A stretch of DNA of 64,000 nt, taken from IMG/VR virus record IMGVR_UViG_3300030616_000025, positions 1 to 64,000 of that record; one strand, written 5' to 3'. Under the pieces are notes generated by a model. That model saw nothing but the letters and a program-made list of their open reading frames with translations. It was not told the origin of the DNA and ran no database searches. Both the position numbers and the translations under genes were made by a program. Source of the DNA: a virus. Shown in pieces: positions 1 to 64,000 of the stretch. The stretch's first letter is position 1. The number at the start of each line of letters is the position of its first letter.

Positions 1-33
1 AAAAGCCAGTAAATGTGAAATAACACGGTGATG

Positions 34-97
34 GAACGAGTCAGATGTCGAGAAAGCACAGGACATTAGAACGAGTCACGGTCATGGAAAGCACAGG
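34..97. repeat. two direct repeats GAACGAGTCA-N9-AAAGCACAGG, 35 bp apart
   Basis: Read directly. Positions 34-62 and 69-97 share both 10-nt flanks exactly. Only two copies are visible because the window starts here. Confidence 0.5.
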
Positions 98-116
98 CAA
101 AGAGAACGTAAAAACC

Positions 117-150
117 GGGGGAGGAAAAATAAAAGCCTCCCCCACTACTT
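117..150 (+). terminator. hairpin GGGGGAGG-N11-CCTCCCCC with a weak T-rich tail
   Basis: Perfect 8-bp GC-rich stem at 117-124/136-143. The downstream T run (ACTACTTT) is weak. Confidence 0.45.
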
Positions 151-168
151 TAACAGAAAGGAAAAGTT

Positions 169-615
169 ATGAATGATACTGTTAAATGTAATAACTGTGG
201 AATAGAATTAAAAAGGAAAAAGCAGACAAAAGACGGATGGTTGATAGAAGAAGATTCAAAAATAATATATAGACAACGTATCAATACAATGATTGGGAAT
301 GAAGAAAAAAGCGCAAAGGCAACAATAGAACAAGGCGACAATGATTCTATTGGCAGAGAGCAATGGTGGTTAACAATTACAACTGGATATGACAACGAAG
401 AAAAACTATTGCGTAAAGAAGTTTTTGGAACAGCCGAAGAAGCAATGGATTGGGTTAAAAACGAATACCTTGCTATGGTAGACACGATTAGAGCATGCAT
501 CATCAGGGATATGTTTGAGCATATGACAACAGAAAAAGAGATAGAATATACCCATTATTATATACACAATAATTATCTGTCACGAAAAGAATGTAGGGAA
601 AAGAATGGAAACTGA
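169..615 (+). CDS. hypothetical protein with N-terminal CxxC
   Basis: 148-aa ORF preceded by GAAAGGAAAAGTT-ATG. No recognisable family. Confidence 0.5.
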   Translation: MNDTVKCNNCGIELKRKKQTKDGWLIEEDSKIIYRQRINTMIGNEEKSAKATIEQGDNDSIGREQWWLTITTGYDNEEKLLRKEVFGTAEEAMDWVKNEYLAMVDTIRACIIRDMFEHMTTEKEIEYTHYYIHNNYLSRKECREKNGN

Positions 616-730
616 TATTAAAAAAGTCTTGAAAGACTTGTTGAGATTAGAAATAGAAAGGTGGGAAAAATACATGAAAACGCGTAACAAACTAATGGAT
701 TTATTGATTGAACAAATGGAAAAAAACTGA
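605..730 (+). CDS. small hypothetical protein (41 aa)
   Basis: ATG overlaps the end of the upstream ORF and fills the gap to the next gene. Helical, charged sequence. Confidence 0.3.
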   Translation: METDIKKVLKDLLRLEIERWEKYMKTRNKLMDLLIEQMEKN

Positions 731-741
731 AAGGAAAAGTT

Positions 742-999
742 ATGGAAGAAATCATGAGTATAAAGGTGAAAAAATTTAATTTTTTGTTGCATGCATCGTA
801 TTCTGTGGAAACAGAAAGCAATGAATACTCACTCTGTGTAACACCCACAGAGGCTGTAATCAATATTGAGACTAATACTAAGGGCAAACAAATGCAGACT
901 GTTAGCATTCCGCGAAATGTATTAGAATGCTTTTTGGATGAGATAACCTTAAATGGTTTGCCAAAACTTATTGCGTTTTCACAGAAAGCAACAACATGA
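742..999 (+). CDS. hypothetical protein
   Basis: Same GAAAGGAAAAGTT-ATG initiation context as at 169. Its stop overlaps the next start. Confidence 0.5.
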   Translation: MEEIMSIKVKKFNFLLHASYSVETESNEYSLCVTPTEAVINIETNTKGKQMQTVSIPRNVLECFLDEITLNGLPKLIAFSQKATT

Positions 1000-3503
1000 A
1001 CACCAAACCAGCGGAAAAGAAAAAAGTACTATTTATAGCAACACTTCCCTGCGTGAGACTGTGGCGCACGGCGAAAGTGCTTCAAAAGAACGGATGGGAA
1101 GTATATCTGGGGCAGATGCAATCCACGCTGACGGAGTATTTCAAGCTTGACTATTCGCCGTTCAAGGAAGTATTTGAAATGTCAAGCCGCGGAGGATTTC
1201 ACCATATCAAAGAATACTTCGACATAGTACATTCGCACAATGAACCGGATACGCTTTCCGCAATGGCGGCGCTAAGCATGAAAAATTCAAGCACGGGGCT
1301 TGTGCATGACTGCCATGATTTTGTAAGCGCAAAAGCCGGGGTAAGACTGCACGAACACGACAGGATAGTAGAGCTAATGGCTAATACGTTTGTAGACTTA
1401 GCCGTGTATTGCAGTGAGCATCAATATCAACACGTGCAGGGATTGATACGTGAGAACATGCCTAAGAGCGTAATCTTGTTTAACGCGCCGTTAGAAGAAT
1501 ATATACCTAAAACATTACCGGATAAAAAGGTCAATAAGAATAAACCAAAAATAGTGTACGCCGGTACGATCCGCGAGGTAAAAGAAAGTCACAGATACTT
1601 TATAGACGAGTTTATGAAAATACTGAAAATGGGATATGAACTGTATGTGTACGCGCCGCATGTGCCGAAGGAATACGACAAGATGTTCAGGGGGTTCAGG
1701 AACGCTCACAATATGGGACACTGCAATTACCCGGACTTAATCAAGGAACTAAGTCAATACGATTTCGGTATCATGCCGTTCCAGATTACCAGAGAAAATT
1801 ATCCGCACCTTAGACATGGATTGCCGAATAAGCTGTTTGAGTATTTTTCAGCAGGATTGCCCGTGATAAGCAAGGCGGGTATGGATGCTTCTAACGTGAT
1901 AATTGAGGGTGAAAAATTAGGATATGTATACAATGACATAGACGAAATTCGCACGGAAATACCTAAATTGTGGGATATAGAAGTACCGCGGTTCAAATGG
2001 ACAGCGGATAAGGAAGTCGAGAACAAACTACTCCCGGCGTATGAAGATATACGCGCATACAGGAAATACAATCAAGCAGACCCTAAGCGGGAAGTGAATA
2101 TCCGGGAAGTCAAGGGAAACGTATGTGTGATAGACGGTTGGAAGGATGGAGAAAAATTTACATACAAAGATGAATCCGGGGAAGAAAAGGAAAACATATC
2201 ACACGTATACGGCAAAACAAATCACGATAAAGATTTAATCATAGAATCTTTTATGCGGGAGATTGAAGCAGAGGGCGCATTACCGGATTATGTCGTGGAA
2301 ACATCGAAGGACGAAAAGGAGATAAAGAAACGTGCCGAAATGATACAGAAAAGACACAAGGCACGGCGCAAGGAAAGAAAAAAGGAAATAACAACACTCA
2401 TAAAAAACGGCAGGGGAAGAATACCGTATGATGAAAAAATGATACTCATTAGCGGTATGGTGTTATGCAAGAATGAGCAAAAAACAATAGAGAACACAAT
2501 AACCAGTCTGTATTATCTATGTGATGAAATCATAGTGCAGGACAATATGAGTACTGATGACTCAATGAAAATAGTGAAGAAATATCCTAAGTGCCGCACA
2601 TCTGAATTTGATATACAGCCGTGGGATTTTTCGGTGGCGCGGAACAATGCAAGCAAGCAATGCAGGGGGAAATACATAGCGGTAATTGACGCGGACGAAG
2701 AGCTTGATACTGACCCCGCTACGATACGTCAGCAGATCATAGACGATTATAACCGGGGATATATACAGCCGTACAATATGCACACGGTTCAAATAGGAGA
2801 TATGGGAACGCCGACAAGTCATCTAACGCAGATACGTATATATCCGAACAACGATGATTTTAAATGGGCGCGGAGAGAGCATAACCAGATAAAATTTCCA
2901 GACAATAAATATGTCATACAGAAGACGAATTGGCAGAACTTTCATTTTGGATTTCTTGATCCGGCGAAGAAAAAAGCGCGGGAAGAAAGAGCTAACACAT
3001 ATATAGAAATGCTCAAAGTCGAGCTTGCGGAAATGAAAGAGGAAGGTATTGAATTATTGCCGGAATTTGAAAAGGTCATCAATCTGACTAAGTACTGTTG
3101 CTTTATGAGCCGGGAAGATGAATGTCTGGAATTAGGTCGATGGGGATATGAGCAATTCAAGACGTTCCCGAAAACGAATCAGGGGATATTGAGCAGATTT
3201 TTAATAAGTTTTTCTAACGCTCTGATAATTGAAGGGAACTTTGACGAAGCCGAGGACGTACTGAATACATACACAAACCTGATGGGATCGATAGTCGATT
3301 CGTGTTTTTTAAAGCATGTTGTCTCGTACAGAAAGGGGCAGATAATATCATCGCTGATATGGGCGATAAAATACCTTGAACTATTGCAGATCGAACCTAT
3401 GCAGAATGCTTTTAATTATCAGATAACTACCGTATTCTGGGGAATGGTACAGAAGAAATTGCGTTGGCTGAAATGGTTAGTTGACAATTATATGGAGATA
3501 TGA
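996..3503 (+). CDS. bifunctional glycosyltransferase (GT4-like N-terminal half, GT2-like middle, helical-repeat tail)
   Basis: GT-B signature KLFEYFSAGLPVISKAGMD...GEKLGYVY. The GT-A part has ILISGMVLCKNEQKTIENTI...IIVQDNMSTDDS and the DxD-type motif AVIDADEEL. Confidence 0.8.
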   Translation: MNTKPAEKKKVLFIATLPCVRLWRTAKVLQKNGWEVYLGQMQSTLTEYFKLDYSPFKEVFEMSSRGGFHHIKEYFDIVHSHNEPDTLSAMAALSMKNSSTGLVHDCHDFVSAKAGVRLHEHDRIVELMANTFVDLAVYCSEHQYQHVQGLIRENMPKSVILFNAPLEEYIPKTLPDKKVNKNKPKIVYAGTIREVKESHRYFIDEFMKILKMGYELYVYAPHVPKEYDKMFRGFRNAHNMGHCNYPDLIKELSQYDFGIMPFQITRENYPHLRHGLPNKLFEYFSAGLPVISKAGMDASNVIIEGEKLGYVYNDIDEIRTEIPKLWDIEVPRFKWTADKEVENKLLPAYEDIRAYRKYNQADPKREVNIREVKGNVCVIDGWKDGEKFTYKDESGEEKENISHVYGKTNHDKDLIIESFMREIEAEGALPDYVVETSKDEKEIKKRAEMIQKRHKARRKERKKEITTLIKNGRGRIPYDEKMILISGMVLCKNEQKTIENTITSLYYLCDEIIVQDNMSTDDSMKIVKKYPKCRTSEFDIQPWDFSVARNNASKQCRGKYIAVIDADEELDTDPATIRQQIIDDYNRGYIQPYNMHTVQIGDMGTPTSHLTQIRIYPNNDDFKWARREHNQIKFPDNKYVIQKTNWQNFHFGFLDPAKKKAREERANTYIEMLKVELAEMKEEGIELLPEFEKVINLTKYCCFMSREDECLELGRWGYEQFKTFPKTNQGILSRFLISFSNALIIEGNFDEAEDVLNTYTNLMGSIVDSCFLKHVVSYRKGQIISSLIWAIKYLELLQIEPMQNAFNYQITTVFWGMVQKKLRWLKWLVDNYMEI

Positions 3504-3504
3504 A

Positions 3505-3849
3505 ATGAAAAGAAGCTTAATGACAGCAAAAGAATTACAGGAAAGATATTTAGATGATAATGCTTTGGAATTGAGTATAGAAAAATGGCAGAGAGCAGGA
3601 TACAAATCAAACTGGGAAACATTAAAAGATTCACCTATGCATTATATTGACGGTCGGACTTGCGGATTGTGCAGCAAGTATTTTGATACTGATTATGGTG
3701 AATGTTATAACTGTCCATTAAAATCATGTGGCGAAGGAACGTATTGGGATAAGGTTTATGGTGCTGCGCTCAGGGGAGATCGAGACAAATTCATGAAAGC
3801 CAGAAATGCATTATTAAAAAAGATGAAGAAAGCGAGGGACGCGAAATGA
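3505..3849 (+). CDS. hypothetical Cys-rich protein
   Basis: ATG after GGAGATATGAA. CGLC...CYNC...C pattern. The TTG start at 3481 given in the ORF track is less likely. Confidence 0.5.
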   Translation: MKRSLMTAKELQERYLDDNALELSIEKWQRAGYKSNWETLKDSPMHYIDGRTCGLCSKYFDTDYGECYNCPLKSCGEGTYWDKVYGAALRGDRDKFMKARNALLKKMKKARDAK

Positions 3850-4082
3850 AGGTAATTCTGGAATTTAATCTGCCCGACGATAATGATGATTGGGAAATGC
3901 ACAAAATGGCTAACGATATGTGGTTGGCATTGTGGGATTTTGATATGCAGTATTTAAGGAATCAAATAAAACATAATCCAGACAATTTAACTGAAAAACA
4001 GTTAGATGCGGTTGAAAGGGTCAGAGATAAATTGCATGAAATATTATCTGAAAGAAACGTTGATTTAGATAGGGTTAGTTAA
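3846..4082 (+). CDS. hypothetical protein
   Basis: ATGA overlap with the upstream gene. Confidence 0.5.
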   Translation: MKVILEFNLPDDNDDWEMHKMANDMWLALWDFDMQYLRNQIKHNPDNLTEKQLDAVERVRDKLHEILSERNVDLDRVS

Positions 4083-4327
4083 TGAAGACAAAATATAAGT
4101 GGATTCGGTTTCAGCAAGGAGCTTATGACAAAAACCTTTGGCGGTGTTACAATAAAGATGATGAATGTTTGGGTGAAGTCAGCTATGAAAAAGGATGGAG
4201 ACAATTTGTTTTTTGTCCTAACGATATGTATCCGGCGGGGACTATTTATAATTTTAGATGTCTTGAAGACATAGCTGATTTTCTAAAGCAACTAAACAAG
4301 ACAAAAGGATGCTATAAAGAAAAATGA
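4082..4327 (+). CDS. hypothetical protein
   Basis: TAATG junction with the upstream gene. Confidence 0.5.
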   Translation: MKTKYKWIRFQQGAYDKNLWRCYNKDDECLGEVSYEKGWRQFVFCPNDMYPAGTIYNFRCLEDIADFLKQLNKTKGCYKEK

Positions 4328-4662
4328 AACACAATAACTGTCTTACAGAAGAAGATGAATTTGGAAAAGAATTAGCAAATGATTGGGGGTTTCAAGGCAA
4401 ATGGCCGATTTGTAGTTTTTGTAATAACCCAATGCGAATATGTTTTGCAACAACTGGAGATTGGAATGATGATTTTTCCGATAGAAAAAACCTATCAAGA
4501 CGCTTTGCTTTTTTTTGCGAATGCGATGAATGGGAAATGTGGAGACAAAAATTAAATCTTTGTTTTATAAATAAAATACCGATCACAGTAAAAGATTTAT
4601 CGGATATTTACAAGGGCAGATATGACAGAGATAAAAACAGGAGCGAACAAGACAATGAATAA
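4324..4662 (+). CDS. hypothetical Cys-rich protein
   Basis: ATGA overlap. CSFCNNP...CFATT...FFCEC pattern. Confidence 0.5.
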   Translation: MKHNNCLTEEDEFGKELANDWGFQGKWPICSFCNNPMRICFATTGDWNDDFSDRKNLSRRFAFFCECDEWEMWRQKLNLCFINKIPITVKDLSDIYKGRYDRDKNRSEQDNE

Positions 4663-5554
4663 ATATTTAGTGACAGCAGGACAGGGATTAGGAAATCAGA
4701 TTGAAACAATACCGCTGATTGAATGGCTGATACAGCATGACATAGATATAGATGTGTGCTATTGCCATCGCCCGAAAATAGACGGTGATCCGGGGAAAAG
4801 CAAAGTACTTGAAATGTACTGCGACAAAAGAAACATACCGTTCGAAATAAGCGACAACGGCAAGGTGGAATTTCCAGAGCACTACGAAGGGCAGTTAGTA
4901 GGATGTTGGACAGCGCCGAGGAAAGGAGTATATATATGCGCACAGGCGAACCGAAGCTATACTAACGAGATAATGGCGAATATGGACATTCTAAGACAGA
5001 TGAAGCTAACGGATAACGTAACAGACTGTCTTGCTGAAGTTATGCCCTTAGAATGGGAATGCGGGGTCGGACACGATATTGTGCTGTGCAACGGGGGATT
5101 CAACACAGATAAATGGCGCAGGAAGAAATACCCGCACTTTGAACAGCTTGCTGAAATGCTTCACATATTGGGCTACAGCGTGGTAAGCGTGGGAAGAAAA
5201 GACGAATACATACCCGGAACAGTAGACAAGACAGAGATAGGCATGGTAGAGACAGCGGAGATAATAGCGAACAGCCGAATGGGTATCTTTACCGACTCTG
5301 GGTGGTATCACTGGAAGGGCTTGATCGGGGGGAAAGGAATAGCGCTATTCACAGCAACGAACGTCAAAAAGAACTATCATCCGTTAGCGTATCCAGAAAT
5401 TACAGTTATGCAGAAGGGGCTTAAATGCCAGCCGTGCCAGTCTGAAACGTGGGAATGTACGGAGATGTGGCACAGGTGTACACAGTGGAGATGTCAGGAT
5501 ATAGAGCCGAAGAAGATAGTTAAAAATGTGCAGAAAATTTTAAAAATTACTTGA
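4655..5554 (+). CDS. glycosyltransferase family 9 (heptosyltransferase-like)
   Basis: LVTAGQGLGNQIETIPLI at the N-terminus. GIFTDSGWYHW...IALFTATN resembles the GT9 DSGpmHlA...lFG block, and a C-terminal CQPC...C...C cluster is present. The start could instead be 4622. Confidence 0.6.
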   Translation: MNKYLVTAGQGLGNQIETIPLIEWLIQHDIDIDVCYCHRPKIDGDPGKSKVLEMYCDKRNIPFEISDNGKVEFPEHYEGQLVGCWTAPRKGVYICAQANRSYTNEIMANMDILRQMKLTDNVTDCLAEVMPLEWECGVGHDIVLCNGGFNTDKWRRKKYPHFEQLAEMLHILGYSVVSVGRKDEYIPGTVDKTEIGMVETAEIIANSRMGIFTDSGWYHWKGLIGGKGIALFTATNVKKNYHPLAYPEITVMQKGLKCQPCQSETWECTEMWHRCTQWRCQDIEPKKIVKNVQKILKIT

Positions 5555-5578
5555 CATAAGCGAATAATGTGTTATAAT
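5551..5578 (+). promoter_or_regulatory. sigma70-type promoter P1 (TTGACA-N16-TATAAT)
   Basis: -35 at 5551-5556 and -10 at 5573-5578, both perfect hexamers. Confidence 0.6.
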
Positions 5579-5666
5579 ATAGTTGTTTTATAAGGTCAGA
5601 ATATGATTTTAAACTTACAGCAAGGAAGGAAAAAAGATGAATCGTTAAATTGTATTTTTATTATTT

Positions 5667-5739
5667 TGCGGGGTGGAGGAGAAGGTGTCCTTTGCGGTCT
5701 CATAAGCCGTAGACGCGGGTTCAAGTCCCGCCCCCGCAA
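5667..5739 (+). tRNA. tRNA with CAT anticodon (Met; fMet or lysidine-Ile cannot be excluded)
   Basis: Cloverleaf folded by hand. Acceptor TGCGGGG/CCCCGCA, D stem GAGG/CCTT, anticodon stem GCGGT/GCCGT with loop CTCATAA, T arm GCGGG-TTCAAGT-CCCGC, discriminator A. No encoded CCA. Confidence 0.85.
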
Positions 5740-5759
5740 TTATTTTTAAGGAAAGCAAG

Positions 5760-6311
5760 TTGACAGACAAGCCGAGAAAGCCGGAAAAAGAACAGAGACA
5801 CTATGATCGGATGAAATATAGAAACGAATTTATAAATGGTGACTATGCTACTTTAGCCGAATACATAGGCTGTCTTGAAGAAAGAGAAGGGATACATCCG
5901 TCGAAGGAAAGAATATACACATGGAGCGCAGACGGAAAATGGATACTTGCAAAAGAGAAAAGAAAGTGGAAAGACATAATCGCAGGGTATCAGGTAGGGC
6001 AGGAAGAGCAGTTTAGAGAGTACATAAAAAACAGACACGAAATATGGGAAGCTCACATGGCTAAGGTCGGAAGGATAATTGATATAGTCATAGAGAAAAT
6101 GGAAAATGGAGAAGTGGAAATAGAAAAAGTCATTGATCTGGTTCAGGTGTTGGAGCATGAAGCGAGGGTGGGAGAATTGCACACAAAAGAAGAGCACAAC
6201 TTTCCACAAGTAGCTATTCAGAACAACCAGTGGGACGCGGTAAGCAAAAGAATAAAAATGGACAATAATAGGCGGCTTGACATGAAGGATATGGGCGATG
6301 AAAAACAATAA
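5760..6311 (+). CDS. candidate small terminase subunit
   Basis: Position two genes upstream of the large terminase, basic N-terminus, HTH-like ATLAEYIGCLEE. TTG start after AAGGAAAGCAAG. Positional inference only. Confidence 0.4.
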   Translation: MTDKPRKPEKEQRHYDRMKYRNEFINGDYATLAEYIGCLEEREGIHPSKERIYTWSADGKWILAKEKRKWKDIIAGYQVGQEEQFREYIKNRHEIWEAHMAKVGRIIDIVIEKMENGEVEIEKVIDLVQVLEHEARVGELHTKEEHNFPQVAIQNNQWDAVSKRIKMDNNRRLDMKDMGDEKQ

Positions 6312-6612
6312 TATTTTTGGGATACAAAACATGAAGAACGAATATTTTGAATGCGCTTGTCATTCACCGGAACACAGACTTGTGTTTACCTGTGATATAG
6401 GCGATGAGTTTTCAGAAATATGGACAGAGGTTTATTTGCATACATACGAAAATATTTTCAAGAAGATATGGACTGCAATTAAATATGTATTCGGGTATAA
6501 ATGTCAATGGGGGCATTTTGATTGTTTTGTTTTGCAAGAAAAAGATGCACGAAGATTAAGAGATATGCTTGATAAATTTATTCAAAAGATAAGCGATGAA
6601 AAAAATAAATAG
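6298..6612 (+). CDS. hypothetical protein
   Basis: ORF in the packed array with a CACH...C...C pattern. Start uncertain (6298 or 6331). Confidence 0.45.
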   Translation: MKNNNIFGIQNMKNEYFECACHSPEHRLVFTCDIGDEFSEIWTEVYLHTYENIFKKIWTAIKYVFGYKCQWGHFDCFVLQEKDARRLRDMLDKFIQKISDEKNK

Positions 6613-6904
6613 ACTTCCCGGCGACAAGGTTTTAGTTCGGCGCAAAGAACCGAAAAAGCAGTCAGACGGCGGGATACATTTACCCCAGACGGCGTGGGAG
6701 AAATACGAAGAAGGAATTGTCGTTATGGCGGGAGAAGGCAGACAGATGAAAAACGGGGAAGTAGTACCGATAACGGTAAAAATGGGTGACAAGGTTATAA
6801 TGGACAAGCACCGGGGAGAAGAATTTCAGATGAACGGAAAGGAAGTAACGATTATCAGAGAAAGACATATTTTATGTATTACTAATGCGAGGGACGAAGA
6901 ATGA
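6596..6904 (+). CDS. groES: GroES/Cpn10-like co-chaperonin
   Basis: LPGDKVLVRR..EPKKQSDGGIHLPQTAWEKYEEGIVVMAGEG...NGEVVPITVKMGDKVIM...GEEF..NGKEVTIIRERHILCI matches the Cpn10 pattern along its whole length (~100 aa). Confidence 0.75.
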   Translation: MKKINRLPGDKVLVRRKEPKKQSDGGIHLPQTAWEKYEEGIVVMAGEGRQMKNGEVVPITVKMGDKVIMDKHRGEEFQMNGKEVTIIRERHILCITNARDEE

Positions 6905-7104
6905 AACAAACACCGGAAATAATATCACTACAGGAGTGCAGAAATCGCGTACAAGAAAATAAACCTATAGGAAAATTGAATATAGCCTGTCCGAGATGTC
7001 ACGGCGGGATGATGATTAAAGAAGAAGTGACACGAATAACCGGCGCAGACAGACCGGAGATACGGCTAAGGTGCGATAATTGCGGGATAAGGGAAACTGT
7101 TTGA
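6901..7104 (+). CDS. zinc-ribbon protein
   Basis: CPRCHG...CDNCG pattern. ATGA overlap with the upstream gene. Confidence 0.5.
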   Translation: MKQTPEIISLQECRNRVQENKPIGKLNIACPRCHGGMMIKEEVTRITGADRPEIRLRCDNCGIRETV

Positions 7105-8906
7105 ACAAAATAGAAATCGAAAAACACATAGACGAAATGCTACAGGCGATAGCAGATACACGCATGATGCTATTCAGAGATCATCACATAAATACATCCG
7201 GCGATAGAATGTCGTTTGATAGTATGCCGTACATGAAGCAGATATACGAAGAAATATCAAGGCGAATCAGGCTAATGGGCGCGGCGCAGAACGGAAAAAC
7301 AGACTGGGCGACAATAGACTGTCTTTCAATGCTTGGACTTGGGCTAAACACATTCCACGTTTTCAGTGATGCAGTAAGTAAGCAAAAGTATTTTAATACA
7401 CGAGTTAATTTTCTGTGCGACCGAGTACCGCTGTACGCAGAAATGGAAGTCAACGGGAAATATCGCCGGAACATGAATGCCCGCAGAATGGGCGCGTCAA
7501 ACTGGCTGTATGCAATCAGCGGTTCAAAGACAACGTTCAGCTCTGACCCTGCGGATGTGGTTGTCGTAGACGAATACGATGAATGCAACAAAGAAAATAC
7601 AATGATGGCGTGGGACAGAATACAGAACAGCCCGTATAAATTTGACAGACTACTTGCTAACCCGACCGTGGCAAATCAGGGCATAGCGTTACAAATGGAA
7701 GAAAGCAAATACTATGTCTATCACTGGGAATGTGATGAATGCGGGGAAATGATACCGCCTGACTTTTTCAAGGTTGTATGCCACGACGTAATAGACAAAG
7801 AAGGAAATCATTTAGGCTATGAGCTGTACGATACAGAATGGCACGACGGGATAGACAGAGATATATATATCAGGTGTCCGCACTGCAATCACTTGCAGAC
7901 AAGGGAAAAATGGGACGAGAATACATACCGGGGGAAATGGATAGCGAAATACCCGGAGAAAGAAATAGCCGGATACTGGATACCGCTGATACTCAAACTT
8001 GACACACAGATAAGCGAACTCTGGCATGACCTGAAAATATCAGAACACGATATAGTCCAGATGCAGTGGTTTTATAATAAACGACTCGGACTGCCATATG
8101 AAGGACACGGCGCGAAAATTACAAGCGACATGATACACCGGAGTATGGGAGAGTACAATACTCTACAGAGTTACACAGAAGAGCATGGAGCGGTGGCGGG
8201 GGTAGACGTAGGCGCGTACTATGACATGCAGATAGACGTTCATGTTCAGACAGAGGAAAAGGAAAGAAAGAAAATGACACTCTGGGCGGGGAGATGCGAA
8301 AGCCTGGATGATGTTGAAAGCCGGATAAAGCAATACAACGTAAAGCTTGCCGTGTTCGATTCACAGCCGGAATATAACGCTGTAAGAGAATTTCAATCAG
8401 ACATGTACGGTAAATGTCGAGTAGCATTATGCCAGATAATGAAAGCACGGACGGGGAAATTAAAAATAATGGGCGTTGATTGGGACAGGGACAACGACAT
8501 AGTCAAGGTAGATCGTGACTGGCTGTTGACGGAATCACAGCGCATGTGGCAGAACAATATCTGTATTGTGCCGAAGGATTACAAAAGTCTGGCAAACGGA
8601 TTCTGGGAAGATAGTCTTGTCAGCATAACGAAATACAAGGACGAAAAAGAAGACATATACACATGGAGCAAGGCTGAAGGCAAAGACCACTTCAGGTTTT
8701 CAGATGCTTTTGCTATGCTTGCGTGGATGGAGAAAAAGGAAATAATAATAATCGGCGATTTAGACTTTGTAAGGGCAAAGCTTGAATCAGAAGGACACAG
8801 CGAGGAAGATATTGAAAGAGGCGTACAGCGGGTAGCGGACGAAGGATACAAAGAGGAAGATGTATTGCAGTATAGATTTGGCTTTAGAAATCGGAGGAAG
8901 AGATGA
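7080..8906 (+). CDS. terL: large terminase subunit (lambda GpA-like)
   Basis: Walker A MGAAQNGKT, Walker B VVVVDEYDE, internal zinc-ribbon CDECG...CPHCNH. Size and position fit. The exact start is uncertain (TTG 7080, TTG 7102 or a later ATG). Confidence 0.85.
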   Translation: MRDKGNCLNKIEIEKHIDEMLQAIADTRMMLFRDHHINTSGDRMSFDSMPYMKQIYEEISRRIRLMGAAQNGKTDWATIDCLSMLGLGLNTFHVFSDAVSKQKYFNTRVNFLCDRVPLYAEMEVNGKYRRNMNARRMGASNWLYAISGSKTTFSSDPADVVVVDEYDECNKENTMMAWDRIQNSPYKFDRLLANPTVANQGIALQMEESKYYVYHWECDECGEMIPPDFFKVVCHDVIDKEGNHLGYELYDTEWHDGIDRDIYIRCPHCNHLQTREKWDENTYRGKWIAKYPEKEIAGYWIPLILKLDTQISELWHDLKISEHDIVQMQWFYNKRLGLPYEGHGAKITSDMIHRSMGEYNTLQSYTEEHGAVAGVDVGAYYDMQIDVHVQTEEKERKKMTLWAGRCESLDDVESRIKQYNVKLAVFDSQPEYNAVREFQSDMYGKCRVALCQIMKARTGKLKIMGVDWDRDNDIVKVDRDWLLTESQRMWQNNICIVPKDYKSLANGFWEDSLVSITKYKDEKEDIYTWSKAEGKDHFRFSDAFAMLAWMEKKEIIIIGDLDFVRAKLESEGHSEEDIERGVQRVADEGYKEEDVLQYRFGFRNRRKR

Positions 8907-9493
8907 AAGGAACAGTAATCCTTAACTACGGTTGTCCGAGAAGCGGGACTACTTTTATATGGTTTCTACTTCGGGCGGGAACGGGATACACATACGGTAA
9001 GATAGGCGAAAACGATCCTTGTCATCCTTGCAACAGTGGGACAGGTCTATTGCATATCAAGAAAACGTTTCGAGATTATAACGTTGTTTTTATTCGCACG
9101 GTGAGAAATCCCATACAGATATTCGAATCATTCAGACATGCGCACAAAACTAACGACGGCGAAATAGGAAAAAAAGCAGACATAGAAATCAAGCGATACA
9201 TACAAAACGAAGAGCGCAACACAAAAGAACAGGCGGGGAAAGTAAGAATATTAACAGTCAAATTTGACATGCTTTCAAACGATTCTTACGTGGAAAAAGT
9301 AATGACAACATTTAAGAAACACTTTCCGAACGCAGAGCATAATACAAATATTTTGCGGAAATATATACACAAGAATTTTAATCACTTCCCCGTCAGGCCC
9401 GGCAAGTTGCAAAGCGGGGTAAAAGACCGACAGTATCTTAGCGAGACAGAAAGACAGGAAATAATGCAGTGGTATAAGGAAAGCGTAAAATGA
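8903..9493 (+). CDS. sulfotransferase-family protein
   Basis: N-terminal PAPS-binding-type loop NYGCPRSGTTFIWFLL, plus VVFIRTVRNP (3'-phosphate-binding-like RxxRNP). Confidence 0.65.
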   Translation: MKGTVILNYGCPRSGTTFIWFLLRAGTGYTYGKIGENDPCHPCNSGTGLLHIKKTFRDYNVVFIRTVRNPIQIFESFRHAHKTNDGEIGKKADIEIKRYIQNEERNTKEQAGKVRILTVKFDMLSNDSYVEKVMTTFKKHFPNAEHNTNILRKYIHKNFNHFPVRPGKLQSGVKDRQYLSETERQEIMQWYKESVK

Positions 9494-10623
9494 ACATACT
9501 ATGTATCGTAATAGACTGCGGGCGGTTTGACTCTTGGGGCTGTAACGGGTTCAACAGGAATACTCCGAACATAGACAATCTTGCGGAGAAAAGCATACTG
9601 TACACGAACGCATATACTACAGCACCGTATACCCCGGCGGCGATAGCATCACTGTTCACAGGTAAATATCCATACGAGCACGGGATAAGGACAATGTATG
9701 GCAGTTGTCTTGATTCAGATGTTAAGACAGTACCGGAGATACTTCAGGGGCAGGGGTGGAATACGGCAGGGTTTGTCGGCTATGCAGGGCTATTGAGTTA
9801 CTACGGTCTGGACAGGGGCTTTAACTTTTTCGACGAAGATTCGGATTTAAGCAAAAACTGGGGAAAGACAAAAGCAGGGTGGAAAGGTAACGACTGGCGC
9901 AAGATGTATACAAGCTATTGCAAAAATCTAAAGAAAGATAACAATTTTATATTCGCACATTACTTTTTTGCTCACACAGGCGGGGAGAAAGCACTGCCGG
10001 AAGAATACAAAAAAGCAGACACATCAAGACACAAATATTTTCAGTACTACGACAAAAAAATAGAATGGTTTGATAAGGAATGGCTACCGCTGATACTTGA
10101 GCCGTGGGACTTGGATAATACAGCGGTGATAATGCTTGCGGATCACGGGGAATGTTTCGATGTCAAAAAAGAGCCGGGAGGACACCGAACAAATCTATTT
10201 CAGGATACAGTTCACATACCGCTGATGATACACGATATTGTAATCGAGGGTGGCGGTATAGACAGCAAATTGAAAAGCAATATAGATATATTCAGCAATA
10301 TTACCGAATGCAGTCATACAGCAGATACGATTTACTTCGAAACAACAAACGAAGACAAACCAGATCAACCGACATTCCGGGCGGGACTGACGGACGGAAA
10401 GAAAAAAGTAACCGCCGAGGGAGAAAATATAGGAGAGATTATAAACATAGAAGGGTGCTACGAAGTCGACGAGGAAAAGGAAAAAGAAATAGACTTAGAC
10501 CAGGATTGCGGAAAGCTGTTTCAAGAACTCATGGCAAACGAGGAAATGAAGCGAGAAATGAACGTCAAATGGGACGCGCAGGAAGCGCATATCGAAACCT
10601 TAAAGCAGTTGGGGTATATGTAA
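9490..10623 (+). CDS. sulfatase / alkaline-phosphatase-superfamily protein (possibly a phosphotransferase)
   Basis: ILCIVIDCGRFD metal site, YTTAPYTPAAIASLFTGKYPYEHG, MLADHGE. The C/S-x-P-x-R formylglycine motif is absent. Confidence 0.75.
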   Translation: MNILCIVIDCGRFDSWGCNGFNRNTPNIDNLAEKSILYTNAYTTAPYTPAAIASLFTGKYPYEHGIRTMYGSCLDSDVKTVPEILQGQGWNTAGFVGYAGLLSYYGLDRGFNFFDEDSDLSKNWGKTKAGWKGNDWRKMYTSYCKNLKKDNNFIFAHYFFAHTGGEKALPEEYKKADTSRHKYFQYYDKKIEWFDKEWLPLILEPWDLDNTAVIMLADHGECFDVKKEPGGHRTNLFQDTVHIPLMIHDIVIEGGGIDSKLKSNIDIFSNITECSHTADTIYFETTNEDKPDQPTFRAGLTDGKKKVTAEGENIGEIINIEGCYEVDEEKEKEIDLDQDCGKLFQELMANEEMKREMNVKWDAQEAHIETLKQLGYM

Positions 10624-11705
10624 TGCAAGTAAAATTTATAGACCTTGAAAAACTACACGAACCGATAATGCCGGAAATAGCACAGGCGATAGATAGCGTT
10701 GTCAGCGATAACGCTTTTATCGGCGGGAAATATGTAGAAGAATTTGAACAGGCATTCGGGAAATACCACGAAAGTAAATGTATAAGCTGTAACAGCGGGA
10801 CAGACGCGTTGATACTGGCATTGAAGGCGTTGGGAATAGACGAAGACAGCCGTGTTATTGTGCCAGATAATACATTTATAGCGACGGCAAACGCGGTAAG
10901 TGCATTAGGCGGTGTTCCTATATTCGCGGAAACAAACGACGAATATCTGATAACCGCGGAAGGAATAAAAGAAGCATATTATTCAGAGGTAGATGCAATC
11001 ATAGTAGTACACCTGTACGGAAATCCCTGTGACATGGATAGCATAATAGATGTTGCGAATGAATACAATCTGCCGATAATAGAGGACTGCGCGCAGGCTC
11101 ACGGTGCGACATACAAAGGAAAGAAAGTAGGAACATTCGGGGCGTGTGGATGTTTCAGTTTCTATCCGACAAAAAATCTTGGCGCAATGGGAGACGGCGG
11201 GGCTGTAATCACGGGAAACGCACAGCATGAAAGATTTATGAGAATCCTCAAAAATAACGGGCGCATGGATAAATATGAATATCTGGCAGAAGGAATCAAC
11301 AGCAGACTTGACGGTATACAAGCGGCTGTACTGACGGAGAAGTTAAAGCACCTTGACGAATTGAATTATCTGCGCAGGAAAAATGCGGGAATATACTACG
11401 ATGAACTAAAAGATATTGATGAGATAAAAATAATCACGCAGTACCGAGAAGAAAAAATGTGCGTGTATCATCAGTACGTCATAGAAGCAGGATCAAGAAA
11501 TGATTTGCAGTCATATTTGGCTTTATTCGGAATAGAGACAGGAATATACTATCCGTGTGCATTGACCGGAACAAAACCGTATTACAAGCAGGAATTAAAC
11601 GAAGCAGAAAATTTTAACATACTTAGCTTACCTATGCATCCGATGTTGACGGAAGAAGAAATAATATACGTCTGTGATAAGATAAAGGAATTTTACGATG
11701 TGTGA
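10623..11705 (+). CDS. DegT/DnrJ/EryC1/StrS-family PLP-dependent sugar aminotransferase
   Basis: FIGGKYVEEFEQAF, CNSGTDALILALKALGI, IIEDCAQAHGA, FSFYPTKNLGAMGDGG (lysine motif). The start is the ATG overlapping the upstream TAA, not the track's 10152. Confidence 0.9.
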   Translation: MQVKFIDLEKLHEPIMPEIAQAIDSVVSDNAFIGGKYVEEFEQAFGKYHESKCISCNSGTDALILALKALGIDEDSRVIVPDNTFIATANAVSALGGVPIFAETNDEYLITAEGIKEAYYSEVDAIIVVHLYGNPCDMDSIIDVANEYNLPIIEDCAQAHGATYKGKKVGTFGACGCFSFYPTKNLGAMGDGGAVITGNAQHERFMRILKNNGRMDKYEYLAEGINSRLDGIQAAVLTEKLKHLDELNYLRRKNAGIYYDELKDIDEIKIITQYREEKMCVYHQYVIEAGSRNDLQSYLALFGIETGIYYPCALTGTKPYYKQELNEAENFNILSLPMHPMLTEEEIIYVCDKIKEFYDV

Positions 11706-11961
11706 ATACTGCGACTGGTTTAAGCACCCGGAAACAAAACCGCTTATAATTCATGATGAAACAGCCGATTATCTTATAGTTGAATGTCCGATAGAAAGAA
11801 AACCGTTAGTTGTTTTCAAGCGGCACAAGGAAGATATAAAGTATATGGATATGATTGAAGCTATCGCAAGAGTGGGAACGCTGTTCGGGCCGACGTGCAA
11901 AATAAGAACGACCGACAATATTCATGCATGTTTTTATGTGGAGGATGCGCAGAATGTATGA
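11698..11961 (+). CDS. hypothetical protein
   Basis: ORF overlapping the upstream stop. No clear motif. Confidence 0.4.
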   Translation: MCEYCDWFKHPETKPLIIHDETADYLIVECPIERKPLVVFKRHKEDIKYMDMIEAIARVGTLFGPTCKIRTTDNIHACFYVEDAQNV

Positions 11962-12310
11962 GTATTTTATAGACTCTATACCGCCTTCATTAAATGCTTA
12001 TCTTGGAAAATCCGGGAAGTGGTATAAATATCAAGCAGATAAAAAGAAATGGGATTTATTGATGTTTGTTTCAATATCAGTCAATAGACCAGAAAAGCCA
12101 CTACCAAAAGCAAGAGTTATTTTAAGTTATCATTTCCCAGACAACAGAAGGCGTGATGCAGATAATTATTCTGGCAAACTCATATTAGACCCATTAGTTA
12201 AATATGGAGTCTTGCAGGATGATAGTTTTAAAAATGTGAAGTTGGAACTTATGGCAGAATTCAAAAGCGAAACTCCCGGATTAAACATCTTTATAGAGGA
12301 ATTGCTATAA
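11954..12310 (+). CDS. rusA: RusA-family Holliday junction resolvase
   Basis: PPSLNAY...RRRDADNYSGKLILDPLVKYGVLQDDS. GGAGG lies 9 nt upstream of this ATG. Confidence 0.8.
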   Translation: MYEYFIDSIPPSLNAYLGKSGKWYKYQADKKKWDLLMFVSISVNRPEKPLPKARVILSYHFPDNRRRDADNYSGKLILDPLVKYGVLQDDSFKNVKLELMAEFKSETPGLNIFIEELL

Positions 12311-12312
12311 CA

Positions 12313-12504
12313 ATGCCGACATATAGTTTTCAATGTCCGAAGTGCAAATATACAAAAGAGGAATTTCTGCCGATGAATTACAGTACCTTAATAAAGTGTC
12401 CGAAATGCGGGAAGAAAATGCAACAGCAAATAGATTGCGGGGCGGGAGTGATATTTAAAGGCAAGGGTTTTTATGAGACAGATTATCGGAGGAAGAAAAA
12501 ATGA
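12313..12504 (+). CDS. FmdB-family zinc-ribbon protein
   Basis: MPTYSFQCPKC...CPKCG...KGKGFYETDY is the typical CxxC_CxxC_SSSS layout. Confidence 0.7.
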   Translation: MPTYSFQCPKCKYTKEEFLPMNYSTLIKCPKCGKKMQQQIDCGAGVIFKGKGFYETDYRRKKK

Positions 12505-12989
12505 GTGTAGTATGTTGCAAGATAAAAAAAGACAAGATCGAAATAGCCGCCGATACGATAGAGGTTTATGATTGGACTCAAAAAAAAAGCAGTTCAAAGC
12601 TGATAAAAACAAATAATATGATTATTGGCATGGTAGGCGATTGTATGGAGGCAAGCCGTTTCATGCATTATTGCACAACAAATAAACCACGACTGGCGGA
12701 TACATATTCTATTATGCTTTTTTTGTCCGAATTTTCGGAATGGATGATGAACAAGTTTAAGGTTTCTGATATTGAGAATGATTATATGTTGATATTTGAC
12801 AAGAAAGCATTTAGAATGCTTGGTGGACATGTCGACGAAATAACAGATTATTATGCAATAGGTGCGGGAATGGATTATGCATTATCGGCATTATATCTTG
12901 GACATGGTGTAAAAAAGGCAGTCAAAACAGCGTGTGAATTATCTATATATTGTGAAGAGCCTATAGAATATTATTATATAAGGAAATAA
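12501..12989 (+). CDS. hypothetical protein, possibly an HslV/proteasome-beta-like Ntn-hydrolase fold
   Basis: The order of blocks resembles HslV: SVVCCKIKKDKIEIAADT, IIGMVGDCMEA, YYAIGAGMDYALSALYLG, then IYCEEPIEYYYI. Eye alignment only. Confidence 0.35.
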   Translation: MSVVCCKIKKDKIEIAADTIEVYDWTQKKSSSKLIKTNNMIIGMVGDCMEASRFMHYCTTNKPRLADTYSIMLFLSEFSEWMMNKFKVSDIENDYMLIFDKKAFRMLGGHVDEITDYYAIGAGMDYALSALYLGHGVKKAVKTACELSIYCEEPIEYYYIRK

Positions 12990-12991
12990 AA

Positions 12992-13315
12992 ATGGCAATA
13001 ATTAACAGAGATTTATGGGTAGACGAGAGATACACTTCTATAGCAGACATGTTTCAGCCGTGCTTAGACCAGATACAAAAGGGCAAGGGCATGGAGCGGC
13101 ACGGGACGGATCAGAAGTTCAAGGATCAGGTGACATGGCAGATAATAAAAAGCTGTCCTGGTTTTGCGCTTGGACAGATGCTGAAAAAGGGGCTTGAAAT
13201 ATCGAGGCTGTCAAACACGGACGCAAAAATAAGAGAACTCAAAGGAGCTATTAACTACGGCATGTTTGAATTGATGCGGCTACTTGAAGTAAAAGAGAAT
13301 GAAGACAAAGAATGA
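12992..13315 (+). CDS. hypothetical protein
   Basis: ORF in the packed array. Confidence 0.5.
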   Translation: MAIINRDLWVDERYTSIADMFQPCLDQIQKGKGMERHGTDQKFKDQVTWQIIKSCPGFALGQMLKKGLEISRLSNTDAKIRELKGAINYGMFELMRLLEVKENEDKE

Positions 13316-13646
13316 AATTCCTCTGGGCGGAAAAAACGTAAAGATAGGAGAAAAATTCAGATGTCCACAATGCGGAACAATAGCAGTCAAGCAACAGCAC
13401 AATCAGCAGTTTTGCGTAAAGCAACGCAGAAGTGACAATAGTTCAGTATGCAAGAATTTATATCATGGAAAAAGATACGATCACAAGAGACAAAAGCAGG
13501 ACAAAAGAATATTGTATAAAAGAAAAAAAATGAAAGAGATATATTATAACTCAAAGCGAGAACATAAATGCCCGAAATGCGGGGTAGACATTATAGAAGG
13601 TTCTTATTGCGAACTATGTAAGGAGAAAATGAATGTTAATAGCTGA
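13299..13646 (+). CDS. basic double zinc-ribbon protein
   Basis: CPQCG...C...C and CPKCG...CELC, with a Lys/Arg-rich middle. Confidence 0.5.
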   Translation: MKTKNEIPLGGKNVKIGEKFRCPQCGTIAVKQQHNQQFCVKQRRSDNSSVCKNLYHGKRYDHKRQKQDKRILYKRKKMKEIYYNSKREHKCPKCGVDIIEGSYCELCKEKMNVNS

Positions 13647-14505
13647 TTATTCAAAAACATTACCGAATGATTTTAGGTTGTATTGGATGGCTGATTTGCA
13701 TATTGGTATGGCGGGTGTCAAGGAAAAACTCATTAAAGATTTATTTGCAAGAATAAAACGAGATGATAACGCCCGAATAGCATTAGGTGGTGATCTAATT
13801 GAAGCCGCCCCTGTGGGACATCCGTATTTTGATATAGATGTTCATGGTGGGGATTATGCGGTAACAAGCAAACAGGTAGATAGGGTTTGCGAATTGCTTG
13901 ATGGATTGCAGGACAAAATATTGTTTAATCTTGTCGGAAATCATGAACTTCGAATAAAAAACATTATGGATGTTGGTGCGGCAATAAATCAAAGACTTGG
14001 GATTGATGTTCCGTGCGGCAATGTCGATATTGTCTGCACATTGACAGAGAAAAAACACGATGATTATCCTGCAATAAAATTTTATGCTCATCATGGAGCG
14101 GGTAGCGTTAATTCGCAAGCGGGTGATTTAGACCAGATATACAGGAATGATGCAAGACGCGTAAAGAGAAAGCTTCGGTTCAAAAGAGCAGATTGTATTT
14201 TAATGGGTATGGCTCATATACACAAGATAAGAATATGCAAACCCGTTAAACAGATGATGATTATTGGCGACAAAGATAAAAGCGTTAAGCAGGAATACCC
14301 CGAAGCCATATTTACTTCTGATGGGGCTATAGAGGAAAATAGCCGTTGGTATTTTTCTACAGGTGCATTTTTTGGGTCACAAGTAGAGGGAATAGATACT
14401 TATGCCAGTAAATACATGTATGATCCGTTACAGCTTGGGTGCGTCAAAATATACGTAGAAGACGCAAAGGTAAAAAATGTCGAGCCGGTAATTATGGGAA
14501 ATTAA
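13633..14505 (+). CDS. calcineurin-like metallophosphoesterase
   Basis: DLHIG, GGDLIE, VGNHE, AHHGAG and MAHIH motifs in the canonical order. Confidence 0.8.
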   Translation: MLIADYSKTLPNDFRLYWMADLHIGMAGVKEKLIKDLFARIKRDDNARIALGGDLIEAAPVGHPYFDIDVHGGDYAVTSKQVDRVCELLDGLQDKILFNLVGNHELRIKNIMDVGAAINQRLGIDVPCGNVDIVCTLTEKKHDDYPAIKFYAHHGAGSVNSQAGDLDQIYRNDARRVKRKLRFKRADCILMGMAHIHKIRICKPVKQMMIIGDKDKSVKQEYPEAIFTSDGAIEENSRWYFSTGAFFGSQVEGIDTYASKYMYDPLQLGCVKIYVEDAKVKNVEPVIMGN

Positions 14506-14531
14506 CGGTAAACTTTTTTAAAGGAAAAAGG

Positions 14532-14927
14532 ATGGAAGTACAAGACATTAAGGTATACGTAGCCGGTGCATTACAGAACCCGTCCCAAATCAAGTATCTT
14601 GGCAATTCGCGGAAGATGATAAAGGGTGCGAAAGATATACTTGTAAAATATGGGCTTACTCCGTTTTGTCCGGCTGTTGACATGCTGTTCTTTCTTGGAC
14701 TTGAAAACGACGAGGAAATAACCAGAGATATGATAGTAAAATACAGCATGTATTGGCTTATGGTATGCGATATAGTATTTGTATTGCGCGGGTGGGAAGA
14801 TTCAGAAGGTACAAAGCACGAAATAGCGAAAGCCACAGAGCTTGGAATTCCAGTTGTGTATTACGACTATGCATGGTTAGAGAAAGAGGCAAGGAGCGTA
14901 ATTCTTGAAAGACAAAAAGCGGTATAA
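14532..14927 (+). CDS. DUF4406 / nucleoside 2-deoxyribosyltransferase-like protein
   Basis: KVYVAGAL at the N-terminus and VLRGWEDSEGTKHEIAKATELGIPVVY at the C-terminus. Confidence 0.5.
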   Translation: MEVQDIKVYVAGALQNPSQIKYLGNSRKMIKGAKDILVKYGLTPFCPAVDMLFFLGLENDEEITRDMIVKYSMYWLMVCDIVFVLRGWEDSEGTKHEIAKATELGIPVVYYDYAWLEKEARSVILERQKAV

Positions 14928-15597
14928 TATAGTTACGGCAATGGATGTCACGTATGTAAAATACGCGGCACGACTGATAACATCGATCAAAAAAGCCGGG
15001 TGGGAAGGAAAGATAACTATATTAACGAGAGACAAGACACTTAATTGGAATGAGGACATTTATCATATTGGGGAAATGAAATTCCACACGAAGAAATTCA
15101 GTGATGACAGGTGGCTTATGCTTGACATTATCACGCCGTTCAAGGATGGCGATGTTGTCATGTGGATAGACTCTGATGCGATAGTGAAGCCCGGGTTTGA
15201 CAAATTGTTTGAATATGGAAACGGGGGAATATCAGCAGTTCCGGTAAACCATTATTATCAAAGGGAGCACAATAGTTACCAAAGGGTATTTAGCCAAAGA
15301 CCCCAGAAATGGTACAGCGACGGCACGATAGTATTTACCGTCAACGATAAAAGCCGGGAGTTTTTCAGAACATGGCTGATTGCCTGTGGAATGAGTGACA
15401 GGTACAGACATGGAACTATGTTTGCGTTTAACATGGCTCTTGAAATGTCGGGTATGGCTGTTGATATTCCCCGTGATACTCACTTGTTTACGCACGATAT
15501 ATTGAATAAGCGAGAGAATGAAAACGCGCTGATAGTTCAATACGGCGGGAATAACGGGAAAGATGTCTGGCTAAAGGAATACAAAGAATGTTTATGA
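14905..15597 (+). CDS. GT8-like nucleotide-diphospho-sugar transferase
   Basis: YNIVTAMDVTYVKYAARLITSI and the DxD-type motif MWIDSDAIV. Start uncertain (TTG 14905 or ATG 14941). Confidence 0.5.
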   Translation: MKDKKRYNIVTAMDVTYVKYAARLITSIKKAGWEGKITILTRDKTLNWNEDIYHIGEMKFHTKKFSDDRWLMLDIITPFKDGDVVMWIDSDAIVKPGFDKLFEYGNGGISAVPVNHYYQREHNSYQRVFSQRPQKWYSDGTIVFTVNDKSREFFRTWLIACGMSDRYRHGTMFAFNMALEMSGMAVDIPRDTHLFTHDILNKRENENALIVQYGGNNGKDVWLKEYKECL

Positions 15598-15642
15598 TAT
15601 GCGCGGTAATAGGATTATGCGGATTTATATTAGGATACTTAT

Positions 15643-15867
15643 ATGCGCAAATGGAAATGGACGCCTGAAAAACAAATGAAACAATACAAACAAATAAGCG
15701 TCTGGGAATACTTAGCGGAATATATGATAGCACTTATTATCCTGGCAATACCCATGAAATACCTTTGGAATATAGCAATGCCGGGAATAGGTTTAGTCGA
15801 GATAACATACGTACAATCATTGTGTCTGCTTATCATGATACGGATAATGATAGGGCTGAATCTATGA
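15643..15867 (+). CDS. small membrane protein
   Basis: Two hydrophobic segments ([11 protein letters not shown] and [15 protein letters not shown]). Confidence 0.45.
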
Positions 15868-16322
15868 TACATGAAACAGCGATAGTCGAGTCGGGCGCAA
15901 TAATCGGGGAAGGGACAAAGGTATGGCATCACGCCCATATTATGAGCGGCGCACAGATAGGAAAGAATTGTGTGATAAGCAAAAACGTTTTTATAGCGGG
16001 GAATGTAATAATAGGTGACAACACAAAAATACAGAACAATGTCAGCGTGTATTCTGGTGTTACGATATGGGATAATGTCTTTATCGGGCCGAGTGTTGTT
16101 TTTACAAACGTCAAAAAACCGAGGGCGTGGAAAAAGCAGGAATACGAAAAGACACTTATTAAAAGCGGCGTTACGATCGGAGCGAACAGTACAATTATCT
16201 GCGGAATAGAAATAGGAGAAAAAGCCTTTATCGGGGCGGGTTCAGTTGTTACCAAAAACGTAGACGACTTGGCGATAGTGTTAGGTAATCCGGCGCGGAA
16301 AGTGGGGTATGTAGAAGAATGA
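15864..16322 (+). CDS. left-handed beta-helix (hexapeptide) sugar N-acetyltransferase, WbpD/WlbB/QdtC-like
   Basis: Runs of hexapeptide repeats ([42 protein letters not shown]) ending in [14 protein letters not shown] overlap. Confidence 0.85.
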
Positions 16323-17059
16323 GCCTTCCTGAACCGTACTACGAGAACGACCTTGTAACGATATACCACGCAGACTGCTTGGATATACTGCCGGAGATAG
16401 AAAAGGTTGATTTGGTTTTGACTGACCCGCCGTATGGGATAGGGATAGCAAAGAAGGGATCAATAGGAGGTGTTGGCAAAAATGGAAAACATGACAATGT
16501 GAATAACTACGGAAAATCGAATTGGGATAAACACCCACTTTCTTTAGAACAATTCAATAAGATTAAAAGCAAATCAAAAAATCAAATAATTTTTGGTTAT
16601 AATTATTTTGCAAATATACTTCCACCAACAAACGGATTGATAGTATGGGATAAAAAATGCCAAAACAATTGGTGGGATAATTTTTCTGATGGGGAAATAG
16701 CGTGGACGTCTTTTAAAAAGCCGTTAAGAATATTTCGGTATCTTTTTCTTGGGTGTAATGGCAACAATGAAATAACCAGAGGCAAAAAGAAACACCCGAC
16801 ACAAAAACCGCTTGTGCTGATAGGTTGGATGGTGGAGAATTGGACTGACAAAGCAGACATAATTCTCGACCCCTTCCTCGGCTCTGGCACAACGGCAGTG
16901 GCGTGTATGCAATTAGGCAGGAAGTGTATAGGCATAGAGATAGAAGAAAAATACTGTGAAATAGCGGCAAAGCGTTGCGAAGAAGCACGGACGGGATTAA
17001 CCCCTATAGAGCAGGAAATGTATGAAGGAAAAACTTTATTTGATGCGGAAGAAGAATGA
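16319..17059 (+). CDS. DNA methyltransferase (N6-adenine/N4-cytosine, DPPY type)
   Basis: [35 protein letters not shown]. Confidence 0.85.
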
Positions 17060-18702
17060 CAACAATCACCATCCTAACAACCTATTACGAACGGATAGAA
17101 TATTTACAGCGGACAATAGAAAGCATACATAGCGCATTAAAGAGGAAACCGCAGTATGATGTCAGACACTGTATATACGATGATTGCAGTAAGCAGAATA
17201 TAATATCTTCCGCTCAATTTGAAAAGTATATATTACCCAATTATCATATAGACATAAAACGCGGAACAGAAAACAATGGACTTTATCTCTATTGGCGAAC
17301 AGTAACAGAAGCAATGTCAATGTGCGGGGAATGCGATACGGTTATATTCTGGGCGGATGATTTCATAGCTTGCGAGAATTACTTTGATAAGCTGTTTTCG
17401 ATTTACAATAATGATATAATACTGAACGATAGTCTGGATTACAGATACAACGGATTTCAGACGCCCGGACTTGACGGTACGTTTGTACTTCCGTATACAT
17501 GGTATAAATTACTGGGAAATAAAATACTGCCTATCAGAGCGGAGATAATAGAACAAGCGCCGGAACATTTACGAGGCAGTCATGTATGGGAACAGACGAC
17601 AAAGCGCTTATTGACAATACCCGAAGCGCAGATATGGAGTCCGAACTATTCGCTTAGAAAACATATCGGCGAACAGCGGATATTGAATCCATTCAAAACG
17701 AGGGATATAAAAACAGTAAAATGGATAGACGAAGCTAAGAAGCCGAAATTACAACTTATTGACTTTTGGAGAGGCGATGATGCGCATAGGGAAGAAAAGA
17801 AGGTGTTGCTTGTAGTGCCGGGGGAAATAAGAAAAAACATTCAAACAGTATCGACATATATAAATCTATGCAGGAAATACAAACGGGTGGACGTATTGAT
17901 AGATACAAACGATACTGCAAATGCAGTGTTTTATATATACATTACGAAATGGCTTGGCATGAAAGCATTTTGTATTCAGGGAAAAACAGCGCTGATAGAC
18001 AATCTGTTTTCTAACTACGATATAGTGTTAAGCGATTTTTCATACAGCAAGGGAGATAAAACAGAACAGCAGAATATCGTCAAGCAATACACGAACACAT
18101 TAAATCAGATCGGGAATTACAGAAAAGTAAAACCGGCACACATACATAACAATACATTACCTATTGACTGGGGTAAAATCCGGGGAAAGAAATTTAAAAA
18201 GGAATACGACATACTCATTATAAATCAAGCGCCGGATAACTGGAACGGCACAAGAAGAAAGCACGGACATATACGGCAATTAGCGCTTGAACTGATAGAC
18301 AAGGGGCGCAAGGTAGTACAGCCGGACACAGGATACAACAGGCTAAGAGATATTCCGGTTGTCGAGGGTGACAATATGGACTTGATAGCACAGAGCAAAC
18401 TTGTAATAGGGAATAACTGTTGGCAGACAGAATTTGCTAACGTTATAGGTGTAAGGAACATAACCATATTCACGGCAGAGGATCCGGCAGTATGGAGAGA
18501 CAGGGGATTTCACAGGTTCAGTCTTAACATTATTCCCGGCAGACAAGCAGGATGCGCACCGTGTGAAACAAGGGGGAAGTTAAAGGAGAAATGTCCGAAG
18601 TGGATTTGCACACAGTATGATTTAAGCAAAATAGTAAACGTTGCAATAGAAATGTTGTCGGGGGAATTTATAAAAGTCAAAGGGGATTGTATATGGCAAT
18701 GA
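17056..18702 (+). CDS. two-domain glycosyltransferase (GT2-like N-terminus, GT9-like C-terminus)
   Basis: ITILTTYYERIEYLQRTIESI...IYDDCS at the N-terminus. VIGNNCWQTEFANVIG...ITIFTAEDP and CAPC...C...C at the C-terminus parallel the 4655 gene. Confidence 0.6.
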   Translation: MTTITILTTYYERIEYLQRTIESIHSALKRKPQYDVRHCIYDDCSKQNIISSAQFEKYILPNYHIDIKRGTENNGLYLYWRTVTEAMSMCGECDTVIFWADDFIACENYFDKLFSIYNNDIILNDSLDYRYNGFQTPGLDGTFVLPYTWYKLLGNKILPIRAEIIEQAPEHLRGSHVWEQTTKRLLTIPEAQIWSPNYSLRKHIGEQRILNPFKTRDIKTVKWIDEAKKPKLQLIDFWRGDDAHREEKKVLLVVPGEIRKNIQTVSTYINLCRKYKRVDVLIDTNDTANAVFYIYITKWLGMKAFCIQGKTALIDNLFSNYDIVLSDFSYSKGDKTEQQNIVKQYTNTLNQIGNYRKVKPAHIHNNTLPIDWGKIRGKKFKKEYDILIINQAPDNWNGTRRKHGHIRQLALELIDKGRKVVQPDTGYNRLRDIPVVEGDNMDLIAQSKLVIGNNCWQTEFANVIGVRNITIFTAEDPAVWRDRGFHRFSLNIIPGRQAGCAPCETRGKLKEKCPKWICTQYDLSKIVNVAIEMLSGEFIKVKGDCIWQ

Positions 18703-19226
18703 GAGAGATTAAGTTCAGGGCGTGGTCGCCAAAATGGGAATCAATGTTTTATTTTTCGCACATGGTGTGGCATTGGTTTGGAGATAGTTATTTGAGGTGT
18801 CAGAAAGATTATGAAACTAATCCGGTAGATGTGTCTTCTCAATGCGGTTTAGTTGATTGTAGCACCAAAATAGGGCGCATAGAAGAAGGACAGATAGAAT
18901 ATGAACTCATGCAATACACAGGACTCAAGGACAAGAACGGCAAGGAGGTATTTGAGGGGGATGTGGTTAGATGTTGGAAAGACCAAGACTGTTTTACAGA
19001 CGATAGCCCACTCAATCTTGTACCGGGTTATGCGGAAGCGATTATAGAGTATAATCCGTTTATTTGGGGGTTTAAACAATTAAATGGCAGTAACTGGTTT
19101 TTTTATGGGCCAGAAGGAAGGGAATTTTTCCCTGAATATTGGAGCGAAAAGACAAAACATGAAACATGGGAAGTAATCGGCAACATATATGAATCGGATA
19201 TGGAGAAGCTATGCCAAAAGGAGTAA
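18699..19226 (+). CDS. YopX-family protein
   Basis: MREIKFRAW, QYTGLKDKNGKEVFEGDVV, WEVIGNIYE. Confidence 0.75.
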   Translation: MREIKFRAWSPKWESMFYFSHMVWHWFGDSYLRCQKDYETNPVDVSSQCGLVDCSTKIGRIEEGQIEYELMQYTGLKDKNGKEVFEGDVVRCWKDQDCFTDDSPLNLVPGYAEAIIEYNPFIWGFKQLNGSNWFFYGPEGREFFPEYWSEKTKHETWEVIGNIYESDMEKLCQKE

Positions 19227-19765
19227 AGGGATTTCAGTTGAACCACACAACCGCTAAAGACACCAGAATAAAAATAGGCGATGCGCTTCGAAAAATATAT
19301 TGGTTCTATTGTGACTATTGTTGTCAGCGGATATTTACCCGCCCATCTCATTACAAGAGAAAGAAGCGGCACTATTGCTCTATGGAATGCTATTCAAAAG
19401 ACAGAAGGGAAAACTGGAAGCCAGAAGATCAACCAACATGGACTGGCGGTGTAAGCAACACAGAAACGCATAGACGATGGAAAAAGAAAAATCCAGAACG
19501 AATGGCGCATTTAAAAGCGAGAAGATATGCGAGAAAGAAGAATGCCGAAGGATTTCATACGTTTGAGGAGTGGCAAGAATTATTAAAGAAATACGGTTGG
19601 AAATGCGCTCATTGTGGCGCAGAAAATGATATAACAAAAGATCATATAATTCCGTTATCGGAAAACGGAACAGACTATATCGATAATATTCAACCGTTGT
19701 GCAGAAGTTGTAATAGCAAGAAGTGGAAACACATCTACGAAAACCCAGAACTATTGAAAGGATAA
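19211..19765 (+). CDS. HNH endonuclease
   Basis: CAHCG...DITKDHIIPLSENGTDYIDNIQPLCRSCNSKK. Confidence 0.85.
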   Translation: MPKGVKGFQLNHTTAKDTRIKIGDALRKIYWFYCDYCCQRIFTRPSHYKRKKRHYCSMECYSKDRRENWKPEDQPTWTGGVSNTETHRRWKKKNPERMAHLKARRYARKKNAEGFHTFEEWQELLKKYGWKCAHCGAENDITKDHIIPLSENGTDYIDNIQPLCRSCNSKKWKHIYENPELLKG

Positions 19766-19768
19766 ACC

Positions 19769-20020
19769 ATGCCGTATGTCAAGCAAATAAATAGAGATTC
19801 ATTGGATTACATTGTACAGGCAATGAGATTGGCAGAGATAAAAGCCGACGGCGATTTAAACTATATTCTATTCGCCTATTGCAAAAGACATATCAAGCCG
19901 GGATATAATAACTATAAGAATTTTTGCAGTGAATTAAGACAATGCGCAACAGAGATAGAAAGACGGCTATTAGCGCCATACGAAGACCAGAAAATTGTAG
20001 AAAATGGAGATGTGATATGA
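19769..20020 (+). CDS. hypothetical protein
   Basis: ORF in the packed array. Confidence 0.5.
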   Translation: MPYVKQINRDSLDYIVQAMRLAEIKADGDLNYILFAYCKRHIKPGYNNYKNFCSELRQCATEIERRLLAPYEDQKIVENGDVI

Positions 20021-20601
20021 GGTTCCCAGACTTCGAAGCGTGGAAAGAATACATACATCCCATAGACAGGAACAAGAACCTACAGCAGAGATATGAATAC
20101 TATCGAAATAAATACGACATGTTAAGTGAAATTGAATGTAGCAAGATGTGTGAAATCGGAGTCAGATACGGATACAGTGCGATAAGCTTTTTGACGGCAC
20201 ACCCGATCGCTGAATATATGGGTATTGATTGGATAAGTGGCGAGCATGGCGGGGTACAGGAAGATACATTCAGATACGTTTATCCTATGCTTGCGAAAGA
20301 ATTTCCAGAGGCTGTCATAAGTCTTGTACATGCGAATACGCAGGAAATGGTTTCACTACCGACAAATGAATTTGATTTTATTCACATAGACGGCGATCAT
20401 ACATATGAGGGTGCGGGGTGGGATATGAGAATAGCGTGGGAATCATTAAAGCATGGCGGCATGATGCTGATAGATGATTACAAGGCATTAAAAGAAATAC
20501 AACACGCAGTAAATGACTTTATCATAAGTCGTGGCGATCAGATAAAACAATATAATTTAGTAGACACATTCAGGGGAGATTTTAGGATATGGAAAACATG
20601 A
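20017..20601 (+). CDS. class I SAM-dependent methyltransferase (Methyltransf_24/CmcI-like)
   Basis: CEIGVRYGYSAISFL and FIHIDGDHTYEGAGWD...LKHGGMMLIDDY. ATGA overlap. Confidence 0.7.
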   Translation: MRFPDFEAWKEYIHPIDRNKNLQQRYEYYRNKYDMLSEIECSKMCEIGVRYGYSAISFLTAHPIAEYMGIDWISGEHGGVQEDTFRYVYPMLAKEFPEAVISLVHANTQEMVSLPTNEFDFIHIDGDHTYEGAGWDMRIAWESLKHGGMMLIDDYKALKEIQHAVNDFIISRGDQIKQYNLVDTFRGDFRIWKT

Positions 20602-21485
20602 ATAATATGCTTTATTACGATTGGAATAATCTCATAGTGTTAGATGCTTGCCGGTTTGATATATTCGAACAGGTCAATGATATTCCGGGGGAATTAAAAA
20701 TGATACGGTCTGTCGGGTGTCAAACAATAGAATGGGTAAGGGGAACATTCGGCAAGAGGAAGCATGATGACACAGTTTACTATTCATCAAATCCGTTTAT
20801 CAGCGAATCAGAACTTGGCAAGCTCTTGCCGGGACTGAAATTTCACAGGATATACAACGTATGGAAAAGCGGATATGACAAAGCAATTAAGAATGTGCCG
20901 CCCAGAAATGTCAACAAAATAGTATATGAAACGTATGAAATGCACAAAGAGAAAAGAAAAGTAATTCATTACAACAATCCGCATATACCGTTTTTGACGG
21001 GGGATGAAAAAGTACTCGGGAAAAACTATAGCGAAATGAAGAAGGATTTGGAAGCCGGATTGATAACAGCGTCGGACATAAGACTTGCGTATATCGAAAC
21101 GACCAGAGAAGTGTTAAGCGCGGTCAAGGAATTGCTTGCGGTATTGAAGGGCAAGACAATCATTACCGCGGATCACGGAGATATGCTTGGGGAGAAGGGA
21201 TTGTGGGGACATGGTACACGGCATAGAGGCATACTTGAACAAGTGCCGCTATTGGTAGTCAAGCCAGACGAAGAATTGATAATCGAACAGCTTGATAGTC
21301 TTGGATATATGGACAAACCGCAGACTTATATATACGCTTGGGGTAACAATGAAAAGCGCAAGTCAATGAAGGGTAGAGAGTGCGAGGTGTTAGCGCGGGG
21401 AAAGAAAAATACATGCACAGTGAAATTTCTTGACAACGGGCAAGTGGAATCTATCAGCAGAAACGCTTTAAGGAAGGTAAAATGA
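20598..21485 (+). CDS. alkaline-phosphatase/sulfatase-superfamily protein with a small C-terminal beta domain
   Basis: LIVLDACRFD metal site and ITADHGDMLGEKGLWGHG. No sulfatase nucleophile motif is recognisable. Confidence 0.55.
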   Translation: MNNMLYYDWNNLIVLDACRFDIFEQVNDIPGELKMIRSVGCQTIEWVRGTFGKRKHDDTVYYSSNPFISESELGKLLPGLKFHRIYNVWKSGYDKAIKNVPPRNVNKIVYETYEMHKEKRKVIHYNNPHIPFLTGDEKVLGKNYSEMKKDLEAGLITASDIRLAYIETTREVLSAVKELLAVLKGKTIITADHGDMLGEKGLWGHGTRHRGILEQVPLLVVKPDEELIIEQLDSLGYMDKPQTYIYAWGNNEKRKSMKGRECEVLARGKKNTCTVKFLDNGQVESISRNALRKVK

Positions 21486-22168
21486 TACTAACAAAATACG
21501 TAATTGGAAGTGGGTTCTTTTGCACAGAAGACGGGAACGTTAAGCATGGAGGTACAGCACGGTTTGGGACAGACACATTTGTACATACGCCAGAGTTTTT
21601 CAATCTATGGTTTGAATATATCAGCAAATTTACAACACCAGAATATGTATTTATAACTGACGCACGAAGTCCGGCTGTACCGGGAATACCGAAAAACAAT
21701 AACTTTGACATAATCTGGTATCGCAGGAAAGACAATCTTGGACACGCACGAGGTTGGAACGACGGGGTAATACAGGGTGCTGAATTCGCGCATCAGAAAA
21801 ACTGCGACTATGTCTATGTAGAGCAGGATTGTTTGGTATACGGGAAAGGGTGGGTAGAGAAATGCATGTACGGAATGGACAAGCCAGTACTGTTAGGCGA
21901 AGGCGGGCCGGGCAACTGGCCTATACAGCAGTGCTTAATCGTGGTTAAGAATTACTTTATACCTACGTTTGTAAAGCTGATAGGCGAAACGCTCAAAGAC
22001 GAGGCTGGAAAAGACATAGCACAGGAATACATGTATTCACGCAGGCTTGAAGGACATTATGAATTTATACCGTTTGTGGGCGGCAGACATAGACCGTTAG
22101 CCGATGATTACTGGTATGCACAGCACATCAAGCCGGAAGAATTAAAGAAAATGAAAGAGCTAATATGA
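21482..22168 (+). CDS. hypothetical protein (possible sugar-nucleotide transferase fold)
   Basis: Embedded in the glycan block. YVYVEQDC is a possible acidic motif. No firm family. Confidence 0.4.
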   Translation: MILTKYVIGSGFFCTEDGNVKHGGTARFGTDTFVHTPEFFNLWFEYISKFTTPEYVFITDARSPAVPGIPKNNNFDIIWYRRKDNLGHARGWNDGVIQGAEFAHQKNCDYVYVEQDCLVYGKGWVEKCMYGMDKPVLLGEGGPGNWPIQQCLIVVKNYFIPTFVKLIGETLKDEAGKDIAQEYMYSRRLEGHYEFIPFVGGRHRPLADDYWYAQHIKPEELKKMKELI

Positions 22169-22713
22169 AATACGATCTCGGAGGCAAGGGAAAAGGCGGT
22201 GAATGGACAACGGTAAATCTCGGCGCAAACGCAGACATACGCGCCAATCTACTTTACCTCGATGAATTTTGCGAAGACGGAGAAGTAGACGAGTTTAGAT
22301 TATTCAGTGTCTACGAACACCTGCCGACAGTATACATACCTAAATTTCACGCGGATATACACAGGAAATTAAAGCCAGACGGAATATTGCACGTGAAATT
22401 GACAGATGCAAAAAAGGCAATACAATTTTACAACGAAGGGAAGCTGTCATTTTACGGGCTGAATGACATACTGTTTGCATGTAAAGCGCGGAGATTAAAA
22501 GAGGCACGGGAAAAGTTAATTGACTTTAACATCCACAGGTGCATGTGGGGGGAAGAAGAAGCAATAAAGGAATTTGAACATTACGGATACAGGGTAAGAG
22601 TTGAGCAACGGAAATCATGGAAGTTTAACCTGCCGAGTTACTTGCCGTTTCATGACAACGAGAAATACTTTGACCTATCAATACCGGAATTTATATTGGA
22701 GTGCAAACATTGA
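22165..22713 (+). CDS. possible SAM methyltransferase-fold protein
   Basis: FSVYEHLP...IHRKLKPDGILHV resembles the C-terminal half of the Methyltransf_11 fold. The glycine-rich N-terminus is atypical. Confidence 0.4.
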   Translation: MKYDLGGKGKGGEWTTVNLGANADIRANLLYLDEFCEDGEVDEFRLFSVYEHLPTVYIPKFHADIHRKLKPDGILHVKLTDAKKAIQFYNEGKLSFYGLNDILFACKARRLKEAREKLIDFNIHRCMWGEEEAIKEFEHYGYRVRVEQRKSWKFNLPSYLPFHDNEKYFDLSIPEFILECKH

Positions 22714-23723
22714 AAACAATCTATCACTATCACATTTATAATTCAAACAGAGGTGACCAGGCTATACACCAATCAATACACGATATGATAGAGAGGGTGC
22801 ACGGAGAAAAAATAAACTGGATTCCCAAATGTCTCAATAATGATGTATGCACAAAAGAAGTCATAAAGGAAATGAACGAACAGGGCGACATGCTTATAAT
22901 AGGGGGGAGCGGATTATACGTTAATGCATGGAAAAACTATGAGGGTGCGTATTGGTATTTTCCGTGCGATCAGAAACTATTCAAGGAGATAAAAATACCT
23001 ATAGTACTGTGGAGCTTGGGAATGAACAAGGATTTTTCGGGGGAAGAAGAGCCGTTGACTGAGCAGACGTGGGATAGTATAGCGGAAATGAATGAACTGT
23101 GTGCAATGAGCAGTGTTAGAGACGAACGAACATTTGACAATCTATTGTGGCACGGAATAAAAACAAAACTCATAGCAGACCCGGCGCTATTTTTACAACC
23201 GGACACGAAGATTGAAAACGCCGAATTGCAGAGGTTAATTATAGACAATGATACGCTTGGGCTTAATCTGGCAAGTCACACAGAGTGTGCAAGAGCAATC
23301 CGGGATAAGAGCATAGATAAAATAATTGACATGTGTCATGCGTGGACAGGAAGCATAGTATACTTAAAACATCACGAAATGGAACACCGAAGTATAAAGC
23401 TATTGAAGAAAAAGGGTTTAAATCCATATGTTGTAGATTGCGAGCCGAAGCAGTTGTTGTATGTTATGCAACATCTGAGCCGGGCAATAAACATGATGCT
23501 TCATAACTGCATATTGTGTGTCAACGCAGAACTTCCGGTGTATAATATTCCATATAATGTAAAGCACGAGGGGTTTTTTAACTTGTTTTCGGATTCAATG
23601 AAATGCACAGGGTCGGACGCGTATATGATAAAGTGCTATGACGATCAGATATTGCGCCGGAAAAGAAAACTGAAACAGGACAATGACGATTGGTGCAGAA
23701 GGGTAGCTGAATTACTGAATTAA
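22701..23723 (+). CDS. polysaccharide pyruvyl transferase-like protein
   Basis: YHIYNSNRGDQAI...GDMLIIGGSGLY is the PS_pyruv_trans N-terminal signature. GTG or TTG start. Confidence 0.6.
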   Translation: MQTLKTIYHYHIYNSNRGDQAIHQSIHDMIERVHGEKINWIPKCLNNDVCTKEVIKEMNEQGDMLIIGGSGLYVNAWKNYEGAYWYFPCDQKLFKEIKIPIVLWSLGMNKDFSGEEEPLTEQTWDSIAEMNELCAMSSVRDERTFDNLLWHGIKTKLIADPALFLQPDTKIENAELQRLIIDNDTLGLNLASHTECARAIRDKSIDKIIDMCHAWTGSIVYLKHHEMEHRSIKLLKKKGLNPYVVDCEPKQLLYVMQHLSRAINMMLHNCILCVNAELPVYNIPYNVKHEGFFNLFSDSMKCTGSDAYMIKCYDDQILRRKRKLKQDNDDWCRRVAELLN

Positions 23724-23758
23724 ATATAATTATCTAATTGTTAGAAGGAGGTAAAATT

Positions 23759-24421
23759 ATGGAAAAACATGAGATAGAAAACGTTGTGTATCCGGGTTAT
23801 GATACTGGAAATATTGATGGATGGTTAAAGAAGTCTGAGGGAGAAACATTATATGCTATTTCAAAACTGACAGCAGGCCCGATACTTGAAATAGGTTCTT
23901 GGCACGGGTTGTCAACGTCATATATAGGGCGCGGGGTAAGAGACAGCCGTGATAATTATCCAGATAAAAGATTTGTTGCAACAGAGATGAATCCGACAAA
24001 AGATAATTTCCGGCAGATAGATGATAAGCATTGTGGCTTTTTCGATCCACCAGATGCAGACAAGCCTATAGTTGTTTCCGCACTTTGTGCATTAGACAAG
24101 ATACTTCCGACTATTGGAAAATGCATGGAAATTCTAAAAAAAAACATGAACGATATTGAAATGACTGATTATGTAGAAATACTTGAGGGTAGATTTGAAG
24201 ATGTTGCACCCAAATTGCAGTATTCATTTATTTTTTGCGACATTACTCACAGCAAGAAAGGAATAGACATGCGTATACCTGTTATAAAAACTATGCTTGC
24301 AGAGGAAGGGGTATTGGCGTGTCATGATGTACCGAGCCGAAATCTTGTTGATTATTTGCATAGATACATACATCCAAAAACCTATTTTTGTGTTGACAAT
24401 TTATATGTTGGATTGTTTTAA
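23759..24421 (+). CDS. class I SAM-dependent methyltransferase (Methyltransf_24-like)
   Basis: GAAGGAGG lies 7 nt before the ATG. PILEIGSWHGLSTSYIGRG and FIFCDITHS. Confidence 0.65.
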   Translation: MEKHEIENVVYPGYDTGNIDGWLKKSEGETLYAISKLTAGPILEIGSWHGLSTSYIGRGVRDSRDNYPDKRFVATEMNPTKDNFRQIDDKHCGFFDPPDADKPIVVSALCALDKILPTIGKCMEILKKNMNDIEMTDYVEILEGRFEDVAPKLQYSFIFCDITHSKKGIDMRIPVIKTMLAEEGVLACHDVPSRNLVDYLHRYIHPKTYFCVDNLYVGLF

Positions 24422-24529
24422 ATGGATTTATTGAATTTAATAAAAAAGCGTAGGATGAATGGATACGCAAAAGATGAATTAAAACACAAAAACGACATAT
24501 GGGTTGAGAAAGTAGCGAGTCTATTATGA
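24422..24529 (+). CDS. small hypothetical protein (35 aa)
   Basis: Fills the gap exactly. TAAATG start and ATGA overlap with the MurB-like gene. Confidence 0.3.
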   Translation: MDLLNLIKKRRMNGYAKDELKHKNDIWVEKVASLL

Positions 24530-25356
24530 AAAAATATTACAATTATTCAGTAAAGCATCTAACGACATTCAATATCGGCGGGGAAATGGAAGAGGTAGTA
24601 TTCCCGCAGACAGTCATTGAAGTAATGGAAGCATTAGAGACAGACAAGCGTATATATATACTCGGCGGTGGGAGTAATGTATTATTCGCCGACGGAAAGA
24701 TAGAAGGTAGGCTGATATGTCTTAAAAAGCTCTGTAGTCGCATCTGGGACGGCGTAGAGCTAACGGCAGACGCAGGATGTACAAACATGCTACTTTCAAA
24801 AGAAGCGGCGTTACAGGGGCTGTCAGGGCTTGAATGGGGCGTCTGTGTGCCTGGAACTATAGGTGGGGCGGCATACATGAACGCAAGCTATCAGCAGGGT
24901 ATAAGGCACTGTGCTACGCACGTATGGTACTACGATAGGCACGAGCAAGGAAACGCAGTTATAGAGTGGAAAGCTGCGGGGAAAGGACACAGAAAAACCA
25001 TATTTCAGGACATTGACTGCGTAATTCTTAGCGTGAAAATGCGATTAAAGAAGGACACCGTTCAAAATATCAGCAATAGAATGAGCAAACAGTTGGCGCG
25101 GAAAGAAAAAACACAGCCGATATATACCAATAGCGCAGGGTGTATATTCAAAAATCCGTCCTTCATGCTTAAAGTCAAATTGCCGACAAAGAAGATAGGC
25201 GGGGCGGAAATAAGCGAGGTAGACCCGCGATATATAATTAACGCAGGGGGAGCAACAGCAAAGGACGTACTGGAGCTGATACGGATAATCGAGGACGCGG
25301 AGGGAGAGAAAAAAGAACTTGAAATAAAACTTATAGGATTTGACGAAAAAAAATAA
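24526..25356 (+). CDS. murB: MurB-like UDP-N-acetylenolpyruvoylglucosamine reductase
   Basis: HLTTFNIGGE, ILGGGSNVLFAD, GLSGLEWGVCVPGTIGGAAYMNA, SAGCIFKNP. Confidence 0.8.
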   Translation: MKKYYNYSVKHLTTFNIGGEMEEVVFPQTVIEVMEALETDKRIYILGGGSNVLFADGKIEGRLICLKKLCSRIWDGVELTADAGCTNMLLSKEAALQGLSGLEWGVCVPGTIGGAAYMNASYQQGIRHCATHVWYYDRHEQGNAVIEWKAAGKGHRKTIFQDIDCVILSVKMRLKKDTVQNISNRMSKQLARKEKTQPIYTNSAGCIFKNPSFMLKVKLPTKKIGGAEISEVDPRYIINAGGATAKDVLELIRIIEDAEGEKKELEIKLIGFDEKK

Positions 25357-25363
25357 AAACTTC

Positions 25364-25391
25364 TTGACATATCATGAAAAAGACATATAAT
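25364..25391 (+). promoter_or_regulatory. sigma70-type promoter P2 (TTGACA-N16-TATAAT)
   Basis: -35 at 25364-25369 and -10 at 25386-25391. Confidence 0.6.
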
Positions 25392-25414
25392 ATAGGTATT
25401 TAAAGGATAGAGCA

Positions 25415-25699
25415 ATGATATGCACAGTACAATGGTGTCCGAACAGAAACGTTTACATGGCGCACAACTGTAGCAGATACACAGCCGGCGAAATAAAGGA
25501 TTGCAAGCTATTCCAATACGTCCGTAGTCTGCAGAAAACACCGCTTGACATTTGCCGGGATATAGAAGCAGAAGTGGATTCGTGGGGAGAAATTTTAGGT
25601 GATTACGACAGGGGACGGCTTGATATGGCGCAATGGGCGCAGGAGCATATATCGGGTTGTAAGGATTACACTGAATTGGAGGAGAAGGAAGATGAGTGA
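25415..25699 (+). CDS. hypothetical protein
   Basis: AAAGGA SD-like sequence upstream. First gene after P2. Confidence 0.5.
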   Translation: MICTVQWCPNRNVYMAHNCSRYTAGEIKDCKLFQYVRSLQKTPLDICRDIEAEVDSWGEILGDYDRGRLDMAQWAQEHISGCKDYTELEEKEDE

Positions 25700-25862
25700 T
25701 AAATTCAAATGTATATGTGGGTTCGAATTTGCAGGGCCGGGAGAGATTAGAAACTGTGAAGCATTTGTTACTGCCAAAGGTGAAGGCGGGATTATCTGTC
25801 CAGAATGCAAGCAAGCGTACGTTAATCGTCTGCCGGTAACATTAGAAACGGATGAACAATGA
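25692..25862 (+). CDS. zinc-ribbon protein (56 aa)
   Basis: GGAGAAGGAAG upstream. CIC...C...CPEC pattern. Confidence 0.45.
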   Translation: MSDKFKCICGFEFAGPGEIRNCEAFVTAKGEGGIICPECKQAYVNRLPVTLETDEQ

Positions 25863-26089
25863 AAAACATGTACGAGGTCGAAGTAAAAAGCGGAAATAAA
25901 TACTTCGTAATAGCAAACGACTTTAACGACGCGGAAAGAGTATTATCAAAATATATAGAGCGATGGGGATTGTTAAAGCATTATACGAGAGGCGCAAAAA
26001 GAATAACGCTCATATCACCGGTGGCGGAAATAAACGACGCGAAAGCAGATAAGACACAGGCAAGAGTCCTGTATGAAGAAAATCTATGA
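25859..26089 (+). CDS. hypothetical protein
   Basis: ATGA overlap. Confidence 0.5.
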   Translation: MKNMYEVEVKSGNKYFVIANDFNDAERVLSKYIERWGLLKHYTRGAKRITLISPVAEINDAKADKTQARVLYEENL

Positions 26090-26970
26090 AGACGGCTTAT
26101 ATCTATAATATCCCGGATTGGGCGGTGCATAACGTAGGCAAGCTATGGTTTGGACACAGAGACGATGTCGACTTGCTTAACTGGCACAACACGAGCGGGG
26201 AAGAATTAAAAAAATACGACCACATCATATTTGGACTATACACAATCTATGAGGACTTCAAATACAACAAACACAACTGCACTGTTGTTATACATGACCC
26301 TTGTGAGGTATTCGATCAAAACGTGGGATGGAAACAATCTCACAAGGTAACGTCTGCGGCAAACAAAATAAAGCATATTAGAAATTTAATCGTTATCAGC
26401 GAGGAAATGGAATACAGGATACACAAAGAGATAGGGCGAATGACATATCGCATACCGACAATGACACTGGACGAGCCGGGGGAAGTAAAAGATAGAGAGA
26501 CATGCAAGGTAATATCGATATTCAACAGATACCCGCGGAAAAGACCGGACTTTATAGTCAAACTACAAAAGCAACTGAAAAACGCGGGAATAGAAATGTA
26601 CATAAAGACAACGAAAGATAACATGCTAAGCAGGGAAGAATACATACAGAAATTAGACAGCCATGATATATACGTATGTGCGTCATTTCAGGAAGGTGGC
26701 CCTTTGCCCGCTTTAGACGCTATGAACAGAGGTTTAATGGTTATTTCGACGCCGGTAGGACAAATGCGGGAAATGATAAAAACAGGTCATAACGGTATAC
26801 TGTGCAATCACTTATCTATAAAGCAGTGGATAGAGCACTTAAACGAAAACCGGGGAGAGATAAAAAGAATGCAAAAAGCCTCCCTTGAAACAATACGTAA
26901 ACAGCGTAATATACAGGATATACGCAAAACAGTAGATGACTATTTAGAAAGGAAAAGCCATGAAGAGTAA
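26086..26970 (+). CDS. GT-B glycosyltransferase (GT1/GT4-like)
   Basis: YVCASFQEGGPLPALDAMNRGLMVISTPVGQMREMIKTGHNGIL. Confidence 0.75.
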   Translation: MKTAYIYNIPDWAVHNVGKLWFGHRDDVDLLNWHNTSGEELKKYDHIIFGLYTIYEDFKYNKHNCTVVIHDPCEVFDQNVGWKQSHKVTSAANKIKHIRNLIVISEEMEYRIHKEIGRMTYRIPTMTLDEPGEVKDRETCKVISIFNRYPRKRPDFIVKLQKQLKNAGIEMYIKTTKDNMLSREEYIQKLDSHDIYVCASFQEGGPLPALDAMNRGLMVISTPVGQMREMIKTGHNGILCNHLSIKQWIEHLNENRGEIKRMQKASLETIRKQRNIQDIRKTVDDYLERKSHEE

Positions 26971-27373
26971 CAAGGTAATGGAAATCGTAGAGAGAGCAGA
27001 AAACGCGGAAAAGGAAGTAGAACGGTTAGAGGCTGTAGCTAAAAACCAAAAGAGAGAAATTGAAAGACTTGAAATAGCTATGGATCGAGAAGACAATAAG
27101 CACAAAATGGAGATAGAAGACATACAGCATAAGACAAGGCTGTTGAAAGAAAAAGACACCCAGTGGATCGAGGCGGAAAAAGAAAGAATGCAGGCAGAGC
27201 AGGAAAAGTACAAAGCACAGTTACATTCTCAATTCTGGCATCGTGTCGTAGAACAGGTAACGCAGATAGTAGAACAGATACATGCTATCTATCAGCCGAG
27301 GGACAAAGAAGACATGAACAAATGGCGTGAGGCTGTACTGAAAACATTGTCAGAAGCAAAGGCTAAGAAATAG
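26960..27373 (+). CDS. coiled-coil protein
   Basis: Glu/Lys-rich heptad-like sequence. GAAAGGAAAAGCC-ATG context. Confidence 0.5.
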   Translation: MKSNKVMEIVERAENAEKEVERLEAVAKNQKREIERLEIAMDREDNKHKMEIEDIQHKTRLLKEKDTQWIEAEKERMQAEQEKYKAQLHSQFWHRVVEQVTQIVEQIHAIYQPRDKEDMNKWREAVLKTLSEAKAKK

Positions 27374-27598
27374 TTGTATAAGCCGAAGAATACAGCATTA
27401 CTGCACGAAGAGGGTACGCATATCATAGTATGCTGTAATCCGGATTGTCCGTGGGGGGAAGAGATAAAGGACTATGACAATGTAGATGAAATGGGTGAAG
27501 CCGGTTGGCGGTTTGACACATCGGCTCACCCTCTGACCTGGGGGAATCTTAATGCGTACTGTCCGAAATGCGCAAAGGAGATAAAGGATGGAACATGA
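27374..27598 (+). CDS. zinc-ribbon protein (TTG start)
   Basis: CCNPDCPW...CPKC pattern. Non-ATG start without a clear SD. Confidence 0.35.
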   Translation: MYKPKNTALLHEEGTHIIVCCNPDCPWGEEIKDYDNVDEMGEAGWRFDTSAHPLTWGNLNAYCPKCAKEIKDGT

Positions 27599-27902
27599 AA
27601 AAAAACTGACGAAAGAGCAAGCGGAGAAAATAAAGAAAAGGCTTGAGTTCCTTCATAGTGATCATTATTGCTTGGGGTATATAGAAGGGGAGATTGTTGA
27701 TATTATAGACTCCATGACAGAGAAAACCCCGGAAGAAGAGCTTGCGGAATATAAGTGTCCGAAGTGTAATAGCGAATTATCTATTTCCGGTATAGACAAC
27801 AATGTGTATTGCTGTAGTTGTCGACTTTTAATCGGTAGCAGAGACTTTTATTATTTGATGCCATGCTATCAGCCAGATTGGAACGGGGGGAAAAGAAAAT
27901 GA
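27588..27902 (+). CDS. zinc-ribbon protein
   Basis: CPKCN...CCSC pattern. AAGGAG upstream. Confidence 0.45.
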   Translation: MEHEKKLTKEQAEKIKKRLEFLHSDHYCLGYIEGEIVDIIDSMTEKTPEEELAEYKCPKCNSELSISGIDNNVYCCSCRLLIGSRDFYYLMPCYQPDWNGGKRK

Positions 27903-28294
27903 CATATCAACAGGAACTGCAAAAAGAGCTTGACAAATGGCTTCAGCCGGTTATGACAGAGCCGACAAAGACGACCGACGGAGAGATGAATACCTACCCG
28001 ATAATTTTCAAATATGGTGTTGCTTCTCCTTCTGGATGCTACCCACCGCTAACATATACTGTCGACTGGGGCAAGGTAACAGAGGAGCCTACCTGTCCAC
28101 CGCCGGATGAGGAATGGGAGGAATGGGAAGATGATGAATATCTGTATAAGAAGATACCGATTGGAGCCTTGTTTCAGCCTCAATGTGAGCATCAGCAAGG
28201 TTATTTTGGCGCTTGGGCGGGTGGGTATGTATGGGAGAATAAAAGCATAGCAAGCACATATAGCGAAGGAGAGGTAATACGATGGGAAAAGTGA
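27899..28294 (+). CDS. hypothetical protein
   Basis: ATGA overlap. The track start at 27863 is less likely. Confidence 0.45.
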   Translation: MTYQQELQKELDKWLQPVMTEPTKTTDGEMNTYPIIFKYGVASPSGCYPPLTYTVDWGKVTEEPTCPPPDEEWEEWEDDEYLYKKIPIGALFQPQCEHQQGYFGAWAGGYVWENKSIASTYSEGEVIRWEK

Positions 28295-28593
28295 AATATG
28301 AATACATAGCAACAGAGATGACCCCGCAGGAGATAATAGCCAGATACGGCGTGAAGAAAAGCTGTAGGGTATGCCACGAGCGGGGGATAGAAGGATACAT
28401 GACCCGGTTCATAGACGAAACCACAAGCAGGAAAGTAGCTGTGATGTGCAAGTGCGTAGAGAACAGGATAACGAAAACCGGGGATAGAGCAGAAGGGCGG
28501 GTACAGGATAACGAGGGGATAGACATAGACAAGTTTATCATAAGCGTTAAGACTGAATGTAAAGAGGAAGCTAAGGATGAAAATACAGTATAA
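28282..28593 (+). CDS. hypothetical protein
   Basis: ORF in the packed array. C..C....C.C pattern. Confidence 0.45.
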   Translation: MGKVKYEYIATEMTPQEIIARYGVKKSCRVCHERGIEGYMTRFIDETTSRKVAVMCKCVENRITKTGDRAEGRVQDNEGIDIDKFIISVKTECKEEAKDENTV

Positions 28594-28759
28594 TTCAAGT
28601 TGCAATGATTGCGAAGAGCGCACTTTAGAGATTCGGCAGAATAGAGTCTATATATCGAACAAGCATTCTGGTTGGGGAATTAAAGCGCGGTATGATTTAA
28701 CAAAAGAAGAAGCGGTAAAAGTCATAAACGAATTGCGTAAATTTACGAAGGCAGAATAA
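28577..28759 (+). CDS. hypothetical protein
   Basis: AGGAAGCTAAGG upstream. Confidence 0.4.
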   Translation: MKIQYNSSCNDCEERTLEIRQNRVYISNKHSGWGIKARYDLTKEEAVKVINELRKFTKAE

Positions 28760-28760
28760 T

Positions 28761-28895
28761 ATGCAGGTCAAAAAGGACGAGTTTGATGGAGCGATCAGCA
28801 AGCTGAAGCCTAAGCGCTCTAATGGTGAATGGCGGAGTCTGTCCTTATTACTTAAGGAATGGAACCGTTCCTACGACCTGCATCAATTTTATTAG
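28761..28895 (+). CDS. small hypothetical protein (44 aa)
   Basis: ATG 2 nt after the upstream stop. Below the length cut-off of the ORF track. Confidence 0.25.
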   Translation: MQVKKDEFDGAISKLKPKRSNGEWRSLSLLLKEWNRSYDLHQFY

Positions 28896-29053
28896 AGAGG
28901 CGAGAGTGTTTGTTGAGCCGACATATGGTTACGAACCAGACGTTATTTTAACGCCTCACATCTCTATTACTAATTAGATGAGGATAGAGAATATATGTCA
29001 ATTGTTTGCTAAGGACAAACAAACACCACAACATTTCTCATGAAAGGCAAGGA

Positions 29054-29248
29054 ATGATAGGCGATAGATTAGAAATCATTGAATCGGGGTGGAAAATATA
29101 TGATATACGAATTACAATAGAGGGCTATTATCATGAATACAACCATCTTATGGAAGAGCAGAAAGACAGCCTATTGAGTTATTACTTTGATTTTGTAAAA
29201 CAGATCAAGCAGGGATATTGCCCGTACTGGAATTGGTTTAAGGAATAA
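29054..29248 (+). CDS. hypothetical protein
   Basis: ATG after AAAGGCAAGGA. The TTG at 29006 in the track is less likely. Confidence 0.4.
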   Translation: MIGDRLEIIESGWKIYDIRITIEGYYHEYNHLMEEQKDSLLSYYFDFVKQIKQGYCPYWNWFKE

Positions 29249-29251
29249 TGA

Positions 29252-29458
29252 ATGTACCACTTCGAAGGACACATAAGAGAAGCAGTAGAAAGCGCATGGC
29301 ACGAACTGGCGACAGAACACCGCTACCATGAAATGCGCAAGGTGCTAAGAAGGGAGATAGCACTGAAAGCGCTACGGGAGGGAGAGACAATCAAGAGAGC
29401 AAGCTATAGCCTGGATATGAGCATGAACACATTAAAAGCTATGGTAAGGGGAGGATAA
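29252..29458 (+). CDS. hypothetical protein, possible C-terminal HTH
   Basis: TIKRASYSLDMSMNTLKAMV looks like a helix-turn-helix. Confidence 0.4.
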   Translation: MYHFEGHIREAVESAWHELATEHRYHEMRKVLRREIALKALREGETIKRASYSLDMSMNTLKAMVRGG

Positions 29459-29703
29459 TGGAAATATATACAATTATACAGAAAATGGCTACGACCAAAA
29501 AGTACGAAGATAGATCAGAGTTAAAAGGTAAATTGCTTGAGTATGATTACAGAATTACAGAACACACGGCTCTTTTGATCATGGAAATTATAAAAGATTG
29601 GGAAAGGGATATTTCACACCAAATAGCTGATCATGTTTTGTGCTGTATGGTTAGCTTCAAGGTAAGAGAAGCATTTCAATCTATTGATAAATGGTATTCT
29701 TAA
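29458..29703 (+). CDS. hypothetical protein
   Basis: GGGGAGGATA-ATG start. Confidence 0.45.
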   Translation: MEIYTIIQKMATTKKYEDRSELKGKLLEYDYRITEHTALLIMEIIKDWERDISHQIADHVLCCMVSFKVREAFQSIDKWYS

Positions 29704-29713
29704 TGTCATAAAA

Positions 29714-29799
29714 TTGACAACTGTCAAAACTTTGACATCTTAAATTTGCTATTCCCGAAAAAATATAGTACAATATAGCTGTAAAACTATAGTACTATA
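29714..29799 (+). promoter_or_regulatory. operator/promoter-like repeat cluster upstream of the portal gene
   Basis: TTGACA-AC-TGTCAA inverted repeat at 29714-29727, a third TTGACA at 29732-29737, TATAGTAC at 29764-29771, and the perfect 12-bp palindrome TATAGTACTATA at 29788-29799. Confidence 0.35.
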
Positions 29800-29812
29800 A
29801 AAAAGGGAATCT

Positions 29813-31465
29813 ATGAGCCTACTTAACAAGATAGGTTTAGCATCACACAAGAAACTCAAACAGGCGCAGGAAGCGCTACAATCCCGTGACAACCAGATAG
29901 CTGAATTCAGCAATAAGCTTGAATCCCGAGAAAAGCAAGTCGAAGAGTTTACCGAAAGGTTTAAACTGCTTGAAGAAACGTCCGGCATATACAAGCGCAG
30001 GCTTGCGCATATTCAGAAGGAAGTCAGCGAAACAAAGAAGCTGACAGAAGCCGGGTATATGTTCTCCGGGGAAGACGGGGAAGAGAACTATATCGAAGTC
30101 GGCACATCCAAATATGACCTGAATCATCAGGACTATTCAGAACTGCAAAAGCAATGGGTAGAGATATTCAAAATCAATCCCTATGCTAAGCGCATACTGG
30201 AAATGCAGACGGATTTTATAATCGGGGATGGGATAACGTACAGAATAGACGACGAGCAGGAGAAAACACTTGGGCCGATAATGGACAAGTTCTGGAATGA
30301 CTACGACAATGACATAGGCCGCAATCTGGACACAATGGTAACAGAGCTTATGCTGTTTGGTGAACAGGTATATCCCATAATCAAAACGAAGGACAAGTCA
30401 ACAATTAAGATCGGGAACATAGACCCGAGGACAATAATTAAAATACGCAAAGACCCGAACAACACTAAGAGGCTATGGCAGGTCATAGTAGACGGCGGGC
30501 AAGAAAACAAAGACAGGGCTTACGGCGTATTGAATGAAACACCCGAAGGCAAAATGGGTATAGACAAAGACCAGAATAAACCGCACCCGGACGACAGTCA
30601 AAGCAAGGAGATAGAATACATAGGGGAAGTTGTCGTATTTCAGATAAACAAGCTGTTCAGTCAGGCACGGGGATACAGCGAACTAACCACTATGCTTGAC
30701 ACATTAGACCTTCTGGATCAGTTTGTATTCCAGGTTGCGGAGAGAAGTCTATTGCTGTTTCACTATCTCATGCACGTTACCTGTAAGGGAATGGGCGACG
30801 AGGAAATAAAGAAATACCGTCAGAAAGTCAGCAAGACATCGAGTGTGCTTGTGACAAACGAAATGGTTGAAATAGAGCTTATGTCCCCGGAGTTACAGAG
30901 CGTAGACGCACAGAACATCGTAACGACCATAGTCAGATACGCAATGGCAGGGGCAGGGATACCGGAGCATTTCATTGTTGCAGGAGATAACACGAATTAC
31001 GCAACAGCTAAAGAGCAGGGAACGCCGATAGAAAAGCGACTTGAAAGACGGCAGGACTTAATACGACAGATGCTTATACGCCTGACACGTATACAGTTGG
31101 AATATGCTTTCCCGAGTGCCGGGACAGACGAAATACAGGACTACATGGACGCTATTACGTTTCAGTTCCCGTCTATTAAGGGTGTGGACAAAAAGCAATC
31201 AGCAGACGTGCTAAGGAGTCTTGCAACTGCGCTACTGATAGCGGTGAATGCAAACATGATAACCAGAGAGAGCGCGGCAAAGGCATACATAGACGAAGCA
31301 GAGCGGCAGGGGATAGAGCTTGAAGAAGGGGATTACGAAGCATTCGATGACATTGAAAACAACATGTACAATGATCCGAAAGTAAAGGCGATATTAGGCA
31401 AAATGGGTAAGGACATGGATAACGACAAAAAGCAGATTCCCGGCAAGAAAAAAGGTGTTGCTTAA
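29813..31465 (+). CDS. portal protein
   Basis: 550 aa, immediately upstream of a MuF/SPP1-gp7-like gene and the capsid gene. Assigned by size, position and general composition. Confidence 0.65.
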   Translation: MSLLNKIGLASHKKLKQAQEALQSRDNQIAEFSNKLESREKQVEEFTERFKLLEETSGIYKRRLAHIQKEVSETKKLTEAGYMFSGEDGEENYIEVGTSKYDLNHQDYSELQKQWVEIFKINPYAKRILEMQTDFIIGDGITYRIDDEQEKTLGPIMDKFWNDYDNDIGRNLDTMVTELMLFGEQVYPIIKTKDKSTIKIGNIDPRTIIKIRKDPNNTKRLWQVIVDGGQENKDRAYGVLNETPEGKMGIDKDQNKPHPDDSQSKEIEYIGEVVVFQINKLFSQARGYSELTTMLDTLDLLDQFVFQVAERSLLLFHYLMHVTCKGMGDEEIKKYRQKVSKTSSVLVTNEMVEIELMSPELQSVDAQNIVTTIVRYAMAGAGIPEHFIVAGDNTNYATAKEQGTPIEKRLERRQDLIRQMLIRLTRIQLEYAFPSAGTDEIQDYMDAITFQFPSIKGVDKKQSADVLRSLATALLIAVNANMITRESAAKAYIDEAERQGIELEEGDYEAFDDIENNMYNDPKVKAILGKMGKDMDNDKKQIPGKKKGVA

Positions 31466-31638
31466 TGGATATAAAAATATGTCCCGAATGCGGTGCAAAG
31501 ACTATATACGGGCTTGATAAAACAGGAAGACGGCACATATGCAAAAACGAAGATATTATAAGATTTAGCAATATCAAGATTCAACAGACAATGAATGAAA
31601 TAGACAAACTTAAATCATTGCTTGGGATATCTCAATAA
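31465..31638 (+). CDS. zinc-ribbon protein (57 aa)
   Basis: TAATG overlap with the portal gene. CPECG...HIC pattern. Ends directly before the next ATG. Confidence 0.35.
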   Translation: MDIKICPECGAKTIYGLDKTGRRHICKNEDIIRFSNIKIQQTMNEIDKLKSLLGISQ

Positions 31639-32544
31639 ATGGCGGGTAGACACAGCAAAAGACAGATAGCTTACGCCGCTGAAATACAAGACCTACTCGG
31701 GGACTATAAGACTGTAATGCTTGGCTATTCGGACAAGATAAAAAGCATACTTGAAGACTCACGGTTAAGACTTATAGGTAGACTGAACACTATGCCAGAA
31801 GGGGTATGGCAAAGCTACCACTTTGAACGTATACGAAAAGAACTTCAGGGTGTTTTGGGGCGCTTTGACAGAGAATATCTCATGCTTACCGGAAAAGCAC
31901 TGGACTATAGCGGTAAATCGGGATTAGAATTTGTCATATCCCCATTAAAGAACCATTTGGCTCTTGCGCATACCCCTGCAATATTTCAGCCCGCTTTTGT
32001 AGACCCGTACATACGACAGACATTCAATCTGGTTAACACCATGATTAAGGGCGCGGAGGGGTTAGTAGAACAGGAGATAATGAGTCATATATACGTAAAC
32101 ATGTCCGGTGCAGAGGGTGTACCGACAACGATACAGAAGATTATAAACACAATATCCGGCAAGCTTGGCGGGGAGACAGCAGGGTTTAAAAACCTGAATA
32201 AAAGGTCATGGGCTATATTCAGGACGGAGACAATCAAACTGCACAATCTATCTGCACAAATACAGATGAGGCGGGCAGGAGAGATATTCCCGGAGAGCAG
32301 GAAGACATGGCATCACAGCGGTATGCACGGACTGGGGCAGACGCCGAGACCTGGACACGTAGCACTTGACATGTCGACAGTAGACTTTAACGAGCGATTT
32401 GTGAATCCGGTAACAGGTATGAGCCTGGAATATCCGCATGACCCCACGGCTGACGCAGGGGAGATTGTAAATTGCGGTTGTTTCCATTCGTTGAAAATGC
32501 CGGATGAAGTAATGTTAAGCGATAGAACAATGGTATTGACTTGA
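31639..32544 (+). CDS. head morphogenesis protein (Mu gpF / SPP1 gp7 family)
   Basis: C-terminal TWHHSG...RPGHVALDMSTVDFNERF...EIVNCGCF matches the family's R..H..ldG...F...CRC-type block. Confidence 0.75.
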   Translation: MAGRHSKRQIAYAAEIQDLLGDYKTVMLGYSDKIKSILEDSRLRLIGRLNTMPEGVWQSYHFERIRKELQGVLGRFDREYLMLTGKALDYSGKSGLEFVISPLKNHLALAHTPAIFQPAFVDPYIRQTFNLVNTMIKGAEGLVEQEIMSHIYVNMSGAEGVPTTIQKIINTISGKLGGETAGFKNLNKRSWAIFRTETIKLHNLSAQIQMRRAGEIFPESRKTWHHSGMHGLGQTPRPGHVALDMSTVDFNERFVNPVTGMSLEYPHDPTADAGEIVNCGCFHSLKMPDEVMLSDRTMVLT

Positions 32545-32555
32545 AAGGAAAAGGT

Positions 32556-33338
32556 ATGAAAAACATTAGTAAGACGGATTTGGTAGCGTGTATGCAGAAG
32601 GGCATGAATCAGAAGGAAATGGCAGAGACACTTAATTGCAGTATACCGACACTGCACAAGTACCTTGACAAGCATGAATTGAGGGACGGCTTGCCGAAGG
32701 AACTTAAAACAAATGCATGGACACTGAATGAATCGAAGTATGCATTTTGCGTCAAACTGCGGGCTGATTATAACGTGCAGAACATCACATTAAAAGAACT
32801 GCTTGAACTGTCACAGGAAGACTTGGTAGGTATATACGAGGAATACCAGAAGAAGCAGTCAATGCCGCAACCGCCTACACAGCCTGTGCCTCTTGCGCAG
32901 ACAGTACAGCAGACCACACCGCCGCCTACTAAAAGTGTGTCTGATATTCCGCGGGAGATATTTTACCCAGACCCGGAAAAAGAAAAACAGCGGGGAATAG
33001 AGGAAGCCAGACAACAGGAGATTTGGCGCAAGGAATGGGCTGAATACAAAGACAAGAAAAGTATCAGAGTGGCAAAGAACAGGGCGAATCAGAAGCTGTT
33101 CTATGTAAAGCCGGTCAATCCCTACACAATGCGCAATCACGACATAGAGAAGATACGCAAGCATAGTGACGGCAGTATAACAATTAAAGCTCTATGCGGC
33201 CCGAAATGGCATTGGACAAAACAGGAACTGAACGGCAAGGGCAAAAAGGTAAAAGAGCTTAACGTAGCATACGGCAATGCAAACAAGGAAAAGGAATTCG
33301 ACGAAGGATTTTTAGGCTATAAGGAAATGGTTATATGA
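32556..33338 (+). CDS. HTH-domain protein with a basic C-terminal region
   Basis: GMNQKEMAETLNCSIPTLHKYL. GAAAGGAAAAGGT-ATG context. Confidence 0.5.
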   Translation: MKNISKTDLVACMQKGMNQKEMAETLNCSIPTLHKYLDKHELRDGLPKELKTNAWTLNESKYAFCVKLRADYNVQNITLKELLELSQEDLVGIYEEYQKKQSMPQPPTQPVPLAQTVQQTTPPPTKSVSDIPREIFYPDPEKEKQRGIEEARQQEIWRKEWAEYKDKKSIRVAKNRANQKLFYVKPVNPYTMRNHDIEKIRKHSDGSITIKALCGPKWHWTKQELNGKGKKVKELNVAYGNANKEKEFDEGFLGYKEMVI

Positions 33339-35971
33339 CGGACAAATTGCAAGAGTATATAAAGAAAGTTGGTAGCGAATACTGTATCTTTTCCCACAAG
33401 ACAGACAAGAAGCTATCCTGCTATGACACGGAAGCGGAAGCAGAAAAAGCCTTAAAACGGATGGCTCAATACAGAGAAGAGCGTGGACAGGGGCAGGGGA
33501 AAGGAAACTCCAAACAGCAGGACGGGGGAACTGGAACGTGTGTATGTCCTAAATGCGGCGCAGAAGCAACGCATGACAGGGGTACACCGTGCCTTGAAAT
33601 GAAGTGTCCTAAATGCGGTACTGCAATGGTAGGCAAAAGCAAAGAACAGCAGGAAGCGGAAAACGCTATCAACATACAGGTAGACACAATACAGATACGG
33701 GAAAGTAAAAACCCGTGGACATGGAAAGTGTGTGTAATCCAGGAGGGGTTAAGCAAGAACAGGACTGAATACACGCTTGAAGCCCTGCACAACATGAAGG
33801 ACTTAGTAAACGAAGCGAACAAAGGTTCACAGCCTGTGCCTGTAATGTGTTATGACTATGAGACAAGTATAGATATGTTAAACCACCTTTCGAATGCGGA
33901 ACGCGATCTTTTCCCGGAGGGATTTCCGAAAAAGACAATCGGTTGGTTACGTAACGCAAGTATCGTAGAAGAGGGTGGAATAAACAGACTGCTTGCAGAC
34001 CTTGAAATCAGTAAAAGTGCGGAATGGTTTAAGGACTTGATCGTTTCTGCAAAGGAAGCTGACCCGCCTATACAAAATCCATTCGGATTAAGTATAGATG
34101 GGGAAGGCACTTCTATTGAGGGAATGCACGAAGCAGACGGGGAGCTGAAGTGGACAATTACCAGTGTTCGAAAGCTTTTCGAGGTTACCGTAGTAACGTA
34201 TCCCAGTGCGGGAGGCGAGATTATAGATGTTAAGGAAGACAGACAAAGGTTTGTCACATTGATTGAAAGTTTATTTAAGGGTAAAGAAATGAAAAAGCTG
34301 ATTGAAAAGCTGAAAGAACTTTTTGAGAATATCAAAGAGGGTGAAACGCTTGAAGACGCAATCAAGGCACTTGAAGTAGCTAAGGGCGAAGACAAGCGTT
34401 TTGACTTTGAGCTGACAGAGGAAAATGCGGACGAAGTTCTTGAAAAGGTTAAAGAACTTGCTTACAACATTAAGATTGAACGCGGTTTGAGGGACAGGGC
34501 AAGTGCCGAGGAAGTAGCACAGATGGGTAAAATGCTTGAAGAGATCAAGGCACAGATAGCCGAACTCACACCGTCGAAAAAAAGCGAGCCGGAGGAAAAG
34601 CCGGAGGAAAAGAAAGAAGGTGCAGACATGGAAGACGCACAGAAAATTCTTGAAGAGCTGAAACAGGCAAAGGCTGAACTTGCAGTTTCCAAAACTCTTG
34701 ACGACAGCAAGCTGTCTGACAAGGGCAAGGACGTTATTCGCAATCGCTATAAGGGTGTAAGCGAAGTTGACGAAAAAGAACTGCGGGAAGCGATTCTTGA
34801 GCTTGAAGATGCTCTCGGAACGGTCGAGGGGAAAGACCAGAGCGTCGCACTGACAGAGACTGAAAAAGAGAAACAGGTTGAACACTATCAGGAACAGATG
34901 GACACAATCTACGGCGTTCCTGATGCAGAGGGCAGGGTAAAGCCTTTCAGTTCTGCTAAATTCCGCGGACTGTGTGACCTGTATGAACAGTGGACTGGGG
35001 ATAAGGGCGTAACAGGAAATATAAGACTTGAAAATCCTTACGGGCGTTCAAGAATTTCCGAAGCTATCCAGGTTAGTGACTTTTCTACCATGCTTGGAAC
35101 GTCAATGACTAAACACATGGTATTTGAGTATGACCGGATAGAAGACCAGTGGAGAAAGCTCTGTAATGTGAAACCCATCCGGGATTTCAAACAGCAGGAC
35201 TTTATTCAGTTCGGTGCATACGCGGCACTGGCAACAGTGAATGAACTCGGGTGCTATGCTGAATTCAGTACGCCTACCGAAGAGACAGGGAATTACTCAC
35301 CTACAAAACGTGGTAATTTCATCTCAATTTCCCGTGAATCGATCCTCAATGATGATCTTGGGAAATTCCGCAGGACTACACAGCAGATCGGGCGGGCGGC
35401 TAAAGTAACACTGAACCAGTTTGTATTCGACCTTGCATTGAACTATTCAAGTTCAATCAACGGCGGGACGATATATGACAGCAAGGCGCTGTATCATGCA
35501 TCGCATTCAAACTATGCAACCGCCTCACTTACCAAAGCGAACCTTGAAACTGCATGGGTGGCAATGAGAGCACAGACAGACCTTGACAGCGTTGCGGCGC
35601 TTGATATTCTGCCTAAGTATCTTATTGTATCTCCCACACAGAGAAGCACGGCTGTACCGATTGTCGAAAGTCAGTATCTGCCGGGCGGGTCGAACAATGA
35701 TGTCAACACGGCTTACAAGCTGTGCGAAGTCATGATTTCGAATTATCTCCGCAGTGATACCAATAACTGGTATCTGGTAGCAGACCCCGCGGTACATGAC
35801 ACTATTGAACTGGGTTTTGTACAGGGTAGAGAAGCACCGGCTGTATTCGTGCAGAATGACGGAGCGGTTGGAATGGTATTCAGTCACGACAAGATTTCCT
35901 ACAAAATCCGCCATGAATACGGCGGGGCAGTGACTTCTTACCAGAGCTTTTACGGTTCTGTTGTAACGTAG
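33335..35971 (+). CDS. fusion of zinc-ribbon, prohead-protease-like region, acidic coiled-coil scaffold and major capsid protein
   Basis: CPKCG...CPKCG at the N-terminus. FGLSIDGEG resembles the HK97-family protease G-x-S-x-G block. A Glu/Lys-rich segment of roughly 200 aa follows, then a C-terminal domain of roughly 330 aa in capsid position, followed by a strong terminator. Confidence 0.65.
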   Translation: MTDKLQEYIKKVGSEYCIFSHKTDKKLSCYDTEAEAEKALKRMAQYREERGQGQGKGNSKQQDGGTGTCVCPKCGAEATHDRGTPCLEMKCPKCGTAMVGKSKEQQEAENAINIQVDTIQIRESKNPWTWKVCVIQEGLSKNRTEYTLEALHNMKDLVNEANKGSQPVPVMCYDYETSIDMLNHLSNAERDLFPEGFPKKTIGWLRNASIVEEGGINRLLADLEISKSAEWFKDLIVSAKEADPPIQNPFGLSIDGEGTSIEGMHEADGELKWTITSVRKLFEVTVVTYPSAGGEIIDVKEDRQRFVTLIESLFKGKEMKKLIEKLKELFENIKEGETLEDAIKALEVAKGEDKRFDFELTEENADEVLEKVKELAYNIKIERGLRDRASAEEVAQMGKMLEEIKAQIAELTPSKKSEPEEKPEEKKEGADMEDAQKILEELKQAKAELAVSKTLDDSKLSDKGKDVIRNRYKGVSEVDEKELREAILELEDALGTVEGKDQSVALTETEKEKQVEHYQEQMDTIYGVPDAEGRVKPFSSAKFRGLCDLYEQWTGDKGVTGNIRLENPYGRSRISEAIQVSDFSTMLGTSMTKHMVFEYDRIEDQWRKLCNVKPIRDFKQQDFIQFGAYAALATVNELGCYAEFSTPTEETGNYSPTKRGNFISISRESILNDDLGKFRRTTQQIGRAAKVTLNQFVFDLALNYSSSINGGTIYDSKALYHASHSNYATASLTKANLETAWVAMRAQTDLDSVAALDILPKYLIVSPTQRSTAVPIVESQYLPGGSNNDVNTAYKLCEVMISNYLRSDTNNWYLVADPAVHDTIELGFVQGREAPAVFVQNDGAVGMVFSHDKISYKIRHEYGGAVTSYQSFYGSVVT

Positions 35972-36020
35972 ACGGAATTGTGGTGATTCCTTTCCGTTCA
36001 AACGTTTTTTGTCACCACGC

Positions 36021-36058
36021 AGGGGAGGGGGTTCATACCGCCCCCTCTCCGTATTTTC
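36021..36058 (+). terminator. rho-independent terminator after the capsid gene
   Basis: GGGGAGGGGG-TTCATACC-GCCCCCTCTCC hairpin followed by GTATTTTC. Confidence 0.6.
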
Positions 36059-36075
36059 ATATAGGAGACTAAGGC

Positions 36076-37335
36076 ATGGCTACAACAATGGTGCAATGGC
36101 CTTGTGACGGAGTAAAGCTTTTGGGGGCTACTGGTGCAAGCGCACAAGGAGCAGGACAGTGGTTTGCCATGCCGTCAGGGGCGAAAGTAATAGAGATTTT
36201 CACATTACCCGAAACATCGGACGCGTTAAAGCTTGTCTGGACAGTACAGCTTGCGATGCACAGTTCGGTTTCAGGTGCAAAGAGTAAGAATAACCCGGAA
36301 ACAGTAATTTCAAAAACAGGAGCGGATGGTGCGGAAAGTATGAAATTCTCCACGCTGTGTACGCTCATAAGAGTAAACGTAACTACGTATAACGCTGACG
36401 CCTTGCATTCACAGGTGCTTATGGCGGCAGACTACGGGACTATCGTAACACTTGACGATGCGGAAATAACGGTTGGCGATGTAACAATAGGCAGTAACAT
36501 TACCGAGACAAATTCAACGGCGATTAAAGCGGCTGTAGAAAAAATGGATGACTGGGATGAAGCGGACAGGGCAAAAGTCAATCCAATAGTCGGACAAGCA
36601 GGGATAGATGCTGACGCAGGAGCGGCAAGCGCAAAAACGCCGAGAGTTATAACGGCTTCAGACGATCCAGGCAATGTACATCTCGGAACAATAGCCGCTA
36701 CAAACTCACTTATGGAAGGGCATTTGGGTAACATAGCAACAGACACAGCTTCTATCAGTACAGACGCTTCTACGATAGCAGGAGCGATAGGCACAGAGGA
36801 CGGGACATTACCTTCTGGGATAGCGCTGATTGGCGGAGAAGTCGTAGACGGAGTACCGACCGAAGTAACCGACGGAAATCTTGCGGCGTTGTGGATAAAC
36901 ACGTTCAAGCAGTTAGTTCCGGCAGGATTTGACTTAACGCAGAACGCGCTAAGCATTACAGAAGTAGCGCCACCGCTATTGATGCTTGACAAAGAGACAG
37001 GCATAACACAGCTTACAGAGCCTGGGGTTACTACACCTGTCGATGCGTCACTGTACGGGATTGCAGGGTACAGCGTAACGATTGCGAATATCGATAGTAA
37101 TGTCATACTTGGCTTAGTCGGCACAACGGACGAATCAGGCTCTTACGAATGCAGACTTGTCAACACGGCGGTAGCGAACTGCGCAATATCAGGTAACAGG
37201 GCTACAATCACAGCTAACGGAACATATCTGATATACACGGAAGACCCGGCTGTTAAGTTACAGCTTGATTGGATTTCTGAATTAGGCGGCGCAAATGCCA
37301 CGGCAGATGCAGACAGATTTTTCAGGAGAAAGTAA
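36076..37335 (+). CDS. Ala/Thr/Gly/Asp-rich virion protein (decoration or head fibre candidate)
   Basis: First gene after the capsid terminator. GGAGACTAAGGC-ATG start. No family recognised. Confidence 0.45.
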   Translation: MATTMVQWPCDGVKLLGATGASAQGAGQWFAMPSGAKVIEIFTLPETSDALKLVWTVQLAMHSSVSGAKSKNNPETVISKTGADGAESMKFSTLCTLIRVNVTTYNADALHSQVLMAADYGTIVTLDDAEITVGDVTIGSNITETNSTAIKAAVEKMDDWDEADRAKVNPIVGQAGIDADAGAASAKTPRVITASDDPGNVHLGTIAATNSLMEGHLGNIATDTASISTDASTIAGAIGTEDGTLPSGIALIGGEVVDGVPTEVTDGNLAALWINTFKQLVPAGFDLTQNALSITEVAPPLLMLDKETGITQLTEPGVTTPVDASLYGIAGYSVTIANIDSNVILGLVGTTDESGSYECRLVNTAVANCAISGNRATITANGTYLIYTEDPAVKLQLDWISELGGANATADADRFFRRK

Positions 37336-37337
37336 AA

Positions 37338-37769
37338 ATGGAAATATATCCAAAAGCAAAGGTTGAAACAGAAACGGTGGAATACACGCCGGAAGAAAAA
37401 CAGTCTGTAGCAAATGAATTTGTACGGCTTAAAGAAGAAGGGCCAGACCCCGGATACTTCCCTATCGGCGTAGACAGACAGCTGAAAGACAGAGAAGCGG
37501 CGGCAATAGCGAACATAAACGTAATCGGCGACAGGAAATACTATCCTTGCGCTATAAAGCTTATCGCTGAGATCGAGCAGGAAGCCAAAGACATGAAAGC
37601 TGTCAGACCGGCAGACTGCAAGGATGAAGCTGAATACAAATCGGAGCTTGCGAAGAAAAAGACATACCTGGATGAAACGACATACTTTGACGCGGTACTT
37701 GCGCATAACGGAGTGGAAGACTTTGCTGAACTAAAGACAGCACTCACGCCGAAAGAAATAGCCAAATGA
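37338..37769 (+). CDS. hypothetical structural-module protein
   Basis: Start 2 nt after the upstream stop. Confidence 0.45.
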   Translation: MEIYPKAKVETETVEYTPEEKQSVANEFVRLKEEGPDPGYFPIGVDRQLKDREAAAIANINVIGDRKYYPCAIKLIAEIEQEAKDMKAVRPADCKDEAEYKSELAKKKTYLDETTYFDAVLAHNGVEDFAELKTALTPKEIAK

Positions 37770-37948
37770 AAAAGCTATTGATAATAGTCCCTTTGATTGT
37801 GCTTTGCAACTGTAGGATAGGTTGGTATATCCACAAGACAGAAACGTCGGTCAATGCGGCTACAAACGAAGTGTGGGTACGTGAGACAGAGGAAATACGG
37901 ATAAAGATAAAGAAAGCCACCATACAGCAATTGAGGAATGAACGGTGA
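37766..37948 (+). CDS. small protein with an N-terminal signal/anchor-like segment
   Basis: MKKLLIIVPLIVLCNC. The Cys context is not a canonical lipobox. Confidence 0.35.
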   Translation: MKKLLIIVPLIVLCNCRIGWYIHKTETSVNAATNEVWVRETEEIRIKIKKATIQQLRNER

Positions 37949-38652
37949 TAATGCGGAGATTTAAGCAAGACCCTGACTGCGTATTTGCAGAGCGGTTTAT
38001 TTCTCCGCAGGATTGCAGAGACAGAGGGTTTACTATAAGCGGGAATCCGGGCGTGGAAAATTCTCCATATGGACATGCTCTGACACTTGCAGGAGGCACG
38101 CCGGATTATCTTGCGTTGGATGATGCTACATATATTGGAGATTTAATAGGAACGGGCGATTTTAGTATTGTAGCCGCAATTAAGAACAGTGCCACGTTAG
38201 CAGGAACCGCAAACAAGTACACCATTATAGCGGATAAAGATCAGCCAAATACAACGAAAATAGGATTTGCATTTATACTTGCCGGGGGATCGCTTAACGG
38301 TTTGCAGATACGGTTGAATGACGCCACGAATGCAAACGACATGACCTTGAGTTTGTCAACAGACAGGACGACTCTGTTGTCTAATGGCAACTGGCATACG
38401 GTAGGTGTATCGGTTGACCGGGGGACTATAGCAGACAGCAGGCTGTATGTAAATTCCTTTTCCGGGGAATACTCAGCAGCCGGTGACGCTATAGGTGCGA
38501 ACACGCTCAGCAACGATCAGGACTTGACACTTGGAACACTGGGGAACAAAATCACATATCCGGCTACGCTGAGCGTGGCGTACGTGCTGATATATAAGAG
38601 GATTTTATCTGCCGCAGAGTTTGGCAATTTCCACACAGGGGAGGCGTTCTGA
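37945..38652 (+). CDS. LamG / concanavalin-A-like lectin-fold protein, paralog 1
   Basis: FSIVAAIKNS...NWHTVGVSVDRG...RLYVNS...LTLG. Confidence 0.55.
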   Translation: MIMRRFKQDPDCVFAERFISPQDCRDRGFTISGNPGVENSPYGHALTLAGGTPDYLALDDATYIGDLIGTGDFSIVAAIKNSATLAGTANKYTIIADKDQPNTTKIGFAFILAGGSLNGLQIRLNDATNANDMTLSLSTDRTTLLSNGNWHTVGVSVDRGTIADSRLYVNSFSGEYSAAGDAIGANTLSNDQDLTLGTLGNKITYPATLSVAYVLIYKRILSAAEFGNFHTGEAF

Positions 38653-39344
38653 TGTACCTCAATAATCTTGTCGGCTTCTGGGATATGAGCACGATAAATC
38701 CCGTGAACCTTGCGCCGAGGACGTACGGGACAGGTAATGGCACAGGGACAGGAATTGCGGCGGCTAATATAGTAAACGGCGTGGGCGGAGGCAAGGGGAC
38801 GCTGTATAACGGGACAGATGAACTGACTACCATATCAAATAATTCAAATTTGGTTTTTGGCAATGGAACATCAGACAATCCATTCAGCATAGCAACTTGG
38901 GTTAAAGCAACTGATTGGAGCAACTTTACCATAGTCGGCAAGGGGATTCACGGAACAGATGGAGAATACAGGCTAAAAACATCCGCCACAGATAAAATAC
39001 AATTTTATCTTTCCGATGAAAGCGAAACAGATTATATCGCGAGGTACTACAATGCTGGATTAACCTCCCATGAAGGACAGTGGGTTTTTATTACTGCTAC
39101 TTATGACGGCAGCTCTGCGGTTACCGGATTAAAAATATACTTAAACGAATCAAGGATTGATGATACAAGCTTGGCGGGTGGCTCTTACGTTGCTATGACA
39201 GATGAATCTGCTGACCTAATTATAGGTGAGTATGACGGAGATTATGCATCGGGTGTTATGGATTATTTTATGATATTTAACTTCGAACTCGCTCAAACGC
39301 AGGTAATCGACCTAATGAACCGCACCAGAACAGGGAGACTATAA
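38652..39344 (+). CDS. LamG / concanavalin-A-like lectin-fold protein, paralog 2
   Basis: FSIATWVKAT...QWVFITATYDGSSAVTGLKIYLNESRIDD...LIIG. This is the best match to the Laminin_G_3 pattern. Confidence 0.65.
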   Translation: MYLNNLVGFWDMSTINPVNLAPRTYGTGNGTGTGIAAANIVNGVGGGKGTLYNGTDELTTISNNSNLVFGNGTSDNPFSIATWVKATDWSNFTIVGKGIHGTDGEYRLKTSATDKIQFYLSDESETDYIARYYNAGLTSHEGQWVFITATYDGSSAVTGLKIYLNESRIDDTSLAGGSYVAMTDESADLIIGEYDGDYASGVMDYFMIFNFELAQTQVIDLMNRTRTGRL

Positions 39345-40004
39345 ATGCCTTCATGGAGATTGAAAGAGCACTGTGTTTATTGCAACCACCTTAGAGATGC
39401 GTCTATAGATGAGGTTACGAAGACGGCGAATGCTTGGACGGGGACGGAGGCATATATTGAGAATCCTTACGGGTTTAGCGTGGGGGATTTTAACGGGGCA
39501 AGTCATTTAGATATAACTGCTCTTCTTGCAAGATTTTCTTCTTTGACGGAAGTAACAATTTCTGTTCTGTTTAAAATTGATAGCCTTGGAGCAGACAGAG
39601 TAATATTTGCGGCTTCAGATAGTGGTGATGCTTCAAGTGAGATTAAATTTAATGTAAGCAGTTTAAACAAAGTTATATTTAGTGCAAGAGAAAATGGGTC
39701 TGGTATTTTTAGCGCAACCTCTACCACAACTGTAATAGCTAATCATTGGTATCATGCGGTTGGTACAGTAAACTCTACAGCTTCTTATATATATCTTGAT
39801 GGTAAATATGATGCTGTTGGTACTGGTGCTGCTGGGTTTTCTGTGGTAAACGATTTAGATCATGTGGCTATAGGTGCAAATAAAGACAGTGGTGGTTTGC
39901 AATGGTACTGGAACGGTGGGATAGGAACTATAAAGATTCATAATTTTGTGGCGACTTACGACGAAGCAATTGTATTAAACCGCATGGCAAAGAGGGGGCT
40001 ATAA
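39345..40004 (+). CDS. LamG / concanavalin-A-like lectin-fold protein, paralog 3
   Basis: VTISVLFKID...HWYHAVGTVNSTASYIYLDGK...VAIGAN. Confidence 0.55.
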   Translation: MPSWRLKEHCVYCNHLRDASIDEVTKTANAWTGTEAYIENPYGFSVGDFNGASHLDITALLARFSSLTEVTISVLFKIDSLGADRVIFAASDSGDASSEIKFNVSSLNKVIFSARENGSGIFSATSTTTVIANHWYHAVGTVNSTASYIYLDGKYDAVGTGAAGFSVVNDLDHVAIGANKDSGGLQWYWNGGIGTIKIHNFVATYDEAIVLNRMAKRGL

Positions 40005-40624
40005 TGATTTACCCCGAACAGCCGATCCTTTCAAGAGCGCTTCCCGATATTGCGGACAGCACGCTCGTCGGCTCCTGGCTCACGCACAAAACTCCGAGCA
40101 GTGGGAAGGATTATTCGACGGTAGGCAATGACGGAGTAAGCACAGGCATTAAGTGGAATAAGATCGGCGGTTATTTTGACGGAGCAAGTTATCTGAATAT
40201 GACAGGCGGTACATTTACTGGGATTGACACGGTTGAGTTTTGGTTTAAAACGAGTGGCGCAGGGTCTATGTGTATAATAAATGATTTTAGAACGAATAGG
40301 AGTGTTTACATAAACGGTGGTAAGATAAACTTTAGAAACTCTGATAATTCTGCAAATTTAGCAACAGCGAATACATTTAATGATAACGCTTGGCATTACG
40401 GACTCGTTAATATAGAGAATGATTTAATATATCTTGATGGAGAAGTGGAGGCGACAGAAGCAGGTGATGGTCTTGCCAGTGACAGGATTCTAATTGGAGC
40501 AAGGCATAGTGGCGGTTATGGTAGTTATTTCATTGGTGATCTTGCCTGTTTAAACGCATATGCAACACCCAAATCAGCTTCTTTCGCAAAATACCGATAC
40601 TTACAGTGTGTACCAGAAGGATAA
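40004..40624 (+). CDS. LamG / concanavalin-A-like lectin-fold protein, paralog 4
   Basis: DTVEFWFKTS...AWHYGLVNIENDLIYLDGE...ILIGAR. Confidence 0.55.
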   Translation: MIYPEQPILSRALPDIADSTLVGSWLTHKTPSSGKDYSTVGNDGVSTGIKWNKIGGYFDGASYLNMTGGTFTGIDTVEFWFKTSGAGSMCIINDFRTNRSVYINGGKINFRNSDNSANLATANTFNDNAWHYGLVNIENDLIYLDGEVEATEAGDGLASDRILIGARHSGGYGSYFIGDLACLNAYATPKSASFAKYRYLQCVPEG

Positions 40625-40627
40625 AGA

Positions 40628-41263
40628 ATGAGCTTAGTATTCCAAACAATAGACGGCACAAAAGACCTAAGCCGGTATAAACACGCGATAACCAATTCAT
40701 CCGGCCCAGCTGCAATACTTGGCAGGCGTGTTGATATTCCCGCGGCAAATGAGAATGCTTATATTCGGATTGGTTCAGCTGGGGATACAAAGTTTACTGG
40801 CTCAGATGGATTTACGGTAGCAGAATGGATTAGGCTTGGGCGGGTAGATGTACAACAGTATCTTTTAAATCTATGGGGAACAGACGCGTCTTGGGGAACA
40901 TCTATATCAGCTTCAAATAGAGCAATTTTTTTAACATATGATGGTGTTGGTTCTTCAACTCTTACGGGAGCTACAACTTTATTTATTGCTAATCGTTGGT
41001 ATAGGTTAATTTTTGTTTATGATGGTGGTACGACCGGAACAAATGGACATATTTATATAAATGGAGAAATTGAAATTGAGGGAACGATTAACAGAGTCCC
41101 TCATTATGTTGCCGGGCAGGGAGTGGGATTTGGAACTGAATGGACAAGAAATATTGCAACAGATTTAGTAGGCTCCGGCTCAGACCTGAGATTTTACAAC
41201 ACCGCATGGAGCGCAGGACAGGCTAAACTCGACTACGAAATGACAAGACTGCGGAGACACTAA
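40628..41263 (+). CDS. LamG / concanavalin-A-like lectin-fold protein, paralog 5
   Basis: FTVAEWIRLG...RWYRLIFVYDGGTTGTNGHIYINGE. Confidence 0.55.
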   Translation: MSLVFQTIDGTKDLSRYKHAITNSSGPAAILGRRVDIPAANENAYIRIGSAGDTKFTGSDGFTVAEWIRLGRVDVQQYLLNLWGTDASWGTSISASNRAIFLTYDGVGSSTLTGATTLFIANRWYRLIFVYDGGTTGTNGHIYINGEIEIEGTINRVPHYVAGQGVGFGTEWTRNIATDLVGSGSDLRFYNTAWSAGQAKLDYEMTRLRRH

Positions 41264-41953
41264 ATGAACCTTACAGACGCAAGAACATATTGCGGATACC
41301 TACTGCAAACACAAGACATTTCTCTTGACAGCGAAACGGCAGTATTGAATTACTGTATAGGTGATGCGGTAGACCAGTATTCACAGGATAAGCCGCTTGT
41401 ATATTGCGAAGCTGTAGCCGGGAGCGGGTCGAAAAGATATAGCCTTGACGGACTTACGAATTTTGACTTTGAATTCAGTGTGATTATAGAGATAGAATAT
41501 CCGATAGACAAGAACCCGCCTGAATTGATAGACGACAGATACTGGACATACATTCAAAGACCGTCGGGGGATAATGACGATTTATTGTTTATTGACACTA
41601 CTCCTGCAAGCGGGGAAAGTTTTCATATCTATTACACGTACTACACAAACGATATAAACGACGTAAGAGCAAAAGACCAGAGGGCGGTTGTATCGCTTGC
41701 GGCTTCGTATGCCTGTCAGGTCATGGCAAACAAGGCGAATCAGTCCGGGGATGATAATGTCAACGCTGACTTTGTGGACAGAACATCAAACAAAAATAAC
41801 TTTGTTGAATCAGCTAAGTATTTCGAGGAAAAGTATAAAAAGCGTATTTTCGGAGATAAAGACAGCATAAGTCCGGCGTTGAATATTACGAACCTTGACA
41901 CATACGTACACAGACAGCATAAGAGAATACTGCACAAGAGGACATACACCTAA
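41264..41953 (+). CDS. head-tail connector/adaptor candidate
   Basis: Position between the head and tail genes. Positional inference only. Confidence 0.4.
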   Translation: MNLTDARTYCGYLLQTQDISLDSETAVLNYCIGDAVDQYSQDKPLVYCEAVAGSGSKRYSLDGLTNFDFEFSVIIEIEYPIDKNPPELIDDRYWTYIQRPSGDNDDLLFIDTTPASGESFHIYYTYYTNDINDVRAKDQRAVVSLAASYACQVMANKANQSGDDNVNADFVDRTSNKNNFVESAKYFEEKYKKRIFGDKDSISPALNITNLDTYVHRQHKRILHKRTYT

Positions 41954-42477
41954 TGGAAATATCGATAGATTTCAGCGACGTAGAAAAACAGGTTGCGGAT
42001 ATTACCCGAAAAGCGCCGTGGGTTATAGATGAGATTATCATACACTGGCTGTTGGCAGGGGCGAAAGAAATACTTCACAGGTCGGTCATTGGCGCAAGTG
42101 GAATAAGAGGCGTTACCGGGAAATATCACGGTGCATTTACGAACACTGATATTATGGGCGGGGTAGGAGACAGGCATATCATAGTTGTCAACGTAGCGGA
42201 TTACAGCATGGTTATAGAGCACGGAGCAAAGTTCACAAACAAAATGCCGCCGCCCGGAGTACTTGACGAATGGGTAAGGAAAATAATTGCACCCGGAAGC
42301 ATAGAAGAGGTCAAGCGGATAGCCTATTTGATAGGCAGATCATACGTGCGCAAGGGTAGAGCCGGGAAGAAAGCCATTAAGGGCAGATACGTAATGACAA
42401 ACGCATACAAAAAGGCAAAAGCGCGACTTGACACATGGCTGAAACAATTGGTAGATCAAGGATTGAAAAAGCTATGA
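41953..42477 (+). CDS. head-tail joining protein candidate (HK97 gp10-like position)
   Basis: Position and size only. Confidence 0.35.
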   Translation: MEISIDFSDVEKQVADITRKAPWVIDEIIIHWLLAGAKEILHRSVIGASGIRGVTGKYHGAFTNTDIMGGVGDRHIIVVNVADYSMVIEHGAKFTNKMPPPGVLDEWVRKIIAPGSIEEVKRIAYLIGRSYVRKGRAGKKAIKGRYVMTNAYKKAKARLDTWLKQLVDQGLKKL

Positions 42478-42953
42478 GTTGGGCGACGATAAGTACAGCA
42501 TTAAAGGCGCTTGTGGTAGGCGTTACCGGAGTGCCGGAAGATAATGTATATGAACGTATTGCAATGTATAACGATGCGCAGGAATTCAAGGACTTATTCT
42601 TTGACGGTACGAACAGCAGATTTCTGGGGGTAGAAATATACACGACCAGGGACGAAGATGATTTGGTTGCTCATAACACGATACACACGGAACATGATGT
42701 TGTTATACGCTGTTTCATTGGGATAAAGGACAGGAATCAGGGCAATGATACCTATACCACGCTTAGGAATTTGGTAGAAGACATACGAGAAGTGTTAAGG
42801 AAGAATTTAACAGTATCAGGAACATGCGTAAACGCAGATATGCCCGCTATGGCAGAAATAAGTCCCGGACTTAGACAGAGCGTTTATACGTGGGAATGCG
42901 CTATAAACTGGACTGTATACGAGAGAACGACTGTAACTGAAAATTTATCATAA
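42474..42953 (+). CDS. tail terminator/completion protein candidate
   Basis: ATGA overlap. Lies immediately upstream of the tube gene. Confidence 0.35.
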   Translation: MSWATISTALKALVVGVTGVPEDNVYERIAMYNDAQEFKDLFFDGTNSRFLGVEIYTTRDEDDLVAHNTIHTEHDVVIRCFIGIKDRNQGNDTYTTLRNLVEDIREVLRKNLTVSGTCVNADMPAMAEISPGLRQSVYTWECAINWTVYERTTVTENLS

Positions 42954-42964
42954 GGAGTTACGTT

Positions 42965-43885
42965 ATGGGATTAGAAAGAAACAGAACCTTACTTGCGAAA
43001 GAAGAGGATTCATACGGCAGTGATCCGTCTCCCTCTGCGACAGACGCGGTAAGAATATCTAACCTTGTTGTTACGCCGGAGGTTAAGGTATTGACACGGG
43101 ACAATTACAAGGGTTCTATGTCGAGCGACGGAATCAGGGTCGGCGGGAAAACATATAGAATTACTTTTGACATTGAGCTTAAAGGCAGAGATGCTATACC
43201 GAGTGCCGCAAATCCGCTTGAATATGATGCGCTGTTAAGAGCATGTGCAATGACAGTTGATTATTCAGCTACATATGCGACGTATACGCCTGAAAGTGAC
43301 GACACGGTAGGGGTAACAATGTACGCGAACTATGACGGCGTTAGATACGAACTGAACGGCTGTCAGGGCAATTTCACGATAAGTGCGGTTGCCGGAGAAG
43401 TTGTCAAGCTAAGCTTTGATTTCTTGGGATTGTACAATATTCCTGCCGCGCAAGATATGCCGACACCTTCATTTGACAGTTCTGAACTTCCGCCTATATT
43501 TGAAAGTGCAAGTTTCAGCGTCGATAGTTTCGAGGGTATTATAAACGAGCTGACAATGGACATGGGGAACACAATATCCCCGAGGCCGGACGCTAACAGC
43601 GCAGACGGGATTAAGGGCTACAGGATTTCGGGCAGAGAAGTAAGCGGAACAATCGACCCGGAGGAAGATTTAAGTTCGAAAAACCTGTTTACCAAATTTG
43701 CTTCATCCGATACAAGCGTCATGGAAGCATATGTGGGCGCTACAGCAGGAAACAGATTTCATTTATACTGGCCGACAGTTCAGTATAGACAGGTTGCGCC
43801 GGATGCGCGGGAAGGTATAAATATACATTCAGTAGAATATATAGCTACAGGAGATGATAACGAATTTCGTTTAAGATGTTATTAG
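42965..43885 (+). CDS. major tail tube protein candidate
   Basis: AAGGAG upstream. 306 aa, directly upstream of the chaperone pair and the tape measure. Confidence 0.5.
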   Translation: MGLERNRTLLAKEEDSYGSDPSPSATDAVRISNLVVTPEVKVLTRDNYKGSMSSDGIRVGGKTYRITFDIELKGRDAIPSAANPLEYDALLRACAMTVDYSATYATYTPESDDTVGVTMYANYDGVRYELNGCQGNFTISAVAGEVVKLSFDFLGLYNIPAAQDMPTPSFDSSELPPIFESASFSVDSFEGIINELTMDMGNTISPRPDANSADGIKGYRISGREVSGTIDPEEDLSSKNLFTKFASSDTSVMEAYVGATAGNRFHLYWPTVQYRQVAPDAREGINIHSVEYIATGDDNEFRLRCY

Positions 43886-43898
43886 AAAGGAAAAGTGT

Positions 43899-44285
43899 AT
43901 GTCTGTAAAAGGAATGGATTTAACGGAATATACGTTTGTGTCGAAAAACGATACTACCGAGCCGCACACAGAGTTTAAAATGACTCCCGCTAAGCGGATG
44001 GAAGCTTTCAGTGTAGGTGCTGTGTACAATATGATTGTGCAGAGTGAAAGCGGGGAAGAGAAAATACTGAAAGCGTTTAGCGAACATGCAAACGAAGTAG
44101 GCGACTGTATTTACGGATACATAGAAAAGCATTGTACAAGCGTAAAGAACTTCTGGGTAAAAGATCAGTTACAGTCCGGGACGATTGATAAGTTTTTGGA
44201 TAGTATAAAACCTATACTTGCTATGGAGATTGTAGGGGATGCGCTTAACAGAGTGAACGTCAATGAGGAAGAAGAAAAAAACTGA
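43899..44285 (+). CDS. tail assembly chaperone (G-like)
   Basis: Acidic 128-aa protein upstream of the tape measure. Ends in the slippery run GAA AAA AAC TGA. Confidence 0.6.
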   Translation: MSVKGMDLTEYTFVSKNDTTEPHTEFKMTPAKRMEAFSVGAVYNMIVQSESGEEKILKAFSEHANEVGDCIYGYIEKHCTSVKNFWVKDQLQSGTIDKFLDSIKPILAMEIVGDALNRVNVNEEEEKN

Positions 44286-44647
44286 CGATAGCTGTATTGT
44301 GCAGTGTATATAAAATAAATTGTGATGACTGCATCCCCCGGCGCAATACAGCGAAGGAAATAAAAAGATGCGCAGAAAGACGCGAAGAAATGGGATGCGA
44401 AAAAAAGCTTACAGTCCCGGTATTCACATACAAAGAAACAGGACAGCAATTCTACAGATGTCCGATAAAGCTTGTGACAAATCAAACGTGGTTTCTCCTT
44501 GCTTTATACAATCACTACAAAAATGGATACCTTGCTTTTGCAGGAGGGGTTTTAGATCAGCCGGAATGGTACTTGAAGCGCATGGAGAAAATACAGGAAC
44601 TGGAATACAGAATGAGAGAAGAATATAATCCGAGAGGCGCGAAATGA
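43899..44647 (+). CDS. tail assembly chaperone frameshift product (G-T-like)
   Basis: The -1 frame from 44276 reads KKLTIAVLCSVYK... without a stop up to 44647, whose stop overlaps the tape-measure start. Confidence 0.5.
44276..44282 (+). promoter_or_regulatory. -1 programmed frameshift heptamer A_AAA_AAC
   Basis: The heptamer is in the correct phase with the zero frame. The -1 frame is open from here into the 44297-44647 ORF. Confidence 0.6.
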
Positions 44648-46899
44648 TAGGCAGAAGCACAGATAAAAAACAGATGGACGTTATTCTGCGAGGCAGAGAC
44701 AAGACCAAACAGGCGTTCCGGTCGATGAAGTCAAACGCCGATCAGTCCAAAAAGGCAATCAAGCAAGCATTTACAGCGATGAAAGCTTCTGCGTTGGCTT
44801 TTGAGGTTGCAGTGGTAGCCGGTGCGGTAATGGCGATGAAAAAAATGGTTAATATGACTGTTGAACTGACAAGATCAAGCGTCAACACAGCAGACCAGTT
44901 CGAAGTACTTAGATTGCAGATGCAGACATTACAGGGGAGTGTTGAAAAGGGAAATGCTACTTTTGAAAAGCTCTGGACTACAGCAAAAAAGATACCCTTT
45001 ACAATTGATGACATAGCAAAGGGCGCTAAAACACTACAGGCGTTCGGTATGCTTGGAGACGATGTCGAAACAGCCATGATAGGTATAGCTGATGCATCTG
45101 CGGCGGCAGGGGTCAGTATAGACACGATGGCGGTAGTCATGGGTAGGGCGTGGCAAATGGGTAACTTTTTAACCCGAGGCCCAGGTGCTATATTCAAAGG
45201 TATTATGCAGACGAAAATGGGGATAGAAGATATAACGAAATTATCTCTGCCCGAATTTCAAAAAGCAGTCGGTGAAATGCTTACCAATCCGAAATACGGC
45301 ATAGCGGGGATGAGTGAAAAGCTTGCTACGACATGGACTGGTATCCGGTCAATGATAAGTGACTCAATGACACAGATAAAGCTTTCGATTGCGGAAGCCG
45401 GGGTATTCGAAGAAGTCAAGAGACTGGGCGAAAGTATTCGAGACTGGTTAAGGCGTGAAGATATTGTGGGCGTTATATCGAGGATAGGAAGCATAGCTGG
45501 TGAAATGATAGGGGAACTACACGATACACTTACGCGCATGGTTGAATCCGGGGATTTAAAAATATTACTTGAAGACTGGGTGAACACAGCAAGAAAGTGG
45601 GCGAATTCGGCAAAAGATATAATCAAAAATATCCCTGCTATCAGCCGGATTATAATGAATATGGTGCAGACATTGAGCATGGCACTTGCGGAAGTTATCG
45701 ACAAACTATACAGCGTGTTAAACAGCTTTGATAAAATCAGCGGCACAAGCGCACAATTAACACGCAATATCAATTCAACAGCTACAGCTATGACCGAATT
45801 ATCGGAGAAAACGACACAGGTTTCCAAAACGTATCGATGGATAGCCAGAGAAGCAGACAGAGCATGGGATGCACGTTCAATACAGACGGTTATACAGGTA
45901 ATAACTTCGGGTATAGATAGAATGTCGGAATTTGCCGGAGAATCAGAAGAGGCAAAAAAAAGCATAGCATTAGCAAGACAGGAATTAGAACGTATTTCGC
46001 AAGCGGGCGGGAAAGTAGGTGCTAAGCAGATATTAAAGGTTGATGTATTACCGCTACTTGAAGACGCAATGAGAAAAATAACTAAAGAATATGCCAATCA
46101 GTCAAACGTATTAAACGAACAGCATAAATTGCATAGCGGTCAATTGAAACAACATCAAGAAACGCTTACCTTTACGGGTCAGATTAGAAAAGCACACCAG
46201 GACATATTAGACCTGTTCAAAGAGCAGAATGAAGAAATTGATGCCACGCAACCGAAGCTTGATGAAACGAAAACTAAAGCAGACAAAATAGCAGGGGCGT
46301 TCAATGTTGGCGCAGAAAAAGTATTGACGATAAAAAAGCATTGGGAGGAAGTTGTTGCGGAATTCAAAAAGACAACCACAATAGGAATAGAAGTCAGTAA
46401 ATCATTGGCTTCAAGTTTTGAAACGATCTTTTTTGATGCGATGACAAATCAGCTCAAAACGCTTAATGATTATCTGTTGAATTTCGGGCGGAACTTAGCG
46501 CAGATTATGGCTCAATGGGCGGCTATGCAAACGATGAAGGGATTAACGGGGATGTTTAGCGGGGCCGGAACGCCGGGCGCAGGATCAGGATCGGTAGCCG
46601 GAATGTTAGTTGATGCAGGGATAGAGGAATTTCCCACTGGCGGAATAGTATCGGGGATAGGAACAGCACATAAACCAGTCCTTGCACAGCCGGGGGAAAT
46701 GTATCTTAACAGAGAACAGCAACACAATCTTTTGAATATGCTTAGTAACGGCAATGCAAATAACGGTGGTTCAACGATAATAAATATTTCAGCTATGGAT
46801 ACGCAGAGTATGTTACAAGCGTTAAGCCGTGACCCGCAGTTGATACCGGCTACAATAGCAAGAGCGAACAAAGCAGGGACATTAAGGAACATGCGATGA
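44644..46899 (+). CDS. tail tape measure protein
   Basis: 751 aa and helical, with a core like LQAFGMLGDDVETAMIGIADASAAAGVSIDTMAVVMGRAW. Canonical position. Confidence 0.85.
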   Translation: MIGRSTDKKQMDVILRGRDKTKQAFRSMKSNADQSKKAIKQAFTAMKASALAFEVAVVAGAVMAMKKMVNMTVELTRSSVNTADQFEVLRLQMQTLQGSVEKGNATFEKLWTTAKKIPFTIDDIAKGAKTLQAFGMLGDDVETAMIGIADASAAAGVSIDTMAVVMGRAWQMGNFLTRGPGAIFKGIMQTKMGIEDITKLSLPEFQKAVGEMLTNPKYGIAGMSEKLATTWTGIRSMISDSMTQIKLSIAEAGVFEEVKRLGESIRDWLRREDIVGVISRIGSIAGEMIGELHDTLTRMVESGDLKILLEDWVNTARKWANSAKDIIKNIPAISRIIMNMVQTLSMALAEVIDKLYSVLNSFDKISGTSAQLTRNINSTATAMTELSEKTTQVSKTYRWIAREADRAWDARSIQTVIQVITSGIDRMSEFAGESEEAKKSIALARQELERISQAGGKVGAKQILKVDVLPLLEDAMRKITKEYANQSNVLNEQHKLHSGQLKQHQETLTFTGQIRKAHQDILDLFKEQNEEIDATQPKLDETKTKADKIAGAFNVGAEKVLTIKKHWEEVVAEFKKTTTIGIEVSKSLASSFETIFFDAMTNQLKTLNDYLLNFGRNLAQIMAQWAAMQTMKGLTGMFSGAGTPGAGSGSVAGMLVDAGIEEFPTGGIVSGIGTAHKPVLAQPGEMYLNREQQHNLLNMLSNGNANNGGSTIINISAMDTQSMLQALSRDPQLIPATIARANKAGTLRNMR

Positions 46900-47489
46900 G
46901 CGATTTAGTATTTAACGATGAAGTAACAGCAACATACGGATTTCCGTTTAAGCCGAGAAGCACAATAGAATCCACACAGGTCAGAAGCGCGGCAGGAACA
47001 CAGCAGAGCTTTTTAAATTCAGATCACGATAAAGCTACGTATTTTCTCGGTTTTCAGTCCATGACGAACAGCGAAAAGGAAAGTCTTGAAGACTTCTTCA
47101 AGGCCCGTTCCGGCGCACATGAAACTTTTTTGTTTTACGATGCACGGACATATGATGTTGCAAGTGAATCCATAGGCACGGCGGATGGAAGCACATTGAC
47201 ATTTCAATTAACCCAGGACGGATTTTCAAGATGGAATATAGTTGCCAATTCATATACTGTCTGGGTAGACGGTGCAACACAGACTGACACGGTGGATTAC
47301 AATGTCGACGTAACAGATGACGGGCGAATTATATTCGTTTCTGCACCGGCAAGCGGAGCAGTAACTGCAAGCTATCAATATTATCGCAGAGTCCATTTCC
47401 TTGAAAAAGACATAGATCCCTACGAAGTTGCGTATAGATTCTGGAATGTCGACTTATTGACACTTGAAGAAATACTGGTGAATGTGTAA
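46896..47489 (+). CDS. distal tail protein (GTA ORFg12 / DUF2460-like position)
   Basis: First gene after the tape measure. Synteny with the three genes that follow. Confidence 0.45.
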   Translation: MSDLVFNDEVTATYGFPFKPRSTIESTQVRSAAGTQQSFLNSDHDKATYFLGFQSMTNSEKESLEDFFKARSGAHETFLFYDARTYDVASESIGTADGSTLTFQLTQDGFSRWNIVANSYTVWVDGATQTDTVDYNVDVTDDGRIIFVSAPASGAVTASYQYYRRVHFLEKDIDPYEVAYRFWNVDLLTLEEILVNV

Positions 47490-48301
47490 TGGCATGGGAT
47501 TCATCTGCCGTAGAACTGAAAATAATCGAACTGTACAAGATAGAACTTGCGAACGGTTCATTTTATTATTTCACTGACTTTGAAAAGGGCGATATTTTTG
47601 TTTTTGACAGTGCATCCTATACGCCCGTTCCGTTATTGAGCGAGCCTGTACAGCGCACAAGCGATTTATCATCTTCAGAAAAGACAATAACTCTTCCACG
47701 CCACGATGATTATATTACTACAGCAGATTTATTCGACAGGTATCTTGACAATTCGGAACTGACATTCTATCAGGTTGACAGGGATGATGTCGCAAATTAT
47801 CGCATAGGATTCAAGGGAATTGCGGGAAAAGTAAATTATAATATGCACACGATTGCAATAACGTATGTCAATAAGTTTAACTTTTCACACAAGGTAATAC
47901 CGAGATTTACATATCAGGAAAGTTGTCCGTATAAGATATTCTCTACAGAATGCGGATTGACAAAAGCGACATGGAAAACATCAGGGACGGTAGACAGCGC
48001 GACATCCACGACGCTTGTGGATTCGGCTCTTACGCAAGCTGATGATTACTGGCAATTCGGATATGTTGAAATGACTTCTGGCGATGCAAGCGGAGATAAG
48101 CGAATGATAACCGGATTCAATGCGGCAAATGACCGGGTTACAATTCTGCGTCCATGGAGCACAACGCCGTCAAACGGTGATACGTATGATATTTACCCTC
48201 ACTGTCAAAAGAAATACACTCTGTGTGATTCCATATTCAGCAATTCTTTGAATTACGGCGGCTGTATGCACATACCCCGCCCGGAGGAAACGCTGATATG
48301 A
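47489..48301 (+). CDS. DUF2163 / phage BR0599-like tail protein
   Basis: IELYKIELANGSFYYFTD at the N-terminus. C-terminal Cys-containing block CQKKYTLCDSIFSNSLNYGGCMHIPRP. Confidence 0.55.
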   Translation: MAWDSSAVELKIIELYKIELANGSFYYFTDFEKGDIFVFDSASYTPVPLLSEPVQRTSDLSSSEKTITLPRHDDYITTADLFDRYLDNSELTFYQVDRDDVANYRIGFKGIAGKVNYNMHTIAITYVNKFNFSHKVIPRFTYQESCPYKIFSTECGLTKATWKTSGTVDSATSTTLVDSALTQADDYWQFGYVEMTSGDASGDKRMITGFNAANDRVTILRPWSTTPSNGDTYDIYPHCQKKYTLCDSIFSNSLNYGGCMHIPRPEETLI

Positions 48302-48720
48302 AATGGCGCGATATTGTTGTCAACGAAGCTTTAAGTTGGCTGCATACTCCATACAGGTACGGTGCGTGTATGAAAGGGCGTGGGGTAGATTGCGCAAGAC
48401 TGATATTGACATGTTTTAAGAAAGCAGATAAAATTCCAAAGGGCTATGAACCGCCGCATCAACACCGGGACTGGATTATGGGAAAGAATATAGATCCGGA
48501 AACATTCACGCGGTGCTTATTGCTTTTTGCGAAGAGAATATCAACAGACTTAATACAAAAAGGAGACGTACTTAGCTTTAAATATATCGGCATAGAAAGT
48601 CATCTCGGGATTGTGGTAGACAACGAGAATTTCATTCATGCCGTAACTGGAAAATGCGTTATGATACATCCGATTAAAACATTTCGCAAAAAAATAGTAG
48701 CTGTATATAGGGCGAAATAA
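48298..48720 (+). CDS. NlpC/P60 cell-wall peptidase (tail-associated)
   Basis: WLHTPYRYGA...GVDCARLI (Cys), SHLGIVV (His), FIHA. Confidence 0.8.
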   Translation: MKWRDIVVNEALSWLHTPYRYGACMKGRGVDCARLILTCFKKADKIPKGYEPPHQHRDWIMGKNIDPETFTRCLLLFAKRISTDLIQKGDVLSFKYIGIESHLGIVVDNENFIHAVTGKCVMIHPIKTFRKKIVAVYRAK

Positions 48721-51700
48721 TGGGCGGTGCTAAAAAATCAACAGCAATGCCTCTTGGTTTGGGGATTATGGGTTCACTTGTCAGCGGCGGCAGTCCGTGG
48801 GGCTATATGGCGGGATACGCAATCGGTTCATGGCTTTTTCCGCCGGAAGAAATGGAGGGCATAGACCCGCCCGATCCGTATAGAACATTGGGGGTGAATA
48901 CTTCCGGCACAGGCAATCCGTGGCCTTTACTTTACGGTACAAATCGATTCGGGGGGAACTATATCTGGAAAGGCGCTTTAACACACTCCCCGATTTACGA
49001 AAAATCAGACACCGGCGGCAAGGGTGGAGGCGGCGGAGGCGGTAGCAAAAAACAGGTTGTCGGTCACAAATATTACATGGACGCAATGATAGGATGTTGT
49101 CAGGGAGAAGCAGATTTAGGAAGAATGTTTTTTGACAACGCAGTTTATCCGTGGAGAGACGATACTTCTATATCCTTTTACCGGGGGACAAGCTCACAGA
49201 CAGCATGGAGCGTATACAGCGCGGAAGTAAGCAATCCTACCACATTCAGAAATCTGTCATATATAGGATTGGATGATTTCTATATCGGAGAGAATACCTC
49301 ACGCGCACCAATCGTGACTACAGAATTGCACAGGTATCCATACAATGTTGCGGCAGGAACAAGCGCAAGGATTTATACACATTATTCGGAACTGGCAAGT
49401 GCCGGACTATGCGCAAAACGTGATAATGGCACTATACTTTCTGTAGATGAAGATAATTTGGTTATCTATGGGCGCGATTGGAGTCAGAAAACGATATATG
49501 ATGTAAGCGATGTTTTTGCCTGTACTTATTCTAACGGGGCATACTCTCCCGTCCGAGGCATAGACCTAATAGAGACAGAAAAAGAAGTCTACATGAATGT
49601 GGCATGGTATGAGAATAGAGTAATGGAGCGCAGAGCACATGTAGCGCAAATAAAAATAAACAAACACTATGACAGTCTAACAATTACAAAAGATGATATT
49701 ACAGATACAACCATAGTTGATGAGCCTCATGGAAGCGATGCACCTTATGCAATAGATATATCGCATAATGATAATAAATCATATGCTGTATGGAGAGATT
49801 TAGAAGGAGACATATATCTTGAAGAATATGATTACAATGATTACACGGTCACGCCGACTCAATATGATATATCAACATATTTTCATACTTCGAATTATTC
49901 AGACAGATATATACGATTAGTTACAACAAATAACACAGCTTATGTTATAGCGCAAGAGAACACAAACTATGGATATGAATTATGTTCTTTTGATATAGAT
50001 AACAGCATGGCATTTGTAGCATCTGACACGATTGCGCAATCAGAAGTAGGCGGCAAACCGGGAATTGCAGTCATGCATGGGGAAAATGAACTTATAGCTA
50101 TAGGCACAGCAACATCCGGCAGTACAAGAGAAATGATACTATTCGAAATAGATACGGATGGCAATATTACACGTAAAACGAATACTGAAATACAGCATGA
50201 TTCTGATATTGATATGACTGATAGATTTTCCAATTATCTAACAACTGCATCAGATGGGACTTTGTTTATCAATTGGAATAATAATGGCGCCCCTGCACCT
50301 GGCATCCCTGATTGGTTTCTTGGCGCAGAGCAATATATTATAGACGCTAACCCTGCACAGGTATTGTATGATGTGATTGTCAACGAAGCAGAATACAGCA
50401 CGGGTGATATAGCGAGTGCATCACTACAGGAAATGTCTACATACTGCATGACTAACACGATAGGCATATCTCCCGTGTTCAATACGAAGCGACACGCAAA
50501 CGATATTATACGGCAGATAATGAATGATGTCATGGGGCTTGCATACATAGACAACGAAGGGCAGTTCGCCGTTAAGGTGTTTCAGAATTCAGATTCATCC
50601 GAGGGTACGATTACAGCCGCTGATATTGTAGAAGGAAGTTTTGAGCACGTAAATATAGAACTGAAAGATAAGCGTGAATGCGCGAACAGAATAAATATAA
50701 ATTATCTTGATCGCATGAACAAGTACAAAAAATCAGATTTTACGATAGACCATTTTGTTGCACAGGAAGAAGACGGGGAAATAATCAGTGAAACTTGGAA
50801 CATGCAGGATTTTTCTAATGTCAAAACCGCGTCTAAAATTGCATGGCAGTATCTGAAATCAGCACAGTATGACACACATGTTTTTACGTTTGATCTTATG
50901 CCGCAATATATGGGATTGAATATCGGCGCTGTGCTGACTCTGAATATAGCTTCTGAAAATCTTGTCAGTCAGAAGGTAAGAGTTTTACAGATAGGTGACC
51001 CGGATTTGAGAACCGGTGCGACAAGCATTACAGCACGAAGGGAGGAAACATGGCTGAATACATTTGATGATTATGTGGCACAGGCTAATGAGTCTGACGA
51101 TACACAGGAGGATTTACCGAAAAGTGTAATACCGGTTATATTTGAACTTCCCGCCGTACAGACAGACGATTCATATTACGCGGGGATAACAGCAATCACT
51201 AATGATGAGAACACGGTTGCTTGCGGAATACATTTGAGCGATGACAATATATCATTCACAAAAATAGGCGAATGTTGGCGTCTGGCATATACGGGTGATA
51301 TAGGTTCGGCTGTGGATTCAGGCGATAAGAGAATATCCATCGATATTACAGATTACCCGGATGCATTTGCAACATACACTGTTACCGACCAGAGAAATGA
51401 TGAAACATTCAGCTTGATAGGTGAACTGCAAACCGGGGACTGCGAACTTTCGAATATGGAGTTTGTCACATACAGAGAATCATCTACAAGCGGCAATACC
51501 GTAACGCTGAAAAACTGCTATCGCGGAAAATACTATACACTCCCGAAAGACCATACGACAGACGAAGTACTTTTACATGTCGGCACAAACAGATTTTTTC
51601 TGTTCTCTTTCCCCGGAATTAAAGTTGGAAAAACAGTCTATGTAAAAGTTACAGGAATGAACTATGCGGGAGTGGAAGAAGATACTGCAGATGTCGATTC

Positions 51701-52133
51701 ATACGAATACACCGTAATAGGATTAACGAAAAAAGCCACTCATGTTTCAGGCTTGCAGATTTATGACCCCGACAATTCTATTTACAAGGCAAGTCTTGAT
51801 ACTATTGCAAGTTCTGACGTTACAGTAAAATGGAAAGAAACCGCACGTCTCGGCGGGTGGAGTTCTAAGGCATTTATCACGGGTTGGGAATGGAATGATT
51901 TTTATACAGGCGATGTGAATGATTATAATATTCTGATTTATGACAGCAGTTTAAATCATATTGCAACACATAATCTTGGAAATGTGCTTACGGAATATGA
52001 ATACACAAAATCGCAGAATGAAACAGATTTCGGTTCATTGACGAAAGATTTTTATATCGGTGTTCAGCCATTGAATGACAACGGCGGTCTGCCGAATGAC
52101 ATTGTAAAACAGCATGTGGAACTAAATATATGA
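48720..52133 (+). CDS. host-specificity / central tail tip protein (lambda J or GTA ORFg15-like)
   Basis: 1137 aa. Gly run GGKGGGGGGGSKK followed by YYMDAMIGCCQGE near the N-terminus. Position after the P60 peptidase. Confidence 0.7.
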   Translation: MGGAKKSTAMPLGLGIMGSLVSGGSPWGYMAGYAIGSWLFPPEEMEGIDPPDPYRTLGVNTSGTGNPWPLLYGTNRFGGNYIWKGALTHSPIYEKSDTGGKGGGGGGGSKKQVVGHKYYMDAMIGCCQGEADLGRMFFDNAVYPWRDDTSISFYRGTSSQTAWSVYSAEVSNPTTFRNLSYIGLDDFYIGENTSRAPIVTTELHRYPYNVAAGTSARIYTHYSELASAGLCAKRDNGTILSVDEDNLVIYGRDWSQKTIYDVSDVFACTYSNGAYSPVRGIDLIETEKEVYMNVAWYENRVMERRAHVAQIKINKHYDSLTITKDDITDTTIVDEPHGSDAPYAIDISHNDNKSYAVWRDLEGDIYLEEYDYNDYTVTPTQYDISTYFHTSNYSDRYIRLVTTNNTAYVIAQENTNYGYELCSFDIDNSMAFVASDTIAQSEVGGKPGIAVMHGENELIAIGTATSGSTREMILFEIDTDGNITRKTNTEIQHDSDIDMTDRFSNYLTTASDGTLFINWNNNGAPAPGIPDWFLGAEQYIIDANPAQVLYDVIVNEAEYSTGDIASASLQEMSTYCMTNTIGISPVFNTKRHANDIIRQIMNDVMGLAYIDNEGQFAVKVFQNSDSSEGTITAADIVEGSFEHVNIELKDKRECANRININYLDRMNKYKKSDFTIDHFVAQEEDGEIISETWNMQDFSNVKTASKIAWQYLKSAQYDTHVFTFDLMPQYMGLNIGAVLTLNIASENLVSQKVRVLQIGDPDLRTGATSITARREETWLNTFDDYVAQANESDDTQEDLPKSVIPVIFELPAVQTDDSYYAGITAITNDENTVACGIHLSDDNISFTKIGECWRLAYTGDIGSAVDSGDKRISIDITDYPDAFATYTVTDQRNDETFSLIGELQTGDCELSNMEFVTYRESSTSGNTVTLKNCYRGKYYTLPKDHTTDEVLLHVGTNRFFLFSFPGIKVGKTVYVKVTGMNYAGVEEDTADVDSYEYTVIGLTKKATHVSGLQIYDPDNSIYKASLDTIASSDVTVKWKETARLGGWSSKAFITGWEWNDFYTGDVNDYNILIYDSSLNHIATHNLGNVLTEYEYTKSQNETDFGSLTKDFYIGVQPLNDNGGLPNDIVKQHVELNI

Positions 52134-53827
52134 CACTAACAACAGACTTGGGATTAGACAAGCCTTCTGACGGATCGAGTAACGCAGGGGAAAGTTACAA
52201 CGACGCTCTGGATACGCTTGATGCGGGGAGAACGTACAAGGTAACACTCGGAGAAGCATTCAGCCAGTATCACGTTGGATATATAGCATCTGACGGACAG
52301 GCATATTTGGCTAACGCGGATTCGGAAACGACAGCACGGTCAATAGGCTTTGTCACGGAAGCAGGAGACGCCGCGGCTGAAAGATACTTCAGATACTTAG
52401 GGCGGATACAGAATACCGACTGGAACTTGAATCCCGGCGAACCTGTCTACGTGAGCACATCGAACGGTGAGATTACGCAGACAGCGCCGACAAGTCCGAA
52501 CTATAAAAACGAAATCGGAATAGCGTTCACAAGCAATATAGTGTTCGCAAGGATACCGAGTTATTTAGATGCTGAAGTAGGGACACAATCTGTATTCAAA
52601 ACCATTACGGCTGACACCGGAAGCACTACTGCGGACAGTGCCACAGATACGCTTGCAATTGAGGGCGGCACGGGAATATCAACCGAAATAACCGGCGATA
52701 CATTGACAATAACAGGACACGAAAAGTATACGGACGCAGAAGCAATAGCGGCTATCAAAGGTGACGGGGATTGGAACGCTTCAAATTGGGACACAGCTTT
52801 CGGTTGGGGAGATCATGGCGGGGAGGGATATTTAAAAACCGTAGACATTTCAGACGATACGAACCTTGCTGTTACAGCGCCTGTCGTTCTTACTGATGAT
52901 ACACTAAGCGTTGATACCGCTACACCTTCTGACGGAGATACAACACACCTTTCAACAGCAGACCAGATTTACGACTGGGTTACAGGATTGGGCTACGGCA
53001 CAATGAGTGATTTGGTTGATGACACATCACCTGAACTCGGGGGAAATTTGAATGTTAATAATAATAATATCAATAACAACGGTTCAGATATTACAATAGA
53101 TGACCCCATCAATGTAGAAGCAGATCAAGACATAGTGTGCGAAATAGGCCGTGCTCAAATTGGTTATGACGGCACAAATGCAGATACAGTTGTATTAGCC
53201 CACTATGATAATATGGGAACGACAGCATACGGGCTGAAAATGTCTGCGGCTAATACGGTTATCAATGCGCCTACTGGCGGTGTTGTGGCTGTTGGCGTTA
53301 ACAACACCACTGCCTTTCAAGTGAGCGCAACACAGGTAAAAAATTATGTGCAGACATATATACAGGAAACAGCCGCCGCCGCCGCAACTGCGGCAGGATG
53401 GGGGCAAGCATGGGTTAAGAACGATAACCCTAATCAATTATGGTTTCAAGATGACGCAGGAAATGACCAAAAATTATCAGGCGGTTTGTTCATTGAAACA
53501 GGAACTTATACCGGAGACGGGGCTACAAGTCAAGTTGTCAGCCTAACGAACAGTGACTTGATAGTCAAATATGTAAAGATATGGTTTGAAGACACAGATG
53601 GAAATGTAATACGTTCACACGAAACGACCAACACGCTTGTTACGCAGGATGCGCAAGGATTGGCAGTACAGCACTATGGCGATGCCGCAGAAAGAGCTAC
53701 ATATCAGGATGATACTATTATAGCATTAGGCACAGGCTCTTTTACTGTTGATGACAGGGGTACAGACCAACATCCGAACTCAAACGGTGATACATATCAT
53801 TACGTTGTTTTTGGAACTTATATATGA
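52130..53827 (+). CDS. tail fibre protein
   Basis: Position and Thr/Gly/Asp-rich repetitive body. The N-terminal ~140 aa are paralogous to the 54701 gene. Confidence 0.55.
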   Translation: MTLTTDLGLDKPSDGSSNAGESYNDALDTLDAGRTYKVTLGEAFSQYHVGYIASDGQAYLANADSETTARSIGFVTEAGDAAAERYFRYLGRIQNTDWNLNPGEPVYVSTSNGEITQTAPTSPNYKNEIGIAFTSNIVFARIPSYLDAEVGTQSVFKTITADTGSTTADSATDTLAIEGGTGISTEITGDTLTITGHEKYTDAEAIAAIKGDGDWNASNWDTAFGWGDHGGEGYLKTVDISDDTNLAVTAPVVLTDDTLSVDTATPSDGDTTHLSTADQIYDWVTGLGYGTMSDLVDDTSPELGGNLNVNNNNINNNGSDITIDDPINVEADQDIVCEIGRAQIGYDGTNADTVVLAHYDNMGTTAYGLKMSAANTVINAPTGGVVAVGVNNTTAFQVSATQVKNYVQTYIQETAAAAATAAGWGQAWVKNDNPNQLWFQDDAGNDQKLSGGLFIETGTYTGDGATSQVVSLTNSDLIVKYVKIWFEDTDGNVIRSHETTNTLVTQDAQGLAVQHYGDAAERATYQDDTIIALGTGSFTVDDRGTDQHPNSNGDTYHYVVFGTYI

Positions 53828-53985
53828 TGAAATACTGGGTAAAGAAAGCGGAGAAACACACGAAAATAATTATGGGACTGATAAAAAAGAAGCTTAGTAA
53901 GAAGGAACTCGAGGATAAAATATTTGAACAGATAGGATTTTACGAACACGAAATAAGGAGTAAACGCAATGAGAAATCTAAATAG
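53824..53985 (+). CDS. small basic protein (53 aa)
   Basis: ATGA overlap with the fibre gene. Below the track cut-off. Confidence 0.25.
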   Translation: MMKYWVKKAEKHTKIIMGLIKKKLSKKELEDKIFEQIGFYEHEIRSKRNEKSK

Positions 53986-54451
53986 GGATTTAAAGCCCGA
54001 TCCGGCATTGATGAGTATAATCGAGGCTATAATTGTGATGATTGTCATGCTTGGATTGTTTATGCCTGGATGTAGTATTTTTGGCGGGAACGAATCAGAC
54101 CCTTATGCCAAACCAATATCTAAATTAGAAACAGATTTAAAAACAGCAAAAAAAGAGATTGACAAAAGCAAAAAACAGCTTGAAAACATTACGGGTGATG
54201 TGTCTATGTTTGAGCAGAGATTCAGCAAAATAGAAAATATAATGACTAACATTCAGACGCAAGTCAGTGTTGTAAAAAGCGAAGCCAATCAATACAATGA
54301 ATCGATAACGAGAATCTTGTGGACGCTTGGTGGATTATATATACTGTTTCATATATTCAAATTTATAAGTATTATAGTAGCAGCAAAGTTTGCGCCGGGC
54401 AGTACGGTAAAAAATGTATTTACCTTGCCGTGGGAGAAACGAAATGGCTAA
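53969..54451 (+). CDS. membrane protein with N-terminal signal-like segment, coiled coil and C-terminal TMD (unimolecular-spanin-like layout)
   Basis: IIVMIVMLGLFMPGCS (non-canonical lipobox), coiled-coil middle, and C-terminal ILWTLGGLYILFHIFKFISIIVAAKFA. Confidence 0.35.
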   Translation: MRNLNRDLKPDPALMSIIEAIIVMIVMLGLFMPGCSIFGGNESDPYAKPISKLETDLKTAKKEIDKSKKQLENITGDVSMFEQRFSKIENIMTNIQTQVSVVKSEANQYNESITRILWTLGGLYILFHIFKFISIIVAAKFAPGSTVKNVFTLPWEKRNG

Positions 54452-54710
54452 CGGAGAAATGAGCGTAAAAGAAGCAATTGAAAATGAGATCGCGGGCATA
54501 GAAAAACCTTCCGTGGAATTGAGATGCATAAAACATCTTGCATCTGGGTTTGATAACTTAAAATGCGAAGCACACATGAAAGCCATAGAAAAGATACAAG
54601 AATTTCAGTCGCGCACGAAGGGTGGAATTATTGCATTGTCCATTCTCATAGGTGGCGGGCTTCTCGGTTTGATATGGGCGATAATTAAAGGATTAACGCA
54701 ATGGCTGTGA
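54444..54710 (+). CDS. tail-anchored small membrane protein
   Basis: Single C-terminal TMD GGIIALSILIGGGLLGLIWAII. This start overlaps the upstream ORF by 8 nt. Confidence 0.4.
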   Translation: MANGEMSVKEAIENEIAGIEKPSVELRCIKHLASGFDNLKCEAHMKAIEKIQEFQSRTKGGIIALSILIGGGLLGLIWAIIKGLTQWL

Positions 54711-55123
54711 CTACATATTCCGGGCTGAACAAACCGTCAGACGGTCAAGAGAATGCCGGGGAAGATTACAATGATAACATGGACGTTCTGGACGGTGTAT
54801 CCAGAATAGAGCTGACGTGCGGTGAAGCGTTAACGCAATACTATCTCGGGTATATAGCATCGGACGGAAAAGCATATCAGGCTGATAACTCCGCAACTGA
54901 TTCCGCAGAAGCTGTCGGGTTCATAAAGGAAACGACTGCCGCGGAAAGTGACGAATACTTTATCCGTAACGGTGTCATTACAAACGGCGCATGGAGCTTC
55001 ACAAAGGGACAGCCGGTATACGTAGGCACAGGCGGGGGAATAACCCAGACAGAACCCGGAATCAGCCGCAGGGTCGGTATAGCAATGGACACTACAAAAC
55101 TCATAGTAAATATTACATGGTAA
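54701..55123 (+). CDS. paralog of the tail-fibre N-terminal domain
   Basis: LNKPSDGQENAGEDYNDNMDVLD...YLGYIASDGKAYQADNS...GQPVYVGTGGGITQTEP aligns block for block with 52130-52560. Confidence 0.5.
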   Translation: MAVTTYSGLNKPSDGQENAGEDYNDNMDVLDGVSRIELTCGEALTQYYLGYIASDGKAYQADNSATDSAEAVGFIKETTAAESDEYFIRNGVITNGAWSFTKGQPVYVGTGGGITQTEPGISRRVGIAMDTTKLIVNITW

Positions 55124-55137
55124 TTTTACGAATTTAC

Positions 55138-55165
55138 TTGACAAAACGCAGATAAAGCATATAAT
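55138..55165 (+). promoter_or_regulatory. sigma70-type promoter P3 (TTGACA-N16-TATAAT)
   Basis: -35 at 55138-55143 and -10 at 55160-55165. Confidence 0.6.
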
Positions 55166-55210
55166 ACACTATGTTTACCGTTAATTATTGTCAAGCAAGA
55201 AAGGAAATCT

Positions 55211-55651
55211 ATGATTAAATCAAGGAACATTAGTGTTATGATAAAGAATATGTGTTGCAATTTTGCACACAATAAATGTCTTGGCGCTACATGGAAACCA
55301 CAAGAAGACGACCCGGAATATAAGCATTTTGTGTTTAATAAAACTGACGATTGCATAATCAAGAAAGGAAAAAGATGCATACATTTTGAAAATACCATAC
55401 TTCCTGTCATAAAAAAAGAAAATAACAAAAGAGCGTTAAAACAGTATCTATCAAAACTGGATATACCGGATAGAGAAAAAGATGTGATAATCGGAACGCT
55501 GACAGACAATACTTGCAATCAATGCGGCACACCTATAGGCTCAAGAAAAAAGTACTGCTATAAATGCTCAAATATCCGTAGAAAAAAATCAAAAAACACC
55601 TATCAAAAACAGTATATGCGAGAAACCCGGAAAGAACCGTCAGCCTGTTAG
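55211..55651 (+). CDS. Cys-rich protein (Cys_rich_VLP-like) with a basic zinc-ribbon tail
   Basis: CCNFAHNKCLG...DDCIIKKGKRCIHFENTILP, then CNQCG...CYKC. Confidence 0.45.
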   Translation: MIKSRNISVMIKNMCCNFAHNKCLGATWKPQEDDPEYKHFVFNKTDDCIIKKGKRCIHFENTILPVIKKENNKRALKQYLSKLDIPDREKDVIIGTLTDNTCNQCGTPIGSRKKYCYKCSNIRRKKSKNTYQKQYMRETRKEPSAC

Positions 55652-56164
55652 TACAAACAAGCTATTTTTTGTCGTCATAACTCATTGAAAATTAACAAGT
55701 TAATTTTTTGAAAAATTCCAACCTATACCATAGTACTATTTTGCAATATATCGCATATTGTTTGTACTAACAGAATACATGTATATCGTATATAATAACG
55801 CTTATTGTAATTCCTGTTTTTCTTATCTTCTTATAAGAAGTAATTACTATTCCTCACGTATTATTCAATAATCTTAGATTGTTTATCTATACTTCTTATT
55901 TTCATAAAAGGTTTTCTGTATTACAAGATATATCTCTAATATCATGTATTCAGAATATGATAGTAGTATATTACTATCTATTGGTATTTACTAACTATTG
56001 TTTATATTAACAAGTATATATATAATATATATCTTAAAGAAAAGAAGAAATACTATGTAAAAAGAAAAAGCAAGTGTAACGGTGAACACTGAAAGGTGGA
56101 AAAGAATGTCAATACTTATCTGTAACTATCGACAATTCGTTTCAAGAAAAATTATTTTTTTCTC
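55645..56164. other. AT-rich repeat-bearing intergenic region, candidate replication origin
   Basis: No ORF. 16-bp inverted repeat CTGTTAGTACAAACAA at 55645-55660 and 55758-55773, 14-bp palindrome CTTCTTATAAGAAG at 55827-55840, ATTACTAT at 55843-55850 and 55970-55977, and a TA-alternating tract near 56015-56036. A helicase gene follows. Confidence 0.4.
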
Positions 56165-56192
56165 TTGACTAAAACAGAAAACGAAATATAAT
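56165..56192 (+). promoter_or_regulatory. sigma70-type promoter P4 (TTGACT-N16-TATAAT)
   Basis: -35 at 56165-56170 and -10 at 56187-56192. Confidence 0.55.
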
Positions 56193-56276
56193 AACAATCC
56201 ATAAGCCGGGCAGAGCTGTGTTTTCTTAATCACTCTCTTCCGCATGGCTCTGTTCGGCGCTTTTAAAGGAAGAGAC

Positions 56277-57641
56277 ATGGATGTACAAGCTGAACGGGAC
56301 GCGAACCTAACATTTCTATACGGGATAAAGGTCAGAAAAGACCTGCTCATCCGGGGAATTAAAACAGTCAAAAACAAATTTCTGATGACAGAATACCGGG
56401 CGATGTATTACGCATTCCAGATTACATATGCTGAAACAAAAACCCATATAGACAGCGCGGAAATGTTCGACAGGATAGTTGACACCATAGACAGGATACA
56501 GAACAAGCAGGAAATAAAAGACCAGTTCCTGGATGTATTCATGATTGGTAAATTCAGCGAAGAAATGTTCGAGCATTCAATACACACGATTCTTGAAGGA
56601 TACAAGCAAAGGATAACGGAAGATTTTAAAAAGGGATTATTGAGAACAAAAACAGTCTCGGAAGTAGAGAAAAAAATAGTTGACTACAAGCATGAGCTTG
56701 AACATGCAGGGGATGACGGAGCGCCTAAGACAATGGCGCAAATGAGCACTACATTATTGGACGAATATGAAGACGAAGATTACTATACATACAGCACTTC
56801 GATTGAATCACTGGACGCAGTATTGGGTGGACTGCAAAAGGGACAGTTCTATCTCGTAGCCGGATACACGAATGACGGCAAGACGATACTCACAAAACAA
56901 ATGATATGGAAATCGATTTTGGCGGGGCATAAAATATTATGGGTACAGCTTGAAGGCACGGAAAGAGAGACAAGAGAAATGTTCGCTTGCAGTCTTGCGC
57001 ATGAGATAGGGTGCGGAACAATAACGAGCGAGAAAATACGGACACGAAGCATACCGAAAGAGTACTGGGAAAAGTATATTGAGATAAAAGATTACATGGC
57101 AAAAATGGATAACTTCGTATTGATACGTCCGCGGAAAAAATACACAATAACAGATTTAGAAAATGACATCGACAGAATGAAGCAGGGGAAAGGAATAGAA
57201 ATAGTTGTCGTTGATTATCTTGAATTGCTATACGCAGAAAACAATGATGATTACAGACTGCGCATGAAACAGCTTGCAATGAGAGCGGAAAATATATCAA
57301 CTACCAGAGATGTATGTTTTATAAGCCCGTGGCAAATCAATAGAGACGGCAGGGCGAATGCGGAAAAGAGGGCAAAGAAAAAACGCAAGGGGGAACCGCC
57401 GGTAGAAAAGCATTACAAAACATACGATCTGCAAGAAAGTAGTGCTTTGGAACAATGCGCGAAAGCTGTGATTTGGGTATATTCTGATGATGACTTGAGA
57501 GAACAGCAACAGATAAGAATAGGAATTAGCAAAGCGAAAGTTTCAGACAATCCATTAGAGACAGGATTCATTTGTCGCACTGACTTTAATCATTGTAGAA
57601 TCTATCAGAATGAGCATGATAACGTAGGAATTCCGTTCTAA
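56277..57641 (+). CDS. dnaB: DnaB-family replicative helicase
   Basis: GQFYLVAGYTNDGKT (Walker A), IVVVDYLELL (Walker B), FISPWQINRDG (SQLNR-type motif). The ATG at 56277 follows AAAGGAAGAG; the alternative start is 56244. Confidence 0.85.
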   Translation: MDVQAERDANLTFLYGIKVRKDLLIRGIKTVKNKFLMTEYRAMYYAFQITYAETKTHIDSAEMFDRIVDTIDRIQNKQEIKDQFLDVFMIGKFSEEMFEHSIHTILEGYKQRITEDFKKGLLRTKTVSEVEKKIVDYKHELEHAGDDGAPKTMAQMSTTLLDEYEDEDYYTYSTSIESLDAVLGGLQKGQFYLVAGYTNDGKTILTKQMIWKSILAGHKILWVQLEGTERETREMFACSLAHEIGCGTITSEKIRTRSIPKEYWEKYIEIKDYMAKMDNFVLIRPRKKYTITDLENDIDRMKQGKGIEIVVVDYLELLYAENNDDYRLRMKQLAMRAENISTTRDVCFISPWQINRDGRANAEKRAKKKRKGEPPVEKHYKTYDLQESSALEQCAKAVIWVYSDDDLREQQQIRIGISKAKVSDNPLETGFICRTDFNHCRIYQNEHDNVGIPF

Positions 57642-57730
57642 ACCTAAATATTTTTAATATATTAACCCATTGAAATATAAAGACTTATGAAAAACGGGGT
57701 AAAAAAAGTAAAATAAATCATAAAAAAAAC

Positions 57731-57758
57731 TTGACATTCTAAAATAATATGTCATAAT
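57731..57758 (+). promoter_or_regulatory. sigma70-type promoter P5 (TTGACA-N16-CATAAT)
   Basis: -35 at 57731-57736 and -10 at 57753-57758. Confidence 0.55.
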
Positions 57759-57783
57759 ATACAGTAGAAAAGATATGAATTAT

Positions 57784-57913
57784 GAGAGAGAAACAGACAA
57801 TCGAAACGAAAAAAACACAAGGCCGGGGCGTGGTGACTTCAGGGCGGATGTCCGTCACTGTTTCTCTCTCCATCCACAAACCGGCCACCATTTTTTTTTA
57901 AAGGAGAGAGAAG
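57784..57913 (+). ncRNA. structured leader or small RNA with an anti-SD element and a T9 run
   Basis: GAGAGAGAAACAG (57784-57796) is the perfect complement of CTGTTTCTCTCTC (57858-57870). TTCTCTCTCC (57862-57871) is also the perfect complement of the SD GGAGAGAGAA at 57903-57912. GGCCGG and CCGGCC lie at 57821-57826 and 57881-57886, and nine T at 57891-57899. Confidence 0.4.
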
Positions 57914-58099
57914 ATGGACGAAATGACGTATAGAATTGAAGAAAACGAATGTCATTTAACCCTTATCACAAAAGGCAATGGCAATGAAGGAATTTGCAAG
58001 CGTATGCGTAAGGAATATATCAAGGATGGGTGCAAGCAGGATTTCATTAAAAATTGGGAAGCGGAAATGAAGGAATACGGATACAAACCTTGTCAATAA
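57914..58099 (+). CDS. hypothetical protein
   Basis: AAAGGAGAGAGAAG upstream. Confidence 0.45.
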   Translation: MDEMTYRIEENECHLTLITKGNGNEGICKRMRKEYIKDGCKQDFIKNWEAEMKEYGYKPCQ

Positions 58100-58111
58100 A
58101 GGAGAGAGAAA

Positions 58112-58669
58112 ATGAGCAAGACAAGAAACGCGGAAGAGTTTAAGAAATCGGATTACAGGCATAGTCCGTTACCGTGGCAAACAAGTGATGTGCTAATGTG
58201 GACTATTATTGATAAGGATAATTTATCCGTTGTGCAAGTGACAAACGGAAACAGAGAGGAGCGTAAGGCAAACGCCGAATTTATTGTTGAGGCCTGCAAT
58301 GAGCATTGGAGACTAAAGGCAGAAAGCGAATCTGCGGAGAAAACAATAAACGCCAGAAATGAATTGATAGGAGAGCTGCAAGCGGAGAATGAGGAGTTGA
58401 AGAGGGATAGGTGCGAACACTGTGGAACAAAGCTGAATTTAGACGGGTGCCTTCTTTGCGGTGCTCCTGTCTGCTGTCCCCATTGTTGTCAAATTACGTC
58501 GTTTGAAATGGAGATAGAAAAGCTCGAACAGCAGAACAAGGAGCTTGTGGAGGCTCTTGAAAACTACATAAATGCCAAATCACGACCACATGGAATAAAA
58601 AACCCAAACGAAATCGAGAGAACTTGGTTCGAATTGTTAAATGCAATCAAAAAAGCGAAAGGAGAATAA
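58112..58669 (+). CDS. mosaic coiled-coil protein (SPLPW domain, Cys cluster, KKAKGE tail; Ea22-like architecture)
   Basis: HSPLPW...ANAEFIVEACN, LQAENEELK, LEQQNKELVEALE. Ends IKKAKGE. Confidence 0.5.
   Translation: MSKTRNAEEFKKSDYRHSPLPWQTSDVLMWTIIDKDNLSVVQVTNGNREERKANAEFIVEACNEHWRLKAESESAEKTINARNELIGELQAENEELKRDRCEHCGTKLNLDGCLLCGAPVCCPHCCQITSFEMEIEKLEQQNKELVEALENYINAKSRPHGIKNPNEIERTWFELLNAIKKAKGE
58646..58669 (+). repeat. junction repeat ATCAAAAAAGCGAAAGGAGAATAA, copy 1
   Basis: Encodes the (I)KKAKGE stop and carries the SD for the next gene. Confidence 0.8.
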
Positions 58670-58670
58670 C

Positions 58671-59138
58671 ATGGAAAAAGAGAAGAAAGCGGAGCATAGT
58701 CCGTTGCCGTGGCATACCGACAGAGAGAGGGCTTTTATATGGGGGCAAGATAAAGAACACGGAGAAATGATTGCAGAGATTAGAAATTGGGGATATTTAA
58801 CGTCAGTTATGAATTTAACGGAAGAGGAAGCGGTCACAGTACAGTACGCTAATGCAGAGTTTATCGTTAAAGCCTGTAATAATTATTATGATCTACAGAA
58901 AGCACTTGAGCACAGAATGGAAGAAGTCGAAAAGTTGAAAGAGCAGAATAAAAACCTAAACAAATTCGACAAAGAAAATTGTGCAAGAATGGAAGAACAG
59001 GACAGGATTCTTAAAAAGCTGAAAGCGGAGAATACGGAGCTTGTGGAGCTAATCAAATTATGTGACAAAGAAAAGGATGAATTAAGAATGCAATTGGCAG
59101 ATGCATATAAAGAGATCAAAAAAGCGAAAGGAGAATAA
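58671..59138 (+). CDS. mosaic coiled-coil protein (SPLPW domain, KKAKGE tail)
   Basis: HSPLPW...ANAEFIVKACN, NTELVELIK. Ends IKKAKGE. The start follows the shared GGAGAATAAC. Confidence 0.5.
   Translation: MEKEKKAEHSPLPWHTDRERAFIWGQDKEHGEMIAEIRNWGYLTSVMNLTEEEAVTVQYANAEFIVKACNNYYDLQKALEHRMEEVEKLKEQNKNLNKFDKENCARMEEQDRILKKLKAENTELVELIKLCDKEKDELRMQLADAYKEIKKAKGE
59115..59138 (+). repeat. junction repeat, copy 2
   Basis: Identical 24-mer. Confidence 0.8.
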
Positions 59139-59140
59139 AG

Positions 59141-59422
59141 ATGAGCGAAGCAAAAAGATATGATCACCAAATTTGCGAAGAGTATGCCGGAGATGCAGAA
59201 TGCCCCGGTATGGTTGAGTCGGAGGATGGCGAATATGTGGAGTATAAAGATTATGAAGCACTGCAAGCGGAGAATGAGGAGTCGAAGGCCCTTATTAAAG
59301 GTTATAAGGAGCTTGTGGAGTTACTTGAGAAGTATGAATTAAAAACTTGCGCTATACCAGATGAAGAATTTCAAGAGATGAATCGCAAGGTCAGAGCAAT
59401 CAAAAAAGCGAAAGGAAAATAA
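59141..59422 (+). CDS. mosaic coiled-coil protein (KKAKGK tail)
   Basis: EALQAENEESK, KELVELLE. Ends IKKAKGK. Confidence 0.5.
   Translation: MSEAKRYDHQICEEYAGDAECPGMVESEDGEYVEYKDYEALQAENEESKALIKGYKELVELLEKYELKTCAIPDEEFQEMNRKVRAIKKAKGK
59399..59422 (+). repeat. junction repeat, copy 3 (one mismatch)
   Basis: ATCAAAAAAGCGAAAGGAAAATAA. Confidence 0.75.
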
Positions 59423-59464
59423 ATGCGCCTCTGGCACTACAAACTAATACCGATACTTGACAGA
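59423..59464 (+). pseudogene. 14-codon 5' remnant of a pyrimidine-dimer-glycosylase-like (TIGR02328-type) gene
   Basis: Encodes MRLWHYKLIPILDR, identical to the start of the gene at 60347. After this the frame runs into unrelated sequence and stops at 59530. Confidence 0.55.
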
Positions 59465-59529
59465 AAAAAAATTATTTTTGTTTGCAATTTGGGAAAAAAT
59501 ATGTCATTATTAAAGCGGAGATCGAGATA

Positions 59530-59631
59530 ATGATATATAGATTTAACTCTGTTGGCAGAATCCTTTTCGGCAATTATCGCCGTCTCGGTCTCCTTCTGTC
59601 AACAGAGTTTTTATTTGGAGATCGAGAATGA
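59530..59631 (+). CDS. leader ORF (33 aa) coupled to the HNH gene
   Basis: Preceded by GGAGATCGAGATA-ATG. Its TGA overlaps the HNH ATG. May be regulatory only. Confidence 0.3.
   Translation: MIYRFNSVGRILFGNYRRLGLLLSTEFLFGDRE
59545..59616 (+). terminator. long-stem terminator/attenuator-like hairpin upstream of the HNH gene
   Basis: AACTCTGTTGGCAG (59545-59558) pairs with CTGTCAACAGAGTT (59596-59609) over 14 bp with one G-U pair. TTTTTATTT follows. Confidence 0.4.
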
Positions 59632-60347
59632 ATAAAATTAACAACAATCTCAAATACGGAAAAAATTGTATAGGGCAAACGGTTATAAACAATTATGGTG
59701 AAACCGGATTAATTGTTGATATGTACACAGAGACAGATAATCACAAAAAATGTATGGTAAAAATAATGTATCCCGACGGAACTTGGCATTGTAGGGAAAA
59801 ACATTTTGTTAATATTGGATCGTTTAAAAAGCCTTATAAATTCGACTTAAAAGAAGATCTTAAAAATGGATTCAAACCTGTTTATGGATGGGAGGATTAT
59901 TATATTATAAATAAATATGGGGTTATAAAAACAATATTTGGAAAACACAAGGGAAAAATAAAAAGACAAAGTAATCGGTGGAAATACAGTTCTTACAGAA
60001 AATCTCAAGTATATAAAAACCCTTATAAAGCTATTTGTTTGTATAAGAGGGGTAAAGAAACAAGAAAAAATAGATTGGTTCATACTATTATGGTGGAGAC
60101 ATTTATTCGGACGCTCAAAAAAGGAGAGCAGGTAAATCATATAAATGGCATTTCATCAGATAACAGACTTATAAATCTTGAAATTGTCAATAGACAAAAT
60201 AATAATAAAAAATATAGGGATTTTGGTTTTCTTAGCGAAGAAGAAATAAAAAAACTTGATAATTTCTGCTGGGATAACAATATGAACTATAAAGAGGCTA
60301 TTCATTGTTTTGTGAAGTCTTTTTTAACAAAGGAGGTGATGCTATAA
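59628..60347 (+). CDS. HNH homing endonuclease (NUMOD4-like N-terminus plus HNH_3-like core)
   Basis: YGWEDYYIINKYGVIKT and LVHTIMVETFI...GEQVNHINGISSDNRLINLEIV. Confidence 0.8.
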   Translation: MNKINNNLKYGKNCIGQTVINNYGETGLIVDMYTETDNHKKCMVKIMYPDGTWHCREKHFVNIGSFKKPYKFDLKEDLKNGFKPVYGWEDYYIINKYGVIKTIFGKHKGKIKRQSNRWKYSSYRKSQVYKNPYKAICLYKRGKETRKNRLVHTIMVETFIRTLKKGEQVNHINGISSDNRLINLEIVNRQNNNKKYRDFGFLSEEEIKKLDNFCWDNNMNYKEAIHCFVKSFLTKEVML

Positions 60348-60746
60348 TGAGGCTCTGGCATTATAAATTAATACCTATATTGGATAGACAAAGGTTGCTG
60401 GGGCAGCATTGACTGTCTTAGAGAATGCTGTGCGCTTAGGGGAAACGGTTGGGGGAGGAAACATTCTACTGTTGATTATGTGTTTGAGCACAAGTATTGC
60501 TTGCTTGTCAATTATCACTGGAATGTGATTGCGGAAATGGTTGCACGTGGATATAATTACAATAGATTGTGGGACAGTTATATATACAGGGGTAAAAATT
60601 GCAAGGTTCGCACTGATGATAGATCGCTTGTTCCTCAATATCATTACCCCGAACATGACGAAGAATATCTAACTGAATGTAAAGAACTGCTGATCGAAAA
60701 AGACCCGGATTTTTACAAACCACTTTTTGAAGGAGCAAAGAAATGA
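60347..60746 (+). pseudogene. pyrimidine-dimer DNA glycosylase-like gene (TIGR02328/Pyr_excise-like) interrupted by a 10-nt insertion
   Basis: Frame A gives MRLWHYKLIPILDRQRLLGQH then a stop at 60410. A second frame from 60420 gives RECCALRGNGWGRKHSTVDYVFEH... to 60746. Deleting 60410-60419 restores the contiguous GQHRECCALRG block. Confidence 0.65.
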
Positions 60747-60979
60747 ATCTGGCGAACAGAAAAGGAAACTACGCGGAAGAAAAGCATGTAGCAATAAGAG
60801 GCGTAAATCAGGTACACAGGATGTGTCCTGAATGCGGAATAACAATGGCTGTCTGGACGGAGGAAGAATACAGACTGCATAGGCACGAATGTGAAGACCA
60901 GTGGGACAGGACGCTTGAAAAACACTGCATGAAATATCACCCGAAATTGACGCGGGTATATGTTCCGGCTATAGGTTAA
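60743..60979 (+). CDS. zinc-finger protein
   Basis: CPECG...HRHEC pattern. ATGA overlap. Confidence 0.45.
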   Translation: MNLANRKGNYAEEKHVAIRGVNQVHRMCPECGITMAVWTEEEYRLHRHECEDQWDRTLEKHCMKYHPKLTRVYVPAIG

Positions 60980-60990
60980 GGAGAGAAAAG

Positions 60991-61344
60991 ATGGAAAATG
61001 AATCAATAAAACGAATGTTAAGTAAAATCAATATTGCCTGGAGAGGATATAAGCCGGAATACTTTTTGGAACGAGTCAAGGAAATACTTGTCAAAGAATT
61101 TGAAGCACTGCAAGCGGAGAATGAGGAGCTGGGAAAGTTGTCTATGGCAAGACAAAAAGAACTGGTTGAAAGGAATCATGCCTTATGCAAGGAGCTAAAT
61201 ACTTTAGAACAGCAGAACAAGGAGCTTGTGGAGGCTTTGGAGGAAGCCATAGAATGGATAGTTGAAATACACGGAGAGGACGGGAAAAATTTAGCGGGGG
61301 TATACAGGTTGACAAATCTTGTCAAAAAAGCGAAAGGAGAATAA
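60991..61344 (+). CDS. mosaic coiled-coil protein (KKAKGE tail)
   Basis: EALQAENEELG, LEQQNKELVEALE. Ends VKKAKGE. Confidence 0.5.
   Translation: MENESIKRMLSKINIAWRGYKPEYFLERVKEILVKEFEALQAENEELGKLSMARQKELVERNHALCKELNTLEQQNKELVEALEEAIEWIVEIHGEDGKNLAGVYRLTNLVKKAKGE
61321..61344 (+). repeat. junction repeat, copy 4
   Basis: GTCAAAAAAGCGAAAGGAGAATAA. Confidence 0.8.
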
Positions 61345-61896
61345 ATGAATTACATCGTATCAGGATTAGAACGATCAGGAACATCTTTAATGATGGCTAT
61401 ACTGGAAGCCGGGGGATTTCCCGTGGCGTATGACGAATCGCGGAAGCCGGACGAAAGTAATCCCAAAGGATACTATGAGCTATTCGGCGGGAAGATAATA
61501 AACAGGCTTATGGAAAACGAAGTCTATATGCACCTATACGATGAATCAGCAATTAAGATAACGTCTGTAGGTTTGACTTTTCTTCCGCGCGAATATGACT
61601 ACCGTATAATATACATGGAGCGGGATATTAAAGAAGTAAAAATGTCCATGCAGAAAATGGCGAAGGAAAAATTAGCAGACAATCTCGAAGAGCTATTACA
61701 CACAGAGAACGTCTTTCTGAAAGACTACATGGACGAAAGCGGATATGAATATATTGTAGTGAATTACAATAGTCTCTTGACAAATCCGGGAAAGGAGATT
61801 AAAAGGGTGTCTGACTTTTGCGGGGGAATAGATATTGAAAAAGCGGAAACGGTTATAGACAGGAAGCTTTACCGAAACAGAAAGGAAGAGAAATGA
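61345..61896 (+). CDS. sulfotransferase-family protein
   Basis: IVSGLERSGTSLMMAIL PAPS-loop-type N-terminus. ~180 aa, the size of small bacterial sulfotransferases. Confidence 0.6.
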   Translation: MNYIVSGLERSGTSLMMAILEAGGFPVAYDESRKPDESNPKGYYELFGGKIINRLMENEVYMHLYDESAIKITSVGLTFLPREYDYRIIYMERDIKEVKMSMQKMAKEKLADNLEELLHTENVFLKDYMDESGYEYIVVNYNSLLTNPGKEIKRVSDFCGGIDIEKAETVIDRKLYRNRKEEK

Positions 61897-62054
61897 GCCA
61901 AAATGAATTCAGAATAATATTGATACAATTGTTAATGTTTCAATATTTAATCTTTAATGAAAGTTTTAGCAAGACAGTACAGACTTTATGGGGAGTATTT
62001 GTAATAATTGCAAGTATCATTCACATATTCGGGTTATACCCAAAGGGAGAATAG
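61893..62054 (+). CDS. small hydrophobic protein (53 aa)
   Basis: ATGA overlap. Two hydrophobic stretches (IILIQLLMFQYLIF and GVFVIIASIIHIFGL). Confidence 0.3.
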   Translation: MSQNEFRIILIQLLMFQYLIFNESFSKTVQTLWGVFVIIASIIHIFGLYPKGE

Positions 62055-62057
62055 CAA

Positions 62058-62645
62058 ATGACGAAGGAAGAGATGAAGCAGGAGATTTTCAAAAGACACG
62101 ATTTATACAAAGGGTATCTCTGGAAACACAGAGCGGAGCTTGCGTATATAGACATGCAGTTTGTGGATGACGCAGTGCATGACATTATGATCCGCATGAT
62201 TAAATATGCCCGAAGAATAAAACGAGAAGAAGTCGGCGCATTTATAAATACGCTATTTAGAAATATTACAAAATGGTATAACAGGGACAAGTACACGGAA
62301 TGGAAAAAGCGCAAATCGATCAACAGTCAAAAGAACTGGGAATTTTTACTGACGATACCATACGGGGAAATCGAGCAATCGAAACGACAGGCAAAAGCCG
62401 CGGAAGAAATAATCAGGAACATAACACCACAGTTAAAGGGGAATGCTCAAACCGTTTTCGTGAAATTGCAGGAAAGATTAAATGACTTCATAGTAGAAGA
62501 CAACTACAGGAAAAACCGCACGAAATTCCAGAGAAGCGGAATATTCATAGATATAGCGGCTGAAATGGGATTTTCGCGGGAAAGGATAAGACAACTGAAC
62601 GTGGAGATACGAACACAAATCGAGAAAAAAATAAAATTTGCTTGA
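62058..62645 (+). CDS. sigma-70-family (ECF-like) sigma factor candidate
   Basis: C-terminal IDIAAEMGFSRERIRQLNVEIR resembles the region 4.2 HTH. The N-terminal half is region-2-like in length. AAGGGAGAATAGCAA-ATG start. Confidence 0.55.
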   Translation: MTKEEMKQEIFKRHDLYKGYLWKHRAELAYIDMQFVDDAVHDIMIRMIKYARRIKREEVGAFINTLFRNITKWYNRDKYTEWKKRKSINSQKNWEFLLTIPYGEIEQSKRQAKAAEEIIRNITPQLKGNAQTVFVKLQERLNDFIVEDNYRKNRTKFQRSGIFIDIAAEMGFSRERIRQLNVEIRTQIEKKIKFA

Positions 62646-62669
62646 CATATTTAGATAATCGCATATAAT
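62642..62669 (+). promoter_or_regulatory. sigma70-type promoter P6 (TTGACA-N16-TATAAT)
   Basis: -35 at 62642-62647 and -10 at 62664-62669. Confidence 0.6.
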
Positions 62670-62695
62670 ACAGTTATTTATAGAAAGGAAATGAT

Positions 62696-63223
62696 ATGCC
62701 TGATTACAACAATTTCAAAATCGAGTACGGAAAAACTTTTACGTGTACACTGTCTTATGACTCCCCGAGAAAAGTCGAGAAGGAGGGAAAAACATTTTAT
62801 TACTGGGGCTGTGAGCATAACAATCAGTCCGGGACGTTCAAATGCTCCGCGTATCTCAAAAAGCACATAGAAAAAACGGGTGCAAAAAAAGGTTCAAATC
62901 TGATGATACTTATGGAGAAAACCGACGACGGAAAAACATCGTATAAGGTAGAAACAATAGGCACTGGTGTTCAGCCGCAGGAAGAGACAGAGAGCCACAC
63001 AGAGTATGATGATGAACCGCAGACATATCCAGAGTCAACGCCCGCACCCGTGGGACAGCCGAAACACAATCCGGCGTTGTTGCACTGCATGGAACTGGCG
63101 GAGAAATTCACAGCAACAAGAATGATACAGAACAAAGACAGCTTTAACGACAAGGACGACATGATGAGAACATTCAAGGCGATGTCGAATGACATATATG
63201 ATTACTACAGGAAAAATGCATGA
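62696..63223 (+). CDS. hypothetical protein with an acidic, Pro-rich linker (possible DNA-binding protein)
   Basis: AGAAAGGAAATGAT-ATG start. First gene after P6. No firm motif. Confidence 0.45.
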   Translation: MPDYNNFKIEYGKTFTCTLSYDSPRKVEKEGKTFYYWGCEHNNQSGTFKCSAYLKKHIEKTGAKKGSNLMILMEKTDDGKTSYKVETIGTGVQPQEETESHTEYDDEPQTYPESTPAPVGQPKHNPALLHCMELAEKFTATRMIQNKDSFNDKDDMMRTFKAMSNDIYDYYRKNA

Positions 63224-63822
63224 GAGCAATCATAAGGAGAAAATTCAGGTACGGGGACGAATGGATAACCGAACTGTCAAGCACAAAAGAAGTGCCGTAT
63301 TTCAAGGGGAGTACAATCAAGATAGAGGAATCCTATTCTGAAAGACAGCTTAAATTTGTACATGCCATGTTCGGGGATATAGCGGATCAGACAGGCTACA
63401 CGAAAAATGAAGTCAAAGACATGCTGAAAAAAAAAGCGGAAGTCGACAGTGTAGCCACGATAGACGCGGAAGGGATGGATAGACTGATTGACATTACGCT
63501 TGAATTTGTCAAGGAGAACGATATAACTCTGAATGTTAAAACGGTCGAGCAAATGGAAGCCGAACAGCATGTAGACTTATGTGTGTACAAAAAGGTATGT
63601 CTGATATGCGGCAAACCCGCCGACACACATCACGTAGACAAAATAGGTATGGGGCGGGAAAGAAAAGCAGTAGACAAAGCAAATCCGAACCTAAAGAAAC
63701 TACCGCTATGCAGGGAACATCACTCGGAATTACACAGTACGGATACATACACGTTCAGGAATTTATATCATCTTGGCGACGGATATAAAAAATATTTTGA
63801 AAGGACTTTGTACGGTGAATAG
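63220..63822 (+). CDS. HNH-like / DUF968-like protein
   Basis: CLICGKPADTHHVDKIGMG...LPLCREHHSELHS. Confidence 0.5.
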   Translation: MRAIIRRKFRYGDEWITELSSTKEVPYFKGSTIKIEESYSERQLKFVHAMFGDIADQTGYTKNEVKDMLKKKAEVDSVATIDAEGMDRLIDITLEFVKENDITLNVKTVEQMEAEQHVDLCVYKKVCLICGKPADTHHVDKIGMGRERKAVDKANPNLKKLPLCREHHSELHSTDTYTFRNLYHLGDGYKKYFERTLYGE

Positions 63823-64000
63823 AGAAACAGTATTTTGGATAATTGTAATGTTATATTTTTGTCTATATGTTGTGGCAGCAATATTGAATATAATTTTTCT
63901 ACTAATAGATGAATACCCACGAGAAGTTAAATATATTTCACAGCAAACGGATGTTTTTTATTTATTGTTTCATATGTTAATAGCTGTCTTATTGGGTATT
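63815..64000 (+). CDS. partial membrane protein (runs off the window)
   Basis: GTG start overlapping the upstream stop. Hydrophobic FWIIVMLYFCLYVVAAILNIIFLLI. No stop before 64000. Confidence 0.3.
   Translation, partial: MNRETVFWIIVMLYFCLYVVAAILNIIFLLIDEYPREVKYISQQTDVFYLLFHMLIAVLLGI

Follow-up and report, generated by a model that had tools for sequence, protein, structure and literature searches.

Five position-specific LamG-type genes and two partner proteins form a conserved cassette in uncultured phages and may encode a multi-subunit virion appendage

Five consecutive genes for small jelly-roll proteins, G1 to G5, lie inside the late morphogenesis gene block of a phage known from metagenomic DNA, and the question they raise is whether they encode separate lectins or the parts of one structure. 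They were analysed in a 64,000-nt stretch of viral DNA, hereafter the window (Table 1). An earlier note on this DNA had described five consecutive genes of 206-235 aa, with coordinates and sizes that were matched exactly here by plus-strand reading frames, and had read them as a battery of lectins. Neighbouring genes in the array are tightly packed, with junctions ranging from a 1-nt overlap through direct abutment to a 3-nt gap, and a purine-rich, SD-like stretch is present 5' of each gene. A consensus scan found no internal transcription signals above chance in the array. None of the five proteins carries a signal peptide or membrane segment.

Table 1. Coordinates of the cassette and adjoining features in the window
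Feature	Position	Strand	Size	Remarks
Capsid gene	33335-35971			upstream of protein A
Terminator-like hairpin	36022-36050	+		11-bp stem, 8 G-C pairs, T-rich tail; consensus scan only
Protein A	36076-37335	+	419 aa	"decoration candidate" of the earlier note
Protein B	37338-37769	+	143 aa	small family; conserved N-terminal YPKA motif
60-aa ORF	37766-37948	+	60 aa	lipoprotein-signal-like N-terminus (MKKLLIIVPLIVLCNC)
G1	37945-38652	+	235 aa	from GTG; single LamG-type domain; alternative start ATG 37951 (gene caller), 233 aa
G2	38652-39344	+	230 aa	single LamG_3 domain
G3	39345-40004	+	219 aa	single LamG_3 domain
G4	40004-40624	+	206 aa	single LamG-type domain
G5	40628-41263	+	211 aa	single LamG_3 domain

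G1-G5 are all LamG/ConA-type jelly-roll domains, as the earlier note had claimed; the fold held for five of five by Pfam, hhalign and a model of the G3 type. The Pfam profile Laminin_G_3 (PF13385, gathering score 27.6 bits), which that note had named as a check, recovers G2 (56.7 bits), G3 (64.9 bits) and G5 (45.2 bits) directly, and G1 and G4 through orthologs and profile comparison. G1 is below the cut-off and passes that of a clan relative, Toxin_R_bind_N (25.3 vs 23.8 bits), and no Pfam match was found for G4 itself. PF13385 is on record for the full-length orthologs of both in the related contig L009. With hhalign all five ortholog groups were linked to one another, each of the 10 profile-profile comparisons being significant (probability 91-98%, E 1e-6 to 2e-13), and the G4 group reached 97-98% against the G3 and G5 groups. 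The confident fold model covers the G3-type domain only, taken from the G3-type half of the fusion protein P0005 (AlphaFold, pLDDT ~75-85); Foldseek matched it to the Hc-N domains of the tetanus and botulinum toxins (E 5e-11) and to jelly-roll lectin folds. The four strand motifs listed in the earlier note fared less evenly: (I/L)-Y-x-(D/N)-(G/E/S) is present in all five proteins, but the complete set occurs literally in G2 only and is otherwise degenerate (e.g. WYHAV in G3, TVEFWFK in G4). Among the large PHROG families matched by the LamG domains is one annotated as virion structural protein. The LamG fold is not invariably a lectin; no sugar-binding residues were identifiable in G1-G5, and to our knowledge PF13385 has no conserved ligand-site signature.

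The description of the paralogs as highly diverged yet constant in size was borne out. Identity among them is ~20% at lengths of 206-235 aa, and pairwise BLAST is significant for G3-G4 and G3-G5 only. No DNA-level repeats are left in the array and there are no recent duplicates; between 36000 and 42000 no direct repeats of at least 18 nt were found except one chance-level 21-mer. Each position has an N-terminal signature of its own: R-F-x-x-D-P-D-C-V-F-A-E in G1, M-Y-L-x-N-L-V-x-x-W-D-x-S-x-I-N-P in G2, M-P-S-W-R-L-K ... W-(T/A)-G-T-E-A-Y in G3, ...Q-P-x-x-x-x-L-P-D in G4 (with a C-terminus in ...V-P-E-G), and M-S-L-V-F-...-D-L-S-R-Y-K in G5. L009 has one-to-one orthologs of all five, with the order kept (26-39% identity). 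Across genomes each member matches its positional counterpart best, and paralogs inside one genome match only at E>=6e-4. Orthologs of G1 were found in L008 (46% identity, E 1e-64), L009, L014 and L020; of G2 in L009 (39% identity, E 3e-31), L014 and L020; of G3 in L009, L014, L015, L017 and L020; of G4 in L009 (30% identity, E 2e-14); and of G5 in L009 (clipped by the contig end), L014, L017, L018 and L019. The five-position set is kept in uncultured phages ranging from 37% to 60% GC. Judged from their sequences, G1-G5 are five ancient, position-specific paralogs. As a separate matter, the array was rejected as the target of a diversity-generating retroelement: there is no template/variable repeat pair, and the window ORFs that were scanned include no reverse transcriptase.

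These data bear on the proposal of the earlier note, namely independent lectins displayed on capsid or neck, each binding the particle alone, in a fluid battery of varying copy number. Such a battery is distinctly improbable. The confirmed fold and the strong divergence of the paralogs agree with it, as do the G3 body exchanged between close relatives (see below) and the more distant lineage L024, which has four LamG domains instead of five. Against it stand position-specific orthology with the order kept across distant phages, the absence of recent duplicates and DNA repeats, a head-to-connector site that is not conserved, repeated fusion of neighbours, and consistent co-travel with two partner proteins, which lay outside the earlier finding. 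Copy number, which the note had proposed to compare among relatives, changes only in the more distant ones, as in L024.

The fusions always join neighbours in gene order, an argument that the products are physically adjacent and present in equal numbers. G1 is fused to G2 in L024 and L028, G2 to G3 in L014 (P0005), and G4 to G5 in L014, L015/L018, L017, L019 and P0013, with a conserved G4/G5 junction. The best-conserved part of the G1-G4 ortholog groups is the N-terminal ~45 residues, and in several relatives this stub is kept and the body replaced. In L019 and L015, codons 1-40 of G3 share 86% and the G4::G5 gene 87% nucleotide identity, whereas the remainder of G3 has no nucleotide similarity (37% identity at the amino acid level). 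In L018, a recombinant, the breakpoint falls inside G3. The bodies of G1, G2, G4 and G5 in L014 are all replaced by one shorter type, again with the N-termini kept. A kept N-terminal stub, a swapped body and recombination between alleles are typical of surface-exposed host-range determinants. The pattern also bears on whether the LamG domains are purely architectural modules (cement, spacers or scaffolds) without a ligand role, like the Hc-N domains of clostridial neurotoxins. These are the closest solved folds, and we know of no sugar binding by them; the lack of identified sugar-binding residues and the set architecture suggested by fixed number, order and fusions point the same way. Yet the whole G3 body is exchanged between phages that are otherwise near-identical, and L014 has four replaced bodies, a pattern to be expected if the modules are exposed and confer specificity but hard to square with closely fitted building blocks; in addition, the second-best match of the G3-type model is AbnA domain 4, the carbohydrate-binding domain of a GH43 arabinanase (E 3e-10, TM 0.75). 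A purely architectural role is accordingly given a distinctly low probability.

Two partners precede the array. Protein A comprises an N-terminal stretch, a single ~55-aa repeat at residues ~140-200 (...KMDDWDEADRAKVNPIVGQAGI...PRVITASDDP) and, at ~250-419, a C-terminal beta-sandwich domain that is conserved. It has no Pfam, PHROG or PDB-sequence match; at E<=1e-3 its family comprises 1,270 members, in which the number of repeat copies varies from 1 to 8. Homologs of A stand upstream of LamG genes in L008, L009, L024-L026 and L028. When the search was started from protein A alone, a homolog of B and LamG genes followed directly downstream in 3/3 informative look-ups. Protein B, for which no family or structure match was found, always occupies the slot between A and the LamG genes and has homologs in L008, L009, L020, L024, L027 and L028. 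In L029 a member of family A reduced to the C-domain is followed by a sub-threshold CBM_6-like gene, and there are no LamG genes. As far as gene comparison goes, A, B and G1-G5 are a conserved cassette confined to uncultured phages: all the carriers are metagenomic contigs from uncultured phages, and tblastn gave no match in 50,697 phage records, in keeping with the earlier note, whose author knew of no described phage with this arrangement.

The C-domain of protein A was modelled with a pLDDT of ~90. Its best PDB match is YomS (6i5o_A, E 4.4e-4, TM 0.57 on the target), followed by a turret chain of the archaeal virus HFTV1 (Haloferax tailed virus 1; 8qpg_TD, E 1.6e-3, TM 0.44 on the target). 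Both matches are weak, at 9-11% identity, and the scores of other viral jelly-rolls and CBMs lie less than an order of magnitude away. From its length of 114 aa, 8qpg_TD would be the turret base protein. YomS and XepA are pentamers. XepA is reported as the sole structural homolog of the HFTV1 base protein (PMC12494034), and YomS resembles the C-terminal domain of XepA (PMC6834076). The capsid turret of HFTV1 is built from the products of two adjacent genes and is proposed to provide a reversible first contact with host glycans; its small jelly-roll base, gp30, of the XepA/YomS fold class, inserts into the capsid hexamers, and the N-termini of the outward-facing head, gp31, which has a carbohydrate-binding module, insert into the base (PMC12494034).

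Protein A also matches viral predicted structures, among them those of collagen-repeat, C1q-domain, tail-fibre-like and side-tail-fibre-repeat proteins. Together with a repeat number that varies as in fibres and the LamG-matched PHROG family annotated as virion structural protein, they speak for an accessory adhesin of the tail or neck (side fibre or collar), in which A would serve as the fibre, tipped by a knob and decorated with the LamG proteins. Lactococcal phages of the 936 group also carry CBMs on neck and tail (PMC6669499). The cassette, however, lies beside terminase, portal or capsid genes and adjoins distal tail genes in no contig; the tail end of the window already has a Phage-tail_3-type host-specificity protein and a 565-aa fibre-connector-like protein; and the conserved part of A is its C-terminal domain, which is better suited to an anchor than to a variable distal knob. 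A tail or neck adhesin is thus considered unlikely.

The gene order in the window is capsid gene, protein A, two small ORFs and G1-G5, followed by a 229-aa gene without family match, a 174-aa gene with a weak Neck1/tail-completion match, and the tail tube gene; the label "connector" for the genes after G5 derives from position and this one weak match. The head-to-connector site described in the earlier note is thus true of the window, but not of the system as a whole. The cassette is 3' of the capsid gene in the window and in L008, after TerL in L009, and before TerL in L018. The adjoining capsid genes belong to three families, a Phage_capsid_4 fusion (window), Linocin_M18/DUF6260-like (L008) and HK97 Phage_capsid (L018). 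Neither the capsid family nor the map position is constant, as would be looked for in a capsid-decoration protein, and this combination is unusual for a protein fitted to one capsid lattice.

Glycan genes are part of the surroundings in some contigs. About 20 kb of them lie between terminase and portal in the window, and the L009 cassette occupies the equivalent terminase-proximal slot. An APS kinase/cytidylyltransferase gene lies within the L014 array, a Cupin_2 gene after the L024 array, and a sub-threshold Maf/MptE-like gene near the L008 cassette. These neighbours, and the absence of export signals from G1-G5, would suit a non-structural intracellular complex that handles glycans, for example by recognising or holding sugars for glycosylation or sulfation enzymes of the phage or by binding precursors of the host envelope. 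Yet no glycan genes are visible around the L018 and L009 cassettes, and the link to such genes, though suggestive, is not conserved. The kept stubs, swapped bodies and allele recombination are those of exposed host-range determinants, and the variable repeats and turret-base-like domain of A are ill-suited to an enzyme helper. An intracellular role is regarded as quite improbable.

The reading preferred here, at somewhat less than an even chance, is that the cassette encodes one multi-subunit, lectin-like appendage of the virion. G1-G5 would be its subunits, with A and B as co-encoded partners. Protein A would form an oligomeric anchoring base through its C-terminal jelly-roll domain, its repeats would make up a projecting region of variable length, and B could act as an adaptor or in assembly. 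Docking of each LamG protein would be through its own conserved N-terminal ~40 residues, and the exchangeable jelly-roll body would bind a surface glycan, or some other ligand presented by the host envelope or the environment. Several binding specificities on one particle could then serve a first, reversible attachment. The anchoring roles, the ligand binding and the place on the virion are inferred, a capsid location being favoured over neck or tail. Particle-displayed sugar-binding modules of differing specificities would fit the swapping of bodies in the manner of receptor-binding proteins and the weak turret-base resemblance of A. The weak fold match of A, the glycan genes near or inside some arrays and the LamG-less L029 count against an appendage. 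In a more specific and rather unlikely form, the five paralogs would be a fixed hetero-oligomer (a five-membered ring or five-domain arm) attached by its N-termini to a base of protein A, and would represent a new class of capsid turret in tailed bacteriophages. If so, each turret would bear five different, individually swappable ligand-binding heads, a built-in bet-hedging adhesin with a logic comparable to the lectin sets of umbrella toxins.

The arrangement resembles the HFTV1 turrets in the weakly base-like C-domain of A and in LamG proteins with conserved N-terminal stubs encoded just downstream; LamG genes, the putative counterpart of the adjacent head gene, follow A/B in the window, L008, L009, L024-L026 and L028. 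The two systems share no homology in sequence and only a weak similarity of fold, and the cassette differs in the 1-8 repeats of ~55 aa of protein A and in the extra protein B. The HFTV1 turret head, moreover, is one trimeric CBM-deacetylase protein (PMC12494034), whereas here five single-domain LamG proteins occur with no deacetylase or other enzyme domain. The 936-group siphophages bear CBMs on the neck passage structure, the tail-tube extension and the evolved Dit (PMC6669499). Like the LamG proteins in the reading preferred here, these are accessory sugar-binding beta-sandwich "bricks" outside the main receptor-binding protein, thought to help host detection, but they lie inside larger structural proteins of known location, and those of the cassette are free-standing single domains with fixed positions and dedicated partners. 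Searches of PHROG and Pfam found no NPS, collar, Dit or tail-tube homology of the LamG proteins. Streptomyces umbrella toxin particles carry UmbA lectins on UmbC spokes (PMC11062931, PMC13274773) and would share with the proposed appendage a paralog-encoded, diversified lectin set per particle, several glycan specificities and bet hedging; they are secreted bacterial complexes built from other lectin, adaptor and scaffold families, so that the analogy extends only to the logic.

Modular phage receptor-binding proteins and tail fibres combine a conserved N-terminal attachment region with an exchangeable distal domain. The G3 genes of L019 and L015, with the first ~40 codons kept and the remainder replaced, the L014 proteins, and the recombination scar in one contig follow this pattern. 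In contrast to a trimeric fibre tip, the exchanged unit is a monomer-sized LamG domain of ~180 aa belonging to a five-member set, and the cassette genes are in the packaging/head block and not at the tail tip. Fold and family are shared with PF13385 proteins in general, such as the SusD-adjacent LamG_3 protein of a polysaccharide utilisation locus in L010 and the S-layer-domain structure PDB 4qvs. Those proteins are cellular and usually secreted or multidomain, while the phage ones are bare domains without export signals in a fixed array.

Two small features adjoin the array. Membership of the 60-aa ORF in the cassette is doubtful, and no homolog of it was seen in the relatives; unrelated small ORFs occur at varying points of the relatives' arrays. 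The hairpin stands between the capsid gene and the cassette, in a region in which the total of sites from the scan equals the shuffle expectation, and might reduce cassette expression compared with that of the capsid protein.

The LamG-type genes of the window belong to a cassette in which the genes of two partner proteins, A and B, are followed by five neighbouring genes, G1 to G5. What is solid is the description: five LamG positions, conserved together as a portable cassette, with fusions between members and swapping of heads. The function of the cassette is putative. The five ORFs have the coordinates and sizes claimed in the earlier note and all lie on the plus strand of a phage genome in which nearly all genes run in that direction and which is contained in a 69-kb ENA metagenome contig, ERZ27252234. 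Adjacent LamG genes overlap by 1 nt, abut directly or are separated by 3 nt, and each is preceded by a purine-rich, Shine-Dalgarno-like stretch. No promoter- or terminator-like sites above shuffle expectation were detected within the array, and an Rfam search of the array region for structured RNA gave no match. Attenuation of genes downstream of the major capsid gene is a common arrangement, which the terminator-like hairpin before the cassette fits. G2 and G3 share a frame with a stop between them, as do G4 and G5 with a stop plus one codon; programmed readthrough at these pairs was considered and rejected, since the gene that follows G5 shares its frame as well, which makes the spacing uninformative. 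The 60-aa ORF between B and G1 has a lipoprotein-signal-like start, MKKLLIIVPLIVLCNC, and no counterpart of it was seen in cassette-carrying relatives. The capsid fusion upstream carries an N-terminal CxxC...CPKC zinc-ribbon segment and then a long acidic coiled region; its C-terminal domain also matches the PHROGs 'major head and protease protein' and 'head maturation protease', and the matches of an IMG/VR scan with the fusion were confined to the zinc-ribbon segment. The 229-aa gene after G5 had no match in Pfam, PHROGs or PDB sequence searches.

Features of the window, in gene order, and of the metagenomic contigs (L008 to L029) compared with it
Source	Feature	Position	Strand	Remarks
Window	GT1+GT2 fusion	996-3503		835 aa; upstream of terminase
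Window	Large terminase	7080-8906
Window	Sugar-modification genes	8903-~27400		~20 kb
Window	Sulfatase	9490-10623
Window	DegT aminotransferase	10152-11705		517 aa as listed
Window	Portal	29813-31465
Window	Mu-F/gp7-like head morphogenesis	31639-32544
Window	265-aa gene
Window	Capsid fusion	33335-35971		878 aa; C-terminal Phage_capsid_4/Mu gpT-like domain
Window	Terminator-like hairpin	36022-36050		just after capsid gene; 11-bp stem, 8 G-C pairs, T-rich tail
Window	Protein A	36076-37335		419 aa
Window	Protein B	37338-37769		143 aa
Window	60-aa ORF	37766-37948		overlaps G1 GTG start by 4 nt
Window	G1	37945-38652	+	235 aa from GTG; 233 aa from ATG 37951
Window	G2	38652-39344	+	230 aa
Window	G3	39345-40004	+	219 aa
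Window	G4	40004-40624	+	206 aa
Window	G5	40628-41263	+	211 aa
Window	229-aa gene
Window	174-aa gene			weak Neck1/tail-completion match
Window	172-aa gene
Window	Tail tube			Phage_tube_2
Window	Tape measure protein
Window	Distal tail			GTA/phiJL001-like
L008	Sub-threshold MptE/Maf-like (DUF115-type) match	6343-6993		216 aa; among head genes
L010	SusC/SusD pair and LamG_3 match	4984-10852		283 aa (LamG_3)
L014	APS kinase + cytidylyltransferase-like	3317-4084		255 aa; between G2::G3 and G4::G5
L015	HNH-like	297-986		229 aa; between LamG genes
L018	Remnant of second G3 allele	1125-1535		136 aa
L024	LAGLIDADG	12682-13710		342 aa; between LamG genes
L029	TerS-like, TerL, family-A member, 169-aa protein	2995-5670

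All five proteins have the LamG-type fold, as had been proposed from the sequence. G2, G3 and G5 pass the Pfam gathering score of Laminin_G_3, G1 passes only its clan relative Toxin_R_bind_N, and G4 had no Pfam match; another contig has full-length G1 and G4 orthologs for which PF13385 is on record. Mutual identity is ~20% and pairwise BLAST is significant only for G3-G4 and G3-G5, while profile-profile comparisons among the five ortholog groups are significant in all ten pairs (91-98% probability, E 1e-6 to 2e-13). The four motifs on which the proposal was built occur as a literal full set in G2 alone and are degenerate elsewhere, I/L-Y-x-D/N-G being present in all five. In an AlphaFold model built on a natural fusion of G2 and G3, the G3 half was resolved (pLDDT ~75-85) and the G2 half was not; the modelled G3 half matches the jelly-rolls of clostridial toxin Hc-N (E 5e-11) and carbohydrate-binding domain 4 of the arabinanase AbnA (TM 0.75). 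In the PDB, the five-member profile finds pentraxin and a LamG protein with an S-layer domain (4qvs). Essentially, each of G1-G5 consists of a single bare domain whose N-terminal stretch corresponds to the first strand region of LamG_3 proteins, and none has a signal peptide or membrane segment. No DNA repeats remain in the array, so the duplications are old, and recent tandem duplication or a DGR was considered and dropped. An indexed search with G3 alone returned no homolog besides itself; the proteins P0015, P0017 and P0009 were rejected as relatives, being cellular LamG_3 proteins unrelated to the cassette.

Relatives were found by profile search with the five paralogs among metagenomic contigs. 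An 8.4-kb contig from a sister sample, L009, carries orthologs of G1 to G4 in the same order, with identities of 28% (E 2e-13), 39% (E 1e-23), 27% (E 2e-10) and 31% (E 3e-14), respectively; the cut ORF that follows starts with MSLVFHLQG..DLSRFK, matching the G5 start MSLVFQTIDGTKDLSRYK. The best cross-genome match of each member is the member at the same position in all contigs, with L014 as sole exception, and within-genome paralog matches have E>=6e-4. In L014 the bodies of G1, G2, G4 and G5 are replaced by one shorter type (G4 and G5 58% identical). The same five positions are present in contigs of ~60% GC (L015, L017-L021) and of 37-47% GC, so the split into five predates the divergence of the carriers. 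The number of LamG domains is not wholly invariant, since in a more distant lineage (L024-L026) three genes encode four of them. Copy-number variation among relatives, raised in the earlier note, is thus found in that lineage, and elsewhere the five positions are fixed. On sequence grounds, G1-G5 are best described as five fixed, position-specific paralogs and not as a fluid battery. The low mutual identity of the five would suit an independent battery of lectins, the version of the earlier note, which is improbable given their fixed positions.

Adjacent members are fused into one protein (written ::) in relatives, always in gene order. G2::G3 is found in L014 (P0005, 397 aa), G4::G5 in L014 (341 aa), L017 (424 aa), L015/L018 and L019 (424 aa) and P0013, and a G1::G2-type fusion in L024 (409 aa) and L028 (453 aa). 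Among the contigs compared, G3 and G4 were never found fused to each other. The G4::G5 junction is conserved as ...(V/I)-P-(E/D)-x | S-L-(V/A)-(F/L). By 'Rosetta-stone' reasoning, these fusions argue that array neighbours would be physically adjacent, at equal stoichiometry, in one assembly.

The N-terminal ~45 residues are the best-conserved window in the ortholog groups of G1-G4, with a conservation score for G3 of 0.70 against 0.36-0.50 elsewhere. In the close relatives L019 and L015, DNA identity is 87% in G4::G5 and 86% over the first ~40 codons of G3, and the remainder of G3 is without nucleotide similarity (37% protein identity). Position-specific N-termini are likewise kept in L014, where four bodies are replaced. 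Phage receptor-binding proteins characteristically combine an N-terminal attachment piece that is conserved with a distal domain that can be exchanged. That the LamG domains are purely architectural bricks would accord with their conserved number and order and with the fusions; set beside the exchange of bodies on kept N-termini, it has a low probability. L018 is a recombinant of the two sequence types: its nucleotides 1-1093 are 99.5% identical to L019 and its nucleotides 1104-2581 are 99.9% identical to L015. The remnant of a second G3 allele in L018 shares 99% identity with L015 G3 over the C-terminal part of the latter and marks a recombination scar; the gene immediately before it is a complete G3 of the other type.

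Homologs of A and B precede the LamG genes in carriers. L008 has an A homolog of 46% identity (E 2.5e-43) and a B homolog, and L009 an A homolog of 30% identity (E 4e-8) and a weak B homolog; in the high-GC group a B homolog is present and an A homolog was not detected. Because A and B accompany the LamG genes, the unit is a three-part cassette of A, B and four to five LamG domains. An exhaustive HMMER search with A gave 1,270 relatives (family A), 349 of them at E<=1e-10, with one to eight copies of a ~55-aa repeat (...DDWDESDRAKVN..GQAGI...PRVTLASDDP...) and a well conserved ~170-aa C-terminal domain, which some members consist of alone. When family-A members were picked regardless of LamG genes, a B homolog and LamG genes were directly downstream in 3/3 with enough flanking DNA (L024-26, L028 and the window; L027 was too short and left out). 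A 284-aa protein of L014 was considered as a candidate for family A and set aside, its identity in the alignment being only 17%. A and B had no match in Pfam, PHROGs or PDB sequences. A GTDB genome scan with family A found no prophage and so gave no host for the cassette phages. An IMG/VR scan with family A gave a single match, in L029: a distant member of 150 aa, consisting of the C-domain only, without LamG genes. It comes after TerS-like and TerL genes and is followed by a 169-aa protein with a sub-threshold CBM_6/malectin-like match, a pair which may be a minimal 'base plus sugar-binding protein' version.

Protein A, modelled from a 20-sequence alignment, has a small beta-sandwich at residues 300-419 (pLDDT ~90), and its first 250 residues were not resolved. 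Among solved structures the C-domain model best matches, weakly in both cases, SPbeta prophage YomS (E 4.4e-4, TM 0.57) and an HFTV1 capsid-turret chain of 114 aa (E 1.6e-3, TM 0.44), which from its length is probably the turret base protein; generic viral jelly-rolls and CBMs score close behind. The only structural homolog of the turret base protein is reported to be PBSX XepA (PMC12494034), whose C-terminal domain YomS resembles (PMC6834076). The base hexamer of HFTV1 plugs into capsid hexamers; the head protein, a trimer that carries a carbohydrate-binding module, is held by the base, into which its N-termini insert, and a reversible first contact with host glycans has been proposed for the turret (PMC12494034). 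The parallel of base and CBM head with A and proteins of conserved N-termini and lectin-fold bodies is attractive, and the fold match behind it is weak.

The cassette may encode one multi-subunit, lectin-like virion appendage, the best-supported reading, held tentatively, at slightly under even confidence. Protein A would be an anchor with a projecting repeat region, B an adaptor or assembly factor, and G1-G5 putative binding heads that would dock through their position-specific N-termini and present exchangeable putative binding bodies. Which cassette protein binds which, and ligand binding by the LamG bodies, are putative. The capsid appears favoured over neck or tail as the location on the particle. 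A tail or neck fibre is unlikely, the cassette lying in no contig next to distal tail genes. Among predicted viral structures, the matches of A include small uncharacterised cyanophage proteins (TM 0.80) and also collagen-repeat, C1q-domain and tail-fibre-like proteins.

The cassette is portable between phages with different capsid families. It follows the capsid gene in the window (Phage_capsid_4 fusion nearby) and in L008 (Linocin_M18/DUF6260-like capsid nearby), comes directly after a terminase-like gene in L009, where no capsid gene was seen nearby, and precedes the large terminase in L018, which has an HK97 Phage_capsid with S78 protease. The 'head-to-connector' position described earlier is therefore true of the window and not of the system, which is terminase-adjacent in L009 and L018.

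Between large terminase and portal, the window carries sugar-modification genes, including sulfotransferase-like (sub-threshold), sulfatase, DegT aminotransferase, two Methyltransf_24 methyltransferases, polysaccharide pyruvyl transferase, MurB-like reductase and GT1 glycosyltransferase genes, which suggest phage-directed synthesis or modification of a complex glycan that may be sulfated. As listed, the sulfatase and DegT ORFs overlap by ~470 nt; the true start of the latter is probably further downstream, the DegT domain beginning at residue 174. Virion glycosylation by phage-encoded glycosyltransferases has been discussed for mycobacteriophages, and the LamG lectins could dock on the phage's own glycan, as suggested in the earlier note. 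An intracellular glycan-handling complex linked to these genes would agree with the lack of export signals in G1-G5; cassette carriers differ in whether glycan genes are linked to the cassette, and such a complex is unlikely. Glycosylation enzymes of virion or flagellin type may occur in this phage group, as the 216-aa gene of L008 hints.

Neither megablast of the 13.6-kb region nor tblastn of protein A, the G2::G3 fusion and the L024 family-A member gave a match among 50,697 phage records, and no account of such a LamG array was found in the literature, in agreement with the earlier remark that no described phage was known to have this arrangement. A, the LamG array and the repeat are absent from the cultured phage records among these; the repeat-rich family-A member P0061 has marginal partial matches to hypothetical proteins of Rhizobium and Caulobacter phages. 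Where phage particles stick (host envelope, mucus, biofilm matrix) is influenced by accessory sugar-binding modules that they carry, with consequences for their adsorption and host range. In the known examples, such a module is either a single decoration protein or one domain within a larger structural protein, whereas the cassette has five single-domain lectin-fold proteins at fixed positions with dedicated partners, and beyond these examples shows modular head swapping and portability across capsid families. Displayed carbohydrate-binding modules are known on the neck and tail of 936 phages (PMC6669499) and from HFTV1 turrets (PMC12494034). If the cassette encodes a virion appendage, it would represent a new and widespread plan by which uncultured phages achieve multi-specific adhesion, give a function to >1,200 unannotated proteins of family A, and provide a natural scaffold with interchangeable binding heads. 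With a glycan cluster and the cassette in one genome, the relation of phage glycan to phage lectin is testable in the window phage.

Selfish or accessory insertions, including small ORFs, break up the arrays of relatives. Homing-endonuclease-type inserts are present in two unrelated carriers, L015 and L024, and the insert within the LamG array of L014 is of a sulfate or nucleotide-sugar activation enzyme type. The distant match in L010 illustrates a free-standing LamG_3 protein of cellular origin in a setting of glycan binding: its gene comes directly after a SusC/SusD pair, and the polysaccharide utilisation locus around it includes GH30 and glycoamylase genes.

Follow-up and report, generated by a model that had tools for sequence, protein, structure and literature searches.

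For a homing endonuclease gene residing in another gene, the usual view is that only an intron or an intein can spare the host gene. The closest known kinds to the element described here, which lies in a 64,000-nucleotide stretch of viral DNA (hereafter the window), are the MobA element of phages and the mobile-ORF elements (mORFs) of fungal mitochondria. The MobA element of T4-like phages comprises mobA, the gene 39/gene 60 split and a 50-nt bypass cassette (bioRxiv 10.1101/2022.08.31.505936). The mORFs have been described from atp6 of Allomyces macrogynus and from atp6, atp9, cox2 and nad3 of Glomus; in them a free-standing endonuclease ORF is inserted together with a foreign terminal gene segment, and what remains of the native segment lies on the far side of the endonuclease. 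DNA identity between the copies is 64-81% and protein identity 94-100%, and many of these endonucleases share the reading phase of the host gene (PMC3630166). T4 SegG, SegB and MobE are free-standing phage homing endonucleases which act by 'intronless homing' with co-conversion of flanking markers (PMC2988022, PMC2790892), and MobE splits nrdA in phage Aeh1 (as summarised in bioRxiv 10.1101/2022.08.31.505936).

The window carries an HNH endonuclease gene inside the 5′ end of a gene for a TIGR02328 protein (hereafter the glycosylase). Our reading, which we hold to be probable, is that an I-HmuI-like HNH cassette entered this phage gene together with a replacement start from an allele that had diverged in another genome, that the stub was left by homing-type repair, that translation of the endonuclease rides on the native start, and that the restored gene was broken by a 10-nt insertion. 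As in the MobA element, an HNH gene lies within a conserved phage gene and the element encodes a diverged copy of the displaced segment (DNA identity of 67-81% for the MobA HomR copy vs 79% in the window), and in both the ORFs of the element overlap the flanking reading frames (bioRxiv 10.1101/2022.08.31.505936). However, the target of MobA, the topoisomerase II large subunit, ends up as two working subunits that have gained tails, and the displaced segment is lost, whereas in the window the insertion is near the 5′ end of a TIGR02328 glycosylase gene, the element supplies a ribosome-binding site, an ATG and codons, and the displaced 14 codons persist as a stub. The 10-nt insert of the window also differs in having neither matched take-off/landing codons nor other bypass features, such as the take-off stem-loop and internal SD of the MobA type. 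The two endonucleases probably belong to different HNH subfamilies, and the window element is an analogue of the MobA-type element, not a member.

With the mORFs the window shares copies which are more alike in protein (14/14 aa) than in DNA (33/42 nt), in mirrored orientation. The mORFs duplicate the 3′ end of a gene, are organellar and encode GIY-YIG or LAGLIDADG enzymes, whereas here a phage HNH gene is accompanied by a duplicated 5′ end, which needs a new ribosome-binding site and start codon, and the native start would be used for the endonuclease. Like SegG, SegB and MobE, for which break repair drags donor flank along, the window endonuclease stands alone beside or inside its target; those enzymes occupy intergenic positions or divide a gene into two parts that both work, and a retained synonymous duplicate of the first codons does not figure in these descriptions (PMC2988022, PMC2790892). 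The kind of element is already known; here, in addition, the restored gene is broken by a 10-base insertion. Together with six related metagenome loci the window points to a third route besides intron and intein, used repeatedly by phage I-HmuI-like HNH genes, in which insertion near one gene end brings a re-spelled copy of that end; this would link the phage MobA element and the fungal mobile ORFs as one strategy, and the 5′ version would in addition commandeer the gene's own translation start for the endonuclease.

Anatomy of the locus and its HNH gene

The features of the locus, with the basis of each in brackets, are as follows.

59141..59422, plus strand: resident upstream gene, 93 aa, ending KKAKGK (ORF list, sequence)
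59411-59416, plus strand: native glycosylase ribosome-binding site AAAGGA, in the last codons of the upstream gene, for the start at 59423 (sequence)
59423..59464, plus strand: stub with codons 1-14 (MRLWHYKLIPILDR) of the glycosylase allele resident here, in the native place of the gene (ORF list, repeat comparison, sequence)
59423-59530, plus strand: 35-aa stub ORF, its last 21 codons being unrelated cassette sequence (ORF list)
59465..59627, plus strand: AT-rich cassette leader, GC 0.34 (composition, sequence)
59517-59527 and 59617-59627, plus strand: direct repeat GGAGATCGAGA, each copy an SD-like GGAG before an ATG (sequence)
59530-59631, plus strand: 33-aa leader ORF, its ATG overlapping the stub-ORF stop (TAATG) and its stop overlapping the HNH ATG (ATGA) (ORF list, sequence)
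59545-59609, plus strand: hairpin with a 16-bp stem, AACTCTGTTGGCAGAA / TTCTGTCAACAGAGTT (RNA fold)
59608-59616, plus strand: T-run TTTTTATTT after the hairpin, just ahead of the HNH ribosome-binding site (sequence)
59628..60347, plus strand: predicted I-HmuI-like HNH homing endonuclease gene, 239 aa (Pfam HNH_3, profile vs 1U3E)
60330..60338, plus strand: Shine-Dalgarno AAGGAGGTG of glycosylase copy 2, within the last HNH codons (sequence; equivalents in L018, L020 and L043)
60347..60409, plus strand: cassette-borne glycosylase codons 1-21 (MRLWHYKLIPILDRQRLLGQH), of which codons 1-14 are the second copy (Pyr_excise positions 1-24, E = 8e-5)
60410..60419, plus strand: 10-nt insertion TGACTGTCTT, opening with an in-frame TGA, +1 shift (sequence, profile, relatives)
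60420..60746, plus strand: glycosylase codons 22-129 and stop (RECCALRGNGWGRKH...), otherwise intact, +1 relative to the start codon (Pyr_excise positions 25-80, E = 5.6e-12)

An HNH_3-type endonuclease gene had been proposed between the two copies from the sequence alone, and profile search bore this out: the 239-aa product scored 30.1 bits with Pfam HNH_3 (PF13392; cutoff 24.8, E = 3.6e-7, residues 150-193). The protein consists of an extra N-terminal domain of ~75 aa, common only to P0002, a NUMOD4-like region and the HNH_3 motif VNHINGISSDNRLINLE. I-HmuI, the HNH nicking endonuclease of Bacillus phage SPO1, resides within a group I intron of the DNA polymerase gene and lacks such an extra domain. 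As a single sequence the window protein matched I-HmuI at E = 0.077, while a profile of it and its relatives (A4) matched PDB 1U3E (I-HmuI) at E = 2.9e-26 over I-HmuI residues 2-124, spanning the N-terminal DNA-binding region and the HNH motif. H171, N183 and N192 align with I-HmuI H75, N87 and N96; the family alignment shows no variation at V169, N170, H171, N179, N183 and L184, and the position of I-HmuI D74 is N170 in the window protein. Since the HNH_3 cutoff is passed, the I-HmuI profile matches and the catalytic His and Asn are conserved, the HNH gene is judged intact and its product an I-HmuI-like family member, predicted to be a nuclease.

The GC content of the cassette is 0.29-0.34 (0.286 in the HNH gene) against 0.41 for the window, and the cassette is compositionally foreign. 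A Pfam search of the 35-aa stub ORF gave no match. The ending ...AAAGCGAAAGGA(G/A)AATAA recurs before the next gene after each of four paralogous ORFs. The fold of 59465-59640 had an energy of -47.5 kcal/mol (z = -3.9), and none of 200 shuffled sequences was equally stable; its hairpin with the T-run (59545-59616) is terminator-like and may restrain HNH expression.

The frame break in the glycosylase gene

Matches to the Pyr_excise and TIGR02328 profiles upheld the earlier identification of the repeated peptide as the start of a TIGR02328/pyrimidine-dimer-glycosylase-like protein, and the strong Shine-Dalgarno claimed for the downstream copy was found 8 nt ahead of the ATG at 60347, which overlaps the HNH stop TAA. 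The further claim that this copy runs on into the gene body failed. Codon 21, CAT (60407-60409), is followed by TGA (60410-60412), which opens the frame-shifting 10-nt insertion, with its onset 21 nt beyond the stub boundary. The two halves of the split gene each matched Pfam PF03013 (E = 8e-5 and E = 5.6e-12), profile positions 1-24 falling on 60347-60409 and positions 25-80 resuming at 60420 in the +1 frame, and all relatives read ...GQH-RECC... uninterrupted across the insertion point. With the 10 nt removed the protein scored 142.9 bits with TIGR02328 (cutoff 121.15), covering profile positions 1-116 of 120. Thus the gene as read is disrupted, in that its TIGR02328/Pyr_excise domain does not lie in one uninterrupted frame, and the gene caller used on the public contig left it uncalled. 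Since the insertion after codon 21 shifts the frame, the glycosylase is, judging from its reading frames, most likely a (recent) pseudogene; this would be the cost side of the element, the target gene being apparently lost here. A templated origin of the 10-mer was rejected, since it occurs nowhere else in the window on either strand and does not repeat the adjoining sequence in tandem. A 10-nt insertion was found at no other glycosylase locus or relative examined.

An unlikely alternative to a disabling insertion is that the 10 nt are part of a functional element, disrupting the HNH recognition site and so conferring self-immunity, and are tolerated either by a dispensable glycosylase or by a +1 shift at CAU-UGA-C which would give the product GQH-DCL-RECC. 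In T4, a nearby insertion blocked nicking by MobA and sequence polymorphisms alone did not, and the insert of the MobA element, ~20 nt from the nick site and likewise starting with a stop/hungry codon, protects from self-cleavage (bioRxiv 10.1101/2022.08.31.505936); the 21 nt between stub boundary and insertion in the window are close to this spacing. The +1-frame product also stayed above the TIGR02328 cutoff (134.5 bits vs 121.15), and the 108 codons downstream of the insertion are intact. The prfB +1 frameshift site reads AGGGGG-UAU-CUU-UGA-C, and the site in the window, GGGG-CAG-CAU-UGA-C, is laid out like it. However, the GGGG is simply a conserved Gly codon, and tRNA-His from CAU would re-pair poorly on AUU. 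The three extra residues would sit where conservation is highest, in what is presumably the catalytic segment. The 10 nt are absent from every other locus, and three other HNH-linked glycosylase alleles do without them. No recoding signal was found at the insertion, and the RNA around it was unexceptional in structure (z = -0.67 and -0.20). Hopping is likewise unsupported, because the take-off codon CAU has no matching landing codon on the far side of the 10 nt, AGA at 60420 being preceded by neither CAU nor CAC; bypass with landing on the only downstream CAT (60462) was rejected, as it would delete the conserved RECCALRGNGWGRK segment, and the folds are ordinary. In the reading that we favour, too, the insertion may shield this genome against the endonuclease it encodes, which recalls the MobA insert, and it provides a small natural test of whether insertions near a cut site protect the element's own genome.

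Less probable is the more far-reaching version of this alternative, in which the insert would be a second, independent case of the role of the T4 gene 60 gap, that is, an untranslatable insert which destroys the site of its own endonuclease and is passed by a +1 shift at the same GGGG-CAG-CAU-UGA-C so that glycosylase is still made, and in which I-HmuI-like phage endonucleases would be a class carrying spare gene ends and taking over the target's translation start.

We regard it as similarly improbable that the insertion, or the junction of stub and cassette, is a mis-assembly of a mixed phage population. The sequence is known from a single metagenome contig (ENA ERZ27252234 k141_3008316), and searches for exact matches to the proteins of the HNH gene and of the genes on its two sides found no other assembled contig carrying it. 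This contig, however, closes on itself with an overlap of exactly 141 nt, and the stub-HNH-gene layout is reproduced in independent assemblies of other samples (L018, L020 and L082; see below). A 10-nt insertion is moreover atypical as a short-read error, and because the 10-mer is unique in the genome no repeat could mislead the assembler.

The duplicated gene start and its counterparts

Translation and comparison confirmed that MRLWHYKLIPILDR is encoded twice, at 59423-59464 and at 60347-60388, by segments differing at 9 of 42 nt. All nine differences are synonymous and are spread over seven codons (Arg, His, Tyr, Leu, Pro, Leu and Asp) out of the 12 in the repeat that can change synonymously. 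About 20% of single-nucleotide changes in the repeat are synonymous, and in 200,000 simulations with nine random substitutions in the 42-nt copy the peptide was never retained. Similarity was absent beyond the 42 nt on either side. The upstream copy is a stub, as had been claimed, its ORF adding 21 unrelated codons before ending at 59530. Since such a stub cannot be held by glycosylase function, yet all differences are synonymous, the copies would have diverged as working alleles in separate genomes and have been joined recently.

Direct repeats flanking an insert are a classic insertion footprint and the two copies lie in the same orientation and reading context, as would be expected had the repeat arisen by tandem duplication in this genome (e.g. 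as a target-site duplication at insertion) followed by drift. A functionless stub would then gain non-synonymous changes at ~4 times the synonymous rate; since the observed divergence is all synonymous, this origin is strongly disfavoured and very improbable, and the stubs of L018 and L020, discussed next, group with the alleles of other genomes and not with their own downstream copies.

Two unrelated viral contigs show the same arrangement of stub, HNH gene and complete glycosylase gene. In L018 a 15-codon stub is fused in frame to the HNH gene, and in L020 the stop of a 17-codon stub overlaps the HNH GTG (GTGA); a full glycosylase gene follows in each. The L018 stub matched an HNH-free allele at 40/45 nt vs 28/45 nt for its own downstream copy, and the L020 stub at 46/51 nt vs 33/51 nt. 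Between the two contigs the flanks are ~50% identical, which is background, while the stub (41/45), the HNH gene (76%) and glycosylase codons 2-48 (86%) are shared, the rest of the glycosylase being 61% identical; the two glycosylases are near-neighbours in their 5′ part and not in their 3′ part. Because the N-terminus is conserved in general, the contrast between 5′ and 3′ identities counts for less as proof of co-conversion, and it is the incongruence of neighbours and the stub comparison that we retain. Thus L018 and L020 share a stub, an HNH gene and ~48 first codons between unrelated flanks and different 3′ neighbours, as when donor flank is transferred with the HNH gene. In a fourth contig, L043, a 43%-identical HNH gene lies directly upstream of an uninterrupted glycosylase gene (ATGA overlap). 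No significant decayed stub (p >= 0.26) was found upstream of the L043 HNH gene in the 137 nt available (the window leader is 163 nt), so that the stub may not be universal.

In L018, L020 and L043 the 3′ end of the HNH gene contains the glycosylase ribosome-binding site. Beside the junction, the HNH-linked glycosylase alleles, and no others, have LLPVLPDKFIIAEW in common. The HNH gene is polymorphic in presence: the window, L018 and L020 carry it at codons 14-17 of the glycosylase gene and L043 immediately ahead of that gene, whereas the other 37 viral glycosylase loci lack it, as do L182, L184 and L185.

The sequence-only reading had seen in the locus the co-conversion footprint of a free-standing homing endonuclease. 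The part that stands is a piece of a diverged allele beside a resident stub, with comparative support from the synonymous divergence, the layout of L018 and L020, L043 and GC; the intact downstream gene does not stand. The suggestion that the synonymous changes may make the resident copy immune to cleavage is unsupported, and in T4 MobA, the best-studied analogue, polymorphisms of this sort did not by themselves stop nicking (bioRxiv 10.1101/2022.08.31.505936). In the window itself it is the all-synonymous divergence that argues for co-conversion. Codon usage did not discriminate between the two window copies as to which is native (log-likelihoods -8.83 and -8.44), nor did comparison of alleles at the nine variable sites inform on this, and the siding of L043 with copy 2, considered as a sign that copy 2 travelled with the HNH gene, was dropped, as control HNH-free alleles split either way by their own codon bias. 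GC3 along the glycosylase gene showed no clear step that could mark the right-hand end of the imported tract. A sister phage without the cassette was found neither among GenBank phages (blastn, distant matches) nor in IMG/VR, a search of 5.8 billion proteins and two JGI metagenome scans; because the closest glycosylase is only 62-64% identical in protein to that of the window, the window junctions are not alignable at the nucleotide level.

Although I-HmuI, the closest solved relative, is intron-encoded and in L018 and L082 stub and HNH gene share one frame, as in many exon-fused intron ORFs, we give hardly any credence to an HNH gene inside a self-splicing intron or other spliced or bypassed element with the stub as exon 1 and glycosylase made from the native start, since an Rfam scan of 58500-61500 at E <= 10 found no group I/II intron or other family bar two chance snoRNA matches, the perfectly conserved second codons 1-14 with their own ribosome-binding site and ATG would have no reason, and a product with 59464 joined to 60389 would run into the frame break at 60410 all the same.

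Proposed insertion, translation relay and other target genes

In the insertion from a diverged allele that we favour, the cassette would extend from 59465 to at least 60409 and comprise the AT-rich leader, the HNH gene and the replacement gene start, namely a ribosome-binding site within the end of the HNH gene, an ATG that shares bases with the HNH stop, and the opening codons of a foreign glycosylase allele. The endonuclease would cut an HNH-free allele near codons 14-17, where the junctions of the window, L018 and L020 all lie. On the downstream side the break would be repaired by homology from a donor with the HNH gene upstream of its glycosylase, and on the upstream side it would be joined illegitimately or within short homology, so that resident codons 1-14 would stay behind the native ribosome-binding site as a stub. 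Its boundary, as the probable cut site, would provide ready pairs of enzyme and target for biochemistry.

The overlapping stop and start codons that link the stub ORF, the 33-aa ORF, the HNH gene and the glycosylase were verified in the sequence. They could form a relay running in this order, and because the stub start feeds the chain, HNH translation would ride on the initiation signals of the target gene and so appears to depend on the native start of the glycosylase. The relatives would reach the same end by in-frame fusion of stub and HNH gene (L018, L082) or by the GTGA overlap (L020).

The same HNH family was found beside other genes. In L082 the target is a PhoH-like ATPase gene and the arrangement is of the 5′ type, with a diverged duplication flanking the HNH gene and the stub fused to it in frame. 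In L102, L065 and L125 the HNH gene is flanked by duplicated 3′ ends of other genes, an orientation exactly as in the mORFs. L124 was also above the null in the duplication scan; it resembles two related helix-turn-helix domains and was left out of the count. The flanking duplications of L082, L102, L065 and L125 scored 72-112 against a null maximum of 58. DNA identity between the duplicated segments is 56-79%, and no identical run exceeds 12 nt. Further elements may thus be searched for by a simple footprint, a short peptide repeat, only 56-79% identical in DNA, on either side of an HNH gene.

Duplicated gene start and anatomy of the HNH cassette

The first 14 codons of a pyrimidine-dimer-glycosylase-like gene (TIGR02328/Pyr_excise; hereafter the glycosylase), MRLWHYKLIPILDR, are present twice, at 59423-59464 (the stub) and at 60347-60388 (copy 2). 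As the sequence-only reading had claimed, the two copies differ at 9 of 42 nt, spread over seven codons, and all differences are synonymous; outside the 42 nt the similarity ends abruptly at both sides. None of 200,000 simulations of nine random substitutions kept the peptide, and a single-nucleotide change is synonymous in only ~20% of cases; the duplication is therefore genuine and far above chance. The upstream copy is indeed a stub, as its ORF runs past codon 14 into 21 unrelated codons and stops at 59530.

Features of the cassette and of the gene preceding it
59141-59422: resident gene, 93 aa; its last codons contain the ribosome-binding site for the stub start
59423-59464: stub, starting right after the stop codon of the 93-aa gene
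163 nt between stub and HNH gene: leader, AT-rich (GC 0.34), holding a 33-aa ORF and a hairpin
59545-59609: very stable hairpin with a 16-bp stem, then a T-run
59628-60347: HNH gene, 239 aa, passing Pfam HNH_3
60330-60338: SD AAGGAGGTG for glycosylase copy 2, within the final HNH codons

The HNH_3-type gene with its own leader between the copies, and the separate SD of copy 2, here embedded in the HNH 3' end, were thus recovered as previously described. The stub ORF, 33-aa ORF, HNH gene and copy 2 form a chain of four reading frames with overlapping stops and starts, by TAATG, ATGA and again TAATG, in which the HNH stop overlaps the ATG of copy 2. The leader fold gave z = -3.9, its stability being equalled in 0 of 200 shuffles, and the GC of the HNH gene is 0.286 vs 0.414 for the window.

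A profile of the HNH ORF and its relatives matched I-HmuI, the HNH endonuclease of Bacillus phage SPO1 (PDB 1U3E), with E = 2.9e-26, a match extending over the DNA-binding region at the N-terminus as well as the catalytic motif, and residues H171, N183 and N192 aligned with I-HmuI H75, N87 and N96. Domain, profile and catalytic residues agree in placing the protein in the I-HmuI-like HNH_3 family. Residues 1-75 (59628-59852) form an N-terminal domain of ~75 aa (…GKNCIGQTVI…YPDGT.H.REK…FKKPY) which is shared with P0002, a 43% identical HNH homologue encoded by locus L043 (138-803; Logan SRR13180956 contig, 904 nt). This domain had no match in Pfam or NCBIfam and is absent from I-HmuI and from the HNH proteins of two further loci, L018 and L020; it may be an extra DNA-binding module. 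The P0002 gene has six in-frame TAG codons, read as Gln in the source translation, which implies that TAG has become a sense codon in the phage from which L043 derives; the window HNH gene has no in-frame TAG.

Interruption of glycosylase copy 2

Copy 2 had been thought to run on into the gene body. This did not hold, since codon 21 (CAT, 60407-60409) is followed by TGA; Pyr_excise profile positions 1-24 correspond to 60347-60409, and positions 25-80 pick up at 60420 in the +1 frame. All relatives, including the HNH-linked L043, the HNH-free allele L182 and the closest relative, L184, read ...LLGQH-RECCALRG... unbroken, and this uninterrupted reading together with the profile gap identifies the ten nucleotides TGACTGTCTT (60410-60419), which occur once in the window, as an insertion. 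With the 10 nt removed the gene scored 142.9 bits against TIGR02328 (cutoff 121.15), bearing out the proposed family of the duplicated gene start. The gene caller on the public contig left it uncalled. Most likely the window glycosylase is a recent pseudogene, recent because the remaining 108 codons are undamaged.

A rival reading of the insertion draws on the T4 MobA element (an HNH element of T4-like phages at the gene 39/gene 60 split), in which nicking is not stopped by polymorphisms alone but by a 50-nt insert which lies 20 nt 3' of the nick site and opens with a stop codon (bioRxiv 10.1101/2022.08.31.505936). The window insertion likewise opens with TGA, 21 nt past the stub boundary; that it is a functional, similarly protective insert is nevertheless improbable. 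More doubtful still is the fuller version, in which the insert would additionally be read through by recoding. The +1 product with the insertion retained is still above the TIGR02328 cutoff (134.5 bits), and the site GGGG-CAG-CAU-UGA-C resembles the prfB +1 frameshift site in layout. However, a hop would lack a matched landing codon, tRNA-His would be expected to re-pair poorly after a +1 shift, and the GGGG is no more than the codon of a conserved Gly. In addition, the product would have its three extra residues in the most conserved segment, the surrounding RNA is without unusual structure, and such an insert is absent from all other HNH-linked alleles. Were the insertion a protective, recoded gap, the interest of the element would be sharply higher.

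At 60403-60431 the GQH...ECC coding sequence is a natural inverted repeat (GCAGCAT / ATGCTGT) with the insertion in its loop, and the insertion can also pair with the preceding CUGGGGCAG via G-U pairs; neither fold is statistically exceptional. Elsewhere, the glycosylase gene is frameshifted after ...KRQWE in two viral contigs of 175 kb and 83 kb (L036, 3535-; L037, 4001-), which shows that disruption is not rare in this family; a third locus (L034, 4001-4460) has two paralogous glycosylase genes in tandem, MRLWHYKLIPYLP... and MRLWHYSIIKFLP....

Recurrence of the layout at glycosylase and other genes

A sister phage with an empty site was not found in any of the searched collections. In L018 and L020, unrelated IMG/VR contigs whose glycosylases belong to a different sub-clade, a short glycosylase start is followed by an HNH gene with 33-37% identity to that of the window and then by a complete glycosylase gene, the ribosome-binding site of which is within the HNH 3' end. 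The stub of L018 has 15 codons and continues in frame into the HNH gene as a fusion; that of L020 is an ORF of 17 codons with its TGA overlapping the HNH GTG start. The flanks of the two loci are ~50% identical, which is background; their stubs match at 41/45 nt, the HNH genes at 76%, glycosylase codons 2-48 at 86% and the remaining gene at 61%. In the glycosylase 5' part L018 and L020 rank first or second among each other's neighbours, which they do not in the 3' part, and LLPVLPDKFIIAEW, adjoining the junction, is unique to these two HNH-linked copies. Their stubs match HNH-free alleles of other genomes at 40/45 and 46/51 nt vs only 28/45 and 33/51 nt for their own downstream copies. In L043 an unbroken glycosylase gene begins at an ATG that overlaps the HNH stop. 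The recurrence of the layout and the link in L043 indicate that this HNH lineage has been associated with codons 14-17 of the glycosylase family for long and repeatedly, as a homing endonuclease should be with its target. The homing-cassette reading thus gains from these loci and from the stub comparisons, although its intact downstream gene had to be given up.

We also compared, at the peptide level, the two sequences immediately flanking the HNH gene in each of 139 HNH loci, with reversed sequences as the null (maximum 58, mean 35). Besides the window, L018 and L020, which were conspicuous, four further distinct cases scored 72-112, well over the null. In L082 (2387-3596) the HNH gene is an in-frame continuation of 25 codons from a PhoH-like ATPase, the junction lies directly ahead of the Walker A motif, and at the HNH 3' end the ATPase gene starts anew and is complete. 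L102 (3-1040) and L125 (1730-3340) are mirror images, in which the upstream gene is intact and a diverged remnant of its 3' end follows the HNH gene. In L065 (1998-3217) a complete DUF3310-like gene is followed by an HNH gene fused in frame to a repeat of that gene's final ~70 codons, the junction being at the HPxHY motif. The junctions in L082 and L065 coincide with highly conserved motifs. Duplicated segments at all seven loci have 56-79% DNA identity, many synonymous differences and a longest identical run of <=12 nt. This architecture, duplicating a gene end, appears to be general for the I-HmuI-like HNH family.

Proposed origin, known systems and surroundings

Judged by sequence, the two window copies must have diverged as working gene starts in separate genomes. 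Seven of twelve synonymously changeable codons differ, and duplication in place is disfavoured because a functionless stub would have gained mostly non-synonymous changes. The simplest history we infer, which adds one-sided homologous repair to the proposal of the sequence-only reading, begins with cleavage of an HNH-free allele by the endonuclease around codons 14-17; the downstream end would then have been repaired from a donor with the HNH gene just 5' of its own glycosylase allele, and the upstream end, without further homology, joined illegitimately or inside short homology. The outcome would be the resident stub, followed in order by leader, HNH gene and the gene start that came from the donor. 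As the stub protein is perfectly preserved, either the event is recent or the stub is retained for another reason. At all 5'-type loci the HNH reading frame is linked to the target's native start (fusion in L018 and L082, GTGA overlap in L020, relay through the 33-aa ORF in the window), and tying HNH translation to that start may be why the stub is kept. Speculatively, the hairpin and T-run before the HNH ribosome-binding site may hold HNH expression low unless stub-derived ribosomes open it.

The locus seems to work like two known systems. The T4 MobA element carries a diverged copy of its displaced target segment, with 67-81% DNA identity (bioRxiv 10.1101/2022.08.31.505936). With the mobile endonuclease ORFs of fungal mitochondria (Allomyces atp6; Glomus atp6, atp9, cox2 and nad3), the C-terminal segment of the gene is present as a foreign copy 5' of the endonuclease ORF and the native C-terminus is left as a remnant, the copies having 64-81% DNA and 94-100% protein identity (PMC3630166). 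The window shares with MobA an HNH element bringing its own diverged target segment, but differs in target and lacks bypass features, and we rejected identity with it; a group I intron was likewise rejected, none being detected at the locus. Against the fungal ORFs the window is a mirror image, with the duplication at the 5' end, so the element has to supply its own start codon with a ribosome-binding site, and the endonuclease can borrow the native start. A literature search, which covered few subscription journals, found no 5' version and no homing endonuclease in a pyrimidine-dimer-glycosylase-like gene. The earlier interpretation is largely right, and the element is best described, on these comparisons, as a putative phage HNH homing cassette of a 5'-end-replacing kind; it belongs to a recurrent set, and in this genome a 10-nt insertion has broken its target gene.

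The window corresponds to a rotated segment of a phage-type genome known from a single metagenome contig (ENA ERZ27252234 k141_3008316), with nearly all large ORFs on the + strand. The contig ends at window 61272, the gene at 61345 being at contig position 214, and its two ends overlap by exactly 141 nt (61132-61272), the assembler's k-mer size, which indicates a circular or terminally redundant genome of ~68.9 kb. The joint falls within ORF 60991-61344, and the window extends beyond the end of this only public contig. That ORF is one of four paralogous small coiled-coil ORFs (also 58112-58669, 58641-59138 and 59141-59422), an array with the HNH cassette and glycosylase in its middle. All four end in KKAKG(E/K)-stop, whose codons (AAAGCGAAAGGAGAATAA; ending ...AAAGCGAAAGGA(G/A)AATAA) also provide the ribosome-binding site for the following gene, and two share an exact 27-nt repeat, GAAGCACTGCAAGCGGAGAATGAGGAG (~59255, ~61102), encoding EALQAENEE. 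Two genes 3' of the glycosylase, 61345-61896 encodes a 183-aa sulfotransferase-domain protein (Sulfotransfer_3 E = 1e-6; Sulfotransfer_1 E = 5e-6), an unusual gene in phages. A second HNH-type gene at 63220-63822 (200 aa; HNHc_6 and DUF968 in the public record) is unrelated to the I-HmuI-like cassette; genes of this kind often lie close to phage packaging genes.

Follow-up and report, generated by a model that had tools for sequence, protein, structure and literature searches.

The closest described system is the mobA/gene 60 cassette of phage T4, which, as far as it is described in bioRxiv 10.1101/2022.08.31.505936 (after Bonocora et al. 2011), combines an HNH endonuclease with a replacement 'HomR' segment and a 50-nt frame-breaking bypass insert. 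The same preprint reports that self-nicking by MobA is blocked by the frame-breaking insert, ~20 nt away from the nick site, whereas the polymorphisms do not account for it, and that all known gene 60-type bypass cassettes carry matched take-off and landing codons together with a mini-SD.

The window analysed here, a stretch of 64,000 nucleotides of viral DNA (positions 1 to 64,000 of IMG/VR record IMGVR_UViG_3300030616_000025), contains a locus with a comparable organisation. As in mobA/gene 60, an HNH ORF lies inside a conserved gene whose downstream part restarts at a start codon overlapping the end of the endonuclease ORF, a divergent copy of target coding DNA appears to be borne by the cassette (79% identity here versus 67–81% there), and a frame-breaking insert, with a stop right after the last correct codon, is situated ~20 nt from the homology or nick region. 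Unlike in mobA/gene 60, however, the target is a TIGR02328 glycosylase instead of a topoisomerase, the parental 5′ codons have stayed as a remnant instead of being deleted, and the gene is restarted whole instead of split. Moreover, the insert measures 10 nt instead of ~50, is not accompanied by matched codons, a mini-SD or a significant take-off stem-loop, and is missing from three sister lineages.

The glycosylase frame that opens at the ATG at 60347 runs via CAG CAT (60404–60409) directly into a TGA (60410–60412), as can be read straight from the sequence and as the original prediction had noted. Also in agreement with that prediction, the RECC frame resumes at 60420 (AGA GAA TGC TGT) in the +1 frame, and this downstream frame offers no ATG, GTG or TTG until the GTG at 60480. 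The two frames are separated by a 10-nt insert, TGACTGTCTT (60410–60419, plus strand, with a boundary that is ambiguous by one T), of which the first triplet constitutes the in-frame TGA and which throws the downstream part of the gene into the +1 frame. The remainder of the glycosylase (60420–60746, plus strand; codons 22–129, RECCALRG...) encodes RECCALRGNGWGRKH... and is open and undecayed, although it lacks a start codon of its own. With the TGA at 60410–60412 and the remainder in the +1 frame, no single uninterrupted ORF covers the whole Pyr_excise domain. Deletion of 60410–60419, which leaves CAGCAT directly followed by AGAGAATGCTGT at the junction, restored the frame and yielded a 129-aa protein that passed the family profile cut-offs. 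The insert separates H21 from the invariant R22-E23, and the boundary of a duplication of the 5′ end of the gene lies 21 nt 5′ of it.

The inserted 10-mer is unique within the window and its flanks are non-repetitive. No template spanning the insert boundaries was found, with the longest boundary-spanning matches elsewhere measuring 10 nt, which is at chance level, and a templated or duplicative origin of the 10 nt was rejected on these grounds. Likewise, a search of the insert for fill-in duplication or templated origin as a mark of repair found neither. Stop-codon reassignment was also rejected, because TGA and TAA are equally frequent as stops in the window and because read-through could not rescue the frame either, given an insert length (10 nt) that is not divisible by 3. 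The public gene call on the source contig places a 93-aa antisense ORF (60375–60656, minus strand) where the broken glycosylase should be. Because of the frame break this call is likely spurious, and the public annotation can be flagged as wrong in that it gives the antisense ORF and misses the broken glycosylase.

The original prediction had further placed the insert in the loop of a 7-bp inverted repeat. This repeat exists and its right arm was located correctly (60424–60430), but its left arm spans 60404–60410 and not 60405–60411. As a special feature, however, the hairpin did not hold up, since its folding energy of -14.2 kcal/mol corresponds to a z of only -0.89 and was equalled by 36 of 200 shuffled sequences. 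Complementarity between the Q-H and the E-C-C codons already provides a 6-bp stem (CAGCAT/ATGCTG) in the insert-less sequence, and the hairpin was therefore discarded as a signal, being not significant and inherent to the codons.

To our knowledge, no TIGR02328 member has been biochemically characterised. Aligned to both family profiles, as the original prediction had proposed, the repaired ORF passed TIGR02328 with 142.9 bits (cut-off 121.15) and PF03013 (Pyr_excise) with 80.8 bits (cut-off 23). In a 41-sequence alignment it retained all 26 invariant positions and 22 nearly invariant ones, including R22-E23, and the N-terminal MRLWH and Q-H-R-E motifs are present with their fixed spacing once the insert is removed. 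The repaired ORF thus resembles DenV and the PF03013 family of pyrimidine-dimer DNA glycosylases in passing the curated cut-offs and in keeping the invariant residues, R22-E23 among them, but differs from DenV (T4 endonuclease V) in its broken reading frame and in a structural similarity that is remote (TM ~0.5, E ~0.5). The AlphaFold model of the repaired protein (pLDDT 88.8) gave T4 endonuclease V for all top four PDB fold matches (2END, 1ENJ and related entries), albeit as weak matches (TM ~0.5, E 0.5–1.5), and positioned the junction in the middle of helix 14–28. In this model, the insert falls midway in the predicted catalytic helix that carries R22-E23.

The original assertion that homologs are contiguous at GQH-RECC was borne out by the family. 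In 120 of the 120 top proteins QHRE lies equally far from the N-terminus, with R22 and E23 invariant, and QHRE is unbroken in a further 118 relatives of a sister gene. At the DNA level, one tblastn segment spans the junction in all 39 IMG/VR loci and in all 80 metagenome loci. Homologs that naturally carry extra in-frame residues at this position, which had been put forward as a possible counter-argument, were found nowhere among these ~240 proteins and ~120 loci. Frame breaks as such are rare in the family, with one other lineage (L036/L037) among ~120 loci. This independent glycosylase pseudogene (L036, 3535–3841; L037, 4001–4307) has no endonuclease nearby and combines a change of the catalytic Glu to Lys (E23K, QWRKC) with a 1-nt frameshift near residue 30. 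In yet another locus (L034, 3720–4864), two tandem divergent Pyr_excise paralogs lie behind a 94-aa ORF with an AP2-like motif (GYRGVY...), the stop of which overlaps the ATG of the first paralog; this 94-aa ORF may represent the decayed remains of a different type of endonuclease in the equivalent position.

Upstream of the broken frame, the locus consists of two copies of the glycosylase 5′ end enclosing the endonuclease ORF. The first copy (59423–59464, plus strand) comprises codons 1–14, MRLWHYKLIPILDR, and then runs into unrelated sequence up to a stop at 59528–59530. It forms part of a 47-nt direct repeat with 60346–60392 (79% identical, at a spacing of 924 nt), and over the coding segments proper (59423–59464 versus 60347–60388) the DNA identity likewise amounts to 79%. 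The ATG of the first copy is located at a junction motif, AAAAAAGCGAAAGGA[GA]AATAAATG, that recurs at 58652, 59121, 59405 and 61327, and its GC content of 43% is genome-like (41% for the window), as opposed to 29% for the HNH ORF and 31% for codons 1–14 of the second copy. Because of this junction motif and genome-like GC content, in contrast to the low-GC block of the HNH ORF and the second copy, the first copy was taken to be the native start. Codon usage was discarded as a means of telling the native 5′ copy, since the log-likelihoods were indistinguishable, and GC content and junction motif were informative instead. The second copy (60347–60409, plus strand) provides the new glycosylase 5′ end, codons 1–21 (MRLWHYKLIPILDRQRLLGQH), and is preceded by a GGAGG RBS of its own inside the end of the endonuclease ORF.

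The intact HNH ORF in between (59628–60347, plus strand) encodes 239 aa and its TAA stop overlaps the glycosylase ATG (TAATG). Residues 150–193 matched PF13392 (HNH_3) with 30.1 bits (cut-off 24.8), and the nearest solved structure, although a weak match, is that of the nicking homing endonuclease I-HmuI (1U3E). The ORF would thus encode a putative I-HmuI-like homing endonuclease, of which the activity and target are presumed from sequence. Like the I-HmuI-type (HNH_3/NUMOD4) phage endonucleases, it combines an HNH_3 domain with a low GC content and with presence or absence at homologous loci, and it interrupts a gene where conservation is highest and the active site is encoded. Unlike the intron-encoded I-HmuI type, there is no intron here and the element brings a duplicate RBS, ATG and 5′ coding segment, because of which the target gene is still expressible. 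In line with this, no Rfam match was obtained in 58500–61500 at E <= 1, and a group I or group II intron around the endonuclease ORF was therefore rejected for that interval. Splicing would moreover be unnecessary, because the glycosylase 5′ end is duplicated.

The first copy and the endonuclease ORF are connected by a cassette spacer (59465–59627, plus strand) that contains a 33-aa linking ORF (59530–59631, with TAATG and ATGA overlaps), a hairpin with a U-run and 11-nt direct repeats. As a result, an overlap chain extends from the ORF of the first copy via TAATG to the 33-aa ORF, via ATGA to the HNH ORF, and via TAATG to the 21-aa ORF of the second copy. The spacer hairpin (59545–59609; -30.6 kcal/mol, z = -4.5) is followed by the U-run UUUUUAUUU and may serve to terminate or attenuate expression of the endonuclease. 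On both sides it is bordered by an identical 11-nt direct repeat, GGAGATCGAGA (at 59517 and 59617), with an ATG after each copy. A further copy of GGAGATCGAGA at position 3775 of the window was dismissed as a chance match inside an unrelated ORF. The block at 59517–59631 is not repeated elsewhere in the window and gives the impression of a 100-nt stretch inserted or duplicated ahead of the endonuclease start. The spacer junction sequence TTGACAGAAAAAAAATT matched the region upstream of the endonuclease ORF in loci L041, L044 and L045 at 16 of 17 positions.

Since the glycosylase 5′ end is duplicated around the endonuclease ORF, a feature that the original prediction had missed, the locus can be read as a homing-endonuclease cassette insertion. 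Judging from sequence composition and layout, a foreign cassette appears to have been inserted after native codon 14, bringing in the spacer and the HNH gene along with a new 5′ coding segment that has its own RBS and ATG.

The HNH/glycosylase block sits between paralogs from a set of four small coiled-coil ORFs (58112–59422 and 60991–61344), with junctions at 58652, 59121, 59405 and 61327. These paralogs share the motifs LQAENEEL and LEQQNKELVEALE and all end in IKKAKG[EK] directly before the stop, and their last conserved codons (AAAGGAGAATAA) also provide the RBS for the gene that follows. The repeated paralog junctions may represent recombination or module boundaries. Just downstream of the locus (61345–61896), a sulfotransferase-domain protein is encoded (PF00685/PF13469), and an 835-aa ORF at 996–3503 of the window was judged by eye to be glycosyltransferase-like, the two together making for an unusual gene content.

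The HNH protein of the window has very few relatives, all of which are encoded at the equivalent position, and the layout of remnant, HNH ORF and restarted gene recurs in three other lineages, namely L182, L041/L044/L045 and L018/L020. Full-length relatives of the HNH protein (41–46% identity) occupy the equivalent position in the former two. In L041/L044/L045 the identity is 43–46% and the endonuclease stop overlaps the glycosylase start as ATGA, while in L182 the HNH ORF (357–1025; 41% identity) is followed by an intact glycosylase gene (1022–1426) and preceded by a remnant of 20 codons (208–270) that reads MRLWNQSLIPYLDRQHLLAK up to its stop. In L018/L020 the layout is the same, but the HNH protein is a distant relative (33% identity over the core) and in L018 is fused in frame to the remnant MRLWDYRLIPVLPK. 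In all cassette lineages the homology breaks at codons 14–19. Further endonuclease loci of the L018 type or the window type were not found among 56 HNH relatives in IMG/VR, of which only those of L018/L020 adjoin a glycosylase gene, and a scan of GTDB genomes for such loci also yielded none.

The endonuclease is absent from ~115 of the ~120 family loci, and L187 (without endonuclease) and L182 (with endonuclease) offer a direct contrast; both presence/absence polymorphism and foreign composition are hence seen for the HNH ORF. The L182 remnant is 87% identical to L187 over codons 1–18. Codons 13–26 of the second L182 copy, however, match L187 at only 57% identity, against ~80% in the stretches flanking them, whereas they share 71% with the linked L044 allele. 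Because codons 13–26 of L182 are unlike those of L187, the cassette-borne coding segment would span the QH/RE junction, and it behaves as the 'HomR' segment of T4 MobA/gene 60.

The insert itself was absent from the sister cassettes L041, L044, L045 and L182, in which QH-RE is contiguous. With three sister lineages lacking it, the insert is not a conserved cassette component. At codon 24, C is found in 119 of 120 of the closest homologs of the window, and the linked sister alleles read REAC or REVC. The substitution of codon 24 in these alleles was considered as proof of immunity but rejected, because position 24 is polymorphic in the sister sub-clade (C 79, L 22, A 9, V 4, I 1) and REVC and REAC alleles also occur without an upstream endonuclease, so that they are not diagnostic.

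Some further properties of these loci were recorded. In-frame TAG codons occur in L041 (138–803), L044 (3080–4164) and L045 (137–1221), six of them in the HNH ORF, and the glycosylase of these loci has TAG at codon 6, where relatives have Q. From the sequence, this indicates that TAG is probably read as sense (code-15-like) in these phages. In L187, ACG occupies the expected ATG start position (87–89) and the public gene call begins at an internal TTG. L183 contains an HNH_3/NUMOD4 ORF (4239–4895) 1.3 kb downstream of a REVC glycosylase, in a different gene context and without an endonuclease upstream of that glycosylase.

Together, these data point to a recent inactivating indel in the presumed target region of the endonuclease, in a cassette-invaded phage glycosylase gene, a reading to which we assign a probability of roughly 60%. 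As for its parts, the insert is very probably real and the glycosylase not productively recoded, and we see even odds that the insert is causally tied to the endonuclease, a link suggested by position. The original proposal of a fresh inactivation beside the endonuclease is upheld by the 10 nt that are extra relative to the whole family, by the otherwise undecayed gene and by the HNH gene adjoining upstream. Since the insert is located 21 nt from the duplication boundary of the cassette, a link between insert and endonuclease is also more plausible than mere proximity would make it.

In the proposed sequence of events, a mobile cassette would have invaded the TIGR02328/Pyr_excise (T4 endonuclease V-like) gene and left the first 14 native codons upstream. 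This remnant would feed translation into the endonuclease ORF via the chain of overlapping stops and starts, after which the glycosylase would restart from the new RBS and the ATG that overlaps the endonuclease stop. The insert would truncate the glycosylase product to a 21-aa peptide and thereby inactivate it, and because nothing else in the gene has decayed, this inactivation would be recent. The insert lies in the most conserved DNA of the glycosylase gene, which is the usual kind of homing target, and sits in the stretch that appears cassette-borne and most diverged in L182 and would correspond to the presumed recognition and cleavage region of the endonuclease. It could either destroy the endonuclease's own target, in a copy otherwise still open to cleavage, and so confer self-immunity in the way that the gene 60 insert protects against MobA, or possibly be the scar of cleavage followed by error-prone repair. 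Such a lesion would be tolerated because a UV-repair gene is dispensable.

Among the alternatives, the one that survives best, although we regard it as unlikely, is a spontaneous indel, in which a chance error of replication or recombination turned a dispensable gene into a fresh pseudogene and the proximity of the cassette is coincidental. Pseudogenes in this family do arise without an endonuclease, as witnessed by the E23K and 1-nt frameshift of L036/L037, and in L187 the start codon is replaced by ACG. An indel with no relation to the endonuclease would look no different from this one. Such an origin would also fit with the sister cassettes lacking the insert, with the missing repair signature at the insert, and with a probability of ~0.07 that the first triplet of a random insert is a stop. 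However, a frame break is a rare event in this family (~1 lineage in 120 loci), a non-duplicative insertion of 10 nt is an unusual spontaneous mutation, and this one occurred within ~20 nt of the cassette boundary, in a segment that is cassette-borne in L182.

Programmed recoding, also raised in the original prediction, would turn the locus into a miniature analogue of T4 gene 60 with a protective insert, in that either a +1 shift at CAU-UGA (yielding GQH-DCL-RECC, 132 aa) or a 10-nt hop would produce a functional glycosylase. Several features seem to speak for it: the UGA-C stop comes right after the last correct codon; with an insert of 3n+1 nt, one +1 shift suffices to regain the frame; apart from the insert the gene is perfectly intact; the +1 product, at 134.5 bits, remains above the TIGR02328 cut-off; and the cassette anatomy parallels that of MobA/gene 60. 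Furthermore, the site resembles the +1 site of prfB (RF2), where an in-frame UGA followed by C likewise coincides with a G-run 3 nt 5′ of the P-site codon (here CAU) and a +1 shift restores the frame. Unlike prfB, however, the P-site codon is CAU (CAU_U) and not the slippery CUU (CUU_U), the SD-like pairing is weak, and the site is not conserved. The G-rich stretch that had been pointed out is indeed present, but its anti-SD pairing amounts to only -4.7 kcal/mol, compared to -10.7 kcal/mol for prfB, and is equalled by 22% of the 12-mers of the genome.

By established codon-anticodon rules, moreover, tRNA-His cannot re-pair on AUU, as its anticodon (GUG/QUG) would be mismatched at positions 1 and 2. 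For a hop, the take-off codon CAU is not matched by the triplet before R22 (AGA), which is CUU, and the next CAU in the correct frame lies 55 nt downstream, where landing would delete RECC...RK. The 10-nt gap contains no mini-SD (neither GAG nor GGA), the hairpin (z = -0.9) does not provide a significant take-off stem-loop, the three residues added by a +1 shift would in the model fall midway in the catalytic helix and are unprecedented in >240 homologs, and sister elements lack the insert. With a poor +1 slip, unmatched take-off and landing codons, weak anti-SD pairing and related elements without the insert, the recoding suggestion did not stand and is very improbable. Equally little credence is given to its extended form, in which the 10 nt would be the minimal 'immunity insert' of an undescribed HEG cassette family that targets the catalytic-helix codons of TIGR02328 genes and would be compensated at the RNA level. 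We likewise hold it to be highly doubtful that such an insert would block self-cleavage in the DNA while an unconventional +1 shift or 10-nt hop at CAU-UGA-C, with neither a slippery nor a matched codon, rescues the protein; if true, it would constitute a second independent origin of the gene 60 solution.

Other copies of the locus were sought in several ways. Exact 27-nt and 32-nt DNA searches of IMG/VR and the JGI metagenomes revealed no other copy, and no sister allele emerged from exact-match searches with the HNH protein and its two neighbours, from back-translated scans of IMG/VR and metagenomes, from blastn, megablast and tblastn comparisons with GenBank phages, or from a search of 5.8 billion proteins, in which the best match was 62–64% identical. 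The sole other record of this DNA is the same 69-kb contig as deposited in ENA, which underlies L040, L042 and L043 alike and thus is no independent assembly. The phage is a database singleton, and the age, polarity and reality of the insert rest on one metagenome contig. The sequence does stem from a single MEGAHIT contig (k141_3008316 of ERZ27252234) without an independent record. That the 10 nt are an assembly or sequencing artefact, missing from the real phage population or present as a minor variant only, is nevertheless the least probable of the readings considered, since short-read assemblers rarely invent a unique non-repetitive 10-mer in unique sequence, the flanks of the insert are non-repetitive, and the contig otherwise encodes intact genes.

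Returning to the preferred reading of a recent inactivating indel beside the endonuclease, its significance depends in part on the link between the two. If this link holds, the locus would be a second natural example of the mobA/gene 60 logic, in which the endonuclease travels with a replacement copy of its target and a short frame-breaking insert protects the carrier genome, and it would be so in an unrelated gene and with an unrelated endonuclease lineage. As there would be no translational rescue here, it would then portray a selfish element that sacrifices a dispensable host gene. Whatever the 10 nt mean, the architecture of remnant, HNH ORF and restarted gene was seen in four lineages, of which two have HNH proteins that are distantly related, and it points to the DNA encoding QHRECC in TIGR02328 genes as a likely target of homing. 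This architecture models how free-standing endonucleases may enter a gene at its 5′ end, with neither an intron nor an intein involved and without splitting that gene.
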